A stretch of 64,000 nt of DNA. Origin: Balanoglossus misakiensis (Eukaryota > Animalia > Hemichordata). The stretch covers positions 9,115,764 to 9,179,763 of the forward strand of contig CM082590.2 of the NCBI GenBank assembly GCA_040954595.2, written 5' to 3'. Each line of letters opens with the position of its first letter. Positions within the stretch are counted from its first letter, which is position 1. A program made the position numbers and the translations under genes. The notes under the pieces were generated by a model that made no database searches, had not been told where the DNA came from, and saw only the letters and a list, made by a program, of their open reading frames with translations. This document shows positions 1 to 64,000 of this stretch, piece by piece.

Positions 1-434
1 AATAAATATACATGTATGGACAAATAAAAGTCTCTGGAAAATTATTGTTACAAGTCCCTCAACCCCACTACAATTGTTAATATCACCCCCAGCGTCGTGG
101 TCATCTTCTTCATCGTTGTCAGGCGTAATAAATTATCTGTAAAGCCTTTGAAACACACAGTCAATCATTTGAAAACGTATGGCAATAGTCAATGACATGA
201 TGTGAAGAACAGCGACCTTTTCCCAAAATACAGCCGCGCTATCGCCCTTAGGATATGGTTTTTGATAGTATCGCATAAACTACAGACATCTTTCTGTTGG
301 ATTTACTATACTATGGAAGTTAGGGGTCGTAAATAAGCCCAATCTCATTGTAGCGAACCGAAAAGTAAGGTCATAGAACGTAATCTTATAGTCCATTTAG
401 TTATAACTTAGTTTTCAGCATAATTATGCAAATG

Positions 435-506
435 TGTTTGTGGCGTAATTGCTAGAGTGATTGTCTATGGTGCGAGAGGTCACGAGTTCGAATCCCACTA
501 GGGATT
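435..506 (+). pseudogene. Degenerate tRNA-like element, module 1 (Pol III A/B boxes)
   Basis: A-box-like TGGCGTAATTG at 441, B box GTTCGAATC at 486, T-run downstream. The anticodon arm does not pair. Homologous to the copy at 979-1051. Confidence 0.6.
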
Positions 507-978
507 CTATTTTTTTCTTCTTCTAGAGTAGATGTGGATTGTGTTCTTCTGTGTTATGATTTCCAAACAAAGTAACAAGTAAAAGCGGTGTCAATGTTCA
601 AACCATCTTAACCTGTTAAAGTCACTATTTTCCGATATAATTTATAATTGCAAAAATAAAGTTGCGTGATCTGGCTGTGTGGTCTGGTATTTGACGGACA
701 TCGTGCAAAGCGCCCTCTGGAGGGGTCCCCAACTAAGTGGACAGAATCCAGGGCTGTGTTGCGTTGCCCAAACACAGTCGCGATAGCGCCCTTTTAAATA
801 AGTGTTTTGATAGTATCGCACAAAGTACAGACATCTTTCTATCGAGTTTATTCTACCATGGAAGTTACGGGCCGTAAATAAGCCCGCTCTCATCGTAGCG
901 TCCCGAAAATAACTTAAGTAAACTACCAAGAGCATAGTCTATAGAATATATCTTAGTTTATATGCAAATTAAGCAGAT

Positions 979-1051
979 AACTATGTAGCGTACTGGCTAG
1001 AGTGATTGGCTACGGTGCGAGAGGTCCCGAGTTCGAATCCCGTAAGGATTC
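979..1051 (+). pseudogene. tRNA-Arg(ACG)-like pseudogene or tRNA-derived element, module 2
   Basis: A box TAGCGTACTGG at 986, loop CT-ACG-GT, B box GTTCGAATC at 1031, followed by a T-run. Anticodon and acceptor stems pair poorly. Confidence 0.6.
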
Positions 1052-1515
1052 ATGTTTTTTTTTTCTATAGTAGACTGATGTCGATGACCACTGCATCTCA
1101 CGTGACTAAGGCAGACGCTCATCATGGTCTCATTCCTCCCCCTTTTCCCCGTGACGTCATTGCACCTTGATTACGTATACAGTACATTTACATGCGACTG
1201 TCATGTGACTGACTAATTGTCGATATCGTCTCTAGAGAGCGCTGTGCATGACCTTTAGCCTTCTGTGACGTGTGACTTGACCCAAACACAGGCGCGCTAA
1301 AGCCCTTAGAAAAATGCGTGTTTTCGACAGTAAAGTATAAACTATGAACATCTTTCTATCGAATTAACGTTACCGCCAACAGTATTGACCGAAAACAAGC
1401 TCAGTCTTCTTTTTGCAAGTCAAAAAGTACTTGCTTTTACGAGATCGAGCCATCTTGTTTACATACAATTACGTTGTGGCATTCATAACGTAGATGTTTG
1501 GTCTACCATACAAAC

Positions 1516-1587
1516 ATTAGCGTGGCCTAGTGGTTGGTGCCATGAACTGCCATGCGGCGGACCCGGGTTCGAGCCCCGGCAAGGGTG
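1516..1587 (+). pseudogene. tRNA-Gly(GCC)-like pseudogene or tRNA-derived element, module 3
   Basis: A box TGGCCTAGTGG at 1523, loop CT-GCC-AT, intact T arm CCGGG-TTCGAGC-CCCGG, T-run at ~1589. The anticodon stem is unpaired. Confidence 0.6.
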
Positions 1588-1842
1588 GGTTTTTTTTCAA
1601 CCAAAGGCCAAACACAGCGCCCTCTGGTGTTGTAAACCATAGTTTCCTTTGGTTCTTTGATCCAGTTATTTTCCTTTTTTTCTCTCTTAAAACAGGAATA
1701 TGCTCTTTTTATTTACTCTACCATGCATTAGAAGCTGTAAAAACCATTTTTTCATCGAAAAATTGGCTCTAATTCGTATTCTTGACTTATTAGTAAGTGA
1801 GGTAACCAATATATAGAAGTTCCGAGCATACAGTTGCATGAA

Positions 1843-1914
1843 GCTCCGTGGCCTAGTGGTCAAGGTAAGTGGCTAGCAAGTGGAAGGACGCGAGATCAAG
1901 ACCCGCTGGAGGAC
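1843..1914 (+). pseudogene. Highly degenerate tRNA-like element, module 4
   Basis: A box TGGCCTAGTGG, loop CT-AGC-AA, degenerate B box GATCAAGACC. Confidence 0.35.
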
Positions 1915-1984
1915 ATGGTGCACATGGAGAAGACTGGACGTGGATGGAACATGGACACAGGTAAGATTTGCAGGTAAGTCAAAA

Positions 1985-2190
1985 CATAGGGGAGGGGTCA
2001 TGCATCAGGGGTCAATCAAAGGGGGGGGAGATCATACACCAGGGATAGATAGAGGGGGGAGGCCATGCAACGAGGGGAGACACAGGGAGGGGGGCATGCA
2101 ACAAGTAGGAAGGATGGGAGGGAGGGAGACAAGATGAGGAGGAGGAAGAAGGGGGGGAGACAAGATGAGGAGGAGAGAGAAGGGCGAGAG
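1985..2190 (+). repeat. Purine/G-rich low-complexity tract
   Basis: Repeated GGGGGG/GGAG/GAGGAG runs. Confidence 0.6.
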
Positions 2191-2270
2191 ACAAAAATTT
2201 TTCCCAAAATTTTTTTTTCCGCCGTTTTTTTGCTGATTTCAAATTTTTTCTGGTGATTTTTTTTTTTTTA

Positions 2271-2953
2271 TCGATGAAATTTGTCAGTTGCTCCCTTATT
2301 AGTGTGTGTGTACTGCATTTTACTGTACTTTTTACAGTGCAACCAGTAATTTTACAACTTTTTACATCATTCGCATTGCTTTTAGCTGTTAAAATGGTTG
2401 AAATGACCTTAAATTTGAAAGAAATGGGTATTTTAGTGATCAAAATGGCTATTTTGGTGAAAATAGTGGAAAAGGCATGTAAATTTGGAACTTTAATGGT
2501 TAAACTGACCTTTAATTTGTAAGAAATGGGTATTTTAGTGATCGAAATGGCTTTTTTGGTGAAAATAAGGAAAAATACATGTAATTTTGGAAAAAACGGC
2601 TATTTCGGTTGAAGAAATAGCTATTTCGGATAAAAAAATGAAAAAACCATTAAATTTGGTAAGAAATGCCTATTTTTGTGAAAGAGATGCCTATTTTGAT
2701 AAAAAAAGTGTTAACGGAATTTGATTTTTGGTAAAAATAATGGAAATACCTGTAATTTTGAAAGAATTGGAGTTTTTGGTAATGATGAAAATATCTGTAA
2801 TTTTGAAGGAATTGGCTGGTTTGCTTAAAACAATGAATTTTCCATTATTTTAACAGCTAAAGCAATGAAAATGTGAAAAATTGCAAAATTAAAGGTTGCA
2901 CTGTAAAAGTACAGTACACATGGTGTAAAGGGCAACTGATAAATTTCATCTAG
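2271..2953. repeat. Degenerate foldback: inverted arms ~2271-2398 and ~2845-2953 with an AT-rich repetitive spacer
   Basis: GATGAAATTTGTCAGTTGC...ACTGTACTTTTTACAGTGCAACC...TTTAGCTGTTAAAAT is mirrored by ATTTTAACAGCTAAA...GGTTGCACTGTAAAAGTACAGT...GCAACTGATAAATTTCATC. Confidence 0.6.
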
Positions 2954-3584
2954 AATAAAAATAAATTCAACTCAGACACTCACTCTCTTCATACCGTAAG
3001 CATTGCTCTTGTAATGTAAGAGATTTTAAAATTTACAATCTGGAAAAAAACACAAACTCTATGTTTACTGTACTCTTTTTCAGATTGTAAAAGTAAAATC
3101 ATCGTTTACACAACAAGCTAAGAAATGCACAATGTGACCAAGAAATTCCATTTTATAGAATTTAATCTCATTTACTGATAAAGGAAATAACGTACAGTCA
3201 CACATCATAATAAAATCAGTAAAAATCGAAAAATGAACAAATACTGCTCAAAATAACAGGTATTCTACACGTTAGCTTTCAACAGACCGGCTTAAACTCT
3301 AGAAAAGCCTCTTAAACTGAAAACTACGCGAAATAACAAAGCTAAAGTGTGTTTCAACTTCAGGGAAAACGTTGAATACATCTAACACTAAGTCTGTCTA
3401 CTGCACTGCGCATGCGCATCAACTAACACGCTAAAGTATAGGGCAACCAACACACGTGGGAAAGCGTCTATCACTAAGTGCGTCTCTGTACTGCGCATGC
3501 GCACCAACTATCACCTCCACTGAAATTGACAACACGGAAGTAAACACGCTAAGTATAGGGCATCCAACACTCGCGAAAAATGGA

Positions 3585-6170
3585 GATTACATTTCTGGAG
3601 AAGTGGCTAGAGCTTGTACTTTAGCAAAAATAAAGCGTATACACATAGGGCTATATGTAGTCTACAATAAATTTTTAGATTCTACTGGAAATTTCACTTC
3701 AATCAGCGATCGGCGCTGATGATCAGCGACGGTGGACGCGTGTAATCCTATGGAGACAGAGTCGACCGCCGCTATCAACACGTAAACAGTGGTAGAAATG
3801 GCGAAGTTCTCTGTCGATTTTCTCAGTTTTTGCTTACCAAACTTCTTTACATCAAAACAAATCGAATAGTGATAACTGCGTAAACATTTACGAGTTCTGT
3901 CTGTATTAAACAGCGAGTTTTCGTGAGTATTGCCACTGGTATAAAAGGGGGGCGTGTCACTATGGACATTGATAAACAATGGACAGCGTATACGCGTAAA
4001 CAACAATGGCGTCAATGACAGAGATTTCGGAAAACTTCAAAGGTCCTTCTCTCTTTTACTTTCACGATTGTAAACGTCTGTGTCATGCTGTTCTGTTTTC
4101 TGACAGTTTCTCTTTGCAACGGCAATATAAATCGTACCACACATTCACGGTAACATTGAAAATACTCACTGTTTATCTCCGCGAGTCGCGTTTATCATGG
4201 GGGTACCTCCATGCGTCTACGGGTGACCTCGTGTCAATTTCTATTTACAATCCATTATGATGGTAGAAAATTTGACCGGATACTTCTTGTTTGAATGTTT
4301 AAATAGTAAAAACACGGTTACTAGAAGGGCTAGCATGTTAGAAATCATGTCAGCAAACTTTGGTCTGGCTACACAGTTGCAAAAGTTATGAAAAACGACA
4401 AGAAAGTAAGTCTATACTGAAGGATCAACACAGTCGCTGCATAGTCAATGTACATATGCTTTCATATGTAAATGACAACATACAGCGCTTGGCCTCAGCT
4501 ATCGCTTGGCAACCCAGCACATACAGTTAGATTTTGAATTATTATCTACATTTCTGGAGAAGTTGCTAGAGCTTGTACTTTAAGTTTCATGACGTGTATA
4601 CATATCGGGCCATATTGTAGTTCAGGAAAAATCTTAGGGAAACTTTGGATTCTACAGGAAATTTCACTTCAATCGGCGATAGGCGCTGATGATCAGCGAC
4701 GGTGGACGCGTGTAATTCTATGGAGACAGAGTCAGTCGCCGATATCAACACGCAAACAGCGGCACATGAAATTCAGATTACAGAAATGGCAAAGTACTCC
4801 AGCCCTTAGTCTATACACTTTTATAACTGATTATTGCATGGGCCTAACTTTTACACAATAAATAGAGCCAGGAACCAGAAATATTTTGAATGAAAGTGAT
4901 TTTAAATACGCGGATTTTCAACAACAGTATCATGGACGTCTATGATAGGAACACGGCCGCTGACGAGAGGTCGAAAGAACGCGTCACCGATTGCTCAAAT
5001 CTTCGTCGATTTCGCCAGCTTTTGCTTTTAAGTCCCCTTTAAATCAAGACAAAGCGATTAGTGATAATTTCGAACACATTTTCAACTTCGGTCTGACTTA
5101 AAAAGCGAGTTTTCGTGAGCATTGCCAATGGTAAGTAAAGGGGGCGTGTCACTGTGGACATTGATAAACAATGGACACCGCGTACATGTATATTGAAATA
5201 CGCTAAGTCGGGAAACCAACATCACACACAGAAAACCGGCGATTACATTTCTGGAGAAGTTGCTAGAGCTTGTACTTTAAGTTTCATGAAGTGTATACAT
5301 ATCGGGCCATATTGTAGATCAGGAAAAATCTTAGGGAAACATTGGTTTCTACAGGAAATTTCACTTCAATCGGCGATAGGCGCTGATGATCAGCGACGGT
5401 GGACGCGTGTAATCCTATGGAGACAGAGTCGGCCGCCGCTATCAACACGCAAACAGTGGCACATTAAATTTCGATTACAGAAAAGACAAAGTACTCTAGC
5501 CCTTTAGTCTATACACTTTTCTAAAAGATTATTGCATGGACGTTACTTTGACACAAAAGATAGAGTCAGGAACCAGAAATATTTCGAATGAAAGTGACTT
5601 TAAACACATGGATTTTCAACATGAGTATCAATGGACGCCAATGAAATAAACACGGTCACTCACAAGTATGAAAGAACGCGTCGCTGTTTGCTCAAATCTC
5701 TCTCGATTTCCCATTTTTTTTATTAAAAGTCTTCTTTAAATCAAAACGAACTGAATGGTGATAATTTCACACACATTTTCAACTTCGGTCTGACTTAAAT
5801 AGCGAGTTTTCGTGAGTATTGCCACTGGTAAATAAAGGGGGTGTGTCACTGTGGACATTGATAAACAATGGACAGCGTAGACATCAATGCATTTTGGATG
5901 ATAGAACATTTGACCGGATACTTCTTGTTTGAATGTTTAAATAGTAAAAACACGGTTACTAGAAGGTCTAGCATGTTAGAAATCATGTCAGCAAACTTTC
6001 GTCTGGCTACACAGTTGCAAAAGTTATGAAAAACGACAAGAAAGTAAGTCTATACTGAAGGATCAACACAGGCGCTGCATAGTCAGTGTACATATGCTTT
6101 CATATGTAAATGACAACATACAGAACTTGGCCTCAGCTATTGCTAACATACAGTTAGATTTTGAAATAAT
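3585..6170. repeat. Local segmental repeats: three related blocks (~3585-3990, ~4548-5180, ~5240-5880) plus a duplicated block 4264-4545 / 5900-6170
   Basis: TACATTTCTGGAGAAGT..CTAGAGCTTGTACTTTA, GGCGCTGATGATCAGCGACGGTGGACGCGTGTAAT and GGACATTGATAAACAATGGACA each occur three times. TTTGACCGGATACTTCTTG...GGCCTCAGCTAT occurs twice. Confidence 0.8.
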
Positions 6171-6580
6171 ATTTACATCTATTGGCCCAGCACTTAAACA
6201 AATCGAACAGAAACATTGTTCTTAGTCTGGAGTTAGGTTTTTACGTCATCCTGTATAAATATTTTTTTAATTTATGAAGCTGGAAATTGTTTCACCATAA
6301 ACAATTTTCTGAACAAATTTGGTTGACGTAAAAGTTTTCAATGGCTCATTACTCCAAAACACTATTAAATTTTTTTCTTAAATGTTAGCGATAGATCTAT
6401 ATTTGCGTATATCATGAGATTTGGTATGATTCACCTTATTTTTTCCCAAAATGTCCTAAAAATTTAAACCTCCAGAGAGCATTTGCCCACTTTATTAACA
6501 ACCTCAGCAGAACATTGGGGTCCTAGCCTTATAAGTTTTTGACATTTCAGCCCTGTTTATCTGGCTGTATTTTCTTTTAC

Positions 6581-8820
6581 GACAATTTTCATGAGCTATA
6601 ACCCATGAAATATGTCCCCAAATCACAATTTCACCAAAGTTTGCAAAGTTGGGAATTTTTCCTGTCCTGACAATTTTCATGAGGTATAACCCATGAAATA
6701 TGTCCCCAGATCACAATTTCACCAAAGTTTGCAAAGTTGGGAATTTTTCCTGTTCTGACAATTTTTATGAGCTGTAACCCATGAAATATGTCCCCAGATC
6801 ACATTTTCACCAAAGTTTGCAAAGTTGGGAATTTTTCCTGTTCTCACAATTTTCATGAGCTGTAACCCATGAAATATGTCCCCAGATCACAATTTCACCA
6901 AAGTTTGCAAAGTTGGGAATTTTTCCTGTTCTGACAATTTTTATGAGCTATAGCCCATGAAATATGTCCCCAGATCACATTTTCACCAAAGTTTGCAAAG
7001 TTGGGAATTTTTCCTTTTCTGACAATTTTCATGAGCTGTAACCCATGAAATATGTCCCCAGATCACATTTTCACCAAAGTTTGCAAAGTTGGGAATTTTT
7101 CCTGTTCTGACAATTTTTATGAGCTGTAACCCATGAAATATGTCCCCAGATCACATTTTCACCAAAGTTTGCAAAGTTGGGAATTTTTCCTGTTCTCACA
7201 ATTTTCATGAGCTGTAACCCATGAAATATGTCCCCAGATCACAATTTCACCAAAGTTTGCAAAGTTGGGAATTTTTCCTGTTCTGACAATTTTTATGAGC
7301 TGTAACCCATGAAATATGTCCCCAGATCACAATTTCACCAACGTTTGCAACGTTGGGAATTTTTCCTGTCCTGGCAATTTTCATGAGCTATAACCCATGA
7401 AATATGTCCCCAAATGACAATTTCACCAAAGTTTGCAAAGTTGGGAGTTTTTCCTGTCCTGACAATTTTCATGAGCTATAACCCATGAAATATGTCCCCA
7501 AATGACAATTTCACCAAAGTTTGCAAAGTTGGGAGTTTTTCCTGTCCTGACAATTTTTATGAGCTATAACCCATGAAAAGTGTCCCCAGATCACAATTCT
7601 ACCAAAGTTTGCAAAGTGGGGAGTTTTTCCTGTCCTGACAATTTTCATGAGCTATAACCCATGAAATATGTCCCCAAATCACAATTTCACCAAAGTTGGC
7701 AAAGTCGGGAATTTTTCCTGCTCTGACAATTTTCATGAGCTATAACCCATGAAATATGTCCCCAAATCACAATTTCACCAAATTTGGCAAAGTCGGGAAT
7801 TTTTCCTGCTCTGACAATTTTCATGAGCTATAACCCATGAAATATGTCCCCAAATCACAATTTCACCAAAGTTGGCAAAGTCGGGAAATTTTCCTGTCCT
7901 GAAAATTTTCATGAGCTGTAACCCATGAAATATGTCCTCAGATCACAATTTCACCAACGTTTGCAAAGTCGGGAGTTTTTCCCGTCCTGACAATTTTCAT
8001 GAGCTGTAACCCATGAAATATGTCCTCAGATCACAATTTCACCAAAGTTTGCAAAGTTGGGAGTTTTTCCCGTCCTGACAATTTTCATGAGCTGTAACCC
8101 ATGAAATATGTCCCCAGATCACAATTTCACCAAAGTTTGCAAAGTTGGGAGTTTTTCCTGTCCTGACAATTTTCATGAGCTATAACCCATGAAATATGTC
8201 CCCAAATCACAATTTCACCAAAGTTTGCAAAGTTAGGAGTTTTTCCTGTCCTGACAATTTTCATGAGCTATAACCCATGAAATATGTCCCCAGATCACAA
8301 TTTCACCAAAGTTTGCAAAGTTGAGAGTTTGTCCTGTCCTGACAATTTTCATGAGCTATAACCCATGAAATATGTCCCCAAATCACAATTTCACCAAAGT
8401 TTGCAAAGTTGAGAGTTTGTCCTGTCCTGACAATTTTCATGAGCTATAACCTATGAAATATGTCCCCAAATCACAATTTCACCAAAGTTTGCAAAGTTGG
8501 GAGTTTTTCCTGTCCTGACAATTTTCATGAGCTATAACCCATGAAAAGTGTCCCCAGATCACAATTTCACCAAAGTTTGCAAAGTTGGGAGTTTTTCCTG
8601 TCCTGACAATTTTCATGAGCTATAACCCATGAAAAGTGTCCCCGGATCACAATTTTACCAAAGTTTGCAAAGTTGGGAGTTTTTCCTGTCCAGACAATTT
8701 TCATGAGCTATAGCCCATGAAATATGTCCCCAAATCACAATTTCACCAAAGTTGGCAAAGTCGGGAATTTTTCCTGTCCTGACAATTTTCATGAGCTATA
8801 AACCCATGAAATATGTCCCC
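6581..8820. repeat. 88-bp tandem satellite, about 25 copies
   Basis: Unit GACAATTTTCATGAGCTATAACCCATGAAATATGTCCCCAAATCACAATTTCACCAAAGTTTGCAAAGTTGGGAATTTTTCCTGTCCT recurs in exact 88-bp register (6581, 6669, 7021, 8341, 8781). Confidence 0.97.
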
Positions 8821-10255
8821 ATCTGTGCTTTTTAGGGGCCAAAAAAGTGTGTCCAAAAAGCACGCACCATTCTGGCTCCAATTTCGATGGTACTTTTTAG
8901 GGGCCAAAACGGTGCTTTTTGGGCACATTTTTTGGGCCCTCAAAAAGCACGCTGAAAAAATAAAGATATTACGCTAGAATGGTGCGTGCTTTTTGGGCAC
9001 ACTTTTTTGGCCCCTAAAAAGCAAAGTGGAAATCGTCATGCTTTTTGGGCCCAGTTTTTTGGCCCCCAAAAAGCACCGTGGAAAGACTCAAGTTGTTGCG
9101 TGCTTCCACAGTGCTCATGAAAATAATCAAAAAATGACAATTTTTCGACTTTGCAAATTCTGAAAATTTCGTGGATTTTTGAAAAAAATCATGGTTTATA
9201 GCTCATGAAAATCATCAAAAATTAATAATTTTTCGACTTTTCAAAAATTCTTTACTTTTGATAAAAGCACCGTGGAAATTTGACTCAAGGTGGTGCGTGC
9301 TTTTTGGGCACAGTTTTTTGGCCCCCAAAAAGCACGCACCCATTTGAGTCTTTCCACGGTGCTTTTGGGGGGCCAAAAAACTGGGCTCAAAAAGCACGCA
9401 CATCCTTGAGTCAAATTTCCACGGTGCTCATGAAAATCATCAAAAAATGACAATTTCCACTGTGCTTTTTAGGGGCCAAAAAAGTGTGCCCAAAAAGCAC
9501 GCACCATTCTGGCTACAATTTCGATGGTACTTTTTAGGGGCCAAAATACGGTGCTTTTTGGGCACATTTTTTGGGCCCTCAAAAAGCACGCTGAAAAAAT
9601 AAAGATATTACGCTAGAATGGTGCGTGCTTTTTGGGCACACTTTTTTGGCCCCTAAAAAGCACAGTGGAAATTGTCATGCTTTTTGGGCCCAGTTTTTTG
9701 GTCCCCAAAAAGCACCGTGGAAAGACTCAAGTTGTTGCGTGCTTCCACAGTGCTCATGAAAATAATCAAAAAATGACAATTTTTCGACTTTGCAAATTCT
9801 GAAAATTTCGTGGATTTTTGAAAAAAATCATGGTTTATAGCTCATGAAAATCATCAAAAATTAATAATTTTTCGACTTTTCAAAAATTCTTTACTTTTGA
9901 TAAAAGCACCGTGGAAATTTGACTCAAGGTGGTGCGTGCTTTTTGGGCACAGTTTTTTGGCCCCCAAAAAGCACGCACCCATTTGAGTCTTTCCACGGTG
10001 CTTTTGGGGGGCCAAAAAACTGGGCTCAAAAAGCACGCACATCCTTGAGTCAAATTTCCACGGTGCTCATGAAAATCATCAAAAAATGACAATTTCCACT
10101 GTGCTTTTTAGGGGCCAAAAAAGTGTGCCCAAAAAGCACGCACCATTCTGGCTACAATTTCGATGGTACTTTTTAGGGGCCAAAATACGGTGCTTTTTGG
10201 GCACACTTTTTCGGCCCTCAAAAAGCACGCTGAAAAAATAAAGATATTTCGCTGT
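8821..10255. repeat. 639-bp tandem repeat, ~2.2 copies, built from self-inverted GTGCTTTTT/AAAAAGCAC and GGCCCC/GGGGCC motifs
   Basis: Identical ORF-track translations lie 639 bp apart (9215/9854, 9241/9880); many internal inverted motifs. Confidence 0.9.
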
Positions 10256-10266
10256 TTTAACTTAAT

Positions 10267-10400
10267 ACAATTTCACCAAAGTTTGCAAAGTCGGGAATTT
10301 TTCCTGCTCTGACAATTTTCATGAGCTATAACCCATGAAATATGTCCACAAATCACAATTTCACCAAAGTTCGCAAAGTCAGGAATTTTCCTTTTCACCA
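10267..10400. repeat. Resumption of the 88-bp satellite (~1.5 copies)
   Basis: Same unit as 6581-8820. Confidence 0.9.
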
Positions 10401-12001
10401 AAAGGTCCATTTGTATATATAATATACATAAGAAATGGGATTTCCACATTTGCACGCACCAAAACTTGTATGAGAATGAAACGAACAATATCAATGAAAC
10501 CTACATTGACAATCAGGCGATTAACATAGGTAATTTTAGAACCAAAAACTATCGCGCACTGACATTATCTGGCTATCGACGATTTAGGAATCAGCTGTTC
10601 AGACAGCGGATTGGAGTACATGACGGATTTCTGATGCGTTCACTCAAACAACATGAGTGTGTTGTTGTAGGAGTGAAGTGGGCGTAACCACAAGAAGCCC
10701 TAGATTGTAAACAGTTGTAATCAGTGTAGGGCTTCGAGTGGTTGACTTGAGGGCCTAACCGGACAGACCCCTTCGAACCCTGAAGGCTGGACAGCTACGT
10801 TAAACCTTATCTCTGATCGACAGGGCCGGGCTGTGTGATTTTATACCGACTACTATACAAGTATGCTGTTGTTGGATGCCCTATAGCGCTAGCGCAGCTT
10901 CGCAATGTCAACATAACAACATCATATCAAATGATGCAAAAATAGAATCTCACCGCAGTTTTCCTGTGAATTCAGTCTGCTACCACAAAGCGTGAAGATT
11001 TGGCAACCAATATAGAAACCGCGGACGATTGTTGAGTGGACTTAGTGAAAGTTTGAGGCAATTTCGGGCTATACGCGAACTTCTAGGACGTCTCCGTACT
11101 CAAGTACATGTAAACAATCGATACACGTGTGTTTAAGGTCAAAGGTCAATAGTGCGCCCCTAGTGGTGATACGCGCTGATGCTTCCTTTTTCTCAAGTGA
11201 CTAGCCAGCGCATGCGCCAGACTTTCATTCGCCTGGATTATTTTCACCTAGCTAAAGAGTCTGAAAAATACTCAAGACTATGGTCAGACTCCTTAGCTTT
11301 GGGTAATGAATTAAGACTAGTTAAATCGTACTATTTTCATGACCCTCACCACTTTTTACATTTTATAGAAGTGTATTTATCGACTTTGGTACATGTACAT
11401 GAAATTAAAATAATAATACATGTAATAACTTTATTTCAGGACATATGCAAGACACAAAAGTGTGCGCAAAAACCCATACATGTATACAAAACAGTAATAA
11501 AAAGTTGTAGAAACGAATATTTTAAAATACATAGTACTTCTAAACCTTTTAAATACGTTTGGAATAAAACTGAGTATACGAGGTTTTTAATGTTAAAATG
11601 AGTACATTTCACTCTTATTTAGGCGCTCATGGAAATTGAACGTTGCTTTGCGTCTAAGAGCCTCAAAGGTAGAATTGAATTCGAGAGAAACATAGTAAAG
11701 GCACTACAATCGCGAGCGTTTCTAATCAATATACGGAAAGCAATATGCCACTCTAGGGTTATTTAAAAAGATTTGTTTGTATAGGAAGACTAAAGTTGAG
11801 ATCAATGCATATTAGTGCAGAAACTTATGAATGATGGGAAAAGCAAGACGTTATGTTAAAAAAATTAAACTCGCAAATCTGGCAAATTATGTTGGCGAGG
11901 AGCAGGTTGAGTTTCAATATAGTCGTTTCAATCTTTGGTTTATCGACAAGTTCAGTATTGTCATCGCAAAGCCTTGGCAACGGTTGTCAAGATATAACGA
12001 G

Positions 12002-12503
12002 CGCCCTCTTGCAACAGTTATCAACGTAAAAGCTTCCCTTTTGTTCAAGTCAACCCTCTCCTGTTGTCAAATTGTCACGATCGCCCTCTTGCAACAGTTA
12101 TCAACGTAAAAGCTTCCCTTTTGTTCAAGTCAACCCTCTCCTGTTGTCAAATTATCACGATCGCCCTCTTGCAACAGTTATCAACTTAAAAACATCCCTT
12201 TTGTTCAAGTCAACCCTCTCCTGTTGTCAAATTATCACGATCGCCCTCTTGCAACAGTTATCAACGTAAAAGCTTCCCTTTTGTTCAAGTCAACCCTCTC
12301 CTGTTGTCAAATTGTCACGATCGCCCTCTTGCAACAGTTATCAACTTAAAAACATCCCTTTTGTTCAAGTCAACCCTCTCCTGTTGTCAAATTGTCACGA
12401 TCGCCCTCTTGCAACAGTTATCAACGTAAAAGCCTCCCTTTTGTTCAAGTCAACCCTCTCCTGTTGTCAAATTATCACGATCGCCCTCTTGCAACAGTTA
12501 TCA
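12002..12503. repeat. 80-bp minisatellite, ~6 copies
   Basis: Unit CGCCCTCTTGCAACAGTTATCAACGTAAAAGCTTCCCTTTTGTTCAAGTCAACCCTCTCCTGTTGTCAAATTGTCACGAT at 12002, 12082, 12162 and onward. Confidence 0.95.
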
Positions 12504-13302
12504 GCATTACGTTGTTTCACGTCGTAAGACTTAGGGTAATTTAACTTTTAGGACCGTTTTTTTTCACAGCATGGTGAGATAAACATTTTCCTTGCTATCA
12601 GAAATTAGTAAGTGGTTTAATTTTTATATTTTTCTAGTAAATAAAACAAGGTACTTACCTATTTATAAGTTGTGTATTTGACTGTCCAGATTTGTGAGTT
12701 CATCATAGTACTTTATCATTGAAGAAAGTTCACACAAATTTTGCTCAGAGGACTTCACTTACAGCCATGATTGGGGCAGCGTCCAATATGATTTCCCTTA
12801 TTCTAGATGGAATTGACACAGAATTAATTATTTTCTCTGTTCATAATTCAAATATGTCTGAAGTACGTTGTATGATTTTTAATTGATTGTTATATAACCA
12901 CAAGACAACTTCGTAGAATCAGTCAACTTTTATTTACAACTTCGGTTTACAAATAAAACATCTCTCTGAAATAACTTAGTTTCTCTTGAGTATTCTAATA
13001 ACTCCAAAATGTCAAGAAACACAAAGCAAATTGTTACATCAACGAGGCATTGCAAACTGTCATAACTAATAATACTGCTTGTAATAAACATTGGTGGAAT
13101 TGAACATAAAACAAGGTAAATTGAACTGTGATACAGTTTCAAGAAGTTTCAATTCTGTTGAGGAAAAAGAATATTTATTTGTTTACATCTGTAATTTGAA
13201 TGAAAAAAAAACGAATCTCAAAAGACAGCAAGTTTCCTCTGCTCAATGTACTCTAAGTTCTATTTGCTGGAAATCAAATAAAAAACTGACTTACTGTCTT
13301 AA

Positions 13303-13476
13303 AGGTATACGGTCACCTATACAAATTTAGCGACAGTTACCATGGTAAATCGAGATCTAACCAATCACAGATTTTCAGTGGGTGGCACACGCGAAAATAA
13401 AGCGTTCTTTAGAACACTCAAATACGCCATTTCAACTATATATGGCGATATGTAAATTGGAGGTGACCGTATACCT
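13303..13476. mobile_element. MITE with 16-bp TIR AGGTATACGGTCACCT and TTAA TSD (Kolobok-like)
   Basis: TTAA|AGGTATACGGTCACCT ... AGGTGACCGTATACCT|TTAA. Related fragments at ~35283-35450 and 59619-59640. The superfamily is inferred from the TTAA TSD and purine-purine termini. Confidence 0.75.
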
Positions 13477-14017
13477 TTAAGTCACCCTTCCTTGTAATCT
13501 ATCTACTCTCTCTTCAAAATTTCCTCTTTCTAATAAACTGGAAGTTTTCATGATATACATATTATCATGTAAATGGAAGAATCCGTGATCTCTGAGTGAG
13601 AACTGCTAGAAATACTCTGTTCCAAGCCTGCTTGGACCAGCTCCATTTTCCAGCGGGTAGTCTGCAGAACAGGTTGGGTAGTGGATTGGTTGATACTGCT
13701 AGCTGAAAAGAAAGAATTGGAATGATCTTAATTACAGTACCTCTTGATGTGAATAAATAATGTTTTTGAAAAAGATTTAGGATCTGGTTTATTTTGATAC
13801 GAATATAAACAGGCAGTTTTTGTGTGTTAAACTTTGAACGTCTTTACCATGTAGTTAGGTATATTTATGAGGACGCCCTCTTATGGTGATATTGAAAAAA
13901 ATTACCCAAAATGCCGTGTATTGACACTCTGCTAAATCTATTTCCGGAAACAAATGATCCCGGAAATCGGGCATATTTCAGCTTTGTCACCCAAACTACT
14001 CTGTTTATGTTGAAATC

Positions 14018-16501
14018 ATGGACTCTACTGAAGATCTAGGGGTGTGTTTCAACAGAAAAATTAGTCTGGTCTTCGCTGAGGACCTGCGCAAGTCTAGATT
14101 TTTGTCCTCAGATCTGACAAGTCAAAATTTGAGCTGTGAAGGTAAGGAAATTCGACATGGGGTGATTTGAGAAAGAAACATGTTTAATGTCATGTCCACA
14201 GAGACCTGGATATTGTTGATTATACGTCATGGGAGCGACTTCGACTAATTTGCATTTTAGCATATTTATACTATTATAATGAGGCGAAAATGGCTTCACG
14301 GACTACATCATTATCTGATGGGGGAAGGCCGATGTTTATGAGAGGGGATTATGATGAAGATGTTGATTTCAGTAGGGAAAGTAACACCCACTTTTAAAAA
14401 AGAAGAAAAACAGACACATTTCATGTCTATTTCTTTCCCTGCAGATCAAATATAACAACCAGACTTTGTTTTTATTTCAGAGTGCCACTACCTTTGGGAA
14501 GAAGCAAAATCCTCGAACAGGATAAACAAACTAAGCAACTCTTTCAGAGAATCTACAAACATTCTCCTGCAAGAATTAGAAAAGGATAATCTCACTGGAA
14601 CAGGTAAATATGGGTTGCTGCAATTAACCCTTTCTTTACCATAGTTTGGTCCAAATCCATTGTTTTTTTTATGAAAAAGCTGGACCTCTACACACAGAAA
14701 TAGGGGTGAAATATATTATATGTACTGCTTGGAGTTTGATGTGCAAAATTTGCAAACAGGTTGTACACATGATTGCCCAAGCTAACCTACTTAAAAACTT
14801 AGATCTGATCTGTACTGTAAACTGGAGTTCATTTCTGTCTTCTCACGGCTAAACTTGAATGTGTTTTTTTTTTCAGACAAGGCAACAATTTTAAACTTCT
14901 TGAACTGGAGTGGCGCAGTGTCTGTCCGAGTGGTTACATCAAAAACCAGAAATGCACAGCAACGACAGTTGGAGAATAGAGAAATCAGGGAACATTATGA
15001 ACAGAGAAATGACAATATGAACTCGCCAGGGATTCCGTATGCAACATTACAATCTTCCACTCCGAAAAGTTCCTCTACTCAAAAACATTACAGGTATCAA
15101 CAAGCACAATTGGGAAGGGAAAGTCCGGGTCAAATTTCATCAATAACTGCTAACGTTCGAGGAGATGATGTCATTAGGGATAGTGGACGTTTCGGACAGT
15201 CTCTGGTTACCAATAGTAACCACCATGATGGCAACCATAGTGGAAATTCTTCCCATAGCAACCACCATGAAGGGAACCATCTTGGAAATTCTGTCCAGAA
15301 CCACCATTGCGACGACAGCCATCTTGTGAATACATCTTGGGGTGTCCATAGCAACAACCATCGTGCAACTTCATCCGTCAAGGACAAAGAGGATATTCCT
15401 GGTTTTGTCGCGGAAGGAAAGCTGCCAAAAGATTCAGTTGAAGACGCCGCAGTTTCAGGAAATACAAGTGAAAGTGATGAATTCTGTGAGGAGGGAAACA
15501 TCAGCTCACCTCTGATTCTGAATCGACAAAATTCATCATCCACAGATGCGACTCGACAGGACTGCGAGAACTCAATAAATCTTTCATCAAGTTTGGGACC
15601 CCATAGATCTGTGGAAAAAATTATTGCTGGGGAGGGGAGTGGGGAAATAAAAATTGAAACAGATAAAAACTTAGGCGACTGCCACTATGCAAGGATTGTG
15701 AAAACAGGCGATATCGGGCCAGAAAATGGAAATGGAAATGCCAAAGAGAGAGGGTGGATTGTAACCGAGAAAGGACCGGGTGTTGAGCAAAATTCCGACA
15801 GCCAGGAATCTTCCGCGTATTTGCAGTGGGGCGACATGCACACAGAACAGTCTCACAGCTCACAGCTAAATCATTCAACTCCGGATTTAGAGAAGTTTTA
15901 CATGCACAGCTCAGGGTCTGTATCCTACAATCCAAATACCGACGCCGATGGAACATTGGGTGGCACTGAAACTGTGGAGAGAATATTCAAAGTGATGCCA
16001 CCGCCGGGAAAACGTAAGCGCGTGGAAATCTCCGACGCTGTCAAACGAAGTCTGTGTGAGTACAAGAGGTCGAACCCTCATGAATCGTACGCCAAAGTCG
16101 TACAATACGCGAAACAAGAACACAACATGGAGATCGGTCGAAGCACGGTCTACGAGATTCTGAAGGAGAAGGACAAATGGCTGAACATGACGAACGCAAG
16201 CCCGACCGTCATGCGTCATAAAGCGCCGAAATTTCCGAAACTGGAAGAAGCGCTCATATTGTGGCTGCGCGACATCGATTACGTGACGTTCCCGATAAGC
16301 GACGAAATGCTGCGAAGGAAAGCGAAGGAGTTTGGTGAACAGCTCGGCATTACAAACTTCGCGTATTCCAATGGTTGGCTAACGAACATGAAAATTCGAT
16401 TTGGATTCCTGCGGAAAAGAAAGCAGACTTCCGGCAGCAGTTTGCCAGCCAGGAAAGAGAATTCCGTGACCAATCAAAGCGAAGGAAGTGAAAACAAGTG
16501 A
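14018..16501 (+). CDS. Gene A: shared novel N-terminal domain + low-complexity linker + CENP-B/pogo-type double HTH (no DDE domain)
   Basis: Exons 14018-14141, 14481-14603 (123 nt) and 14877-16501, all GT-AG and in frame. C-terminal KRKRVEISDAVKRSLC...IGRSTVYEILKEKDKW...FPKLEEALILW...PISDEMLRRKAKEF...FAYSNGWLTNMKIRFG matches the HTH-psq + HTH-CENPB pattern of Tigger/pogo/CENP-B proteins. Confidence 0.85.
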
Positions 16502-16978
16502 GGGGAGGGGGGGGGATGTTATCAATGATAGAGGGTACTAAACACAAAATGCAACTGATTCCTGGAGAGAGCATTTCAGTGAATGGTAATTTGTCAAATT
16601 CCACCTGCAAGAATCACTTTGAGATCTATGTTGTCTCACTCCACTTGTACTAAACAAAAAAGTCAGAATTTACAAATTCAATGTACATGTTCTATTATTT
16701 TATACCATGGAGGGAATACTCAACTACCAAGCTTATCTAACAACTCAAAAAGCATGGAAAATAGACCGTGGACTCGTCACTCAGCAAAATATCATTATCA
16801 ATAATATAAAAGGATCTTTACAAGTTTGCTACTTCAAGGCAAATTTCAGGCCTTGCCATTACCTCATGTTGATGTGTAATGTTCTGGCCAGTATTTTATC
16901 AGGTTTATTTCTTGAAAAATTTAATGATGTAAAAATGTAATAAAATCTAACATGAAGAAATGCATTAAAAATGTTAAT

Positions 16979-17101
16979 TGTATGTATGTATGTATGTATG
17001 TATGTATGTATGTATGTATGCATGTATGTATGTATGTATGTATGTATGTATGTATGTATGTATGTATGTATGTATGTATGTATGTATGTATGTATGTATG
17101 T
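16979..17101. repeat. (TATG)n microsatellite
   Basis: About 30 near-perfect TATG units. Confidence 0.98.
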
Positions 17102-17418
17102 CATGTTTCCATAAATATTTTATTATTATAGCTGAATTGACTTCTGTCCTTATTTCATGCGCAAGTGCCAGTTTAAATCACAACTTATTTGAGTATAATC
17201 AATGAAAATTCAACTGTTTGTGACGTCAGCTATAAATCCAGGGTTGCTTATCGATTTGACCCCTCGCTGACCTCTGAGGCCAGGCACCAATTACCCATCG
17301 TGCTGTGCGACACCTTCACCCTTAAAGATGACTTCCGGGTCTGCTTCCGGGTTGGTAATGTACTAACTGTCCAAACGGAAAACACTGTTTTTAAAGAAAG
17401 TTTGTCACTGCCACGGAG

Positions 17419-20400
17419 ATGGAGGCGTCTAGTGATATTGAACTATCAATCTGCAAGAAGATCAAGCTGGTTTTTGTTGAAGATCCTGCCAAGTTATGGC
17501 CACAGTGTCGAAATGAGAACGCCCTATCGAGTCTCACTCCTCAAGGTACTGTACACGTTTCGTCTTTCAAACAGGTTTACTCGCATGGTACCGCACTGGA
17601 TTTTTATATTGAAAGGTCAGGGACAGTCAGACATGGGCCCTCGTTGCAATGGAAGTACACGATTGTATCTTAAACGTATGATCTTTGAACGGTAGAGTAC
17701 TTGCCCCCCCCCCCCCCCCCCCTTGTTCGACAGCAACTGAGTACGAGTTCGAAAACTACATAGTTTAGGCCTTGAAAAAAAGTTTGGCAACGTTATCGCC
17801 TAAAGTAATATGTCGAGCAACAATCGATGTGTCGGCAACGATAAATATGTTGCTCCATTTCCACAAATCGTGTTCATTTAGAATCAAAAATATCCGCATA
17901 GCTTACATGGCCTAAATGAACGTGATTGTAGTTAGCCTCCGATTCATCTTCGGATTCGACGAGCTGAATATCGCCCAGTTTATGCAGGAAATGAAATGTT
18001 ATCTATAAATTGAGATAACGTGGTCATATTTCCATGCTTCAAAAGGTTTCCCCAACTAAAGGGTTGTGTTTAAAATCAGTTGCAATGCCTAGTTTACTTT
18101 CAATTTCATGTACTTGAAACTGAATCCAGAACTGAAACCGAATCTGAAACTAACGCCAGGATCGTCCTGTCCTACCATAGACAATGCATGGTAGTGGATT
18201 TCTGTTAATTTAATTATTAAAAGTTCACTACAGATTCCGCAAAAAAACTTAAACACTTGTCTTTTCCACAATTTCAGACTGTGAGTACATCTGGGAAGAA
18301 GTAAAATATGCGGATAAAATCAGGAAATTGGGCGACTACTTTGAAGAGAGCAGTAAAATGCTTCTACAACAACTACTGGCGGATCAACTTTCTCAGAAAG
18401 GTAAAGTTTCTTTAAATCATTGTAGAAATGTTCAATGCACATTGGTTAGTCATTACAGCATCCATACAGTGTACAAGAATTCACTTTTTAACAACTCCAG
18501 TCCTGACGTCACACATATAGTGTTTAGAAGCTGAATGCTAAACATTTGCTTACTGTATGAACAAAGGAGAAACCAAATATACCTGGTACTTTCTAGTCAA
18601 CCCTTCCTACATATCAACTTACCACATGGAAAAAAACTTAAACTGATACCCAGTTAAAATCTATGAACAAAAACTTCAGCATCTGTTCACACTATGAGCT
18701 ATTAGTTAATCGTGTGGTAGCGAGCACAGGAAATGATGACATCGCTGTAACTATGGAGACAGGGAACGATGTAAGTAATGTGTTCTTTGTCTGGTGTAGA
18801 GTAGATACCTTTGGTGTTGGGTTATGGCATGATTGTGATTTAGTACTCTTTCTTGATTCTGGGACTCCTGCATGTGTCATATTGGTGTTTGGTTTAGTGT
18901 GTAGATGCATGCTGCACTGTAGTAGATGGGATTTTGTTCAAATGTTATCTTTACTGAAAATATGCAACTGAGCTGAAAATGCAGAATAATTACAATCTCA
19001 TTTGCATGTTCCTTTCTGTTTGTAAAGGAAACATTGTTGCTGTATTTGGAAGATATCAAATCTTTGCCAACCTGGACCAGATGTTTAAGACTGTTTGTAT
19101 TTATTTATTGCAATATATCAATTCATGTAAAAATTCTTTTTCATTCCACAGGAAAGAAGGACTGAAGGCAAAAGACAAATAGACGGATCCAGGAATCAAA
19201 GGAGTGAATTTTGGAAAATCTGTTCATTATTTCTAGACATTCAAGTTTTCATCATCCCAGAATGCAAATTGAACAATTTCTGAACACGGACAATATCAGA
19301 CTTTCTCTCATATTATTCAAATTATTTATTATCATACTAGTTAAATTCATGTAAATATTTATTTATTATGTAGTGTGATTATTATATTACACTACAATAC
19401 AAGTACATTTTCAAAAATAAAGTTTTTATTCAAATAAATGAAAATAAAGTATATTTTTCTGCAATGTATACTGCATTGGTCTCTTTTAAAGTTAAACACC
19501 AATAAAGTACTTGATTCACTAGTCAACCCCCTGTTCCTCGAAACTGTAATCATATTACATTTTTTTGTATCCACATCCACCACTAACAATATTAGTTTTA
19601 TCAATTTATATCAAATTATAATTCTTTCCAGCAGCCTGCCCTTTGACCCCCCCCCCCCCCCATCGCATCTGCTACACAACTCAGTATGAATCTGAATCTG
19701 AAAATAGGGGAAACTATGGGGTCACCTTGGGGTCACCAGTACACGTGCATGCATAAGCCACTGTCGCTGGCCGGGACGGGTTTTCTTGTACCATGAAAGT
19801 CATTTCAACATGATTTTTTCTTACAAATGATTCAGAAAAGAACTGCACTGTCAAAAACTTTCAAAAAGACTGACGCTGCGCTGCACGAACGACCCGACGT
19901 ACGCGGACGTCTGGTCGCTAGTCGTACGCCTGGCCTACACACATCAAAACAAAATGTCCCAGTGTTTACACTTACCGAAAAACAGTTCACACGTGCTACT
20001 CCATCACGAAATGATACCTCTGCTTCTTCCCTGACCTGCTTCTCTCGATCCCTTTCATTCTAAATGTTTACTCTCCTCCGTACTCCTTCACATTCTTGCC
20101 CGACCCGATATTTCTCGACTGACCTACGGAACGCCCACTTTTTGTTTTGGCCGCCATGTTGATGTTGATACTTGAATTGCGCATGCGTTCTCCTTCAGCC
20201 AATCACGTCGCGTTCCGCAACTACAAAGCTAACTTTTGTTTTTACAATTATTGAAAATGTTTTAAAAGTAGTATTTTAATCGGGGTTGTAGAAATTTTAT
20301 ACTTCTGAAAACAAAATAAAGTCCTATTTCCCCTGTACTTACTTGTATGTTCATATATCCCAATTTAATTGACTTATGCATTGTTGCAAAATGTTTTCAA

Positions 20401-22723
20401 CTATTGGAACTTTAAAAACTTAAAAAAAGAAAGTATTTGATGATTAAATACATTTTTATAACAATTTTTGTATTTGTAAACCCTTGTTTTTGCAGATAAA
20501 ACCACACTTCTGAACTTTCTCTGTGAGAGTGGAGCTGTCAACATCCGGATGGTGTCATTACATCAGGAAACTCCAGCGCTGTTTTCCGGACAGTTGGAAG
20601 CGACACAGAGATCCACGGCAAACAGGAGATTAGCCAGAATGGGCACTCACAAAAAGGGAAGGCCGAGATTGCTGCAGGCAGTCAGGGAGAGACGATTGAA
20701 AAAACGCCATGGAGACAGTGGAAGAGAGGCTGGGAACAGTGCTCTGAGAAAAACTGGCAGCGATGATGATCGGGCAACTGTTGATGATGGAAGGAAAACT
20801 TCAGGAGATCAGAAAAGCAGAATGAAGAATGTAGACAGAAAGTTACAAGGACAGAATACTGCAAGGGACGGTTGTGCGTCAACGGATGGAGGCAGCAGAA
20901 CTGTTGTCGTGGGTAACGATGGTGATTCCGTCTCCATGGATGAAGATGATGATTGTATGTTGGTGGGTGAAGCCAGTTACCATGGTGATGAAGTTGCAAC
21001 AAGAGAGAGTGTGTCTTGCGTTCCTGCAGTGGCAGACGAAACTCTTCAACGTGAGAGGGAGGGTGTACGTCAGTCTTTGGTTGATAGCCAGGAAAGTGTG
21101 ACTGAGTGTGAAAAAACTATGGTTCACAGCAAGGGAGATGTGGTGCAGGGCCAGGGAGATGTTACCCTCAGCCACGGAAATGAGTCTGAGAGCCGGAAAG
21201 AAATTGTTCAGAGGCCGGGGCTAACAGCACAGGTCCAGGAAAATGATGTTCACAATCTGCAAAGTCAGCCATCAGATTCCAACGTTCCTAGAACTGTGCA
21301 GTGCCAAAATGAGTCTGAACATTCTGTTAGTTTAGTTCAGGATTCGACGGGTGTGCTAACTGTTGATCAATGCCAACAAAATGAAGGCCAGTGCCAGGAA
21401 AATGACAGACAAGACTGGGAAAATGAATCAAGGGCTACTGATGCTGCATTGCACTGCCAGGGAGCCTGGTTGTCAGATAATGCAAATGTGAGTCAATGTC
21501 AGCAAAATGTGGCTCAATGTTTGGCGGAATCTGACAGATGCCAGAGGCGCAAATCAGCAGATTTGGACCAGTGTCAAGAAAATGTGGATTGTGACAATGA
21601 AAATCGCTACTATGGAGTAAAAATCAAAGTTGAACCTCGCGATGATAATGATGATGATGGAATTTATTATTTTTCGGACAGAGAGTCGAGGACTGAACAG
21701 AGCAGGCGAAATTTGCGTAGTGATAATTTACAGTATGCTAACGACAGACAAAGTGTGTTGTGTGAAACTGATAGTTCAGCTACTCAGAGAGTTGAAAGTT
21801 CTAGTGTTTTAGTGTATCCAGCCGCATGTAGCTCAGAGACATCAAACATCACACACAGTTATGCAGAGTTTAACGACACAGCAACGAACTTTACCATTAA
21901 AAGGAAAAGACTACAGAACACAAGTAGTGGAAGAACTTCTGAAACTGGTCAGAGCATTGCTAGAAGAGATTTGAGGAGATCACACGCTCAGACAAGACAA
22001 TGTGTGAACACTTACTTCAATGCTGAGCGAAGTCCGGCTCTTCAGAAACAAATCAAAACTGAACCGCAAGATGATCGACAGTATATGCCTACGTCTGACC
22101 CTGGTATCTTTGTGGAGGTACCCGACGCATCAGCTTCACAGATTCTGCATGACATTGAACAGACCATCTTACCAAGCGAAGGTCACGGTCACCTTGACAA
22201 TGCTGGGTTGCTGACCTCCAGAGACGGTTCAGTGGTGTCGCCCAATTCGTTACAGCTCGCGATTGCTGGCGTGGAATCGTTAAACACCCAAGGCGTTCCT
22301 AGCGCAGGAGAGTCGCCTCCTGCGATTGGCTGTTCACAGCCAGGTGCACGTCCTAACCATGCAAATCAGTACACGTCGACCGCCGAGAAACCGTTTAAGT
22401 GCAGAATCTGCGGCGAACAGACGATGTGGAAAGCGAACCATCGCCGACACATGAAGATACACACGGGAGAGAAACGCTACCAATGCGGGTACTGCGGACG
22501 TCGCTTCCCGAATAAATACAACCTCACCTGTCACATACGAAGTCACACGGGCGAAAAACCTTTCCGCTGTGAAACGTGCGGTGTACGATTCAGTCAGAGA
22601 AGTAGTTACAACGTCCACAGGCGAAAACATACTGGGGAGAAACCTCTCAGATGTAAAATATGTAAAATAAGTTTCCCGGCCAAGTTTTATCTCATGTTGC
22701 ACATGAAGGTTCATGTTCAATGA
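17419..22723 (+). CDS. Gene B: shared novel N-terminal domain + acidic/Q-rich linker + 4 C2H2 zinc fingers
   Basis: Exons 17419-17545, 18278-18400 (123 nt) and 20496-22723, GT-AG and in frame with ORF 20549-22723. Four CxxC-x12-HxxxH fingers with TGEKP/TGEKR linkers. Confidence 0.88.
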
Positions 22724-24100
22724 GTTTGAAATGTTATGTGCATCCAGGCACGATAATTTTGATACAATTTTGTTCTGAAGGTTCATGTTCAGTGAGTGAA
22801 ATTTCATGTTCATTTTGTTCTGAGGTTAATTTTGTAATGTTTTGTAAAATTAATGAAATGCTCTGACAATGAAAATCAAGATGAAAAAAATAAGATAAAC
22901 ACCAATTGTATTAATTCAATTAAGACATGTTTAATGCTTTTGTACTCATCTGGTGACAAAATAATACATAAGATTAAAATAAAATACACAATGAAAGATT
23001 GGATTACTATTTATGCAGTATACATGTGGATATACCATAATCCAGCAATGTTGATAACCCTTTCACCACCATGGTTCAGTCCAAACCCATTGTTTTCTAT
23101 GGTAAGTTGGACCTCTAGAAAGAACTGGGGGTAAAAGAGTTCATTTGGAAAAGACAAGATTTTTCTCATCCATGGTAAATGTGGCTAAATTTGCATAGGA
23201 CTTGTAAAACAGTACAAGTTGTTCAAAATTCACTGTACAATATCAAAATATCTTTTCTCTACTTCTACACTATCAGTCTGAAAAATACAAGTACCTTTCA
23301 ATTGTATATTACAATATTTAGATATTGGTGCATTTCAACATCTGATGAGTAGCCAGGTACAGAAGCCATAGGCCAGTGGTTTGCTGGTTTGGCCAATCAA
23401 GATTACATATTATACAAAAGATAAAATACTTGTTAATTAAAGATTACGTTCAAGTTCTTTACATATTAAAGGTTTCTAGTATAACATTGATGAAAACCTA
23501 ACTGATCCAGGGTATGGCAGCATACAATGTTCAAAGAGAGATACAAACCTCAATGTGGTAAAAATGGGACTATATATAATATACAGAGAATGGTGAGATT
23601 TCTCACATGAGTCTAGGAGTCTAGGAGACTCGCAATAGCCACATGTAAGCCAAAATGTACTTTACACACAAAACAGAAGAGGAAAAATATAAAAATATTC
23701 TTTACACTCAGTAGTTTCAAATAGAAACTGTTAATCTTAAAAAATATTAATCCAAGTGACTCTCACACTCTCAACACTAATACATTGTATATATATATGT
23801 GCATATACATTACATATACATATACCGGTACATGTACATAAATATATACAAATGTGATATATCTCATCACTACACACACATACACATACACACACACAAA
23901 TTACTGTACAAAAAATACAAAGTATACTGTCTCAGTAAAAAATATAAACACATGAAGGTTTTTGGCAACTTTTGCTCCACCTTCCAACAGAAATGAAAAT
24001 ACAAATTGAATGGTTTTGATAATGAAGACTTATTCATTATCTTAAACCAGTAGGGGCTGCTTTTTCTGTTTGGTCATTATTTGATATTTCAGGTCATAGT

Positions 24101-27100
24101 TCAGGTCACAGCCAGGACTTTCTGGCCACAAGAGGTCACAGTAACTGTGATATGGTCACCTTTCAAACACAAACTATGTTCATCATCTGAGGATGAGCAA
24201 CTATCATCCACAACAAAACCACCTTCCATCAATGCATCTTTCAAGATGTTTACATTCCCTGGTTGCAATGCATCACAGAGTTCAATCTGAAGTTGACTTT
24301 GTCGACATTTATCAGATTCTGGGATGCTGTCAATCAAAGCTTGAGTGCTGCCATTCAAATCACAACCTTTGAACTCTACGTCTTCCAATGACTCTTTGCT
24401 GATCAACTCTTTCCACTGATCTCTGCAAGTGTCATGTGATGGTGTTTTCCCATCAATGATGCTGACTTTGGACAGACATGGCAGAGCTCGAACACATCTA
24501 CACACATTCTCTAGTGAGAAAACTCTTGAATAGGATTGTATTTCAGAGAACAGATAACCAGATAACCTCAGTGAGAAAACTTGTGAAAGGGATAGTGTTT
24601 CAGACAAGAGATAACCAGGGTGTTGAATTGTCAGTGACTTCAGTTCAGATGTGTCTGACAGACCCCTACATACTCGTCTGTGCAATTCAGTCAAACCCTT
24701 GTTGTCTTCTAGTAAGATAGATTCTACCTCAGTGACATCACACTGTTCAATGAACCGGTGCAATTTAGACTCAGTTTTGACTTCGACAAACTTTAAGGTA
24801 GGTTCACTCTGTACACAATTATTATAATTGGCCAAATCTGAATGATATAACAATGCTAACTGAAGTTTGATGATTTTGGATGAGTTGGCATATCTGCCAC
24901 TTGCAAATAAGTGATGACCTACAAATTCCAATTGACGAATAACCATGCCAGCAACCACAAATCTATCAATTATCTCTGATATTCTATGAGCACCATATAA
25001 CCAACCATCTGACAAGACAAATGTTTCAAAATGTTGACATTCTTGAACAATATTGCAAAAGGCCTTTGTAAAGCCATAATCGCCAATGCACCCTGAAACA
25101 TAGGTTAAAGTATGGGCATTCACTGGAGCCAAACTACATAATATTTGTTGACTGCAAGGCCAGTACAATTTCTGCCGATCATCACAAAATCTGACATTGT
25201 TGAACCTAAGTAAATTTGAAAAGGCCAATATGAATTGTGTCACAACACCAAAGTTCCCCCAACAGAATTCGCAGGAACAAAGAGATATCTCTGCATCTAA
25301 AGAAATGCTCTCCTCGTCTGTCGACAGACAATCAGAAAGTACTTGATGAAGACTGACAGGGTCACAACTTGATTTGCAAATATCAATTAAAAATTCATGA
25401 TTTCCAATCTTGGCAATAATCTTGCAGTGTTCACCAAAGCAGAGTTGACAGTCCCCATGGCAACTAGGTAGAAAGCGCACTCGTTTTGGTGTACTGGGTT
25501 GGAATTTGTTTAACGCATCATGTACAGTTTTGATGAAATCTAACTTGACATATCTTACTACCAAACTAACTTCTTTGGCTCTTAATTTCAGAAAGTCTGA
25601 GATTATGCCAGTGATACGACAAAAATGTTCATGAGTGGAAATGCTGTAACCATGAAATGCCAAGGACACCTTATTAGAATTGACTGATACAACATTTTTC
25701 AGCATTGCTTTTACACCAGACTCAAGGTTCTTGTCTCGTAAGTCACATCTGATAGCCATGTCCAGTGAAACTCTGTCACTATCAATGGATGCATTCTGTG
25801 ATAACAACAGAAACTGGTCAAGGAAATTTAAACTCTGTCCATGGATCTTGTAACACCTGCTAGAAAACTTGTCAAGTCGAAACCTTGCAGTGAGATCTAG
25901 TGTACTACAGCCCATACTTCTGCTTTTCTCACCAAATGTCACAGAAAATGAACCAAGTGATTTATTCTCACACAATGCTGCATGCAATGTGTTTAAGAAT
26001 GCTATGTTGCAGTGAGGTGGCAATTTAATGTGAAGTTGTTTGGCAGTAATCTGTGATACACATTGGACCAGACCAGTGTTGTACATCATGTCATCTTTGA
26101 ATCTGTACTGTATGTAACTGACACTAGAGAAGTCCAATGACAACTTACAGAACTTTACCAGGGCCACCCTTCTGTGCAAGGCCTGTATGTCAGAAATGTT
26201 CTTGCAGTCTTCCAAATTACCAGAATACCTGATTCTCATGTCTAGAGTAGCTTCATCATTATTAGTGGATGCATAATCTGAAAGTGTCTGATAAACACTC
26301 ACAAAATCCAAAGTCTTTCCATCTTGAAAGAAATGGATTTTAAACCGTCCTAACTTGGCAGTGACGGGCTTATAAATCTTCACAACTCTTTTCCTCTTGG
26401 TACCATCACAATTGGATTCTACATCAACTGACCTGATCGACCTACTCTCACACAAAACAGCATATGCAGTTTTTATGAATTCTATACTGTCTATAGGTAA
26501 CCTCCCTATGACAAGATTGTTGGCAGTAATCTGTGACAGACATTGGACTATGCCAGCAAGATTAGTGATTAAGTCAGGACTAGCAGAATCGATTGAGTGA
26601 GAACAATCAGAATCAGAATCAGAACAAGAATCAGTGCTATCAGACAATTTCAGTGATAAAATGTTAAAACCAACTGATTTCACGCTTTCAAGCATAGCCT
26701 GGACATCAGCTACATGAGACTTGTCCCTGAAATCACTCTCAATATCCATGTCTAGTTTAAGTCTATCATTATTCACTGATGCATTCTCTGAAATACACTG
26801 ATGTAGACTCACAATATCAAAATTCATGTTACGTGTCACATAACAGAAATTCAAATGTGCAAACTTTTCCTGAATAACCAGTTGACCTGTGTTCGACAAA
26901 TCCACAGCAGGATCATAAAATCCAACATCAACTGATCCAAGAGACTTATTCTTATATAACTGTGTATGTACACATTTTATGAATTCCATGTCACACCCAG
27001 GGAGCCATTTAATCACAAGCTCGTTGGCTGTAATCTTTGACAGATATTGGATGGCATCTGTTGTGGCAACAAGAAAATCAGTTTCTACAGCTCTTGAAAT

Positions 27101-30100
27101 ATTGAATGTCAACGACAGTTTTTCAAAATTAACAGAAGTCACTTCTGACAGCAAAGAGTGTATATCAGCCTTTATGTTCTTATTATCAGAATCACAACTG
27201 ATTTTAATTTCCCGTCTAATTCTGTTTCTGTTAATCTTACCATAGTGTGAAAGCAACTGGCACAAATCTGAAAAATCAAAATCCCTGGTATTCACAGTGT
27301 ATTTGCCATTAAAGCAACTGTGCCTCCCCTCAACATCAAATGTACTTCTGTCAAAGGATCTGAAACTAGTTTGTCTTGACTGCTGGAAAGATTCAACTTT
27401 AATGGCAACTGATCCAAGAGACTGATTTCTACATAATGATTCATGTACAGCTTTTATGAATTCCATATCTCCAAAAGGTAATCCTTTAATGTCAAGCTTA
27501 TTGGCAGTAATCTGTGAGAGATAATGGATTATACCAGTAGTGGACTCTTTATCACTGAAGGGCTTGTTGGCAGTAAACTCTGACAGATATTGGACAACAC
27601 CAATAAGACCAACACAACTGAACTCTTGATCATAATTCATGAATATCAATGTTAAGACATTAAAATCAACTGATGTCGCGCCTCTCAACAAAGTCTCCAG
27701 GTCAGAATCACTGTTCTCATCTTTAAAATCACACACGATATCCACGTCTAGTATAAGTTTCTCATTACGAACAGATGCATACTGTGAAAACATCTTACAT
27801 AAACTTGATAAATCAAAATTTATGGTATCTATCCTGTAAAAGCTTTGAAATTGTCCAAACCTAGCTCTGATGTTTAGTTTATAATGTGATTCCCATGGTT
27901 TCAAACCTGTATTCACATCAACTGACCCAAGAGACTTATTCCCACATAATGATGCATGTACAGTTTTTATGAATTCCATATCACCTACAGGTAACCCTTC
28001 AATGACAAGCTTGTTGGCAGTAATCTGTGATAGACATTGCACTACACTAGTCAGAGAGTTTGTGTCTATATCAGTGCTTTTAGAATCAGAATAGTTCAAG
28101 AATAGCTTATAATGATTACAATCAGCCTTGATACGAAGTAATGTTTGTTGGTATTGTTCACATTCAGCAAAATTGACTGACACACTTGTTATTAGGTTAC
28201 TAGCTTTGTCAATGTGTATATGTTTTATAACCTCGTAATACTCAACAGGCAAGCTCTCGATGATAAATTCTTCAGTGATCTTTGATAAATCTTGCATTAT
28301 AGACCCAATTTGATGCAGATGGATGCTTTTCATGTTTGAATTACCATAATTCAAAACCTCCACTTTGATCTCCACATCTCCTCGATATTTCAACCCTTCA
28401 TCTTCGACAGCAGTGACATTTTTTTCTCTCAATTTGTCAGAACCTATTTCATTTATAAAATCAAAATTGCAAACATCATTTGTGACATCACATTGTTCTA
28501 TATCATATTTTATATTCATTTCCATGAGCACATGTTTATCCTTATGTTTAATTTTGAATGAGTCAAAAAACTTTCTAAATATATCCGGTGTCCTGGGATT
28601 TGATGCAGACATCTCCAATGTGATCATTTCAGAAAAAATATTTGGGCATTTCAAAAGCTCCGTGTTTATATGTAGCATTTTTGGGTCAGAATAGTTATCT
28701 AGGTCAAGGTCTATTGTCAGAAATTCAGGTAAAAACTCAGCACAAAGAAGAAGTGTTTCCTCAGATTCACAACCACTTTCATACAACATTGGCCTTGCAT
28801 CAAAGTCTGCATCTATAATAGAAAACCTACTCTCCCAAACCTTGAATACTTCACCAACATTGTCTTGCAAGTGACCACCAAGAAACTTCATCATTGCATC
28901 ATTCCAAGACAAAAAACCCTGTTTAATGAAAAATGCAACAGCATCTACAAATTGTTCATGGTTACTAGAGCATAGATTGGAAATGTGCAATGAAGCAAAA
29001 TATTCCTGAAATGTTAAATGATAAAAGTTATAGCTTGGAGGTCGAGAGGTTTTTGTCAGAAGTCCCAATTTCTGTAAGTGTTGACGACCTGAAATTTCTT
29101 TCTCACTGAAAGAATGTTTACCTGACTTCCAAGCAGTATATGAGAGTTTACTTAAGTAGAGAATTTCATCCCTGATTTCATCACTATTTGGATCAATAAT
29201 GTTATCTTGTTTTTCACAGTATCGTTTTACAACATAATCAATTAACTCTTCATAAAGTCCTGTGATTGTGTGTGGTAGTTTCTTTGGTTCCATCCAAATA
29301 TCACACAACATCAAAGTATTCAAAGGACTCTGCAAAAATCCAGACAAAATGCTGTCGTGGGTGGATGTCTTCAATTCATTGATAAAACTCTCGACTGTTT
29401 CTGGTGTTACAGTTTCATCCATTGAAGACATTGCATTTATATGCTTTTTAATAAAAGCTTCTGCATTCTTTCTGTCAAAACCCTTAATCAATAATTGACT
29501 CTCATACATCTGTTTGGAGTTCTTATCCCTGATTTTCCGAGACGTTACAATTACTGGGCAGTCAGGCAGCAGTCGTCGTTTTTCTCGGATCATTTGCTTA
29601 AAGTACACTGGGAGATCATCAGTACTGACTTCATCAAGTCCATCAAAGACAAAACACACTTGTGATTGATTGCTTTCAACAAAACTCCATATCTCATCTG
29701 CTCCTTCAACATTTTGTAACAAGCAATCAAAAACTGCGTCTTTAAGACTATGTTTCTGATTATTTTCTGAATGGTATTCATGTAGATCTTTCAATTCAAA
29801 ATGAAAAAGAAGTTTGAAACAATTGAGAAAGTTTACATTGCCTTTTGCCCAATCATATGCCAACTTTTTACAAAGAGTTGACTTACCATACCCTGGATCA
29901 CCTTCTATTAAAATTCGTCTTGGATTTTTACAATCCTTAGTTTCTGTGAATAAATCTTGTATTGCAAAATCTCTCAAATGTCCATCTTTGGTTTGTAATT
30001 CTAACTGTACGTAGATATCTTCGAGTTTCAGTCTGTCTGTTCCATCCCACCATGGTAAGGGGACAATGTTGGTATATTGTCTCTTGTAGTCTTCTTGCAA

Positions 30101-32772
30101 CTTTTGTTGGTACTTGATGACAACATCTGAAATTATTATCATTGAATATTTCTGTATTACTGATCACAAGAACCAAAGTATCATGGTGCACCAGCTAGCA
30201 TTTCATCAATCGTGATTTTTGAGCGTTTTATTTGGATGAAATGGCCCCTCAACATCTTTGAACATCATTGAAGTGATTTCTGATTAAAAATTTTCAAGCA
30301 CTGATAACAAAATGATGGTTTGGTTCAGATGTCTTTTTTGTGATTGAGACCAGAAAATCTAATTTTCTCACCCACTTCATTTTATGAAGGACCAATTTCA
30401 CCATGGAAAACAATAGTTTTGGACCAAACCATTGGGGTGAAAGGGCTCAACCAATTCATGGTGAGAAACTTACTTGGTGTAGTTTTCATGGTTGGCATAT
30501 CCATGGTTGGCATATTCATGGTTGGTGTATAATCCGAAGTGCTTGGTTGGTCATCCTGTTCAGAATCTATTAACATTAAACAAATTCAGCTGTGATCAAA
30601 CAATTGAAAAACTGGAAAACTAGTATAAACAAGTTTATACTTTTAAAACATGAGAGTAAATGTTGCAGTACATCTTATTTTTTATAGACTAATAAATGAT
30701 TATTGTCCAACAAGTAGTGACAAGAATATACTTACTATCAGGAATGTTCACATTTTTTCTCTTGGGTGGACTTGAATAATTTTCGTCAGTTTCAGCAGAT
30801 CTTTTACCACGACTACCGGTACATACTAGAATGAATGATAGACAAGTCATGAAACATGTTTGACTGAAATTGGTCTGCTCTGAATTTCCTGCCTACGGTA
30901 ATCTTAATCTTTTATCATATATGAATAAAGGCTCAATCCATATCAGATTACTTGTCCATAGAGATGTATACACACATTAGATAATCCTATTCTAGTCATT
31001 ATTTGTAACCATCCACATAATAAATCATTCCAACATTTAAAACTTAATTTAAACTAATTTTAATGAGCTGTAGGATGGAAAATATTACTGGTGGAAAAAT
31101 TTGAATAAATGATGATTTTAAAAACAAGCTTACCTGCGGTTGTAGTGTCCTCAACAGCTGCATCAGTTTGTTGCCTAGGTGATAGTGACTGCAGTCTTGT
31201 CACCAAGGGATACAGTGCACGCCGTAAATCATGTCTGTCTATGTGGTGTTGTACACTTGTGGTTTCACCTTCTGGATCTTTCATCATTGTCGTCATCTCT
31301 GCCTGTGTTGCAGCTGAACTAACTGCACTGCTAGCAGCAACATCACCAACATCTGAAAAACCTGATGTACAGAATGGGAAAGGTAAACACTGCTGAATTC
31401 ATTCATGTGTGTAGAATTGCTATTAAAATATATTTCAATTTATACCACAAGTACTCTAACTTGTTCAACTGCTCAAAATGCTTAACCACCATTTCTTTTC
31501 AAAATTAAATGTTCATTTTACTGCCATACATTTGGCTCATTAGTTCACAAATGCGAGCATTCAAACCATTATGTAGGATGGTCTGTGGTTAGTGACGACA
31601 GCATTAAACCATGACCATTTGAACTGCACAGATGATGACTTCAAAATGCCATTTGTTTCAATCAGTTTGACCAGCTGAAGAGAGACTATTTTTTTCATCA
31701 TTTCATCTCTTTCAAAATCATAATTTTGGGTGAACATGGTATTTGCATAATACAAATGCATACTTGTATTGTAAAATTCTGCAAGTCCTTACCATAAGAT
31801 TCCGTGGTGGATACTGGAATCTTGGATTCTGCTTCTGTTGTCACTTCATCATATGGATAGTCTTCATCAAATCCTTTCTCATATCGAACTTCTACATGCT
31901 TCGCTAACATGTAAAGTTTGGCAATTTCCAACAGTTGAATAAGAGTTTCAGGTTTGTCTCTTGATAGATGTCCAATGTCACACAATTCTTCGAATAAACT
32001 GTGTGGATTTTTGCTTTTCTCAATTTCTTCCCTTCTTCTTTTACGTATTGGAGGATTCCTTAAAATCGTCAGTGCATTCAACAATCTTTTTAGGTCATCT
32101 ATAGTGCAAAAAAGAAAAGAAATTATACTAGAATTTTTCTGGAAAAGAATCTCTTGAGAAAAATGTTAAAAGTACAGTAGATCACTGTCTTAAATTTCAA
32201 ATTGAAAATGGGATGATCATGTATTGTCTTTGTGACAAGTTTGAATAAAATCAGCTCTGTTGTATAGTGTTTCATTGGGTGCTCCAACAGAAGATTGCTA
32301 CAAGAATACAGGGGAAAATGTTAGTTTTATTACTGATACTAGTTCAGTGTTTCATCCAAGATGGCTTCAAGTTCAACAGGGGGGATATGTCCCCCTTTGC
32401 CAGAATATTTGAGGGGGATTCCACTCTAGCAAGGGGGGACTGTAATAATCTCCAACATGTGAATGGCATCATTTTAAGGGGCACTGGTCCCCCTTGATAA
32501 ATCACTAGAGGGTGCCAACATGTCAATCCCCCATCCCCCCATCTAGATGAAACACTGGTTGTATGTGAGATGACTGAAGATGCAACTACTGCATAATTAT
32601 AGACATTCCCTGAACAACCAGGACATGCACACTGATGGGTAGAGACATCCATTCATGAGTGTCCTAGAGCATCACTCTCTCAGGGATAAAAACATTCAAA
32701 TGTACACTCACCATTTCCAATGTCATCTGCCAGCTCAAAAAGATACTTCCTAAATGGATCAATATCAGACAT
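24101..32772 (-). CDS. NLR-type protein: death effector domain (DED) + NACHT NTPase + long degenerate repeat region
   Basis: Exons 32772-32712, 32098-31793, 31352-31134, 30825-30736, 30566-30474 and 30126-24101, all GT-AG with phase-1 junctions. N-terminus MSDIDPFRKYLFELADDIGNDDLKRLL...RKRRREEI...SLFEELCDIGHLSRDKPETLIQLLEIAKLYMLAKHV is DED-like. NACHT motifs: ILIEGDPGYGKST (Walker A), FVFDGLDE (Walker B), VIVTSR, SPL, FYHLTFQEYFAS. Confidence 0.88.
32345..32557. mobile_element. Short TIR element (CAGTGTTTCATC...GATGAAACACTG)
   Basis: 12-bp inverted termini; an internally deleted related copy lies at ~61798-61881. No clear TSD. Confidence 0.55.
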
Positions 32773-33087
32773 CTTTGGATAATCTTTCAGCTGCCTTCAG
32801 CGTTTGAAGTTCTTCAAAGGGATGAACAACAGAACGCAGTACATTTGCCGCACCTATCAAAGGAATATAACAAAATCAGAATCAAGTTTAAATTTTTAAA
32901 GCAAAAAAAATCAAAACTGTGTCATAATTTTGATTCTCTGTTCAGTCAAACCATTTTCTTGTCCACTTATATACACTATCTGTTAAAATTACTGCACCTA
33001 TACAAAAAAAACCCCAAACAAAATCGTTTACTTTTAGGAAATGAGATAATGCACCAGCAAACACCACTGCCCATTGTTAGGTGATAA

Positions 33088-33167
33088 CCAATTATTAAAC
33101 TCAACCAATTATTAAACTCAACCAATTATTAACTCAACCAATTATTAACTCAACCAATTATTAACTC
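33088..33167. repeat. 16-17 bp tandem repeat (ACCAATTATTAA(A)CTCA), ~5 copies
   Basis: Read directly from the sequence. Confidence 0.85.
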
Positions 33168-34299
33168 ATCAAAAGAAAAAAATGTCTGTGATGTGACACA
33201 TAAAAATCAATAAAACAAGCTTGTCATTTGGCACCTTTTGTGAAAATTTGAAGAAATGAAAATATTACAAATTAAAGTGTTTTCTAAAAAATCTGCATAT
33301 AAGGCTATGGAATGTTATAACCATGTATATTATCTGTGAGAAGTCTCTATCATTATGCGCGCAACTCTTTTTCTGCCCACAATGGTGTTTGAGGAGAAAA
33401 ACAACTTCAAACTAAAAAATACGAAACTTCCACATTTCTGGAGGAGGTCTGGATGGTCTGTGAATTTTCTTCAACAACCTATAGTACTAGATTAGACACT
33501 GATTTCTCTCCAAAAAGACATGTTTCCAACGAATTTAGAATTTAGTACAAGGAAATAGGAATTTTCTTAGTAACCTCAGGCAACCTCTGTGGTACTGTTT
33601 CGCTTTGGTAAAAAATCAAAATTAGAAAAAGGTTAAAATTGTGCCGTTTTTGATCCTGTTTCAATCATACCATTTTCTCATGCACTCATACACATTATCG
33701 GTCTAAATTTACAGCACTTGTACAAAAAATACCACAAAAAACTGCTTACTTTTAGAGAATGACGCATCCGCGCAATGCACCAGCAAACACCACCGCCCGT
33801 GTTAGTTAATAATAACTAATGATAAACACATCAAAAGTTAACCAATTCTGCGATAAAAAAGGGTCAAAAGTAGTCTTTTTTACAATGACCCACCCCCTAA
33901 GCGTCTACAGTCACCAATCGACACAGTTCAATCACTCCAGCGCATAGCAATAGAATATTGAAATGTTACAGTTAACACAGAAAGATGTTCCTATCTCCCT
34001 TTATTGTGTCACTCAATCGAAAAATACAACAATGTACCTATAATTTTTTTCAATAAAATAACATTTTACATGCAGTTAACATGACTTTTGCTTGAACACT
34101 ACACCCCCTTTTCCCTCTGTAACAGTCCAACTTTTCCATAGAAAAACAATCGATTCAGGCCAAACAATCTTAGTGAAAAAGAGAATGTTGCTGGTCATTT
34201 CTACAAGCTGTCTGCTATTTTTACATCACAGGATTATCTCTATTCTAAATCTGACTCTGAATTCTAGTTTCCACAGAGCGTCTCTGTTGTCATGGCAGC

Positions 34300-37200
34300 C
34301 TACACCTGTTGCGATGCTTTCATTCTGCGTAGTTTCTCCCGGTGCCGTCGCTGTCGTATTCTGTCGCATTCTCGTTTCCGCTGTTTCTGCGTCTCTGAGA
34401 GTCCCAGCAAAGTCACTCCTTGTGGTTTCGGTCTTCTGGTGTTCCCCTGCCGCGGTCTCTTGTCATTTGAACCCACGGCGCTTCCACGCCGAGTTGTCGT
34501 CTGCTCAACTGACTGTAACATCTGCACCAAGGACGATGATTGGCTGCCTAGGGTGACATTATGAATCGGCGATTTGGATTGGCTGTGAGACACACTCTGA
34601 GTTGATGACAAGACCAATGATGCTGATTGGTTACCACTTGGTAATGCATGAGACAGCAGCTGTGATTGGCTTAGATTTGTGTCATTTTGAGTTGATATCA
34701 ACTGTTGTAAAACCGGGTTTGTTTTGGTGAGAAAACTGTCATTCTGAGACAATATCCGTGGTGATGGTACTTCTGATTGAGTTTTAGAATTGCCAAATAT
34801 GTTTTGCATTGTAAGTACTGGTGATTGTGAAGAAAACTGTTCCGGATGTTTCTGACTTGTGTCACATGACCTTGCTTCAATAAGTGTCATTGACTTTGAT
34901 TGGCTCTGAGAGGTATCACAGGTCACTGGTAATCTTTGTGCCGTTGACTTTGATTGGTTCTGAGCAGAGCCATGCATTGGTAACCGCGGTGTCAATTTAG
35001 GGGTAGTTTCGTTGTGAGGTGATTGAATTTGAGACACTGAACTTGATTGGTTGTCTGTAACAGTTCTACTAGGCATCATATGTAACGCGGGTAATGATTG
35101 GTCCTGAGAAGTGTCCTTCCTGGAGGTCAATATTGGTGACACTGTACCTTGCAATGCCGGTGTCTTGTGGGTTGGTCTTGCTGTTACCATGGGAACTGTA
35201 CTGTAGCTTACATTACCTGTACCTGACCAGACCGCTTTCTGGAAAACAATAATTTTTATCTCAGTATTTGTGTTCTGGTTTAAAATTTAGCAACAGTTAC
35301 CATGGAAAGTGGAGATCAGTAGCCAATCACAGATTTCCAGTTGGTGGCCACACAAAAATGAGCACCACTACACATTCTTTAGAAGATTTGGACATGCCCT
35401 GTTAACCATATATGGGTATATGTAACTTATAGGTGGTTGTATTCCTTTAACCCTTTCACCCCCAGTTCCCTTTTCAGAGGTCCGACTTTACCATAGGGAA
35501 CAATGGATTTGGACTGAACCATGGTGGTGAAAGGGTTTAAAGGTGTCACCTCTAAGCATAAAATAGTACTTCACCTTTTTTCGAACACCTCGTCTTTTTT
35601 CACGACCAATTTCTTGCATCCATTGTCTCTGGCTTTCTGCAGACACAACCTGAACTTGTTGAAGAGTTTCTTTCATTCGACGCACTTTCTCTCGGTGACG
35701 TCTTTGCCTGATGCGATCTCTCTCGCGTTTGTGTTGTCGCTGAGTTTCCGTTAATGTTTTCAGAGAAGCGCGGAAATAGTTTCGACGCTTGGCATTTCCT
35801 CCGAGGCCCGGACTCTTCCCGCTTTGCGTTTTCGACCAAATCTGCGGAAAGTGGCTGGGCATTGGTAGTATTTGCGAGAATGACTGTTCAGGCTGCCGTG
35901 GCAACAGTTGCAGGTCTCTCGGTGCTGGCTGTGATTCCCTCGGCAACAGATGCGGTTCCCTTGGCAACAGATGTGGTTCCCCGACCAACAGATGCGACGG
36001 CAACGAATTCCGCGTTAGAGACAACGGAGACACACACTGGTGCTGGGACATACCTGCTTGGCTGTTGCTGGGCAACAGTTGTGATGGCGATGAGGTGGGG
36101 AGTTGAGATACATTGCTAGTCAACCCTGATTGTTGCTTCTCTTGCAGTAGAGAAATGTCTGCATCAGTTGGTAATACCTGTCTTCTGTTGGCATCTCTGG
36201 AACAATAATTCTGCTTGTCTGAAATATTGTCATATTCTTCAACTATACTCTGAAAAATAACAGAAAAAAACAACAACATTAATCTGTGTATTTTTTTCAC
36301 CCGCATCATCTGCTGTGTGCATCTTAGGTCAACATTTTTGTATTACAATGCACCATATAATGAAATACAAGCCCCTGTAAGTGGCCACCCCTATACTAGT
36401 ATAGCGGTCACCTCTATATAGTGGCCACTTTGTTACAGTCCCTGTGCAATTCACATGTGTGTTAATTAACCTCTATATAAAGGTCACCTCTCTATAAAGG
36501 CCAGTTTAGGAAAGTCCCTTGACTGGCCACTATAGAGACGTTTGACTATATACCAGTAATCAAAAATTCAATGGCAACATAACTTACCATAGGCATAGGT
36601 GGCTCCTCATAATTGGCACGACCCCTCAAGTTTCTGACACAGACTTCACTGGGTTGATGTTCTGACCCCCTAGTTATGTCAGTGACACCTTCATCTTCAA
36701 CATACCAATGTGACGTCACTTCACCGACAGTATCCATTTTTGTCAGCGCATCGCAATCATATCTCCGTTTCGATTTTTCAGATTTCAAGTATTTTTTCCC
36801 CAGAAGTATTTTCTGCAAAGGCATTCGCATAATGACTGGGCTTTCGTTGGGAGAGTCTTGGTTTTTTTGCTCGAGTTCGTAGCTGTAGTTTTCTCTATCG
36901 CGCAAGTTATCCTGGTCTTCCAAATGTTTAGTAGTCAGGGAGTCTTGTGCAGACTCCCCAGGTGATGATCTTCCAGTGAGTTGGCAGCTTTGGTCGGGGT
37001 CAGCTTCACAGCAGCATTCTGTTGGCTCTATCTTAATTTCTCTTTTTTCAGTCACCTGAGGAGATTCAACCACACTCTCCTGTTGTAGTCTGCTGGAACT
37101 TTCCGGGTCATCGAACGAACTCTGACAATTTCTAGAGTCATTTTCAATTTGTCGGTTCCACACACTGGTTTCTGTGCTGGTTCCGTCTTTCAGCTCCTCC

Positions 37201-38988
37201 GCATTACCCACAATGCCATGTTCTGTTTCAGGGCATCCTGGATGGGTTCTATGCTCACCATCGTCACTATTTCCACATTGGTGGCGCCAAACAGTTTCTG
37301 GTGTTCCTCCAGAGCTTCTCGCGTATTCCTCGGCACCGTTGCCATGACTGCCGCCATCATAAACAACCTGGTAGGTTTTACACGGATCAGCGACACTTTT
37401 CCGGCTGCCCCCATTCCTGGATTGTGATTCAGACAGGGCATGGGAATTCTCGGAATATTTGACATCAGAGTCGGTGCTCCCCGTAGCAATTCTCACCGAA
37501 TCCTCTTCCGATTGTTCACTTTCCCAACTCTGCCCGCCACGGATACAGGAATTCCGAGTACATTCCATAGTATCCTCACTTTGCTGCTTTGCCAGATTTC
37601 TAGGAATGTCAGGATATTCCGGTACATGTACATCTTTTCCTTTCCGCCGCCTCACTCCAGGACTCTCAGTCCCCTCATCTTCCGAGATCACGGTCTTCTG
37701 TCTCCATGACGACTCAATTGTCATTTTCAATATTCCATACTGACACAAAAAATTCAACATGGCCGTTTTATCTGTGAATGGTAAAGCACCATGCTTAAAA
37801 ATATGCAAAAAGTGATGACTATTGGAGCTTTAGCCTTTTCACCACCATGGTTTGGTCCAACTCCATTGTTTTCTACAGTAAAACTGGACCTCTATAAACG
37901 GAAATGGGGGTGGCTGGGGTTAATATAAACATTACTAAGAGAAACAACGCTGTCTTCAGGTCAATTGATAAAAGTCATTAAAGTATAATTGCCAACAAGG
38001 AATTGTACATCATTGGATTATTAAAATAAATTATTTACAAAAACTCTTCTTTCTTGGCCTTACCTCTGTCAATAAGAGTATCACTTTGTATCTGGTATAT
38101 CAATTCCTGGCTACATTTTTCAAAACAATGTCCAAGTTTGTCAGCTACATCTGTCTGTTTAGCTTCTTCCCAAAGACAATGACAATCTGTAATGACAAGG
38201 CAATTTCATATGATTACAGTGCAATACTAATGGCTCGATCTCTCATTGTCACTGTTTAGACCCCGGTTATTCTGATTGGTCAGTTACATAATCACATTCC
38301 CATACTTGAACCAGGTCGACCACAGCACTTGTGATTGGTCAATTAAATTATTACAATGCAATACTAATGGGTCGCTCTCTCATTGTCACTGTTTGGCTAA
38401 TTAATAATTAATTCAGAACCCGGTTATTCTGATTGGTCAGTTACATTCCCACACCTGAAGCAAGTCGACCACAGTGCTTGTGATGGGTCACTACCCTGGC
38501 CACTGTTTGGCTAATTAATTTAGACGCCGGCCATTCTCATTGGTCAGTTAGTGAAACAGGTCGACCACAGCACTTGCGATTGGTCAATTACGCACTGCAC
38601 TGCACTCTTTGAACACGTGTGGAAAGACTTAGACAATTTACGGTGACCGGGAGATGACCTCATAAGGACAGTCCGCATGGTGTCTCGAAACGAAAATAGC
38701 CCCAGTGAGTGAAGTATAGGAGGCTGAGCTCTCAAAATCACATTCAAAATAAAACTGCGGTGTGATTCAAAACAGATATGATTTAGTTTTGGTTGACCTT
38801 ATGTGACCTCCGACCCCACAGTCTGATATTATTTATATTGATATCTTACCTTGTGAACTCAGCGAAGGACATTCTACGGCTGGCGAGTCGCATTGGCGAT
38901 TTTCAGACTGTGAGTCCCCGACGTTTTGCGGGATAATCAACCGGATATTACGCAGCAGATTGAGTGAAACGCCATCTGTGGTATCCAT
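34300..38988 (-). CDS. Gene C: shared novel N-terminal domain + acidic linker + two bZIP-basic-region-like helices
   Basis: Exons 38988-38850, 38186-38064 (123 nt), 37771-36588, 36249-(35650 or 35575; donor uncertain) and 35238-34300; the frames join. The last two exons each carry L(T/S)ETQ(R/K)Q(H/R)KRE(R/C)DRIRQRRHREK(V/L)RRMK. Confidence 0.75.
35451..35535. mobile_element. ~85-bp piggyBac-like MITE (TTAA-CCCTTTCACC...GGTGAAAGGG)
   Basis: TIR CCCTTTCACC with TTAA-like flanks. Family copies at ~23056-23141, 30400-30450, 37830-37922, 42445-42538, 56841-56925 and 60405-60428. Confidence 0.65.
36367..36550. mobile_element. Degenerate Tc1/pogo-type MITE in an intron of gene C
   Basis: Internal repeats GTGGCCAC / GGTCACCTCT(A/C)TATA with an inverted terminal copy, TA-flanked. 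Confidence 0.45.
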
Positions 38989-39528
38989 GGTGATATCAGA
39001 ATCCTGAATACTTTTAAAACGCTAGAACCACGAGGACAGACCTCCACCATCAGCAAAACAAACCCCTGACCTCTTCCGCAGCTGTGTGACCTTTGTGTGT
39101 ACAACCTCCCCGTGTGAGGGCGCTATCGATATAGGATTGTACATTTCTGCATGAATAATTTCGTTTTGGCTTGTTTATTGATATTTCTCAACATTCAAAT
39201 TGATAATCAACGAGCTTATATAAAAGAAGAGGACTATATCCACAATAAAATTAAAAACATTCCCCTTTTTTACATATGTTGTACACTTATGGGTACATTG
39301 TTTGAGCATGTGACATGATTTTATATGAAGGTGACTACAAAGGGTGTCTGCAAATATATTTATTAATAATTAAACTTTAATTATAAACACAGAAATAAAT
39401 ATAATAAAAAGTATTTGGTATAAAGTTTGGCTTTATTACCTATATTCTCAGAGCATATATCTTAAGGTCACTAATTAGGCAAATTATTATACATAGAAAC
39501 TCAATATTATTATCCTGAAAACAAATCT

Positions 39529-40637
39529 TTAAGTCACTACTTCAGGCAAATTATCAGCCATGTCCTTTCCATTGACATTGATTTTCTTGGCGTGGACTTT
39601 CAGGTGTCTCTGCAAGTGGCTGCTTTGAGTGTAGGCTTTATCGCACATTTCGCAGGCGTACGGTCTCTTGTTGGAATGGATCATGAGGTGCCTCTTCCGG
39701 GTTCCACTCTGTGTGAAGGTCTTTCCGCACTCGGAGCAGGGATAGGGTTTCTCCTTGGTGTGCGTCCGGATGTGCTTCTTCAAGTGGCAGCCGCGGGAGA
39801 AGGTCTTCCCGCAGTCGTCGCAGGCGTACGGTCGCTCGTTGGAGTGCGTTCGCAGGTGCAGTTTGAGGTTGGCGCTCAGGGCGAACGTTTTCCCGCAGTC
39901 GTCGCACGCGTGGGGTCTCTCGTCCGAGTGCGTGCTGAGGTGTCTCGTCAGAGTGCTGCGTACGGTGAACGTTTTCTGGCAGTGCGGGCATGCGTACGGT
40001 TTCTCTTTAGAATGGATCCGACTATGCGTATTCAGATTCCCGCTGAGGGTAAACGTTTTGCCGCAGTCTTTGCATCTGTATGGTCTTTCATTGGTGTGAA
40101 TCCGTCGGTGGGCGGTCAAGTCTCCGGCCTGGATAAACGTTTTACCGCAATCCTTGCATGTATACGGACGTTCGTTCGAGTGGATCCGTAGATGAGCCTT
40201 CAGGTGGCCGCTGAGAGTGAACATTTTACCGCATTCCTCGCATTTGAAGGGTCTGTCGTTGGCGTGCAGCATGAGGTGGATCCGTAGGTTATCGTTTCGC
40301 GTAAATTTTTTTCCACATTTGTTGCATGTGTATGCCCTCCCACTTGCTTGGCTCGGACAATCACTATCTTGATCGTCACGTTCGCTCGAAACATGACTGC
40401 TGTATCTGTCGCACTGCGGTCCCCCCTGTGAATGAATCATGACGTAGTCTCCGTACGATGTTGTTTGATGCACCCCATTCACCGGGTCTGTGTCGATGTC
40501 TACCCCATGATAGTGCTGACTGTCACAACTTTCATGATCGGAATCCATGTGCTCCATTGACAGATAGCCACACTGTGAGAGACTCTGTAATATCACTGTG
40601 ATATCTGTGAAAAGGATAAAATAATTAATATAGTTAT

Positions 40638-40685
<48 letters not shown>

Positions 40686-41218
40686 TTCAAGATGCTTGTA
40701 CCATTGTTTACATCCTGTTATGTCATACAAACATAGTACCAACATTCAAAAGATGTAAAACCACCTACCGTTTTCAGAAAGCATATCCTCTTGAAACCGC
40801 TGATAGAATATCTCAGTTACTATTTCAAAAGCGTCTGTGAATTCACCCATCTTATCATTGAGCCGTGCATTCTCACATAATTTCTGACAGTCTGAAATGA
40901 GAGAATATAGACACACGATCAATCAAAATGGTACCCAGCTAGCATTGGACAATCAAATTTGAGACCTAAGAACTGGAAAGAACACAAGAAGACAAGTAAA
41001 TAGCGAAAACTCCAGGGGTTAGCAATGTAAATCCATCAATAAAATTTTATAGTGAATCAAGAATAGGTGATCCAGCAAATGTGTGACTTACCTAAAAATC
41101 CGGAAGTCTCGGATCCTCCACCTTGTGCGTGCGTAAACAAATATTTGTCACCATTCAGGATATCAGAACCAACTAATTGAACTTCACACTCCCTGGTCGG
41201 CATGGGAATGGGGTCCAT
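39529..41218 (-). CDS. Gene D: shared novel N-terminal domain + 9 C2H2 zinc fingers
   Basis: Exons 41218-41092, 40891-40769 (123 nt) and 40604-39529, GT-AG and in frame. Nine fingers with H(S/T)NERPY-type linkers. Confidence 0.88.
40640..40685. repeat. (CAT)n microsatellite in intron 2 of gene D
   Basis: About 15 CAT/ATC units. Confidence 0.95.
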
Positions 41219-42043
41219 ACTGCTGGAATTACTGGACAAATAGCATATTTAAACTCCACTGGAGGCCTATGTACAGCACTCCGCTCAGGACAGCTGATAC
41301 TTTGACCTTTGACCGCGTGCAGCGCCCGCAACGCCGTTGGGTGTTTCATGATGACCTTATGATGACCCAAAACACCCAGCCTCGTTCAAGGTACTGCTTT
41401 GACTTTCAAATCAAAAGTACAGACAGACAATCGCGGTTTATTTGTAATAACTAGTACTAGGAATAGTTCCACAGTATTTGAAGATGAAAAAGATTCATTT
41501 TTCATATTGTTAAACCAGGGAAGCGCCAAGGTCAAAGGAAAATTCATGCTTTTATATCAGCAAATAAAGACAGTATCAATCAACGTTGAAAATTACTTTT
41601 ATTTCAAACAAAGCAAAAAAACAAAGAAAAAAAGTTTCTTGACAAAACATTTATATGTCACTGAATGCACTGATTAGCCCAATGCCTTTCAAGTCAGAAA
41701 GTTGAAAACTTTTTTGAAAAAAGGGGAAAAAGTGAGGTTTTAACTGTTGAATCATATCAGACATTGTCAATATTAAACTACGCAACACATATACACTACA
41801 AGTAGTACTGGAAAGAATATAATATTCATATCAATAATACTGACCAGCTCTGAAGTTGAATTTTCGCATACAAACAGTATGATACACAGTACAGCAACTG
41901 AGTGATCTGGGGTAATCTTGTAATTGTTGCTTTGTTGATAAAAGAATTAAAGAACATAACACATTTGAATTTTTTTTTAAATCACATTACATCAATAATC
42001 AAGCAACTAGCTATCATTGTTCAATCTATCATTAAGTATAGTA

Positions 42044-42219
42044 CAGTAAAACCTGTCAAAACAGAACCCTGTCTAATCTGGAAACTTGTCTATACCAAAC
42101 ACCTTTTCTTGTCCCTTTGACATAGAATCACATGTTGAAAGAACCTCTATAAACCAGACACCTATTAAACCCGGAGTTTCTTCAGTCCCTTTGGTGTTCA
42201 GTTAAGACAGGTTTTACTG
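42044..42219. mobile_element. Tc1/mariner-type MITE (TIR CAGTAAAACCTGTC)
   Basis: TA|CAGTAAAACCTGTC ... GACAGGTTTTACTG|T. Related pieces at ~60924-61005 and ~61160-61329 in HDHD2 introns. Confidence 0.7.
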
Positions 42220-42569
42220 TTAATATACACACCAAATTTCTTTCTTTGGTATTAACAAAAAAACGCCAAACTATTCAAGTCTCTTTCACAGGTTGTCAAT
42301 GTATGCACCACCTCTTGATAATCAAAAAATGCTAAAGAATTCAATAATATACATACAAAACAAGGACCTAAAAAATCAACATGCATTCTCACCATGTCAA
42401 AGTGTTTATTGACAGTAAGTTGAAAAGTGAAGCTTATAGATTTCCTCCCCTGGTACCCCCGTTTCCCTTCAGAGAAGTCCAACTTTACCACAGGAAACAA
42501 TGGGTTTGGACCGAACCATGATGGTGAAAGGTGGTTAATTAATGGAAGTGAATAAATGGTATGTCTTGT

Positions 42570-45500
42570 TCACAGGTTTGCAACGGCATTTGCAACCTCT
42601 TTATAATCGCAATGCTTTCGGCTCATATGTTTTTCGAGGTTTCTACGGCGATGAAAGCCCTCGCCGCAAATCTTGCAGACGACTGGGCGTACCCCCGTAT
42701 GTTGCCGTCTATGGACGTAGAAATTGGCCTTGTTGTTAAAACTCTTGCCGCAATCCTCACATAAAAATGGTTTCTCTTTTGTGTGGACGACCTCGTGTTG
42801 ACGCTTGTGTTGCAGACGCTTGAAACGTTTCCCGCAAATCTCGCACAAATAACGCTTGACCGACTTATGGGTGAGTTTGTGCCCCCTAAGTGTACATAGC
42901 GTCTTAAAGCACTTCCCGCACTGATCACACATATACGCCCTCTCATTCGAATGCGATAATACATGAAATCGAAGATCACATCTTCGAAAAAATTCTTTAT
43001 CGCACACCTCACATGTGAAGTTTCTGATGAGAAGATGCTTCTTCTGCACGTGCAAATATAGTGAGCTATACTTCCTGACAGTTAAACCACACTCCCTGCA
43101 TCGAAATTCATTGGAGGGGTGTGAGTCTTTCAAATGTTGAGTCAAATTAGCCCAACTCGAGCCACAAACATAGCACATAATTTTCTTCTTGCTATGAACA
43201 GGACATGCGTTGCTTCCTGAATTTTCCTCATTCATAAATTGTTGACCATCCACACTACATAAACATTCTTTGGGCTTTGTTTTCCCATGTGACTTCTTAT
43301 GAATCTTCAATAAAAGTTCATTATCGCATGTTTTTTCACATTGTAAGCATTTATAAACTATTTCCCCATTCTCGGCTATCTGTATCTCGCCTATATCATG
43401 CATCTTTTCATGCCTATTCAGAAGAATATCAGTGCTAAACGTTTTGCTACATCGCGAGCACTGTTTCACTCTCTTTGTTTTCTGTCTCAACTTCCTACGG
43501 TAATGCTGACTTTTATGCCTCTGCAATGTAAGTGCATTATCACATGTTTTTTCACATTGTAAGCATTTATATAACATTTCTCCATTCTCGGCTATCTGTA
43601 TCTCGCCCGAATCGTGCATCTTTTCATGCCTATTCAGAAGAATATCAGTGCTAAACGTTTTGCTACATCGCGAGCACTGTTTCACTCTCTTTGTAGTCTG
43701 TTTCAACTTCCTACGGTAATGCTGACTTTTATGCCTCTGCAATGTAAGTGCATTATCACATGTTTTTTCACATTGTAAGCATTTATATAACATTTCTCCA
43801 TTCTCCCCCATCAGTATCTCGCCTGAATCGTGCTTCTTTTCGTGATTTTTCAGCAACATCACATTGATAAACGTTTTGCTGCATCGCGAGCACTGTTTCA
43901 TTCTCTTCGTTTTCTGTCTCAACTTCCTACGGTAATGCTGACGTTTATGCCTCTGCAATGTAAGTGCATTATCGCATGTTTTTCCACATTGTAAGCATTT
44001 ATATAACATTTCTCCATTCTCCCCCATCAGTATCTCGCCTGAATCGTGCTTCTTTTCGTGATTTTTCAGCAACATCACATTGATAAACGTTTTGCTGCAT
44101 CGCGAGCACTGTTTCATTCTCTTCGTTTTCTGTTTCGACTTCCTATGGTGATGCTGCATTTTATGCCTCTTCAAATTATCGCATGTTTTTCCACATTGTA
44201 AGCATTTATATAACATTTCTCCATTCTCCCCAACTCGTATCTCGCCCGAATCGTGCTTCTTTTCATGACTTTTCAGCAACATACCATTGATAAATGATTT
44301 ACTACATCGCGAACACTGACTTGGATTATGTTTCGTCTTCTTATGCATTACCAGTGCAAGTGCACCACTGGCGTGACTCCAGGTTTTTCCACAGTGTAAA
44401 CATTTATAAACTATTTCCCCATTCTGGGCCACTTCTATTTCACCTGTATCATGCATCTTTTCGTGCCTTTTCAGCAAAGTAACAGTGGTATATGATTTGC
44501 TACATCGTGAACACTGATACGCTCCCTTTGTCATTTCCCCATGAGTGGGCTTATGTTTTCCAAATGAATGCACATTATGGAACGTTTTTTCACAGTGTAA
44601 GCATTTATAAACTATTCCCCCATTCTCGGCCATCTGTATCTCACCCGTATCATGCAACTTTTCGTGCCTTTTCAGCAAAGTAGCAGAGGTATATGATTTG
44701 CTACATCGTGAACACTGATACGCTCCCTTTGTCATTTCCCCATGTGTGGGCTTATGTTTTCCAAATGAATGCACATTATGGAACGTTTTTTCACAGTGTA
44801 AGCATTTATAAACTATTCCCCCATTCTCGGCCATCTGTATCTCACCTGAATCATGCAACTTTTCGTGCCTCATCACCAAAGTAGCAGAGGTATATGATTT
44901 GCTACATCGTGAACACTGATACGCTCGCTTTGTCATTTCCCCATGTGTGGGCTTATGTCGTCCAAATAAATGCACATTACGGAACGTTTTTTCACATTTT
45001 AAGCATTTATAAACTATTTCCCCATTCCCGGCCACTTGTATCTCGCCTGTATCATGCATCTTTTCATGCCTTTTCAGAAACATATCTTTGAGAAATCTTT
45101 TACTACATTTTGAACACTGTTTCCCCTCTTTTGTTGTGTTTGTTTGAATATAGCTACGTACAGACAAGTCCATTTCCGAACCATCATGCCAAAGCTCATG
45201 CACATTTAATAGCTTCTTATTTTTGAACGTTGCCCCACATTGATCACATTTGTGCTTATTTTCCTTACATTGCGTTGTTTTGACAACCGCGACTTTTGAT
45301 TTATGGCGTGGCTTTGGAGCCAATTTTCCAATTTCACATTTATCAGTGTCGGTATTATCTGAATTCCTTTCTTTGGAATTGCTGTCAGAACCCTGGATGT
45401 TTGCTGATTGTGCTTTTGTGTGCGCACCCTCACAGTTTGCTGCTTGATTACCTGTGTTTGTATTTTCCTGTTCAGGTGACACCAAGATGTTGTTTACGCC

Positions 45501-47307
45501 CTCAAAGTCTGTTGACTGGGTATTGACGCTTTCAGTGTTGCCTGTCGTGTCACTTGTACTCATGCTTGTAGACTCAGGCTGTGAATGGCTATTTTCTGCA
45601 CCATATTCAGCTTCATATTCAAGCCGTTTCTTTTCAACACATTCAGATTCCTCTGCAGCAATTGAGTCACCAACTGCTAGTAGATTGGAGCTGAACGTCT
45701 GTCTAGATACAGGATAGTCCATTTCCGAACCATCATGCCAAAACTCATGCACATTTAATTGCTTTTTATTTTTGAACGTTGCCCCACATTGATCACATTT
45801 GTGCTTATTTTTCTTACATTGCGTAGTTTTGACAACCGCGACTTTTGATTTATAGCTTGGCTTTGGAGCCAATTTTCCAATTTCACAATTATCAGTTTCG
45901 GTATTATCTGAATTCCTCTCTTTGGAATTGCTGTCAGAACCCTGGATGTTTGCTGATTGTGCTTTTGTGCGAGCACCTTCAGAGTTGGATGCTTGATTAC
46001 TTGTGTTTGTATTTTCCCGTTCAGTTGACACCAAGATGTTGTTTACGCCCTCAAAGTCTGTTGATAGGGTATTGACGCTCTCAGTGTTGCCTGTCGTGTC
46101 ACTTGTATTCATGCTTGTAGACTCAGGCTGTGAATGGCTATTTTCTGCAACATATTCAGCTTCATATTCAAGCTCTTTCTCTTCAACACATTCAGATTTC
46201 TCTGCAGCAATTGTGTCAACAACTGCAAGTAGACTATTCCCAGAATTGGGAACAGTTTCAACTTCAAGTCGACCAGTTTCTTTACCGTTTTCACCAACGT
46301 TATCTTCACTTTCATCTTCGTGCCTATCCTGGACTGTTTCATTCACACCAATCACACGAGGTGTTACTTCGTCCCCATGCTGACTTTCAGCAATCCATTC
46401 TGTGATTGGCTGACTGGGATCACTGTGAGGCCAAAGGTCATCAGTCGGATCTCTGATTGGACAATTACTCAGATCAGTAAAAGTAATCCCCTCTTCCACA
46501 ACACTGTGAGGTTCTACGGATATAACACTAACTGGACGTGGATCTTCTTGTTTATCCAATATCTCCACTGATGTTGAACAGTTCTTTTCTGACAATTCTA
46601 CAGCATCATACATGGCAATAAACGGGATTTCATTCTGTTTCTGGAAGGTCACCTCTTCTCCATCTCCTTGTAAAGTATTCTGTGCAACGAAAAAAAAAAT
46701 ATGTCAATAAAATATCACAGGAGGTACACAGTGTCACCTATACAAATTTATCCAGTTACAGTACCACATATATGGGTTGGATGTGAATATGAAATGGTTG
46801 TGGTTATGTTTGTATACCTTTTTTTTTGACAACCATTAGTTTACTGTAAATAGAGTCTTGTATCAGTAGTGTCAGGCAGAGTACACAAACATTAAAGTAA
46901 TGAGCCTAACCTGTATGTCTCACACGACATAATCAAGAAGCATTGAGCGAAATAAAGCAACGCACCTGAATCCACTGAAGATGGTAGGCTTGAAGTCGAA
47001 ACGGCGTTGTTAGTCTCGTCAGATCAGGCGTGTACCTGTTCTTCAACAGAACTGCCAAACACATCTCAGATTTGCTGTCATCCACACGGAGGTCAAGTTC
47101 AACAACGTATCCATGGATACACAATCCTGCCCCGATCTCTAAATCTGATTCTCGCAGGACGCGGTGAACCAATATGGGATACGTCTCAGCATTGTCTTCT
47201 CTGATGTTATTGGAGAGTATTTGAAGACCAAATTGTTGAAATAGCACGTCGTTCATTGCTGCATATTTATTGGACTGAAGCAGTCCATGGCTTGACAATA
47301 ACTCCAT
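42570..47307 (-). CDS. Gene F: ~27-finger C2H2 zinc-finger protein with a distinct N-terminal domain and internal tandem duplications
   Basis: Exons 47307-46966 (114 codons, CAG|GTGCGT donor) and 46679-42570, in frame. A probable non-coding first exon ends at ~47755 (CAG|GTAAGG). Finger count is 2 + 18 (nine pairs) + 7. Confidence 0.88.
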
Positions 47308-47469
47308 TTTCTGGCCTTCTGACGTCACTGTGTATGTGGAAAACACATGATCTCATGAATAATTGTCGCTTTCAAGTTTAAACCTAAAAAACACTGACAT
47401 CTTCAGAAAAGAAAATTGTGCGTGTAATAATGTTCTGACTCAATAAACTGCATAACTGTGAAAACACAG

Positions 47470-48176
47470 CTATTTGGAGTGGGCGTGGGGTGCCACTGTT
47501 GGGTGGGCGTGGCTTGGTGGGGAAGCCACGCCCACCAACCTACATCACAGTCATAGTCACACAGCGCTGTCAAATATGGTGACGCCTGCCCCTGTGGTAG
47601 GTCCGACCATGTCCATTACAACATACAACCACTTCCGCATTTTGAAATGCACATGACTGTTGCCCTGGTAGTGGTACTGTTGTCAGTATCCGATGACTTT
47701 ATCCCCTTTGAATTGCAATTTAAACACGAAGCAACATCTTTCTATGTACCTTACCTGCTGTAAATCAACCGAGAAAGAAGTAATCACATGGAATTAATAG
47801 GAAATTTCCTCTTATTTTCTTGGCGTCTGTAGATGTAGCCAGCCAGCTACGCGCGCCTGGGTGCTCGTGCACATGTCATAGGTCACACTGGGTCACACCT
47901 AAGGTCATGCGCATGCAAATACAAATCCTACCACAGGTGGCGCTGTGCAACGAAGGGCAGACGACAAAATGGCCGAATCCCTTTCAGTTATCCGCGCTCT
48001 CGGTGCTGTCGTCTGCTTTGCAGCACATTTTCAGGATTTTACCGAGCTGGAAATACGATACAAATATGGGAAATCTACAGCTGTACATGTGTGTGGTACA
48101 TTCGTTGGCGTGTTTGGTGTGCACGGAGTCAAATTTGAAAACGTTGACGGAAATCCCGGGACGGAAATTTAGTCAG
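47470..48176. promoter_or_regulatory. CpG-rich, possibly bidirectional promoter upstream of gene F
   Basis: GC/GT boxes (GGGCGTGG x2, CCACGCCC), NRF1-like ATGCGCATGC (~47908), YY1-like AAAATGGCCG (~47966), and a plus-strand donor-like CAG|GTTAGT at 48176. Confidence 0.45.
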
Positions 48177-48485
48177 GTTAGTGCAAAACTACGTTTACCT
48201 CAGTATCGTTATTTTGCGGGTCTGCGGGTCAAGGTGCGGGTCAAAGTGCGGGCCAATTTGCGGGTCGCCCCAAAAACGAATGAGACTTCTGTGCAATTGT
48301 TTCTTGGAATAAAATGAACCCAAAATATAATCCCAGTTCCTCTTATACCATAATAACTTTCGTGAATACCTCGAAAACTACAACATCTTTCAATATTACA
48401 ATGGAATCGACCAAGGATGCTGGCTGCAGTGCGGGTCGTGTATTGCGCAATCAGTGACGTCATGCTTTCCCGCCATCCGGTCAAG

Positions 48486-51400
48486 ATGTCCGCCGACATG
48501 AGGTACGTACCGAGCGATCTTATTCTTTAGAATCGTTATTCATATGCAAAGTATAATGATTTGTATTGTAAAAGATCGTCGTGATTGTATCTATGACTCG
48601 AGCTGCGTGTCACGCACTCAACCTAACCCCATGTAATATGTTTTACGCTAGACTTGCTCAAGTCTATGGGCTTCGTATGCATTATGTGTAGGGAACGCTA
48701 CCCGAAACCACAAGCTCAGTTCCAAATTCGAAACTCACCTCATTACCAAAAACACGCTCAATGTCAAGGCAAGCATGCGCGCAAAAAGTATTGCAATTAT
48801 TTATTAAGACAAAAAAACACCGAAAACACAAAAAGTATTGAGATTTAAAAATCACCAAGCGACTAGTGGGCTAGTCTAGTTTTACGCGTACAAAGTCTAG
48901 TTGATTTTTTCACATTTTGATGACATATGAAGAGGATTTGATCTTCATAATGTGTTATCCTTCGAGCACAGGGGACTCTCCCTCCGCGATTTTGTTTGTT
49001 TGTTTGTTTGTTTGTTGTTGTTGTTGTTGTTGTTGTTGATTTTTGGCATAATAAACAAATACATATTTCTTTATTAATAAATATGGTTTGTTGACATGTG
49101 GCTTAGTGATATGTCCGGGGCCGTGGACCGAAAAAAATGCCAACACTGACCCTAACCGTTGATAATACCCTAACACTTACATGTCAACAAACCATATTTA
49201 TTAATAAAGAAATATGTATTTGTTTATTATGCCAAAAATCAACAACAACAACAACAACAACAAAATCGCGGAGGGAGAGTCCCCTGTGCTTCGAGGTCTT
49301 AAAAGCAGTCTGATATTATTTGTGGGACCATAGTGGAAATAAGTTCTTAACCTTTCTGTGTTATCCCTGCACTTTGGACATTTTTGTTTTTGTTTTTGTT
49401 TGTTGTAGTGTACATTTTAAAGTGAAAAAATACATAAAATCAAATTAACTTGTCAAGCAAGTACTTGCAAAACTTGAATTGAACAATCAGCAGATTGTGA
49501 AAATTGACAATCTTTGCTTGTTTAGAAAATTTTTGTACTAATAGTGATGTTCTTACCACTTTATTTCAGTGATGTCATTCTGATAGGATTTATGAGACAC
49601 CGCAAACCATGGAAGACGTCGTATTTTCAACGAAGATCTCAAGTGAAGTCACTATTTGACTTCCTGGATCTAGATTGTTTCTTAGAAACAAAAACTTTAT
49701 CGCTTGCGAGTGGACAAGCAGAAAAATCATTAGAGGAAGTTTTTGGATCAGTGGAGTATGTTAATCTACAAGTTGTCACAGAAACAGACTGTACCATGGT
49801 TACAGGTATTGGATGACATTTTTGTCCTTATAATTATATACACATGTACTAGTATATCACATCCAATTATGTTTGTACAACACCTCTGTGTTCCTGAAAT
49901 ATGAATGTAAGGAGTCTATCAGATCTGCATGGTAATAGTTAGCATGTAAAATGGAAATATAAGACACAATTTGTGTTGGTTTAGTTGATAGGCATGCCTA
50001 TTTTCTCAAAACATTCATTGATTGCATTATTTGTTTATGTTTCTTTGTCTTAATTTGGAAAATGAGCAAAAGTGATTATAAGGTTTAACCATAGACTCTA
50101 TAGTGTCTTCACTATAGAGTAATGGTTTAACAGTTACTTTTGATGTTATGATGATAATGCATGTTGTTCTCATTTTTCTTCTGATGTTTTTCATAGCTTG
50201 TGCATTTCATTTAACATGTTTGTTTGTTATATGATTGCCAGATGGTGAAAATTGCAATGCCAGTTCAAGAAGTGATGGTGCTCATGCTGCTGTCAATACT
50301 ACTTCTAGTACTACTGCTAGAACTGATGTGGAGATGGAAACTGGAGATACTGCAAGCATTGTCAGTTGCAAGAGGAAAATCAGTTTTATTGAACAAGCAG
50401 AGGCAAAGCAAAAGAAGCCAAGTAAGTAGGGGTTTATCATTACACTTGCATTTCTATTTTTCATGCTACTTATTTATTTTTTTCTGGGTGTTTTCACAGT
50501 TTGTGCATTTCGTTTAACACATTTGTTTGTTATATGATTGCCAGATGGTGAAAATTGCAATGCCAGTTCAAGAAGTGATGGTGCTCATGCTGCTGTCAAT
50601 ACTACTTCTAGTACTACTGCTAGAACTGATGTGGAGATGGAAACTGGAGATACTGCAAGCATTGTCAGTTGCAAGAGGAAAAAAAGTTTTATTGAACAAG
50701 CAGAGGCAAAGCAAAAGAAGCCAAGTTAGTAGAAATTATTATTGGACTTGCAGTAATACAGTTCAGTAACGCTAAATTAGACATTTCTAGTGCCCCTAGT
50801 CTTTCGCGTGGGACATTTTCGTAAATGTTGATGATTTTCTTGAGTTCGTTGGGACGCCTCACCCGTGAATTTTTGGCGTTCCCCTCGCCCTCGCTCATAA
50901 ACAAACGTTAATGGTCAGGGCATTGTCCATTATTTCTATGGTAAATATAAACACAGGAATAACCGCCAATCTACACATGGGATTTAATAAGATTGCATGC
51001 AATGTAAATGTCACTATTTATATAGAGTGGTCATAATGTCTGTTTCTGTTAACACTAGCTGTTCTTCTTTTCCCACATGTACAGACTCAAAGAGAAGATG
51101 GTCCAGACGCCCTCGAGTGATTTACTCAGATTCTGATGATGAGACAACCCATGCATCAGTCATGTCAGGAGACATAATTGATCTTACTGATTCCCCTGTA
51201 AAGAAAGGTGGTGTGATTGATTTAACTTCTTCACCTGAAACAAGAGACAAACAAACTGTGAACAAAGACCATATCTTGGATGAGATGTATGCCCCTTTAC
51301 CTGAAAGTTCTGATAGTTCTTCTGAGCATAGTGGAATTGAAAATACTCCTATAAGAGGTAGAAATATTCCAACAAGTAAGTTTTCAGGTTTAACCCAGAA

Positions 51401-53957
51401 AGATGTCAACCAGCTGCCATATGATATTGATGGAGATTGTGCTTTTTGTTTGAAGTATGACAAAACTCCAGGCAATAGAATGAAGAGTACTGTGGATGGA
51501 AGAAATTGGACACGTTACAACAAATCTTTCACAAAAGAGTTCAGTAAAAATGATGGATTACGGCTACGTGCTAATTGCAAGGGCACATACAAATGTGTCA
51601 ATAATGAATGCCCATTCCAGAAATACTACAACTGTCAAAATTCTCGTCATTGTTTAAAACAGGGAGAAAACGTGGTTTGTGAAGAGTGTGAACAAAAAAT
51701 GAATTTCTTCATCTGTAATGCTGTGAAAATATGGGAGTTTCCAAAGAACAGTGACATGGTAAAAGTTTTCCATTATGGTAGGCACACATGTAATCCTGTA
51801 AAGAGACCCAAATTTCCTACATTACTGCAAGATGCTGTGAAGCTAAATCCCAGCAAAAAGACTTGTGAACTTTCATCTAATATTCTGATGGACGCAGTCA
51901 GAAATGGTGAGTCGCGTGAGAGTGTTGAAGAGATGGCATATAGTTTATCTGATGGGATGAAAGCCAGAAATTTAAAATACAAAACACTAGGAACGCAAGT
52001 ATCATCAAAAAAGTTAGCAGAACTACAACACAAATGTGTGAATACATACAAAGATGAGTTCCTCCTGTATGAATATCAAATAAAAGAACAAAGAAATGGT
52101 TTTTGGTTCATAGTTAAGGGTTCAATCAAAGATGGTAATGTTTGCCTTGAAGAATTCCAAACAGATTGTCCTGAACAATATAAAACTTACATTATAAAAT
52201 CATCAAAGGAAAGAATACAAACAGCAATGCATTTAATGAATAAGGACCACTTTATGAGTGACGAGTGGTCTTTTATGGACTTCAAAGTAAATAGAGTAAA
52301 ATTGAAGGCACAAAAACTAAAGTCTCTTAGTATAAGTACATACCATACCTTACTAAAGAGAGTAGTGTGGCTAGCCCGTATGGATTGTGAGCACGAGGAC
52401 ACAGAAACAGTAGAACTGTTTTTGAATAAAGTTGACGAGATGGTTAGTAAATATACATCAGGTGCAAATACACATTTCAGACCTACTGCTGGTTGGATGT
52501 TGGATGAAGGTGGTGGGCTCCACTGTGGCCTTGAAAAGAAATTTGGAAAGGCATATTGTGATGAGAATGTTGTTACCTGCCGTCTCCATTTAATGCAATG
52601 TGCACTTAGACATGCAAATAGTGCTAATGTTGGTCTGCCAAAGAAAAGTGAAACTGTTACCAAATTTAGATCCCTCGTGAATGAATTAGTGTATTCTGTT
52701 ACTGTAAATGAATACAAGGTATGTTACAGAGAATTGGAAAGTTTCATACAAGAGATTGGAAATAGTGGACTTCTCCGATGGCTGTACTGGTGGGATAAAA
52801 GACGTACTCATGTCATGGAGGCATACAGACCTAAACGTTTATCATGTCCAAATACTAATTTGGCAGAGGTCAGTCATGCGTCAATGACACATTGTGGTGG
52901 ATCTGATCTTACAATAGCAGAGGCAGCAGTGTATGACATAGCAGATTCATTCAAATATGGACAGTTGATAAAGAGTTACAGTGAGGGAACAGCTAAAAGT
53001 GGTGCAGGTCCATCTTATGCTATGAAACTGAAAGCCAAAGATAAGAAAGAGGAAAAAACTGTTGATACACTGATGACAGAGTTACATGAACAATTCATTG
53101 GGGGGAATGGTCCAGTGATGGCTTCAGGCTCTTCATTTACTGCAGATCCCAAAGCATCACACAGAGCAGATAGAGGAAGAGACAATGATGTTAGACCAAA
53201 AGGGAGGTCAAGAACAAATTCCAGTAAGGCATTAACCATGTCTATACAGAAGGCAAAAGAAATGATTAACTACAAAATTACTGAGATAGAAGTAGCCTCC
53301 CCAACTCAGGCAACCTTGTGCATTTCAAACCCACAAAACACCATGTACTTTGTAAACTTTGCAGAAATGCCAACATGTACATGCCCTTTCTCAGAAAATC
53401 AGAATTCAGTTAGGCAAGGTTGTGTCGCCTGTAAACACCGTCTCTATATTCTACTGCAGCTAGGGTACAAGGAAAATGACAAAATTATGTTACAATTTAG
53501 CTACAATCAGAGGGAAATTAGAGATATAATAGCTAAAATTGAACATTTCAAGACTAAATCAAACCCATCTCCTAATGTTAAGTCATTGAAATTACAAACA
53601 GCCTCTGTAACTGACAATGAAATGTATGAAATTGTCTTTCTGCATGGCATAATTAAAAAGTGTTATGGCTGTAATAAACAGTTCACTGATGAAGAAAAAA
53701 GAGAACCCTACAATCTTATAATAAAACACCTTGAAGTAAGACCTATTTACTGCCAAACTAAAAAACAATGGTATATCTCTGGTGCAAAAACAAAACAAAA
53801 TGCATATTATCATCTGAATGTAGGATGTGTACGATTAATCCACCCATGTTTTAACCCCCGCCTTATAATTATACCAGTTAATGTACAGGCGGTTATCACA
53901 GTTGAACAAAGGAGAGTGTTAGAAAATGCTGGGTTTGGACATGTAAGTCTGGGATGA
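48486..53957 (+). CDS. MULE transposase: GCM-like Zn DNA-binding domain + DDE core + SWIM finger + C-terminal PARP-type-like Zn finger
   Basis: Main ORF 50997-53957 is uninterrupted. Motifs: FMDFK (D), WMLDEGG (D), CRLH (CxxH), TNLAEVSH (E), CTCP-x-CKH (SWIM), CYGC...YYHLNVGC. Plausible spliced model: 48486-48502, 49570-49805, 50242-50421, 50545-50724, 51085-53957. The upstream exons are less certain than the main ORF. Confidence 0.82.
48967..49288. mobile_element. Foldback MITE nested in the MULE (CACAGGGG...CCCCTGTG, 7-bp TSD CTTCGAG)
   Basis: Arms ~48967-49099 and ~49179-49288 are reverse complements apart from microsatellite length. CTTCGAG at 48960-48966 and 49289-49295. Confidence 0.85.
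50200..50728 (+). repeat. 303-bp-period tandem duplication containing a 180-nt exon-like segment
   Basis: ORF-track translations at 50235/50538 and 50224/50527 are nearly identical. Confidence 0.92.
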
Positions 53958-55632
53958 TAAGTAAGTGAGAAGTCATCAGTTGTATTTTGGTGTCACTATG
54001 CTCTGTTGGCAGTTACAGTTGTTTTCTAGTGCACAAACCAGTGTTTTTATTTACATAGTTTTAGATGCTTTTGAAAACTTGGAGTTATTTATTGTTTATC
54101 AGAGAAAAGGTCACCAGGTGTATTCCATGACTTGATTGACACTGATTTAAATGGTGCTATTCTGTGTTCAGTACTTTCATGTTAAAGGTAGTTATTTATC
54201 ATATTGTGTTACTGATTTATTATATACTATAGTTATATTGTGTTACTGATATATTGTTATATTTTGTTACAGTACTAATATATATTGTTACAGTACTGTC
54301 ATAATATATTGAGATATTTTGTTCCTGATATATATTGTTATTGCTTGTTATGATAAGGAGTTATTGAATAAACATTTACATACATATTTAAAAAAAAAAC
54401 TTGTGTTTATTTGTGTATGGTATTGTGTATGCTGGTTACATGATATATTTTTCAACAATCTAAGGACATGATTGTCATATTGAAAGTGGTGACCCGCACT
54501 GGCCCGCAACCCGCACCGGCCCGCAACCCGCAACCCGCACTGACCCGCAGCCCGCATGACCCGCACAATAGTTACACTCCGTTTACCTTACGTAAAGCAC
54601 ACTATCATGTCAGCGTCATCAATGATATTTTGCAGCGGCTGCATTTTCATGATGTAGTATTCTTTCGTCTGATATCGAAATTGTGTGGAGATATATCGAC
54701 TTATTTTTCTGATATGTTTGTTTCCTTCTAAATATCCGATATTTTATGGGAACATTTCGAATCAGGTAGGTTGTCATGGTATCCGCGCGTCTGTAAATTT
54801 ATTCACTTGACGCACGCCATCTTAAAAAACTGGAGAATTACTGAAAATTTGCACACAGATCATGTAGATATTTATCCTTTTTTTTTATGCTAGCTGATAT
54901 CTGGAGTTCCCCCCTTTTTTAGCAATAACTAATAATGTTTTATATTTGGTAAAACATCTCCGAAACCACGACCGTGTACAAAAAATGGCAAGAGATATTG
55001 ACCACGTGTCATATAACGTACGTGATCTACAGATTTAAAACCATTGCAGCTATTCCTTTTAGATATTCAGGCATATGCAAATCAAAGGGAAAAATAGTAC
55101 TATTGGATCTTTGCACAATTTGTGGTCAAAACTATTTTTCTCATCACATATCGCATGTCGATTGCTGTGAAATTTCGCTTCGCATACAATAATTCAGCAT
55201 TTCACCATCCCCAGACCAGATTATAGTTTTAATATACCTGAGAATTTACACTTTTTCTTTCTGAACGAAAATCTGTTACCAACCCAATCTCTCTCTAATG
55301 TAGATGTCTTTATGTGTCAGATTCAAGAACAGTACAACTCAATCTCTTTCTGCATGATTATTAACATGTTTTAATACTTTCGACTTATTCTAACAAATGA
55401 AAAGTGAATAATATATAATTGTAAAACTCTAAATACATGAAAAAAATTGACTGTGCATTTACTTTACTTCCGGATTCCTAAGTAAAAATAAAAGAAATCA
55501 TTTTGGGTAGATATTTAACTTTGGGGGCGCTGTGATTAGGTGTTGTCAGCACAGGACAACAGAGAGACTGCCTTTCATGTCTGTCCGGAAAAACACGACA
55601 ATTCTTCAACAAAAATAGATTTTTCCATCATC

Positions 55633-58600
55633 ATGGACGAAAGTGACCGTTTCACATTGAAACTCGGACCGAAATGTAACCTGATCGTGTCCGCAAACGC
55701 GATCAAGAACGGTTTGGATCAGGACATACAGTCGATGTCCGAAGACTGTGAGATGGAGAGTGGAATCACACCATCGGATATCAACAGTGAAATTAGACTC
55801 AGCGTACAAGGTAACATATTATATTCCTATACATTTTCTCATTATTCTCGCGAATAGCCATACTTTTTTACTTTATAAATATATATGTTGATCGCCTGTG
55901 TGTTGTCATGTTTTGACTTGTCCTGCAACTTGCTAGCTGATGTCAAAGGTTAAAGCATGAACCTAGTCATTCACCCATTACATATCATGTATTTTCAGAA
56001 GTTTTCAGGCAAAATGTTCTCAGATCTCCCCTTTCCTGAGCATTCGTGTTTTGCAATCAAAAAGCCAGAGTTAATTTTATGCGTTATATAAAGCCTGTAT
56101 GCGTTGATCAACCATGATGCATATAGTTTGTTATTGTTTGGATATCCAACTCCAGTTAGTTAGTCATTAGCTCCCTGACATCCAGCTAACTGGTGTCAAT
56201 GATGTCCATTGGAAATTTCCTTCCTGACCAGTTTCAAATGCTTATGTGGCATTTTCACATGAAAGGCGCTTCATATATATTCATTGAACATTTTTATTGT
56301 TGACGAAAGGATACAAGTCAGGACATGACATCAGTTTCAACAATAACAATGCTTATTGTACTGCATAATAGGTTATGTTGATGAGATTAGTACCAGGCAT
56401 TTCAGCATGTTATGGGGATTTGAAAAAATGTTTAGTTAATCCACAGAACAAAGATACTGAAGAAATAGCCAAACGCTACTTGAAGTACTGACTTTATCAT
56501 CTAAGATAAAAGTCTCAAAACTTTTCTCCTGCTTTGCTCAAGGGACAACTTTAGATTATTCTCTCTTTAAGAAAAACAAATTAGGGGCCACCTTGCAAAG
56601 TTTTGAATGATGGAGATCTTTCATTGGCTGGATCTCCACTTTCCATGGCAACCGTGGTTTAATGGACCTATCATTATTTGTGTTACAGACTGCTATGTGG
56701 CTTGGGAGGAAGCAAAGAGGAACCAGAGAGAAGAGAAACTCCGTGAATTTTTTGTAATGTGTACTCAGCGATTGCTGAATCACTTTGATGAAAAGACTCT
56801 AACCAGTAAAGGTGAGTATTTCGGGTCCAAATATTTTTAACCCTTTCACCACCATGGTTCAGTCCAAACCCATTGTTTTCTAGGGTACGGTTAGACCTCT
56901 AAAGAGAAAAATGGGGGTGAAAGGGTTAAGAGAATCAAAATCAAACTTTTTTGTACTTATCTGAGAAGTTCTTTGGGTTGGCCCAAAGCTTGTTGGGCTT
57001 GTTGTCATTGAATGCATACTTTGTTTTCTACTGAAACAGTTATCAAATTAAGGTAATCAATTTGTTTGACGTTTTTATCATTTTAATATTTCAGATAAGA
57101 TGATCATCTTGAATTTCCTCTGCTTGTGTGGAATTTTCAAGGTCAAAGGTAATAAGGATGTGGAGCCAGTGTCTTCCGTCAGTACAGATGACAAATCACT
57201 TCAGAATAAGGATGGACGTCTAAGTTCGTACGACTCAGAGACATTGACCAATGAGAGTTCTGGAGATTTCTCAGACGATGAAACCGAGGAGACACGCGGA
57301 AGGGATACGAAAATGCCAAGACGCACCACTGAGGGCGCTAAAAGGTGTGACACTGTCCAATCTATAGATGGAGAGTTGACGTCACCTCGGATAAAAACCG
57401 AGCCATTATCCCCAGGTCAGTGTGCTGGGAAAACTGATCAAGCAGAAATGCAAGGACACCAGGGTACCATAGAGGGCGCGGTTTCAAACGACAGTCTACC
57501 CCAGATGATGTCATTGCAGCCTTTGAAAGATTACCCTTTGACCTCTCCAGGAGTTGCTGTTGCTGGATTTTTACCATATGCCGGATGGCTGCAAGGGAAA
57601 GACAGCTTAGGGAATTATGGAGCTGGACGAGTAGACATGTTGTATCCGTTAAACAAGGTGGCAATGGTTGGTGCAAGTTTTAACCCCTACCAACAGAACT
57701 TGAACAGTATTGGGATTTTCAAGGAAACTGGTGTGAACGAACAAAGACCAGAGAATAATTCAAGTGATGGAAATGCCATGGAGGAAATGGTTAGGGCTGA
57801 ATGTGGAACAGCGAAAAATGTTCTCGGCAGTGTGGGTTATTTCAATGCAGGATTACTGAACAACCAGGATGATGTTGGAAATATGCAGGGAGAGAAAGTT
57901 CGACCGAAGAGAAAGCAGACAGTTCCGAGACGGAGCGTGCAGAATCCTGAAGGAGATGAGCCATTTCAGTGCGTGCAGTGTGACATGACTTTCAAACTGA
58001 AAGCTGAGCTGAAGGTTCACACGATGCAACATGACGGGGTGAAACTGTTTGAATGTGAGTTTTGCGACCGGACTTTCTTCAGTAACAAACAGTTGGTGTA
58101 TCACGTCCGTGTGCACTCTGGTGAGATGGCGTTCACGTGTGTAGAGTGTGGGAAGGCGTACCGCGATCGCAGTAATCTTCAGAAACATATGAAGACACAC
58201 TTGGGTGAGGGATTGTATACTTGCGAGGTCTGTGGCAAGGTTTCCATCCAGAAAAGTGATCACGCGAAACACATGCGACAGCATACTGGAGAGACACCAT
58301 TTAAATGCGATGAGTGTGGAAAATGTTTTAACGAAGTCAGTCAACTTTACCATCACGCGAAAGTCCATCAAGCCAAGAGTATTTTGTGTGAGTATTGCGG
58401 GCAGAGTTTCAGGATGAAATCTGCGTTGGAGGTGCACTTAAAGACGCACACTGAAGCATCTTATCCGTCGGGGAAGCCGCTGAAAGACGCTGAGAAAAAG
58501 CTTCATACATGCAAAATATGCGGCGAAGTTTGTCGGTCTCGAACGCAGTTGAAAACGCACAGACGAACGAAACACCGGAAGCCGCAATTCCCGTGCCATT

Positions 58601-59622
58601 TCTGCGGAGAATTTTACGAGAACCCGGATACGTTGCTGAGTCACGCGAAGGAAGCCCACGGACAAACTGCTCTTGCGCCGGAGAAAGTCTACGTGAACGG
58701 GAAACGAATGTTCAAGTGTCATAACTGCGGGAAGTGCTTCAAGGACCGGTGCGGGCTGACGCGCCACGTGAGAGGACACTCGGACAAAAAGCCGTTCTCC
58801 TGCGATCTCTGTGGCGCCGGCTTCCGGGCGAAACAGAACCTCATTGCGCACAAAGTGAAATACCAGCACGGAGAAAATGCTGATCCTACAGAACAGGTAT
58901 CGGGAAGCGCGCCGAGGTACCAGTGCGAGTTTTGCGATCGGGTCTTCAGTTGCAAAAACGATGTCGTGTATCATCGTACGACGCATACGGGAGAACGGGC
59001 GTATAAATGCCAGGAGTGCGGACAGGGGTTTAATGACAAGGCTAACCTGAGACTTCACATGAAGAGACACACAGGCGAAGGCGTCCACAAGTGTCACATC
59101 TGTGGCAAAGTCTGCATGCAGAGAGGTGACCTCAATAAACACATTCGCATTCACACCGGGGAGAAACCTTTCAAATGCGAGATGTGCCCGCGAGTCTTCA
59201 CCGAGCCCAGCTACATGTACAAACACATGCGGGTCCACACCGACAAGCCCTTCAAGTGCGAGCACTGCGACGAGAGGTTCGAGATGCGACGACTCCTGCA
59301 CAACCACAAGCGGGTGCACATGAACTTGGACTTCAAGTGCGACTACTGCACGATGACTTTCGGTAACAGGCACAACCTCCGACAACATATAATGAGAAAC
59401 CACGCCAGCGAGAAATACAGTAACGAGATTACGCTGAGTTCGGAAACAGCGTGGGAATTTATCCCAGTTGTTCAGGGACAAACCACAGAAACATCCGAGA
59501 AAACAGCTCCAAATTCTATCACAGTTCAAAGTTCTGGAGAATTCACTGTAACATCAGCTTCTGTGCCCACAGATTCAGTTTCGAATTCTGACACAGTATC
59601 TGTAAAGGACAACCCAAATTAA
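55633..59622 (+). CDS. Gene E: shared novel N-terminal domain + linker + 16 C2H2 zinc fingers
   Basis: Exons 55633-55810, 56689-56811 (123 nt) and 57095-59622, GT-AG and in frame with ORF 57100-59622. Sixteen fingers counted. Confidence 0.9.
56841..56925. mobile_element. piggyBac-like MITE, best-preserved copy
   Basis: TTAA|CCCTTTCACC ... GGTGAAAGGG|TTAA. Confidence 0.75.
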
Positions 59623-60594
59623 AGGTATACAGTCACCTCTATTCGAAAGAAACTATCACCAAACTCACAATTATGCAAGTCTGCCAAAGTAAAAGAGCAT
59701 TGTGGACAATAGACTGATCAATGCATCCATGGAATCTGGTGAAAATCTATCAAGTCCTCCACAAAACTTCTACAGACTAGTACATGCATTTGATACATTT
59801 CATATTGCAATAATTGTAAATTAGTTTATGTCTTCCATGCCAACCAAGCATTGAATACAAATGAGAGTTGAAATGCAGTATGATGTGTGGAGTAGAATTT
59901 GGATACTAGATTTTGTGAAGTCTTGGCCTAATGCAATAAGTCATTAAACAATGCATCCAGGAGTATATTTTGACTCTCACAGCCAGAAAATATATGGCTT
60001 ACTGTTAACATAGCAAGATCATGAGACATGCATAGTTGCATGAAATTTGTGGTAGTTCAAAAAATATTATGCATCAGTACATTTGTAGTTAAATTTGCAG
60101 CGCACAAAGATATTAACATGCCTACTGTGGAATAAAATGTATGCATAGTGACTCCTTTTTATTTTTAACCAGTGAGTTGTATTGTATTTAAAATCTTGGA
60201 CGAACTTGACATTCAGACTTGATTTTTCCAAGTGTGTATTATAATTACTCACAGAAACTTTCTTTCATTTGTACGATCCAGAAATATAGTTTTTATTCAT
60301 TAAATAGAGTACATGATACAACAATTCGTGATAGTCTCTTTCTTTATTTCACTTTGAAAATAACAACAGCACCTTATATGCAGTCTCTTTTACTCCCTCA
60401 CTATAATGGTTCAGTCCAAACCCATTGGAGAATGTAAAGTTGCCATGGTAATGACAGCAGATCATGTAACTATGGTAACGTTACTATGGCAATGAAAAGC
60501 TCCCCTGAGACTGCTGTAAATGAGCCGAGAAATGGGGATCTGAAATTTGCACATAAACAAACACAGAAAGAGGATGTGCGACTTTTATTCGGGG

Positions 60595-63500
60595 TCAACT
60601 ATTTTGTTGTTTCAAATGTTCAATGATTACATCCACAGCAGCTGGAAAGTCTTGACACACAACTGATGGTGGTGGTGATATCTTGTTCTCATCATTTGCT
60701 CTGTATTTTCCTGGAAAAATATAAAATGATGAAGCATTTATAGTCCATATCTGGAACGTGATGGTGGCTTAGAATTTTACACACATGATTCTTTGGGGGA
60801 TTTGGAAATCTTTGACTTTTGATGCAAAATTCTCAATTCAGTATTCATCTCTTAACAAATCTTAGGAAGTATGTAGTCTGAACTCCAGCTAAAACGGCAT
60901 CTGTTGTAATATAAACAGATAAACAGTAAAACCTGTCTAAACCGAACCCTGTTTAATCTGGAATCCTGTCTTTACAGAACAGTCTCATTTTCCAGTCCCT
61001 TCCAAATCTTTGATTATATTTATAAAGTTCTTCTTACCTGTCTGGACGAGAATTCCTTGCATGCCAGCATTTTGTGCCCCTCCAACATCATCCCGTACAT
61101 CCTAGAATGAGAAAACAGAAAATATACACTGAGATATCCAATGATACTCGAAGAATTGCTTGTCTAAACCGAACCCTGTCTAATCTGGAAACCTGTCTGT
61201 ATCGAATACATTCAGTTCCTTTTGCATAGAACCACATGTTAAAAGAACCTCGGTCTATAAACCGGGCACCTTTGCACACTGAACAACTTCTCTGGTCCCT
61301 TTGGTGTTCAGTTAAGACAGGTGTTACTGTTCTTTCATCTTTGAGATTTTTGCTTGTTTTTATTACATGCAGTCATATTGGAAGATAGATTGTTGTTCCA
61401 TACTGCATTAATGCATTTCTATATACTATAAACTCATAAATCGTGACATACATCACCAATCATGATTGTATTTTCTGCCTCCCATCCCAGGCCACTCAGC
61501 GCCGAAAGGAAGAATTCTCCCTGTGGTTTTCCGACAACAGTGGCTCTGCGATCCGTGGCGTATTCCAGACCCTCTACAAAAGGACCAGGACCAAGCGCCA
61601 AGCCGTCACTTCGCTTGTAGTATCTCGCTTTGTGAATTGCTATCAACGGATGACCTTCTAGGACCAGTCTGGAATTACATAAAAAAAGAAGAAGTCTGGA
61701 TTATAACAAAAACACAACTTCAGGTAATGTATGATACTGAATCAGTTACATATTAGTTTTTCTCAGTAGAATTTCTATAATATCTGAGGATGTATTGCAG
61801 TGTTTCATCTAGATGGGGGGATTCGCCCCATACTGACAAGTTGGCAAAGGGGGACATATATCCCCTGCTGAATGAAACACTGGTATTGTGAAAAGAATAA
61901 TCATGAAGCAACATCATTAAATAAACTTCCTCCTCAAAAAATTCACTTGGTGATCTTTTAGCTTAGAAGCTGAAAGATTCCTTGCTAACAAAAATGTTTC
62001 ACAGTACTTCTTCATGTACACAACCGGAATGTAAAACTCAAAATATTTTGGATTGAAAAAAAGATACTTGCCTGAATGCCTGGTTCATTGTCTCGTAATT
62101 GAAACAGTCTGGGGCAAGACCAACTACTACAGTGTTAGGATCATGGGTTGGGATACCTGTTGTAAAACAAATACATGTAGTAGAATATCACATCGTTTTA
62201 TGTTCCAATCTCATCAAAAAACAAAAAGAGAAACTATATGACAGGGGTGTAAAGTCAGTAACCAACCTTCAAAGTCTTTAATCGCAGTGTCTTGTAACAA
62301 TAACAGAGGTCTCAGATTCAGTTTCTCAACCAATCGTCTTGCAGCAGTCAGTGAAGTGAAGATCTCTTCCTCACCAATGTCAAAACCAAGACGTTTCAAT
62401 CTGTCGTGTAACACCCCTTTACATTCCTTGGTTGTGTTTGTCACAAATCGCAGAGCCAGGTTTGTTTCCCTCAGCCTAGAATGAAAAAAAGTTCATAGAG
62501 AATTAAAAAGACATTAGCTGGTTCTATTTCAGTGTTTTGTTCTGTGTACCTAATGTTCTTGTTGTACTCCAAACAGCATACAAATATACCCAGAACTCCG
62601 CTTGTCAACACAGCCTGTATGTGTGTAACAACCACGTTATTGTTGACAAGTGAATTCAAACTTTGCACAATAATAATGCTGACTATAGGTTGTGTTAATA
62701 AGTTGGATACTAGGTATTTCATCATGCTTCATTTGAACACGAAACTGAAGTAGACATACAAAACAAAAATACTAAAACATTGCTTTTTTGTAACAGGTGG
62801 TTAGCGGAGTTCATGCAGATTTGCCGACATCAACCACTGGAGTATTGAACATGGAGAAAGAAGACATTTCCAGTACAGGTTCATACAGTCAAAGCCACTC
62901 AACATCCCATGACTTCCCAGGAAATGTTTCAAGACATCACAGCTCGGTGAGTAAATCCTTTTGAGATCCACCAGCCCACTAGGAGCTCATAGTCCCCTCG
63001 CGCGGGTCGTTGGCTCGACCACAGTCTCCCTAGAGACGACCTTTGCAGGCGACGATGCCCGGGGCTTAGCAGCAAAAAAAAACCTACAACAGCACTTAAC
63101 CTAGCTTCAGTTTCAACCATATAGTCAACTGGTTCAACTGGCTTGTCAGAGCTACTAACTAACAACTGCTAGTCTATACAGCTTCAGGATATTGAATTAC
63201 TTTTGCTCACTTCTGCAGGAGTGTTTGCGATCATATACCGGTAGGATGCAGGAGTGATTCAATTACAGTCAGTGTGCCCACCAACAATGTATAATTTTTA
63301 AAGCTTTGAGTCATTTGAGGATTTCTCTGAGTCGACAGCCCTATATTTTTGTATGTGGTGTGGATAATTTTCTGGAGTCACCAGAGAGTTTGTTGAGTCA
63401 GTGGCGCGTCATATTGGCTTAGAGGACAGACACCCTGATTGCAGTAGAGTGGTTGGGACCACTTTCCCAGTATTTTCCCAGACTGGTTCAGTCGTCGTTG

Positions 63501-63662
63501 CTCTGTACGTGACCTAGCCGTGACCTGAACTTGACCTATACTTGACCTTTGAACTGCCCGCACTGCTCCCGGTATAGCGTTGTTGTCAATATGTAGAGTT
63601 CCACTCAAATCCACCAACACGGCCCCGGTCCGCGCCGCAGATAAACTCATGCCTTTCAACAT
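60595..63662 (-). CDS. HDHD2: Haloacid dehalogenase-like hydrolase domain-containing protein 2
   Basis: Exons 63662/63650-63547, 62475-62267, 62156-62072, 61668-61452, 61101-61038 and 60710-60595. Translation contains [71 protein letters not shown] and [10 protein letters not shown], all recognisable HDHD2 motifs. Confidence 0.95.
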
Positions 63663-63941
63663 CTATGGTGCGTGAGTCTGCAACACCAACAGCACAGAAA
63701 TGAACTTGTTAGATACATGTATATAAGGTCTCACATTCTGGTTCTTTCTTTATTCAAATGTGCAAGTCACTAAGGGTTGCAACGAATACAGGTGTACTGT
63801 GTAGAACAAATAATATGAACAAATATGTACTGACTGATACAGTTGGCACGGCATAGATACACACACAAATTCATTACACAAATGGAATATCTATTTTCGC
63901 TTTGTAGATACTAGAATTTTTTTTACACTGGCAGCTAGATC

Positions 63942-63998
63942 TTGGTTGTCTGCTACACACAGGTATTCATGGTTGTCTGCTACACACAGGTATTCATG
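63942..63998. repeat. 27-bp tandem repeat (two copies) at the window end
   Basis: TGGTTGTCTGCTACACACAGGTATTCA x2. Confidence 0.8.
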
Positions 63999-64000
63999 AT

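Follow-up and report, generated by a model that had tools for sequence, protein, structure and literature searches.

Structure of the element and its insertion site

Positions 48201-54579 of the window (the whole 64-kb stretch of DNA that was analysed) probably hold an intact, recently inserted DNA transposon of the Mutator superfamily. The predicted fold of a two-zinc domain in its transposase is WRKY in its GCM version, and that domain is likely to bind the TGCGGG(T/C) arrays that face inward from each end of the element. These three statements are made jointly and with good confidence (Table 1). On its + strand the window has exactly two copies of the target-site duplication CGTTTACCT, one on each flank of the element. 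An empty site with a single CGTTTACCT is present in two public sequencing runs of the species, X1 and X2, which derive from one sample of one study and from whose contigs the copies were assessed. Other flanks begin at 54579 in four contigs of X1 and one of X2, representing other insertions, read depth across the element end drops from about 300-700 to about 50, and deletion derivatives that retain the ends were seen as the joints 49727->54358 and 48967->54530. The earlier note on this DNA had described a recently inserted Mutator-like element with a perfect 9-bp duplication at this place, and had proposed a search for an empty site and for further copies. The element is borne out by the duplication, the empty site, the end arrays and the DDE core; the duplication is indeed perfect, the empty site in both runs supports a recent insertion that is also polymorphic, and the flanks at 54579 supply the further copies.

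Table 1 Features of the element and its surroundings, by position in the window
Feature	Position	Strand	Basis or remark
Left 9-bp target-site duplication, CGTTTACCT	48192..48200	+	Single copy at the empty site
Mutator-like element, whole	48201..54579	+	6,379 bp; joint 48191->54580 sharing 9 letters in run X2
Left end: short imperfect terminal repeat and five TGCGGGY	48201..48266	+	16/22 nt match the right end
Sixth TGCGGGT word	48430..48436	+	Upstream of the modelled start codon
Modelled exon 1 (ATG)	48486..48502	+	Inferred from frame and splice signal only
High-copy MITE-like repeat, 230 bp, intron 1	48649..48878		Short inverted ends, GTTTTACGC on both flanks
Palindromic MITE, 322 bp, intron 1	48967..49288		CA...TG ends, 7-bp duplication CTTCGAG
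Modelled exon 2, small N-terminal domain common to close relatives	49570..49805	+	35% identity over 69 aa to relative P0003, E 9e-11
Modelled exon 3, low-complexity	50242..50421	+	Gene model
Modelled exon 4, tandem duplicate of exon 3	50545..50724	+	178/180 nt identical
Third high-copy repeat, intron 4	50808..50946		Depth and loose ends; no clear duplication or inverted repeat
Exon 5, main transposase exon, stop TGA	51085..53957	+	Open frame and gene model
GCM-like WRKY-fold domain with inserted zinc ribbon	51381..51821	+	Predicted fold, conserved ligands
Catalytic core: D 52278, D 52503, CxxH 52578-52589, WW 52788-52793, E (NLAE) 52866	52278..52868	+	Conservation
SWIM-type finger CxC...CxH	53376..53438	+	Four relatives above the Pfam SWIM cut-off
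Putative C-terminal zinc domain CxxC...HxxxxC	53661..53828	+	Pattern in sequence
Right end: nine inward TGCGGGY and terminal repeat	54492..54579	-	Motif and duplication positions; outside flanks
Right 9-bp target-site duplication, CGTTTACCT	54580..54588	+	Perfect match to the left copy

Gene model and modules of the transposase

The gene model, which is based on splice signals and homology, comprises five GT-AG exons and is open for 1,161 amino acids, including the DDE, CxxH and SWIM modules. An open frame of 988 codons (50991-53957) contains the peptide quoted in the earlier note. Across 73 rows, both core aspartates and the CxxH are conserved in 100%, the glutamate in 99% and the tryptophans in 92-97%, and the cysteines of the C-terminal CxxC...HxxxxC are kept in about 80-86%. 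The exon-2 domain looked ubiquitin- or UBX-like by eye; this candidate was rejected, there being no PDB match and no such Pfam match in relatives that carry the domain.

Fold and family of the GCM-like domain

The ligands of the domain are ordered C-x5-C-x4-C-x22-C-x2-C-x8-C-x22-H-x-C (codons at 51576, 51594, 51609, 51678, 51687, 51714, 51783 and 51789). All eight, the four ribbon cysteines among them, are present in 116 of 120 family rows, and the spacings x5, x2 and x8 are nearly invariant across these rows and presumably equal to those of GCM1. The fold model of the N-terminal domain (pLDDT 96.1; 35.5 for a single-sequence prediction) has the WRKY-GCM1 sheet, in which a zinc ribbon is inserted between the two core cysteines. 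Foldseek ranked the GCM crystal structure 1odh first (E 5.7e-3, above 0.001; TM 0.54; 140 columns), as did a VIA-wide comparison against 48,161 chains (Z 8.2 over 120 residues, model residues 2-146), and of the close structural matches only GCM extended over the entire domain together with its zinc-ribbon insert. A second VIA comparison gave Z scores of 8.4 and 8.3 for WRKY1 and WRKY18 against 8.2 for GCM, with lower rmsd over 75-77 residues. No FLYWCH or BED entries were among the matches listed in the fold search, which was not counted against either.

Identity to GCM is 11-13%. The HxH zinc ligands of GCM were found in none of the 120 rows, which have HxC instead, and the GCM loop after the second core cysteine is absent from the model, where a strand starts three residues past C112; GCM shares the two histidines of WRKY, and a loop at this place is GCM-specific (PMC1702500, available part). 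Of 168 relatives retrieved, 127 were scanned, and none of these, nor either of two window pieces, matched the Pfam GCM family PF03615; two of the proteins were judged on their best five families. PDB sequence searches did not reach GCM, one of them returning OTU domains only. The earlier proposal of a GCM-like DNA-binding domain thus stands as to the ribbon architecture and the first rank of GCM in both searches, and falls short as to HxC, the missing loop and Pfam; on closeness to GCM rather than to WRKY the results are divided, GCM having that rank and 120 residues covered, and WRKY tying on Z over its shorter stretch. As modelled, the domain is GCM-like, distantly related to both GCM and the fungal MuDRF domain, and not a member of the GCM family. 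The family tree is of family members only.

Residues that would contact DNA were mapped using the first zinc cysteine of GCM1, which we take to be number 76, as the anchor. With this anchor, the GCM1 DNA contacts Arg62, Ser69, Lys73 and Lys74 (PMC8859918) correspond to Tyr, Gly, Arg and Ala, and the Lys74 position across the 120 rows is occupied by Gly in 51, Ala in 45 and Lys in 6; by alignment, the contact residues of GCM look replaced. The recognition hairpin is highly variable in the family, and the clade of this element has a version of its own, RYNK, with three residues inserted.

TGCGGG arrays at the element ends

All 15 TGCGGG(T/C) words of the element lie at its ends and face inward, starting on the + strand at 48215, 48223, 48235, 48247, 48259 and 48430 at the left end and numbering nine on the - strand, between 54492 and 54565, at the right end. 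TGCGGG is absent from either strand of the 6,029-nt interior. The window as a whole holds 23 TGCGGGY words (4.8 +/- 2.2 expected), a number reached in 0 of 100 shuffles. The positions given earlier for the five left-end words were exact, the sixth had been put at about 48431 (here 48430) and the nine right-end words at 54491-54565 (here 54492 to 54565), and the inward orientation was correct. The single perfect site claimed as GCCCGCAT is present as ATGCGGGC.

The repeat core TGCGGG(T/C) equals seven of the eight bases of the GCM site ATGCGGGT. RTGCGGGY fits 8 of the 15 sites, the full GCM consensus is found at one, the leading A of the octamer is missing in 14, and the exact octamer ATGCGGGT occurs at none of the 15. 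In simulations, a random 9-12-nt unit contained TGCGGG in 0.08-1.1% of trials and matched at least seven of the eight bases of ATGCGGGT in 0.1-0.6%, giving a per-element chance of about 0.1-1% that the ends match the GCM site.

By analogy with Muta1, the GCM-like domain is likely to bind these arrays. Several copies of the transposase would load on them and pair both ends; the DDE core would then make its cuts, at 48201 and 54579, and insertion with a 9-nt stagger would produce the 9-bp duplication; we infer these cutting steps from the same analogy.

The window has eight TGCGGGY words beyond the element, where the expectation over all of the window is about 4.8. Several of the eight sit within zinc-finger coding frames.

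Superfamily assignment and the source of the TGCGGG likeness

The family is large (2,400 clusters), with named members in mussels, a gorgonian and a crinoid. An OTU match was found in 16 of 127 relatives; the element itself has no OTU. A metagenome scan gave four loci of relatives, none with recognisable ends. No relative turned up in three viral scans or in a scan of prokaryote genomes, and of the 121 loci that a motif scan recovered from viral contigs none codes for one. The 9-bp duplication falls in the 8-11-bp range of MULE/Mutator elements, the terminal inverted repeats are short and imperfect (16/22 nt) with inverted word arrays, and the inverted repeats of known MULE groups are long, short or absent. 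It is very improbable that the element belongs to another (C/D)xxH superfamily (P, hAT, Kolobok) or to an unnamed one. Such a placement would suit the short, imperfect ends and the lack of any match above a Pfam transposase cut-off in the element, whose own frame has no Pfam match, or in the 127 relatives, of which 22 match Pfam MULE PF10551 weakly (best E 2.8e-4; 21.7 bits vs a cut-off of 27.6). Against it stand the duplication, the layout hhD...hhxD...CxxH...W...NxAE, which resembles the MULE DDE set in the available part of the PMC13359780 supplement, and the recurrence of the weak MULE matches across the full 99-position profile, with SWIM after the core.

WRKY-GCM folds may often favour G/C-rich words, as in Aft and FAR1 proteins. 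That the domain binds the arrays and its lineage drifted to TGCGGG independently, transposase and ends co-evolving quickly, has a little under an even chance of being right. It is favoured by the apparently replaced contact positions, by the clade-specific hairpin, by the poor conservation of DNA-contact residues across the superfamily (Babu et al., PMC1702500, available part), and by four relatives of about 30% identity (L001-L004), whose loci show no recognisable ends, being without TGCGGG; it has to accommodate a chance match of only about 0.1-1% per element to the site of the very factor that is the top structural neighbour. That rarity, the whole-domain match to GCM and the near-invariant spacings point instead to inheritance, in which the domain would read TGCGGG as GCM does because a transposase ancestral to both GCM factors and this transposase lineage had passed its specificity on to them. 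As leads only, a Mucoromycota cluster with 12% PF03615 is among the atlas neighbours (scores 0.87-0.88). Inheritance is possible though doubtful, since under the assumed anchor the contact positions differ and the Lys74 position is mostly Gly or Ala, the recognition hairpin varies widely, and a single match among 2,400 clusters may be a chance pick. It is distinctly unlikely that the arrays are bound by the C-terminal CxxC...HxxxxC domain or SWIM, or by a factor of the host (its GCM, for instance), with the GCM-like domain binding the terminal tip or another sequence. The conserved C-terminal cysteines would fit, as would the one site with the full GCM consensus, the word just upstream of the modelled start, and the finding that binding by Muta1 depends on its terminal motif, a lone subterminal repeat being left unbound (PMC5499845, available part); but no module other than the GCM-like domain has a known DNA-binding fold, the ligands of this domain are the most conserved, and the leading A of the GCM octamer is absent from 14 of 15 sites.

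Comparison with known systems

The DNA-binding domain of Muta1 is of the FLYWCH type. As far as the available part of its description goes, Muta1 of Aedes aegypti shares with the element its MULE nature, an 8-9-bp duplication, a short terminal motif with subterminal tandem repeats, a DDE core and a conserved W, and its binding, cleavage and excision rise with subterminal repeat number; it differs in having 145-bp near-perfect terminal inverted repeats and 12-bp units in place of short imperfect ends and an irregularly spaced 7-9-nt word (PMC5499845). MuDRF elements, GCM-plus-DDE Mutators published in 2011 from Basidiomycota and Naegleria (Cantu et al., PMC3164196), likewise combine a GCM-type domain (here at the level of fold, not Pfam GCM) and a DDE transposase in one protein and have a 9-bp duplication. 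Unlike the present animal element, they come with no terminal motif in the available part of their description, and none of the 127 scanned relatives matches Pfam GCM, MuDRF itself being compared by description. The domain of GCM factors (1odh, PF03615; site ATGCGGGT, PMC2172107, available part) agrees with that of the element in the whole-domain match, the ribbon and the two-zinc order, and differs in sequence (11-13% identity), in HxH for HxC, in the loop missing here, in the apparently replaced contacts and in the transposase fusion found here. Among the WRKY-GCM1 domains of MULEs (Babu et al. 2006, PMC1702500, available part), which also place a WRKY-type sheet before the MULE core, the HxC family has the HxC ending of the element with a short spacer, whereas the insert family has a long insert between the cysteines that is not a zinc ribbon, the ribbon being treated there as a mark of GCM. 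The MuDR-6_HM group of Hydra (Dupeyron et al. 2019, PMC6446971), compared by the available part of its description, resembles the family as an animal MULE with an OTU domain and no terminal inverted repeats, and differs from the element in the presence of OTU and in having no zinc finger type listed.

That GCM arose from a transposon was suggested in 2006 on the basis of its fold (PMC1702500) and in 2011 on that of the fungal MuDRF domains (PMC3164196), so that the GCM-transposase link drawn in the earlier note was already in print. In the literature searched, no paper linking the end sequence of a mobile element to the GCM site was found, nor any report of this large family and its GCM-site-like ends. 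The wider proposition, that a large animal Mutator lineage missed by Pfam GCM keeps the GCM two-zinc architecture together with the ancestral GCM DNA word, is advanced tentatively, as somewhat unlikely. If true, the element would serve as a present-day model for the ancestral transposase whose domestication gave rise to the glial-cells-missing factors, and with its multi-copy ends GCM-type sites would be carried in clusters into promoter-like DNA. Because the ends of an intact, polymorphic animal element carry the GCM core, the choice between inheritance and convergence is directly testable. Even with a convergent motif, the locus would add the DNA-binding domain (GCM ribbon with HxC) of a large family undetected by Pfam GCM, along with a candidate autonomous element whose ends are simple.

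Nested repeats in the introns

At the 230-bp repeat of intron 1 read depth is very high, and loose ends are numerous at 48878-48879. The 322-bp MITE is missing from other copies of the element, as indicated by the joint 48961->49291 in both X1 and X2.

Element boundaries, mobility and insertion site

The Mutator-like transposon at 48201-54579 is real, intact and polymorphic. As the earlier note had claimed, it is bounded by a 9-bp target-site duplication, CGTTTACCT occurring exactly twice on the + strand of the 64-kb window, once at each border, and 16 of the 22 outermost nucleotides agree between its two ends. Contigs were compared from two (X1 and X2) of three sequencing runs of one sample, the two that contained the stretch, with substitution differences from the window; both belong to a single study and were counted as one line of evidence. 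An empty site exists, because right-flank contigs of X1 and X2 run on into the left flank, an X2 contig joining 48191 to 54580 with nine letters common to both sides. In five contigs (four in X1, one in X2) the element stops precisely at 54579 and other DNA follows; depth there falls from several hundred to approximately 50, contig depth being no copy number. Both the empty site and the other copies that the earlier note had proposed to look for were thus found; the family is multi-copy, and the run contigs include deletion derivatives retaining both ends. Loose ends at 54515-54530 in X1 and X2 point to sister subfamilies whose right ends differ; CCCGCA words persist in one of them. The insertion site is located in CpG-rich DNA between divergent zinc-finger genes; with the element removed, the CpG observed/expected ratio is 1.0-1.4 adjoining the site and 0.2-0.3 at two kb downstream, and the DNA at the site may be promoter-like.

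The inward-facing arrays described previously were recovered: the left end has six TGCGGG(T/C) (TGCGGGY) words, all on the + strand, and the right end has nine, all on the - strand. The window holds 23 such words against 4.8 expected, a total reached in 0 of 100 shuffles, and TGCGGG is absent from the 6,029 nt of element interior searched. The array words share the context (G/T)TGCGGG(T/C)(C/T)(A/G); eight of the 15 fit RTGCGGGY, one is ATGCGGGC and none is an exact ATGCGGGT.

Gene model and transposase family

Five modelled GT-AG exons join into an open frame of 1,161 aa, in agreement with the intact ORF claimed earlier. The transposase core (D, D, CxxH, WW, NLAE) is 92-100% conserved across 73 rows (the query and 72 rows of A5, the alignment of transposase relatives, over 600 aa), and is followed by a SWIM finger and then, at the C terminus, by a CxxC...HxxxxC module. 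Intron 1 carries two nested MITE-like repeats, each with its own duplication: a palindromic MITE, which is probably P-element-like and which the other copies of the transposon in the run contigs lack, and a 230-bp repeat that may be a MITE belonging to a different Mutator-like family.

Features of the element and of the surrounding window
Feature	Position	Location or strand	Details
Modelled exon 1	48486-48502	GT-AG model	guess from frame
Modelled exon 2	49570-49805	GT-AG model	homology to relative P0003, E 9e-11
Modelled exon 3	50242-50421	GT-AG model	tandem duplicate of exon 4, 178/180 nt identical
Modelled exon 4	50545-50724	GT-AG model	tandem duplicate of exon 3
Modelled exon 5	51085-53957	GT-AG model	
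Palindromic MITE, 322 bp	48967-49288	intron 1	CA...TG ends, 7-bp duplication
Very high-copy repeat, 230 bp	48649-48878	intron 1	short inverted ends (TAGACT), 9-bp duplication
Third high-copy repeat	50808-50946	intron 4	approximate borders
Shared N-terminal module, one exon	14459-14611, 18271-18405, 38059-38199, 56667-56819		
Shared N-terminal module, other exon	starts near 14880, 20495, 37790, 57100		
NACHT-type NTPase, long repeat region	24101-30163	-	single open frame, 2,020 codons
Dispersed repeat, ~100 bp	56830-56935; copies near 23050, 30400, 35480, 37870, 42480		at least 6 in window
Tandem array, 88-bp unit	6581-8821		25 copies
Tandem array, 80-bp unit	11983-12503		6.5 copies

The nearest relatives of the transposase are 46-51% identical. 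With a threshold of E <= 0.001 a profile search returned 2,400 clusters, a number that fell to 963 at 1e-10 and to 256 at 1e-30; 150 were listed. Named members among the matches listed belong to Mytilus galloprovincialis, M. coruscus, Paramuricea clavata and Anneissia japonica; a further one, assigned to a bacterial MAG, is probably host contamination. Gene content and the named relatives indicate an animal host. In a Pfam scan of 127 of the 168 relatives retrieved, 22 matched MULE, none of them reaching the cut-off (best E 2.8e-4); four passed the cut-off for SWIM, 16 matched OTU and three gave weak WRKY hits. N-terminal cargo varies among relatives and includes protein kinase domains (P0032, P0036), OTU proteases (P0007, P0033, P0051 and others) and duplicated GCM-like domains (two copies each in P0007, P0038 and P0141).

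The domain is GCM-like, not GCM

Of 130 relatives covering the domain, 11 were removed (>1,330 aa or two copies), leaving 120 rows with the query, of which 116 carry all eight zinc ligands (C-x5-C-x4-C-x(mostly 19-24)-C-x2-C-x8-C-x(mostly 20-23)-H-x-C). For the predicted model (pLDDT 96.1), the top Foldseek match was 1odh, the GCM structure (E 5.7e-3, TM 0.54, identity 11%), followed by WRKY1 (E 0.11). A wide VIA structure search of 48,161 chains likewise placed 1odh first (Z 8.2, rmsd 3.6, 120 aligned, model 2-146 onto chain 15-168), with WRKY33 next at 6.5, whereas a second VIA look scored WRKY1 (Z 8.4, 75 aligned) and WRKY18 (8.3, 77 aligned) level with 1odh. On score GCM has no margin over WRKY, and a Z near 8 is moderate; in the predicted fold GCM is the only close match spanning both the ribbon and the N-terminal part. 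The published account of GCM's marks, in the part available (PMC1702500), gives two, a ribbon placed between the cysteines and, following the second cysteine, a loop; the model has the ribbon and lacks the loop. An HxH ending occurs in 0 of the 120 rows, and Pfam GCM in 0 of the 127 relatives scanned. The GCM likeness proposed in the earlier note stands for the ribbon and for the rank in Foldseek and the wide VIA search, and does not extend to the loop, the HxH ending or Pfam GCM. In the Atlas protein-cluster map the nearest neighbours are Mucoromycota clusters (0.87-0.92, one with 12% Pfam GCM), leads only.

Do the ends and the domain share GCM specificity?

The agreement of the ends with the GCM site, given as ATGCGGGT in the accessible text of PMC2172107, is the one surprising point of the element. 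The six-base core arises in 0.08-1.1% of random 9-12-nt units, which makes the match improbable for a single element; it was chosen for study, however, on account of its likeness, out of a family of thousands. DNA contacts listed for GCM1 in the available part of PMC8859918 are Arg62, Ser69, Lys73 and Lys74. The recognition hairpin of the domain is variable across the family. Anchored on the first cysteine, with the GCM1 number assumed, the four contacts presumably correspond to Tyr, Gly, Arg and Ala. TGCGGG occurs in none of four metagenome loci of about 30% identical relatives, loci without delimited element ends. The domain quite probably binds the arrays; that it inherited GCM specificity appears unlikely.

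The element works like a MuDRF element and may belong to that branch: the sections available of Cantu et al. 2011 (PMC3164196) report a GCM domain, DDE and 9-bp TSD in Basidiomycota and Naegleria, whereas the present domain is GCM-like rather than GCM. An origin of GCM from a transposon-derived domain was proposed earlier by Babu et al. (PMC1702500, in part). Term searches of the text and supplements, as available, of two MULE surveys (PMC6446971, PMC13359780) returned no mention of GCM; the OTU-bearing MuDR-6_HM group may be the same family as the element's relatives. Literature searches, whose scope excluded Repbase and most subscription journals, returned no publication that connects the ends of a transposable element with the GCM site.

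In Muta1, more numerous subterminal repeats give higher binding, cleavage and excision (PMC5499845, available portion). By analogy, transposase molecules would be expected to load onto the arrays via the GCM-like domain and bring both ends together as a pair, with cutting possibly proceeding through flank hairpins and insertion with a 9-nt stagger.

Neighbouring genes

From its P-loop motif, the gene at 24101-30163 is a putative NLR-like immune gene. A conserved N-terminal module, split between two exons (...DCxYxWEEAK..., followed by DKxxhLNFL...), recurs in nearby C2H2 zinc-finger and HTH genes; no name was found for it, and it is possibly a lineage-specific effector domain of a zinc-finger gene cluster.
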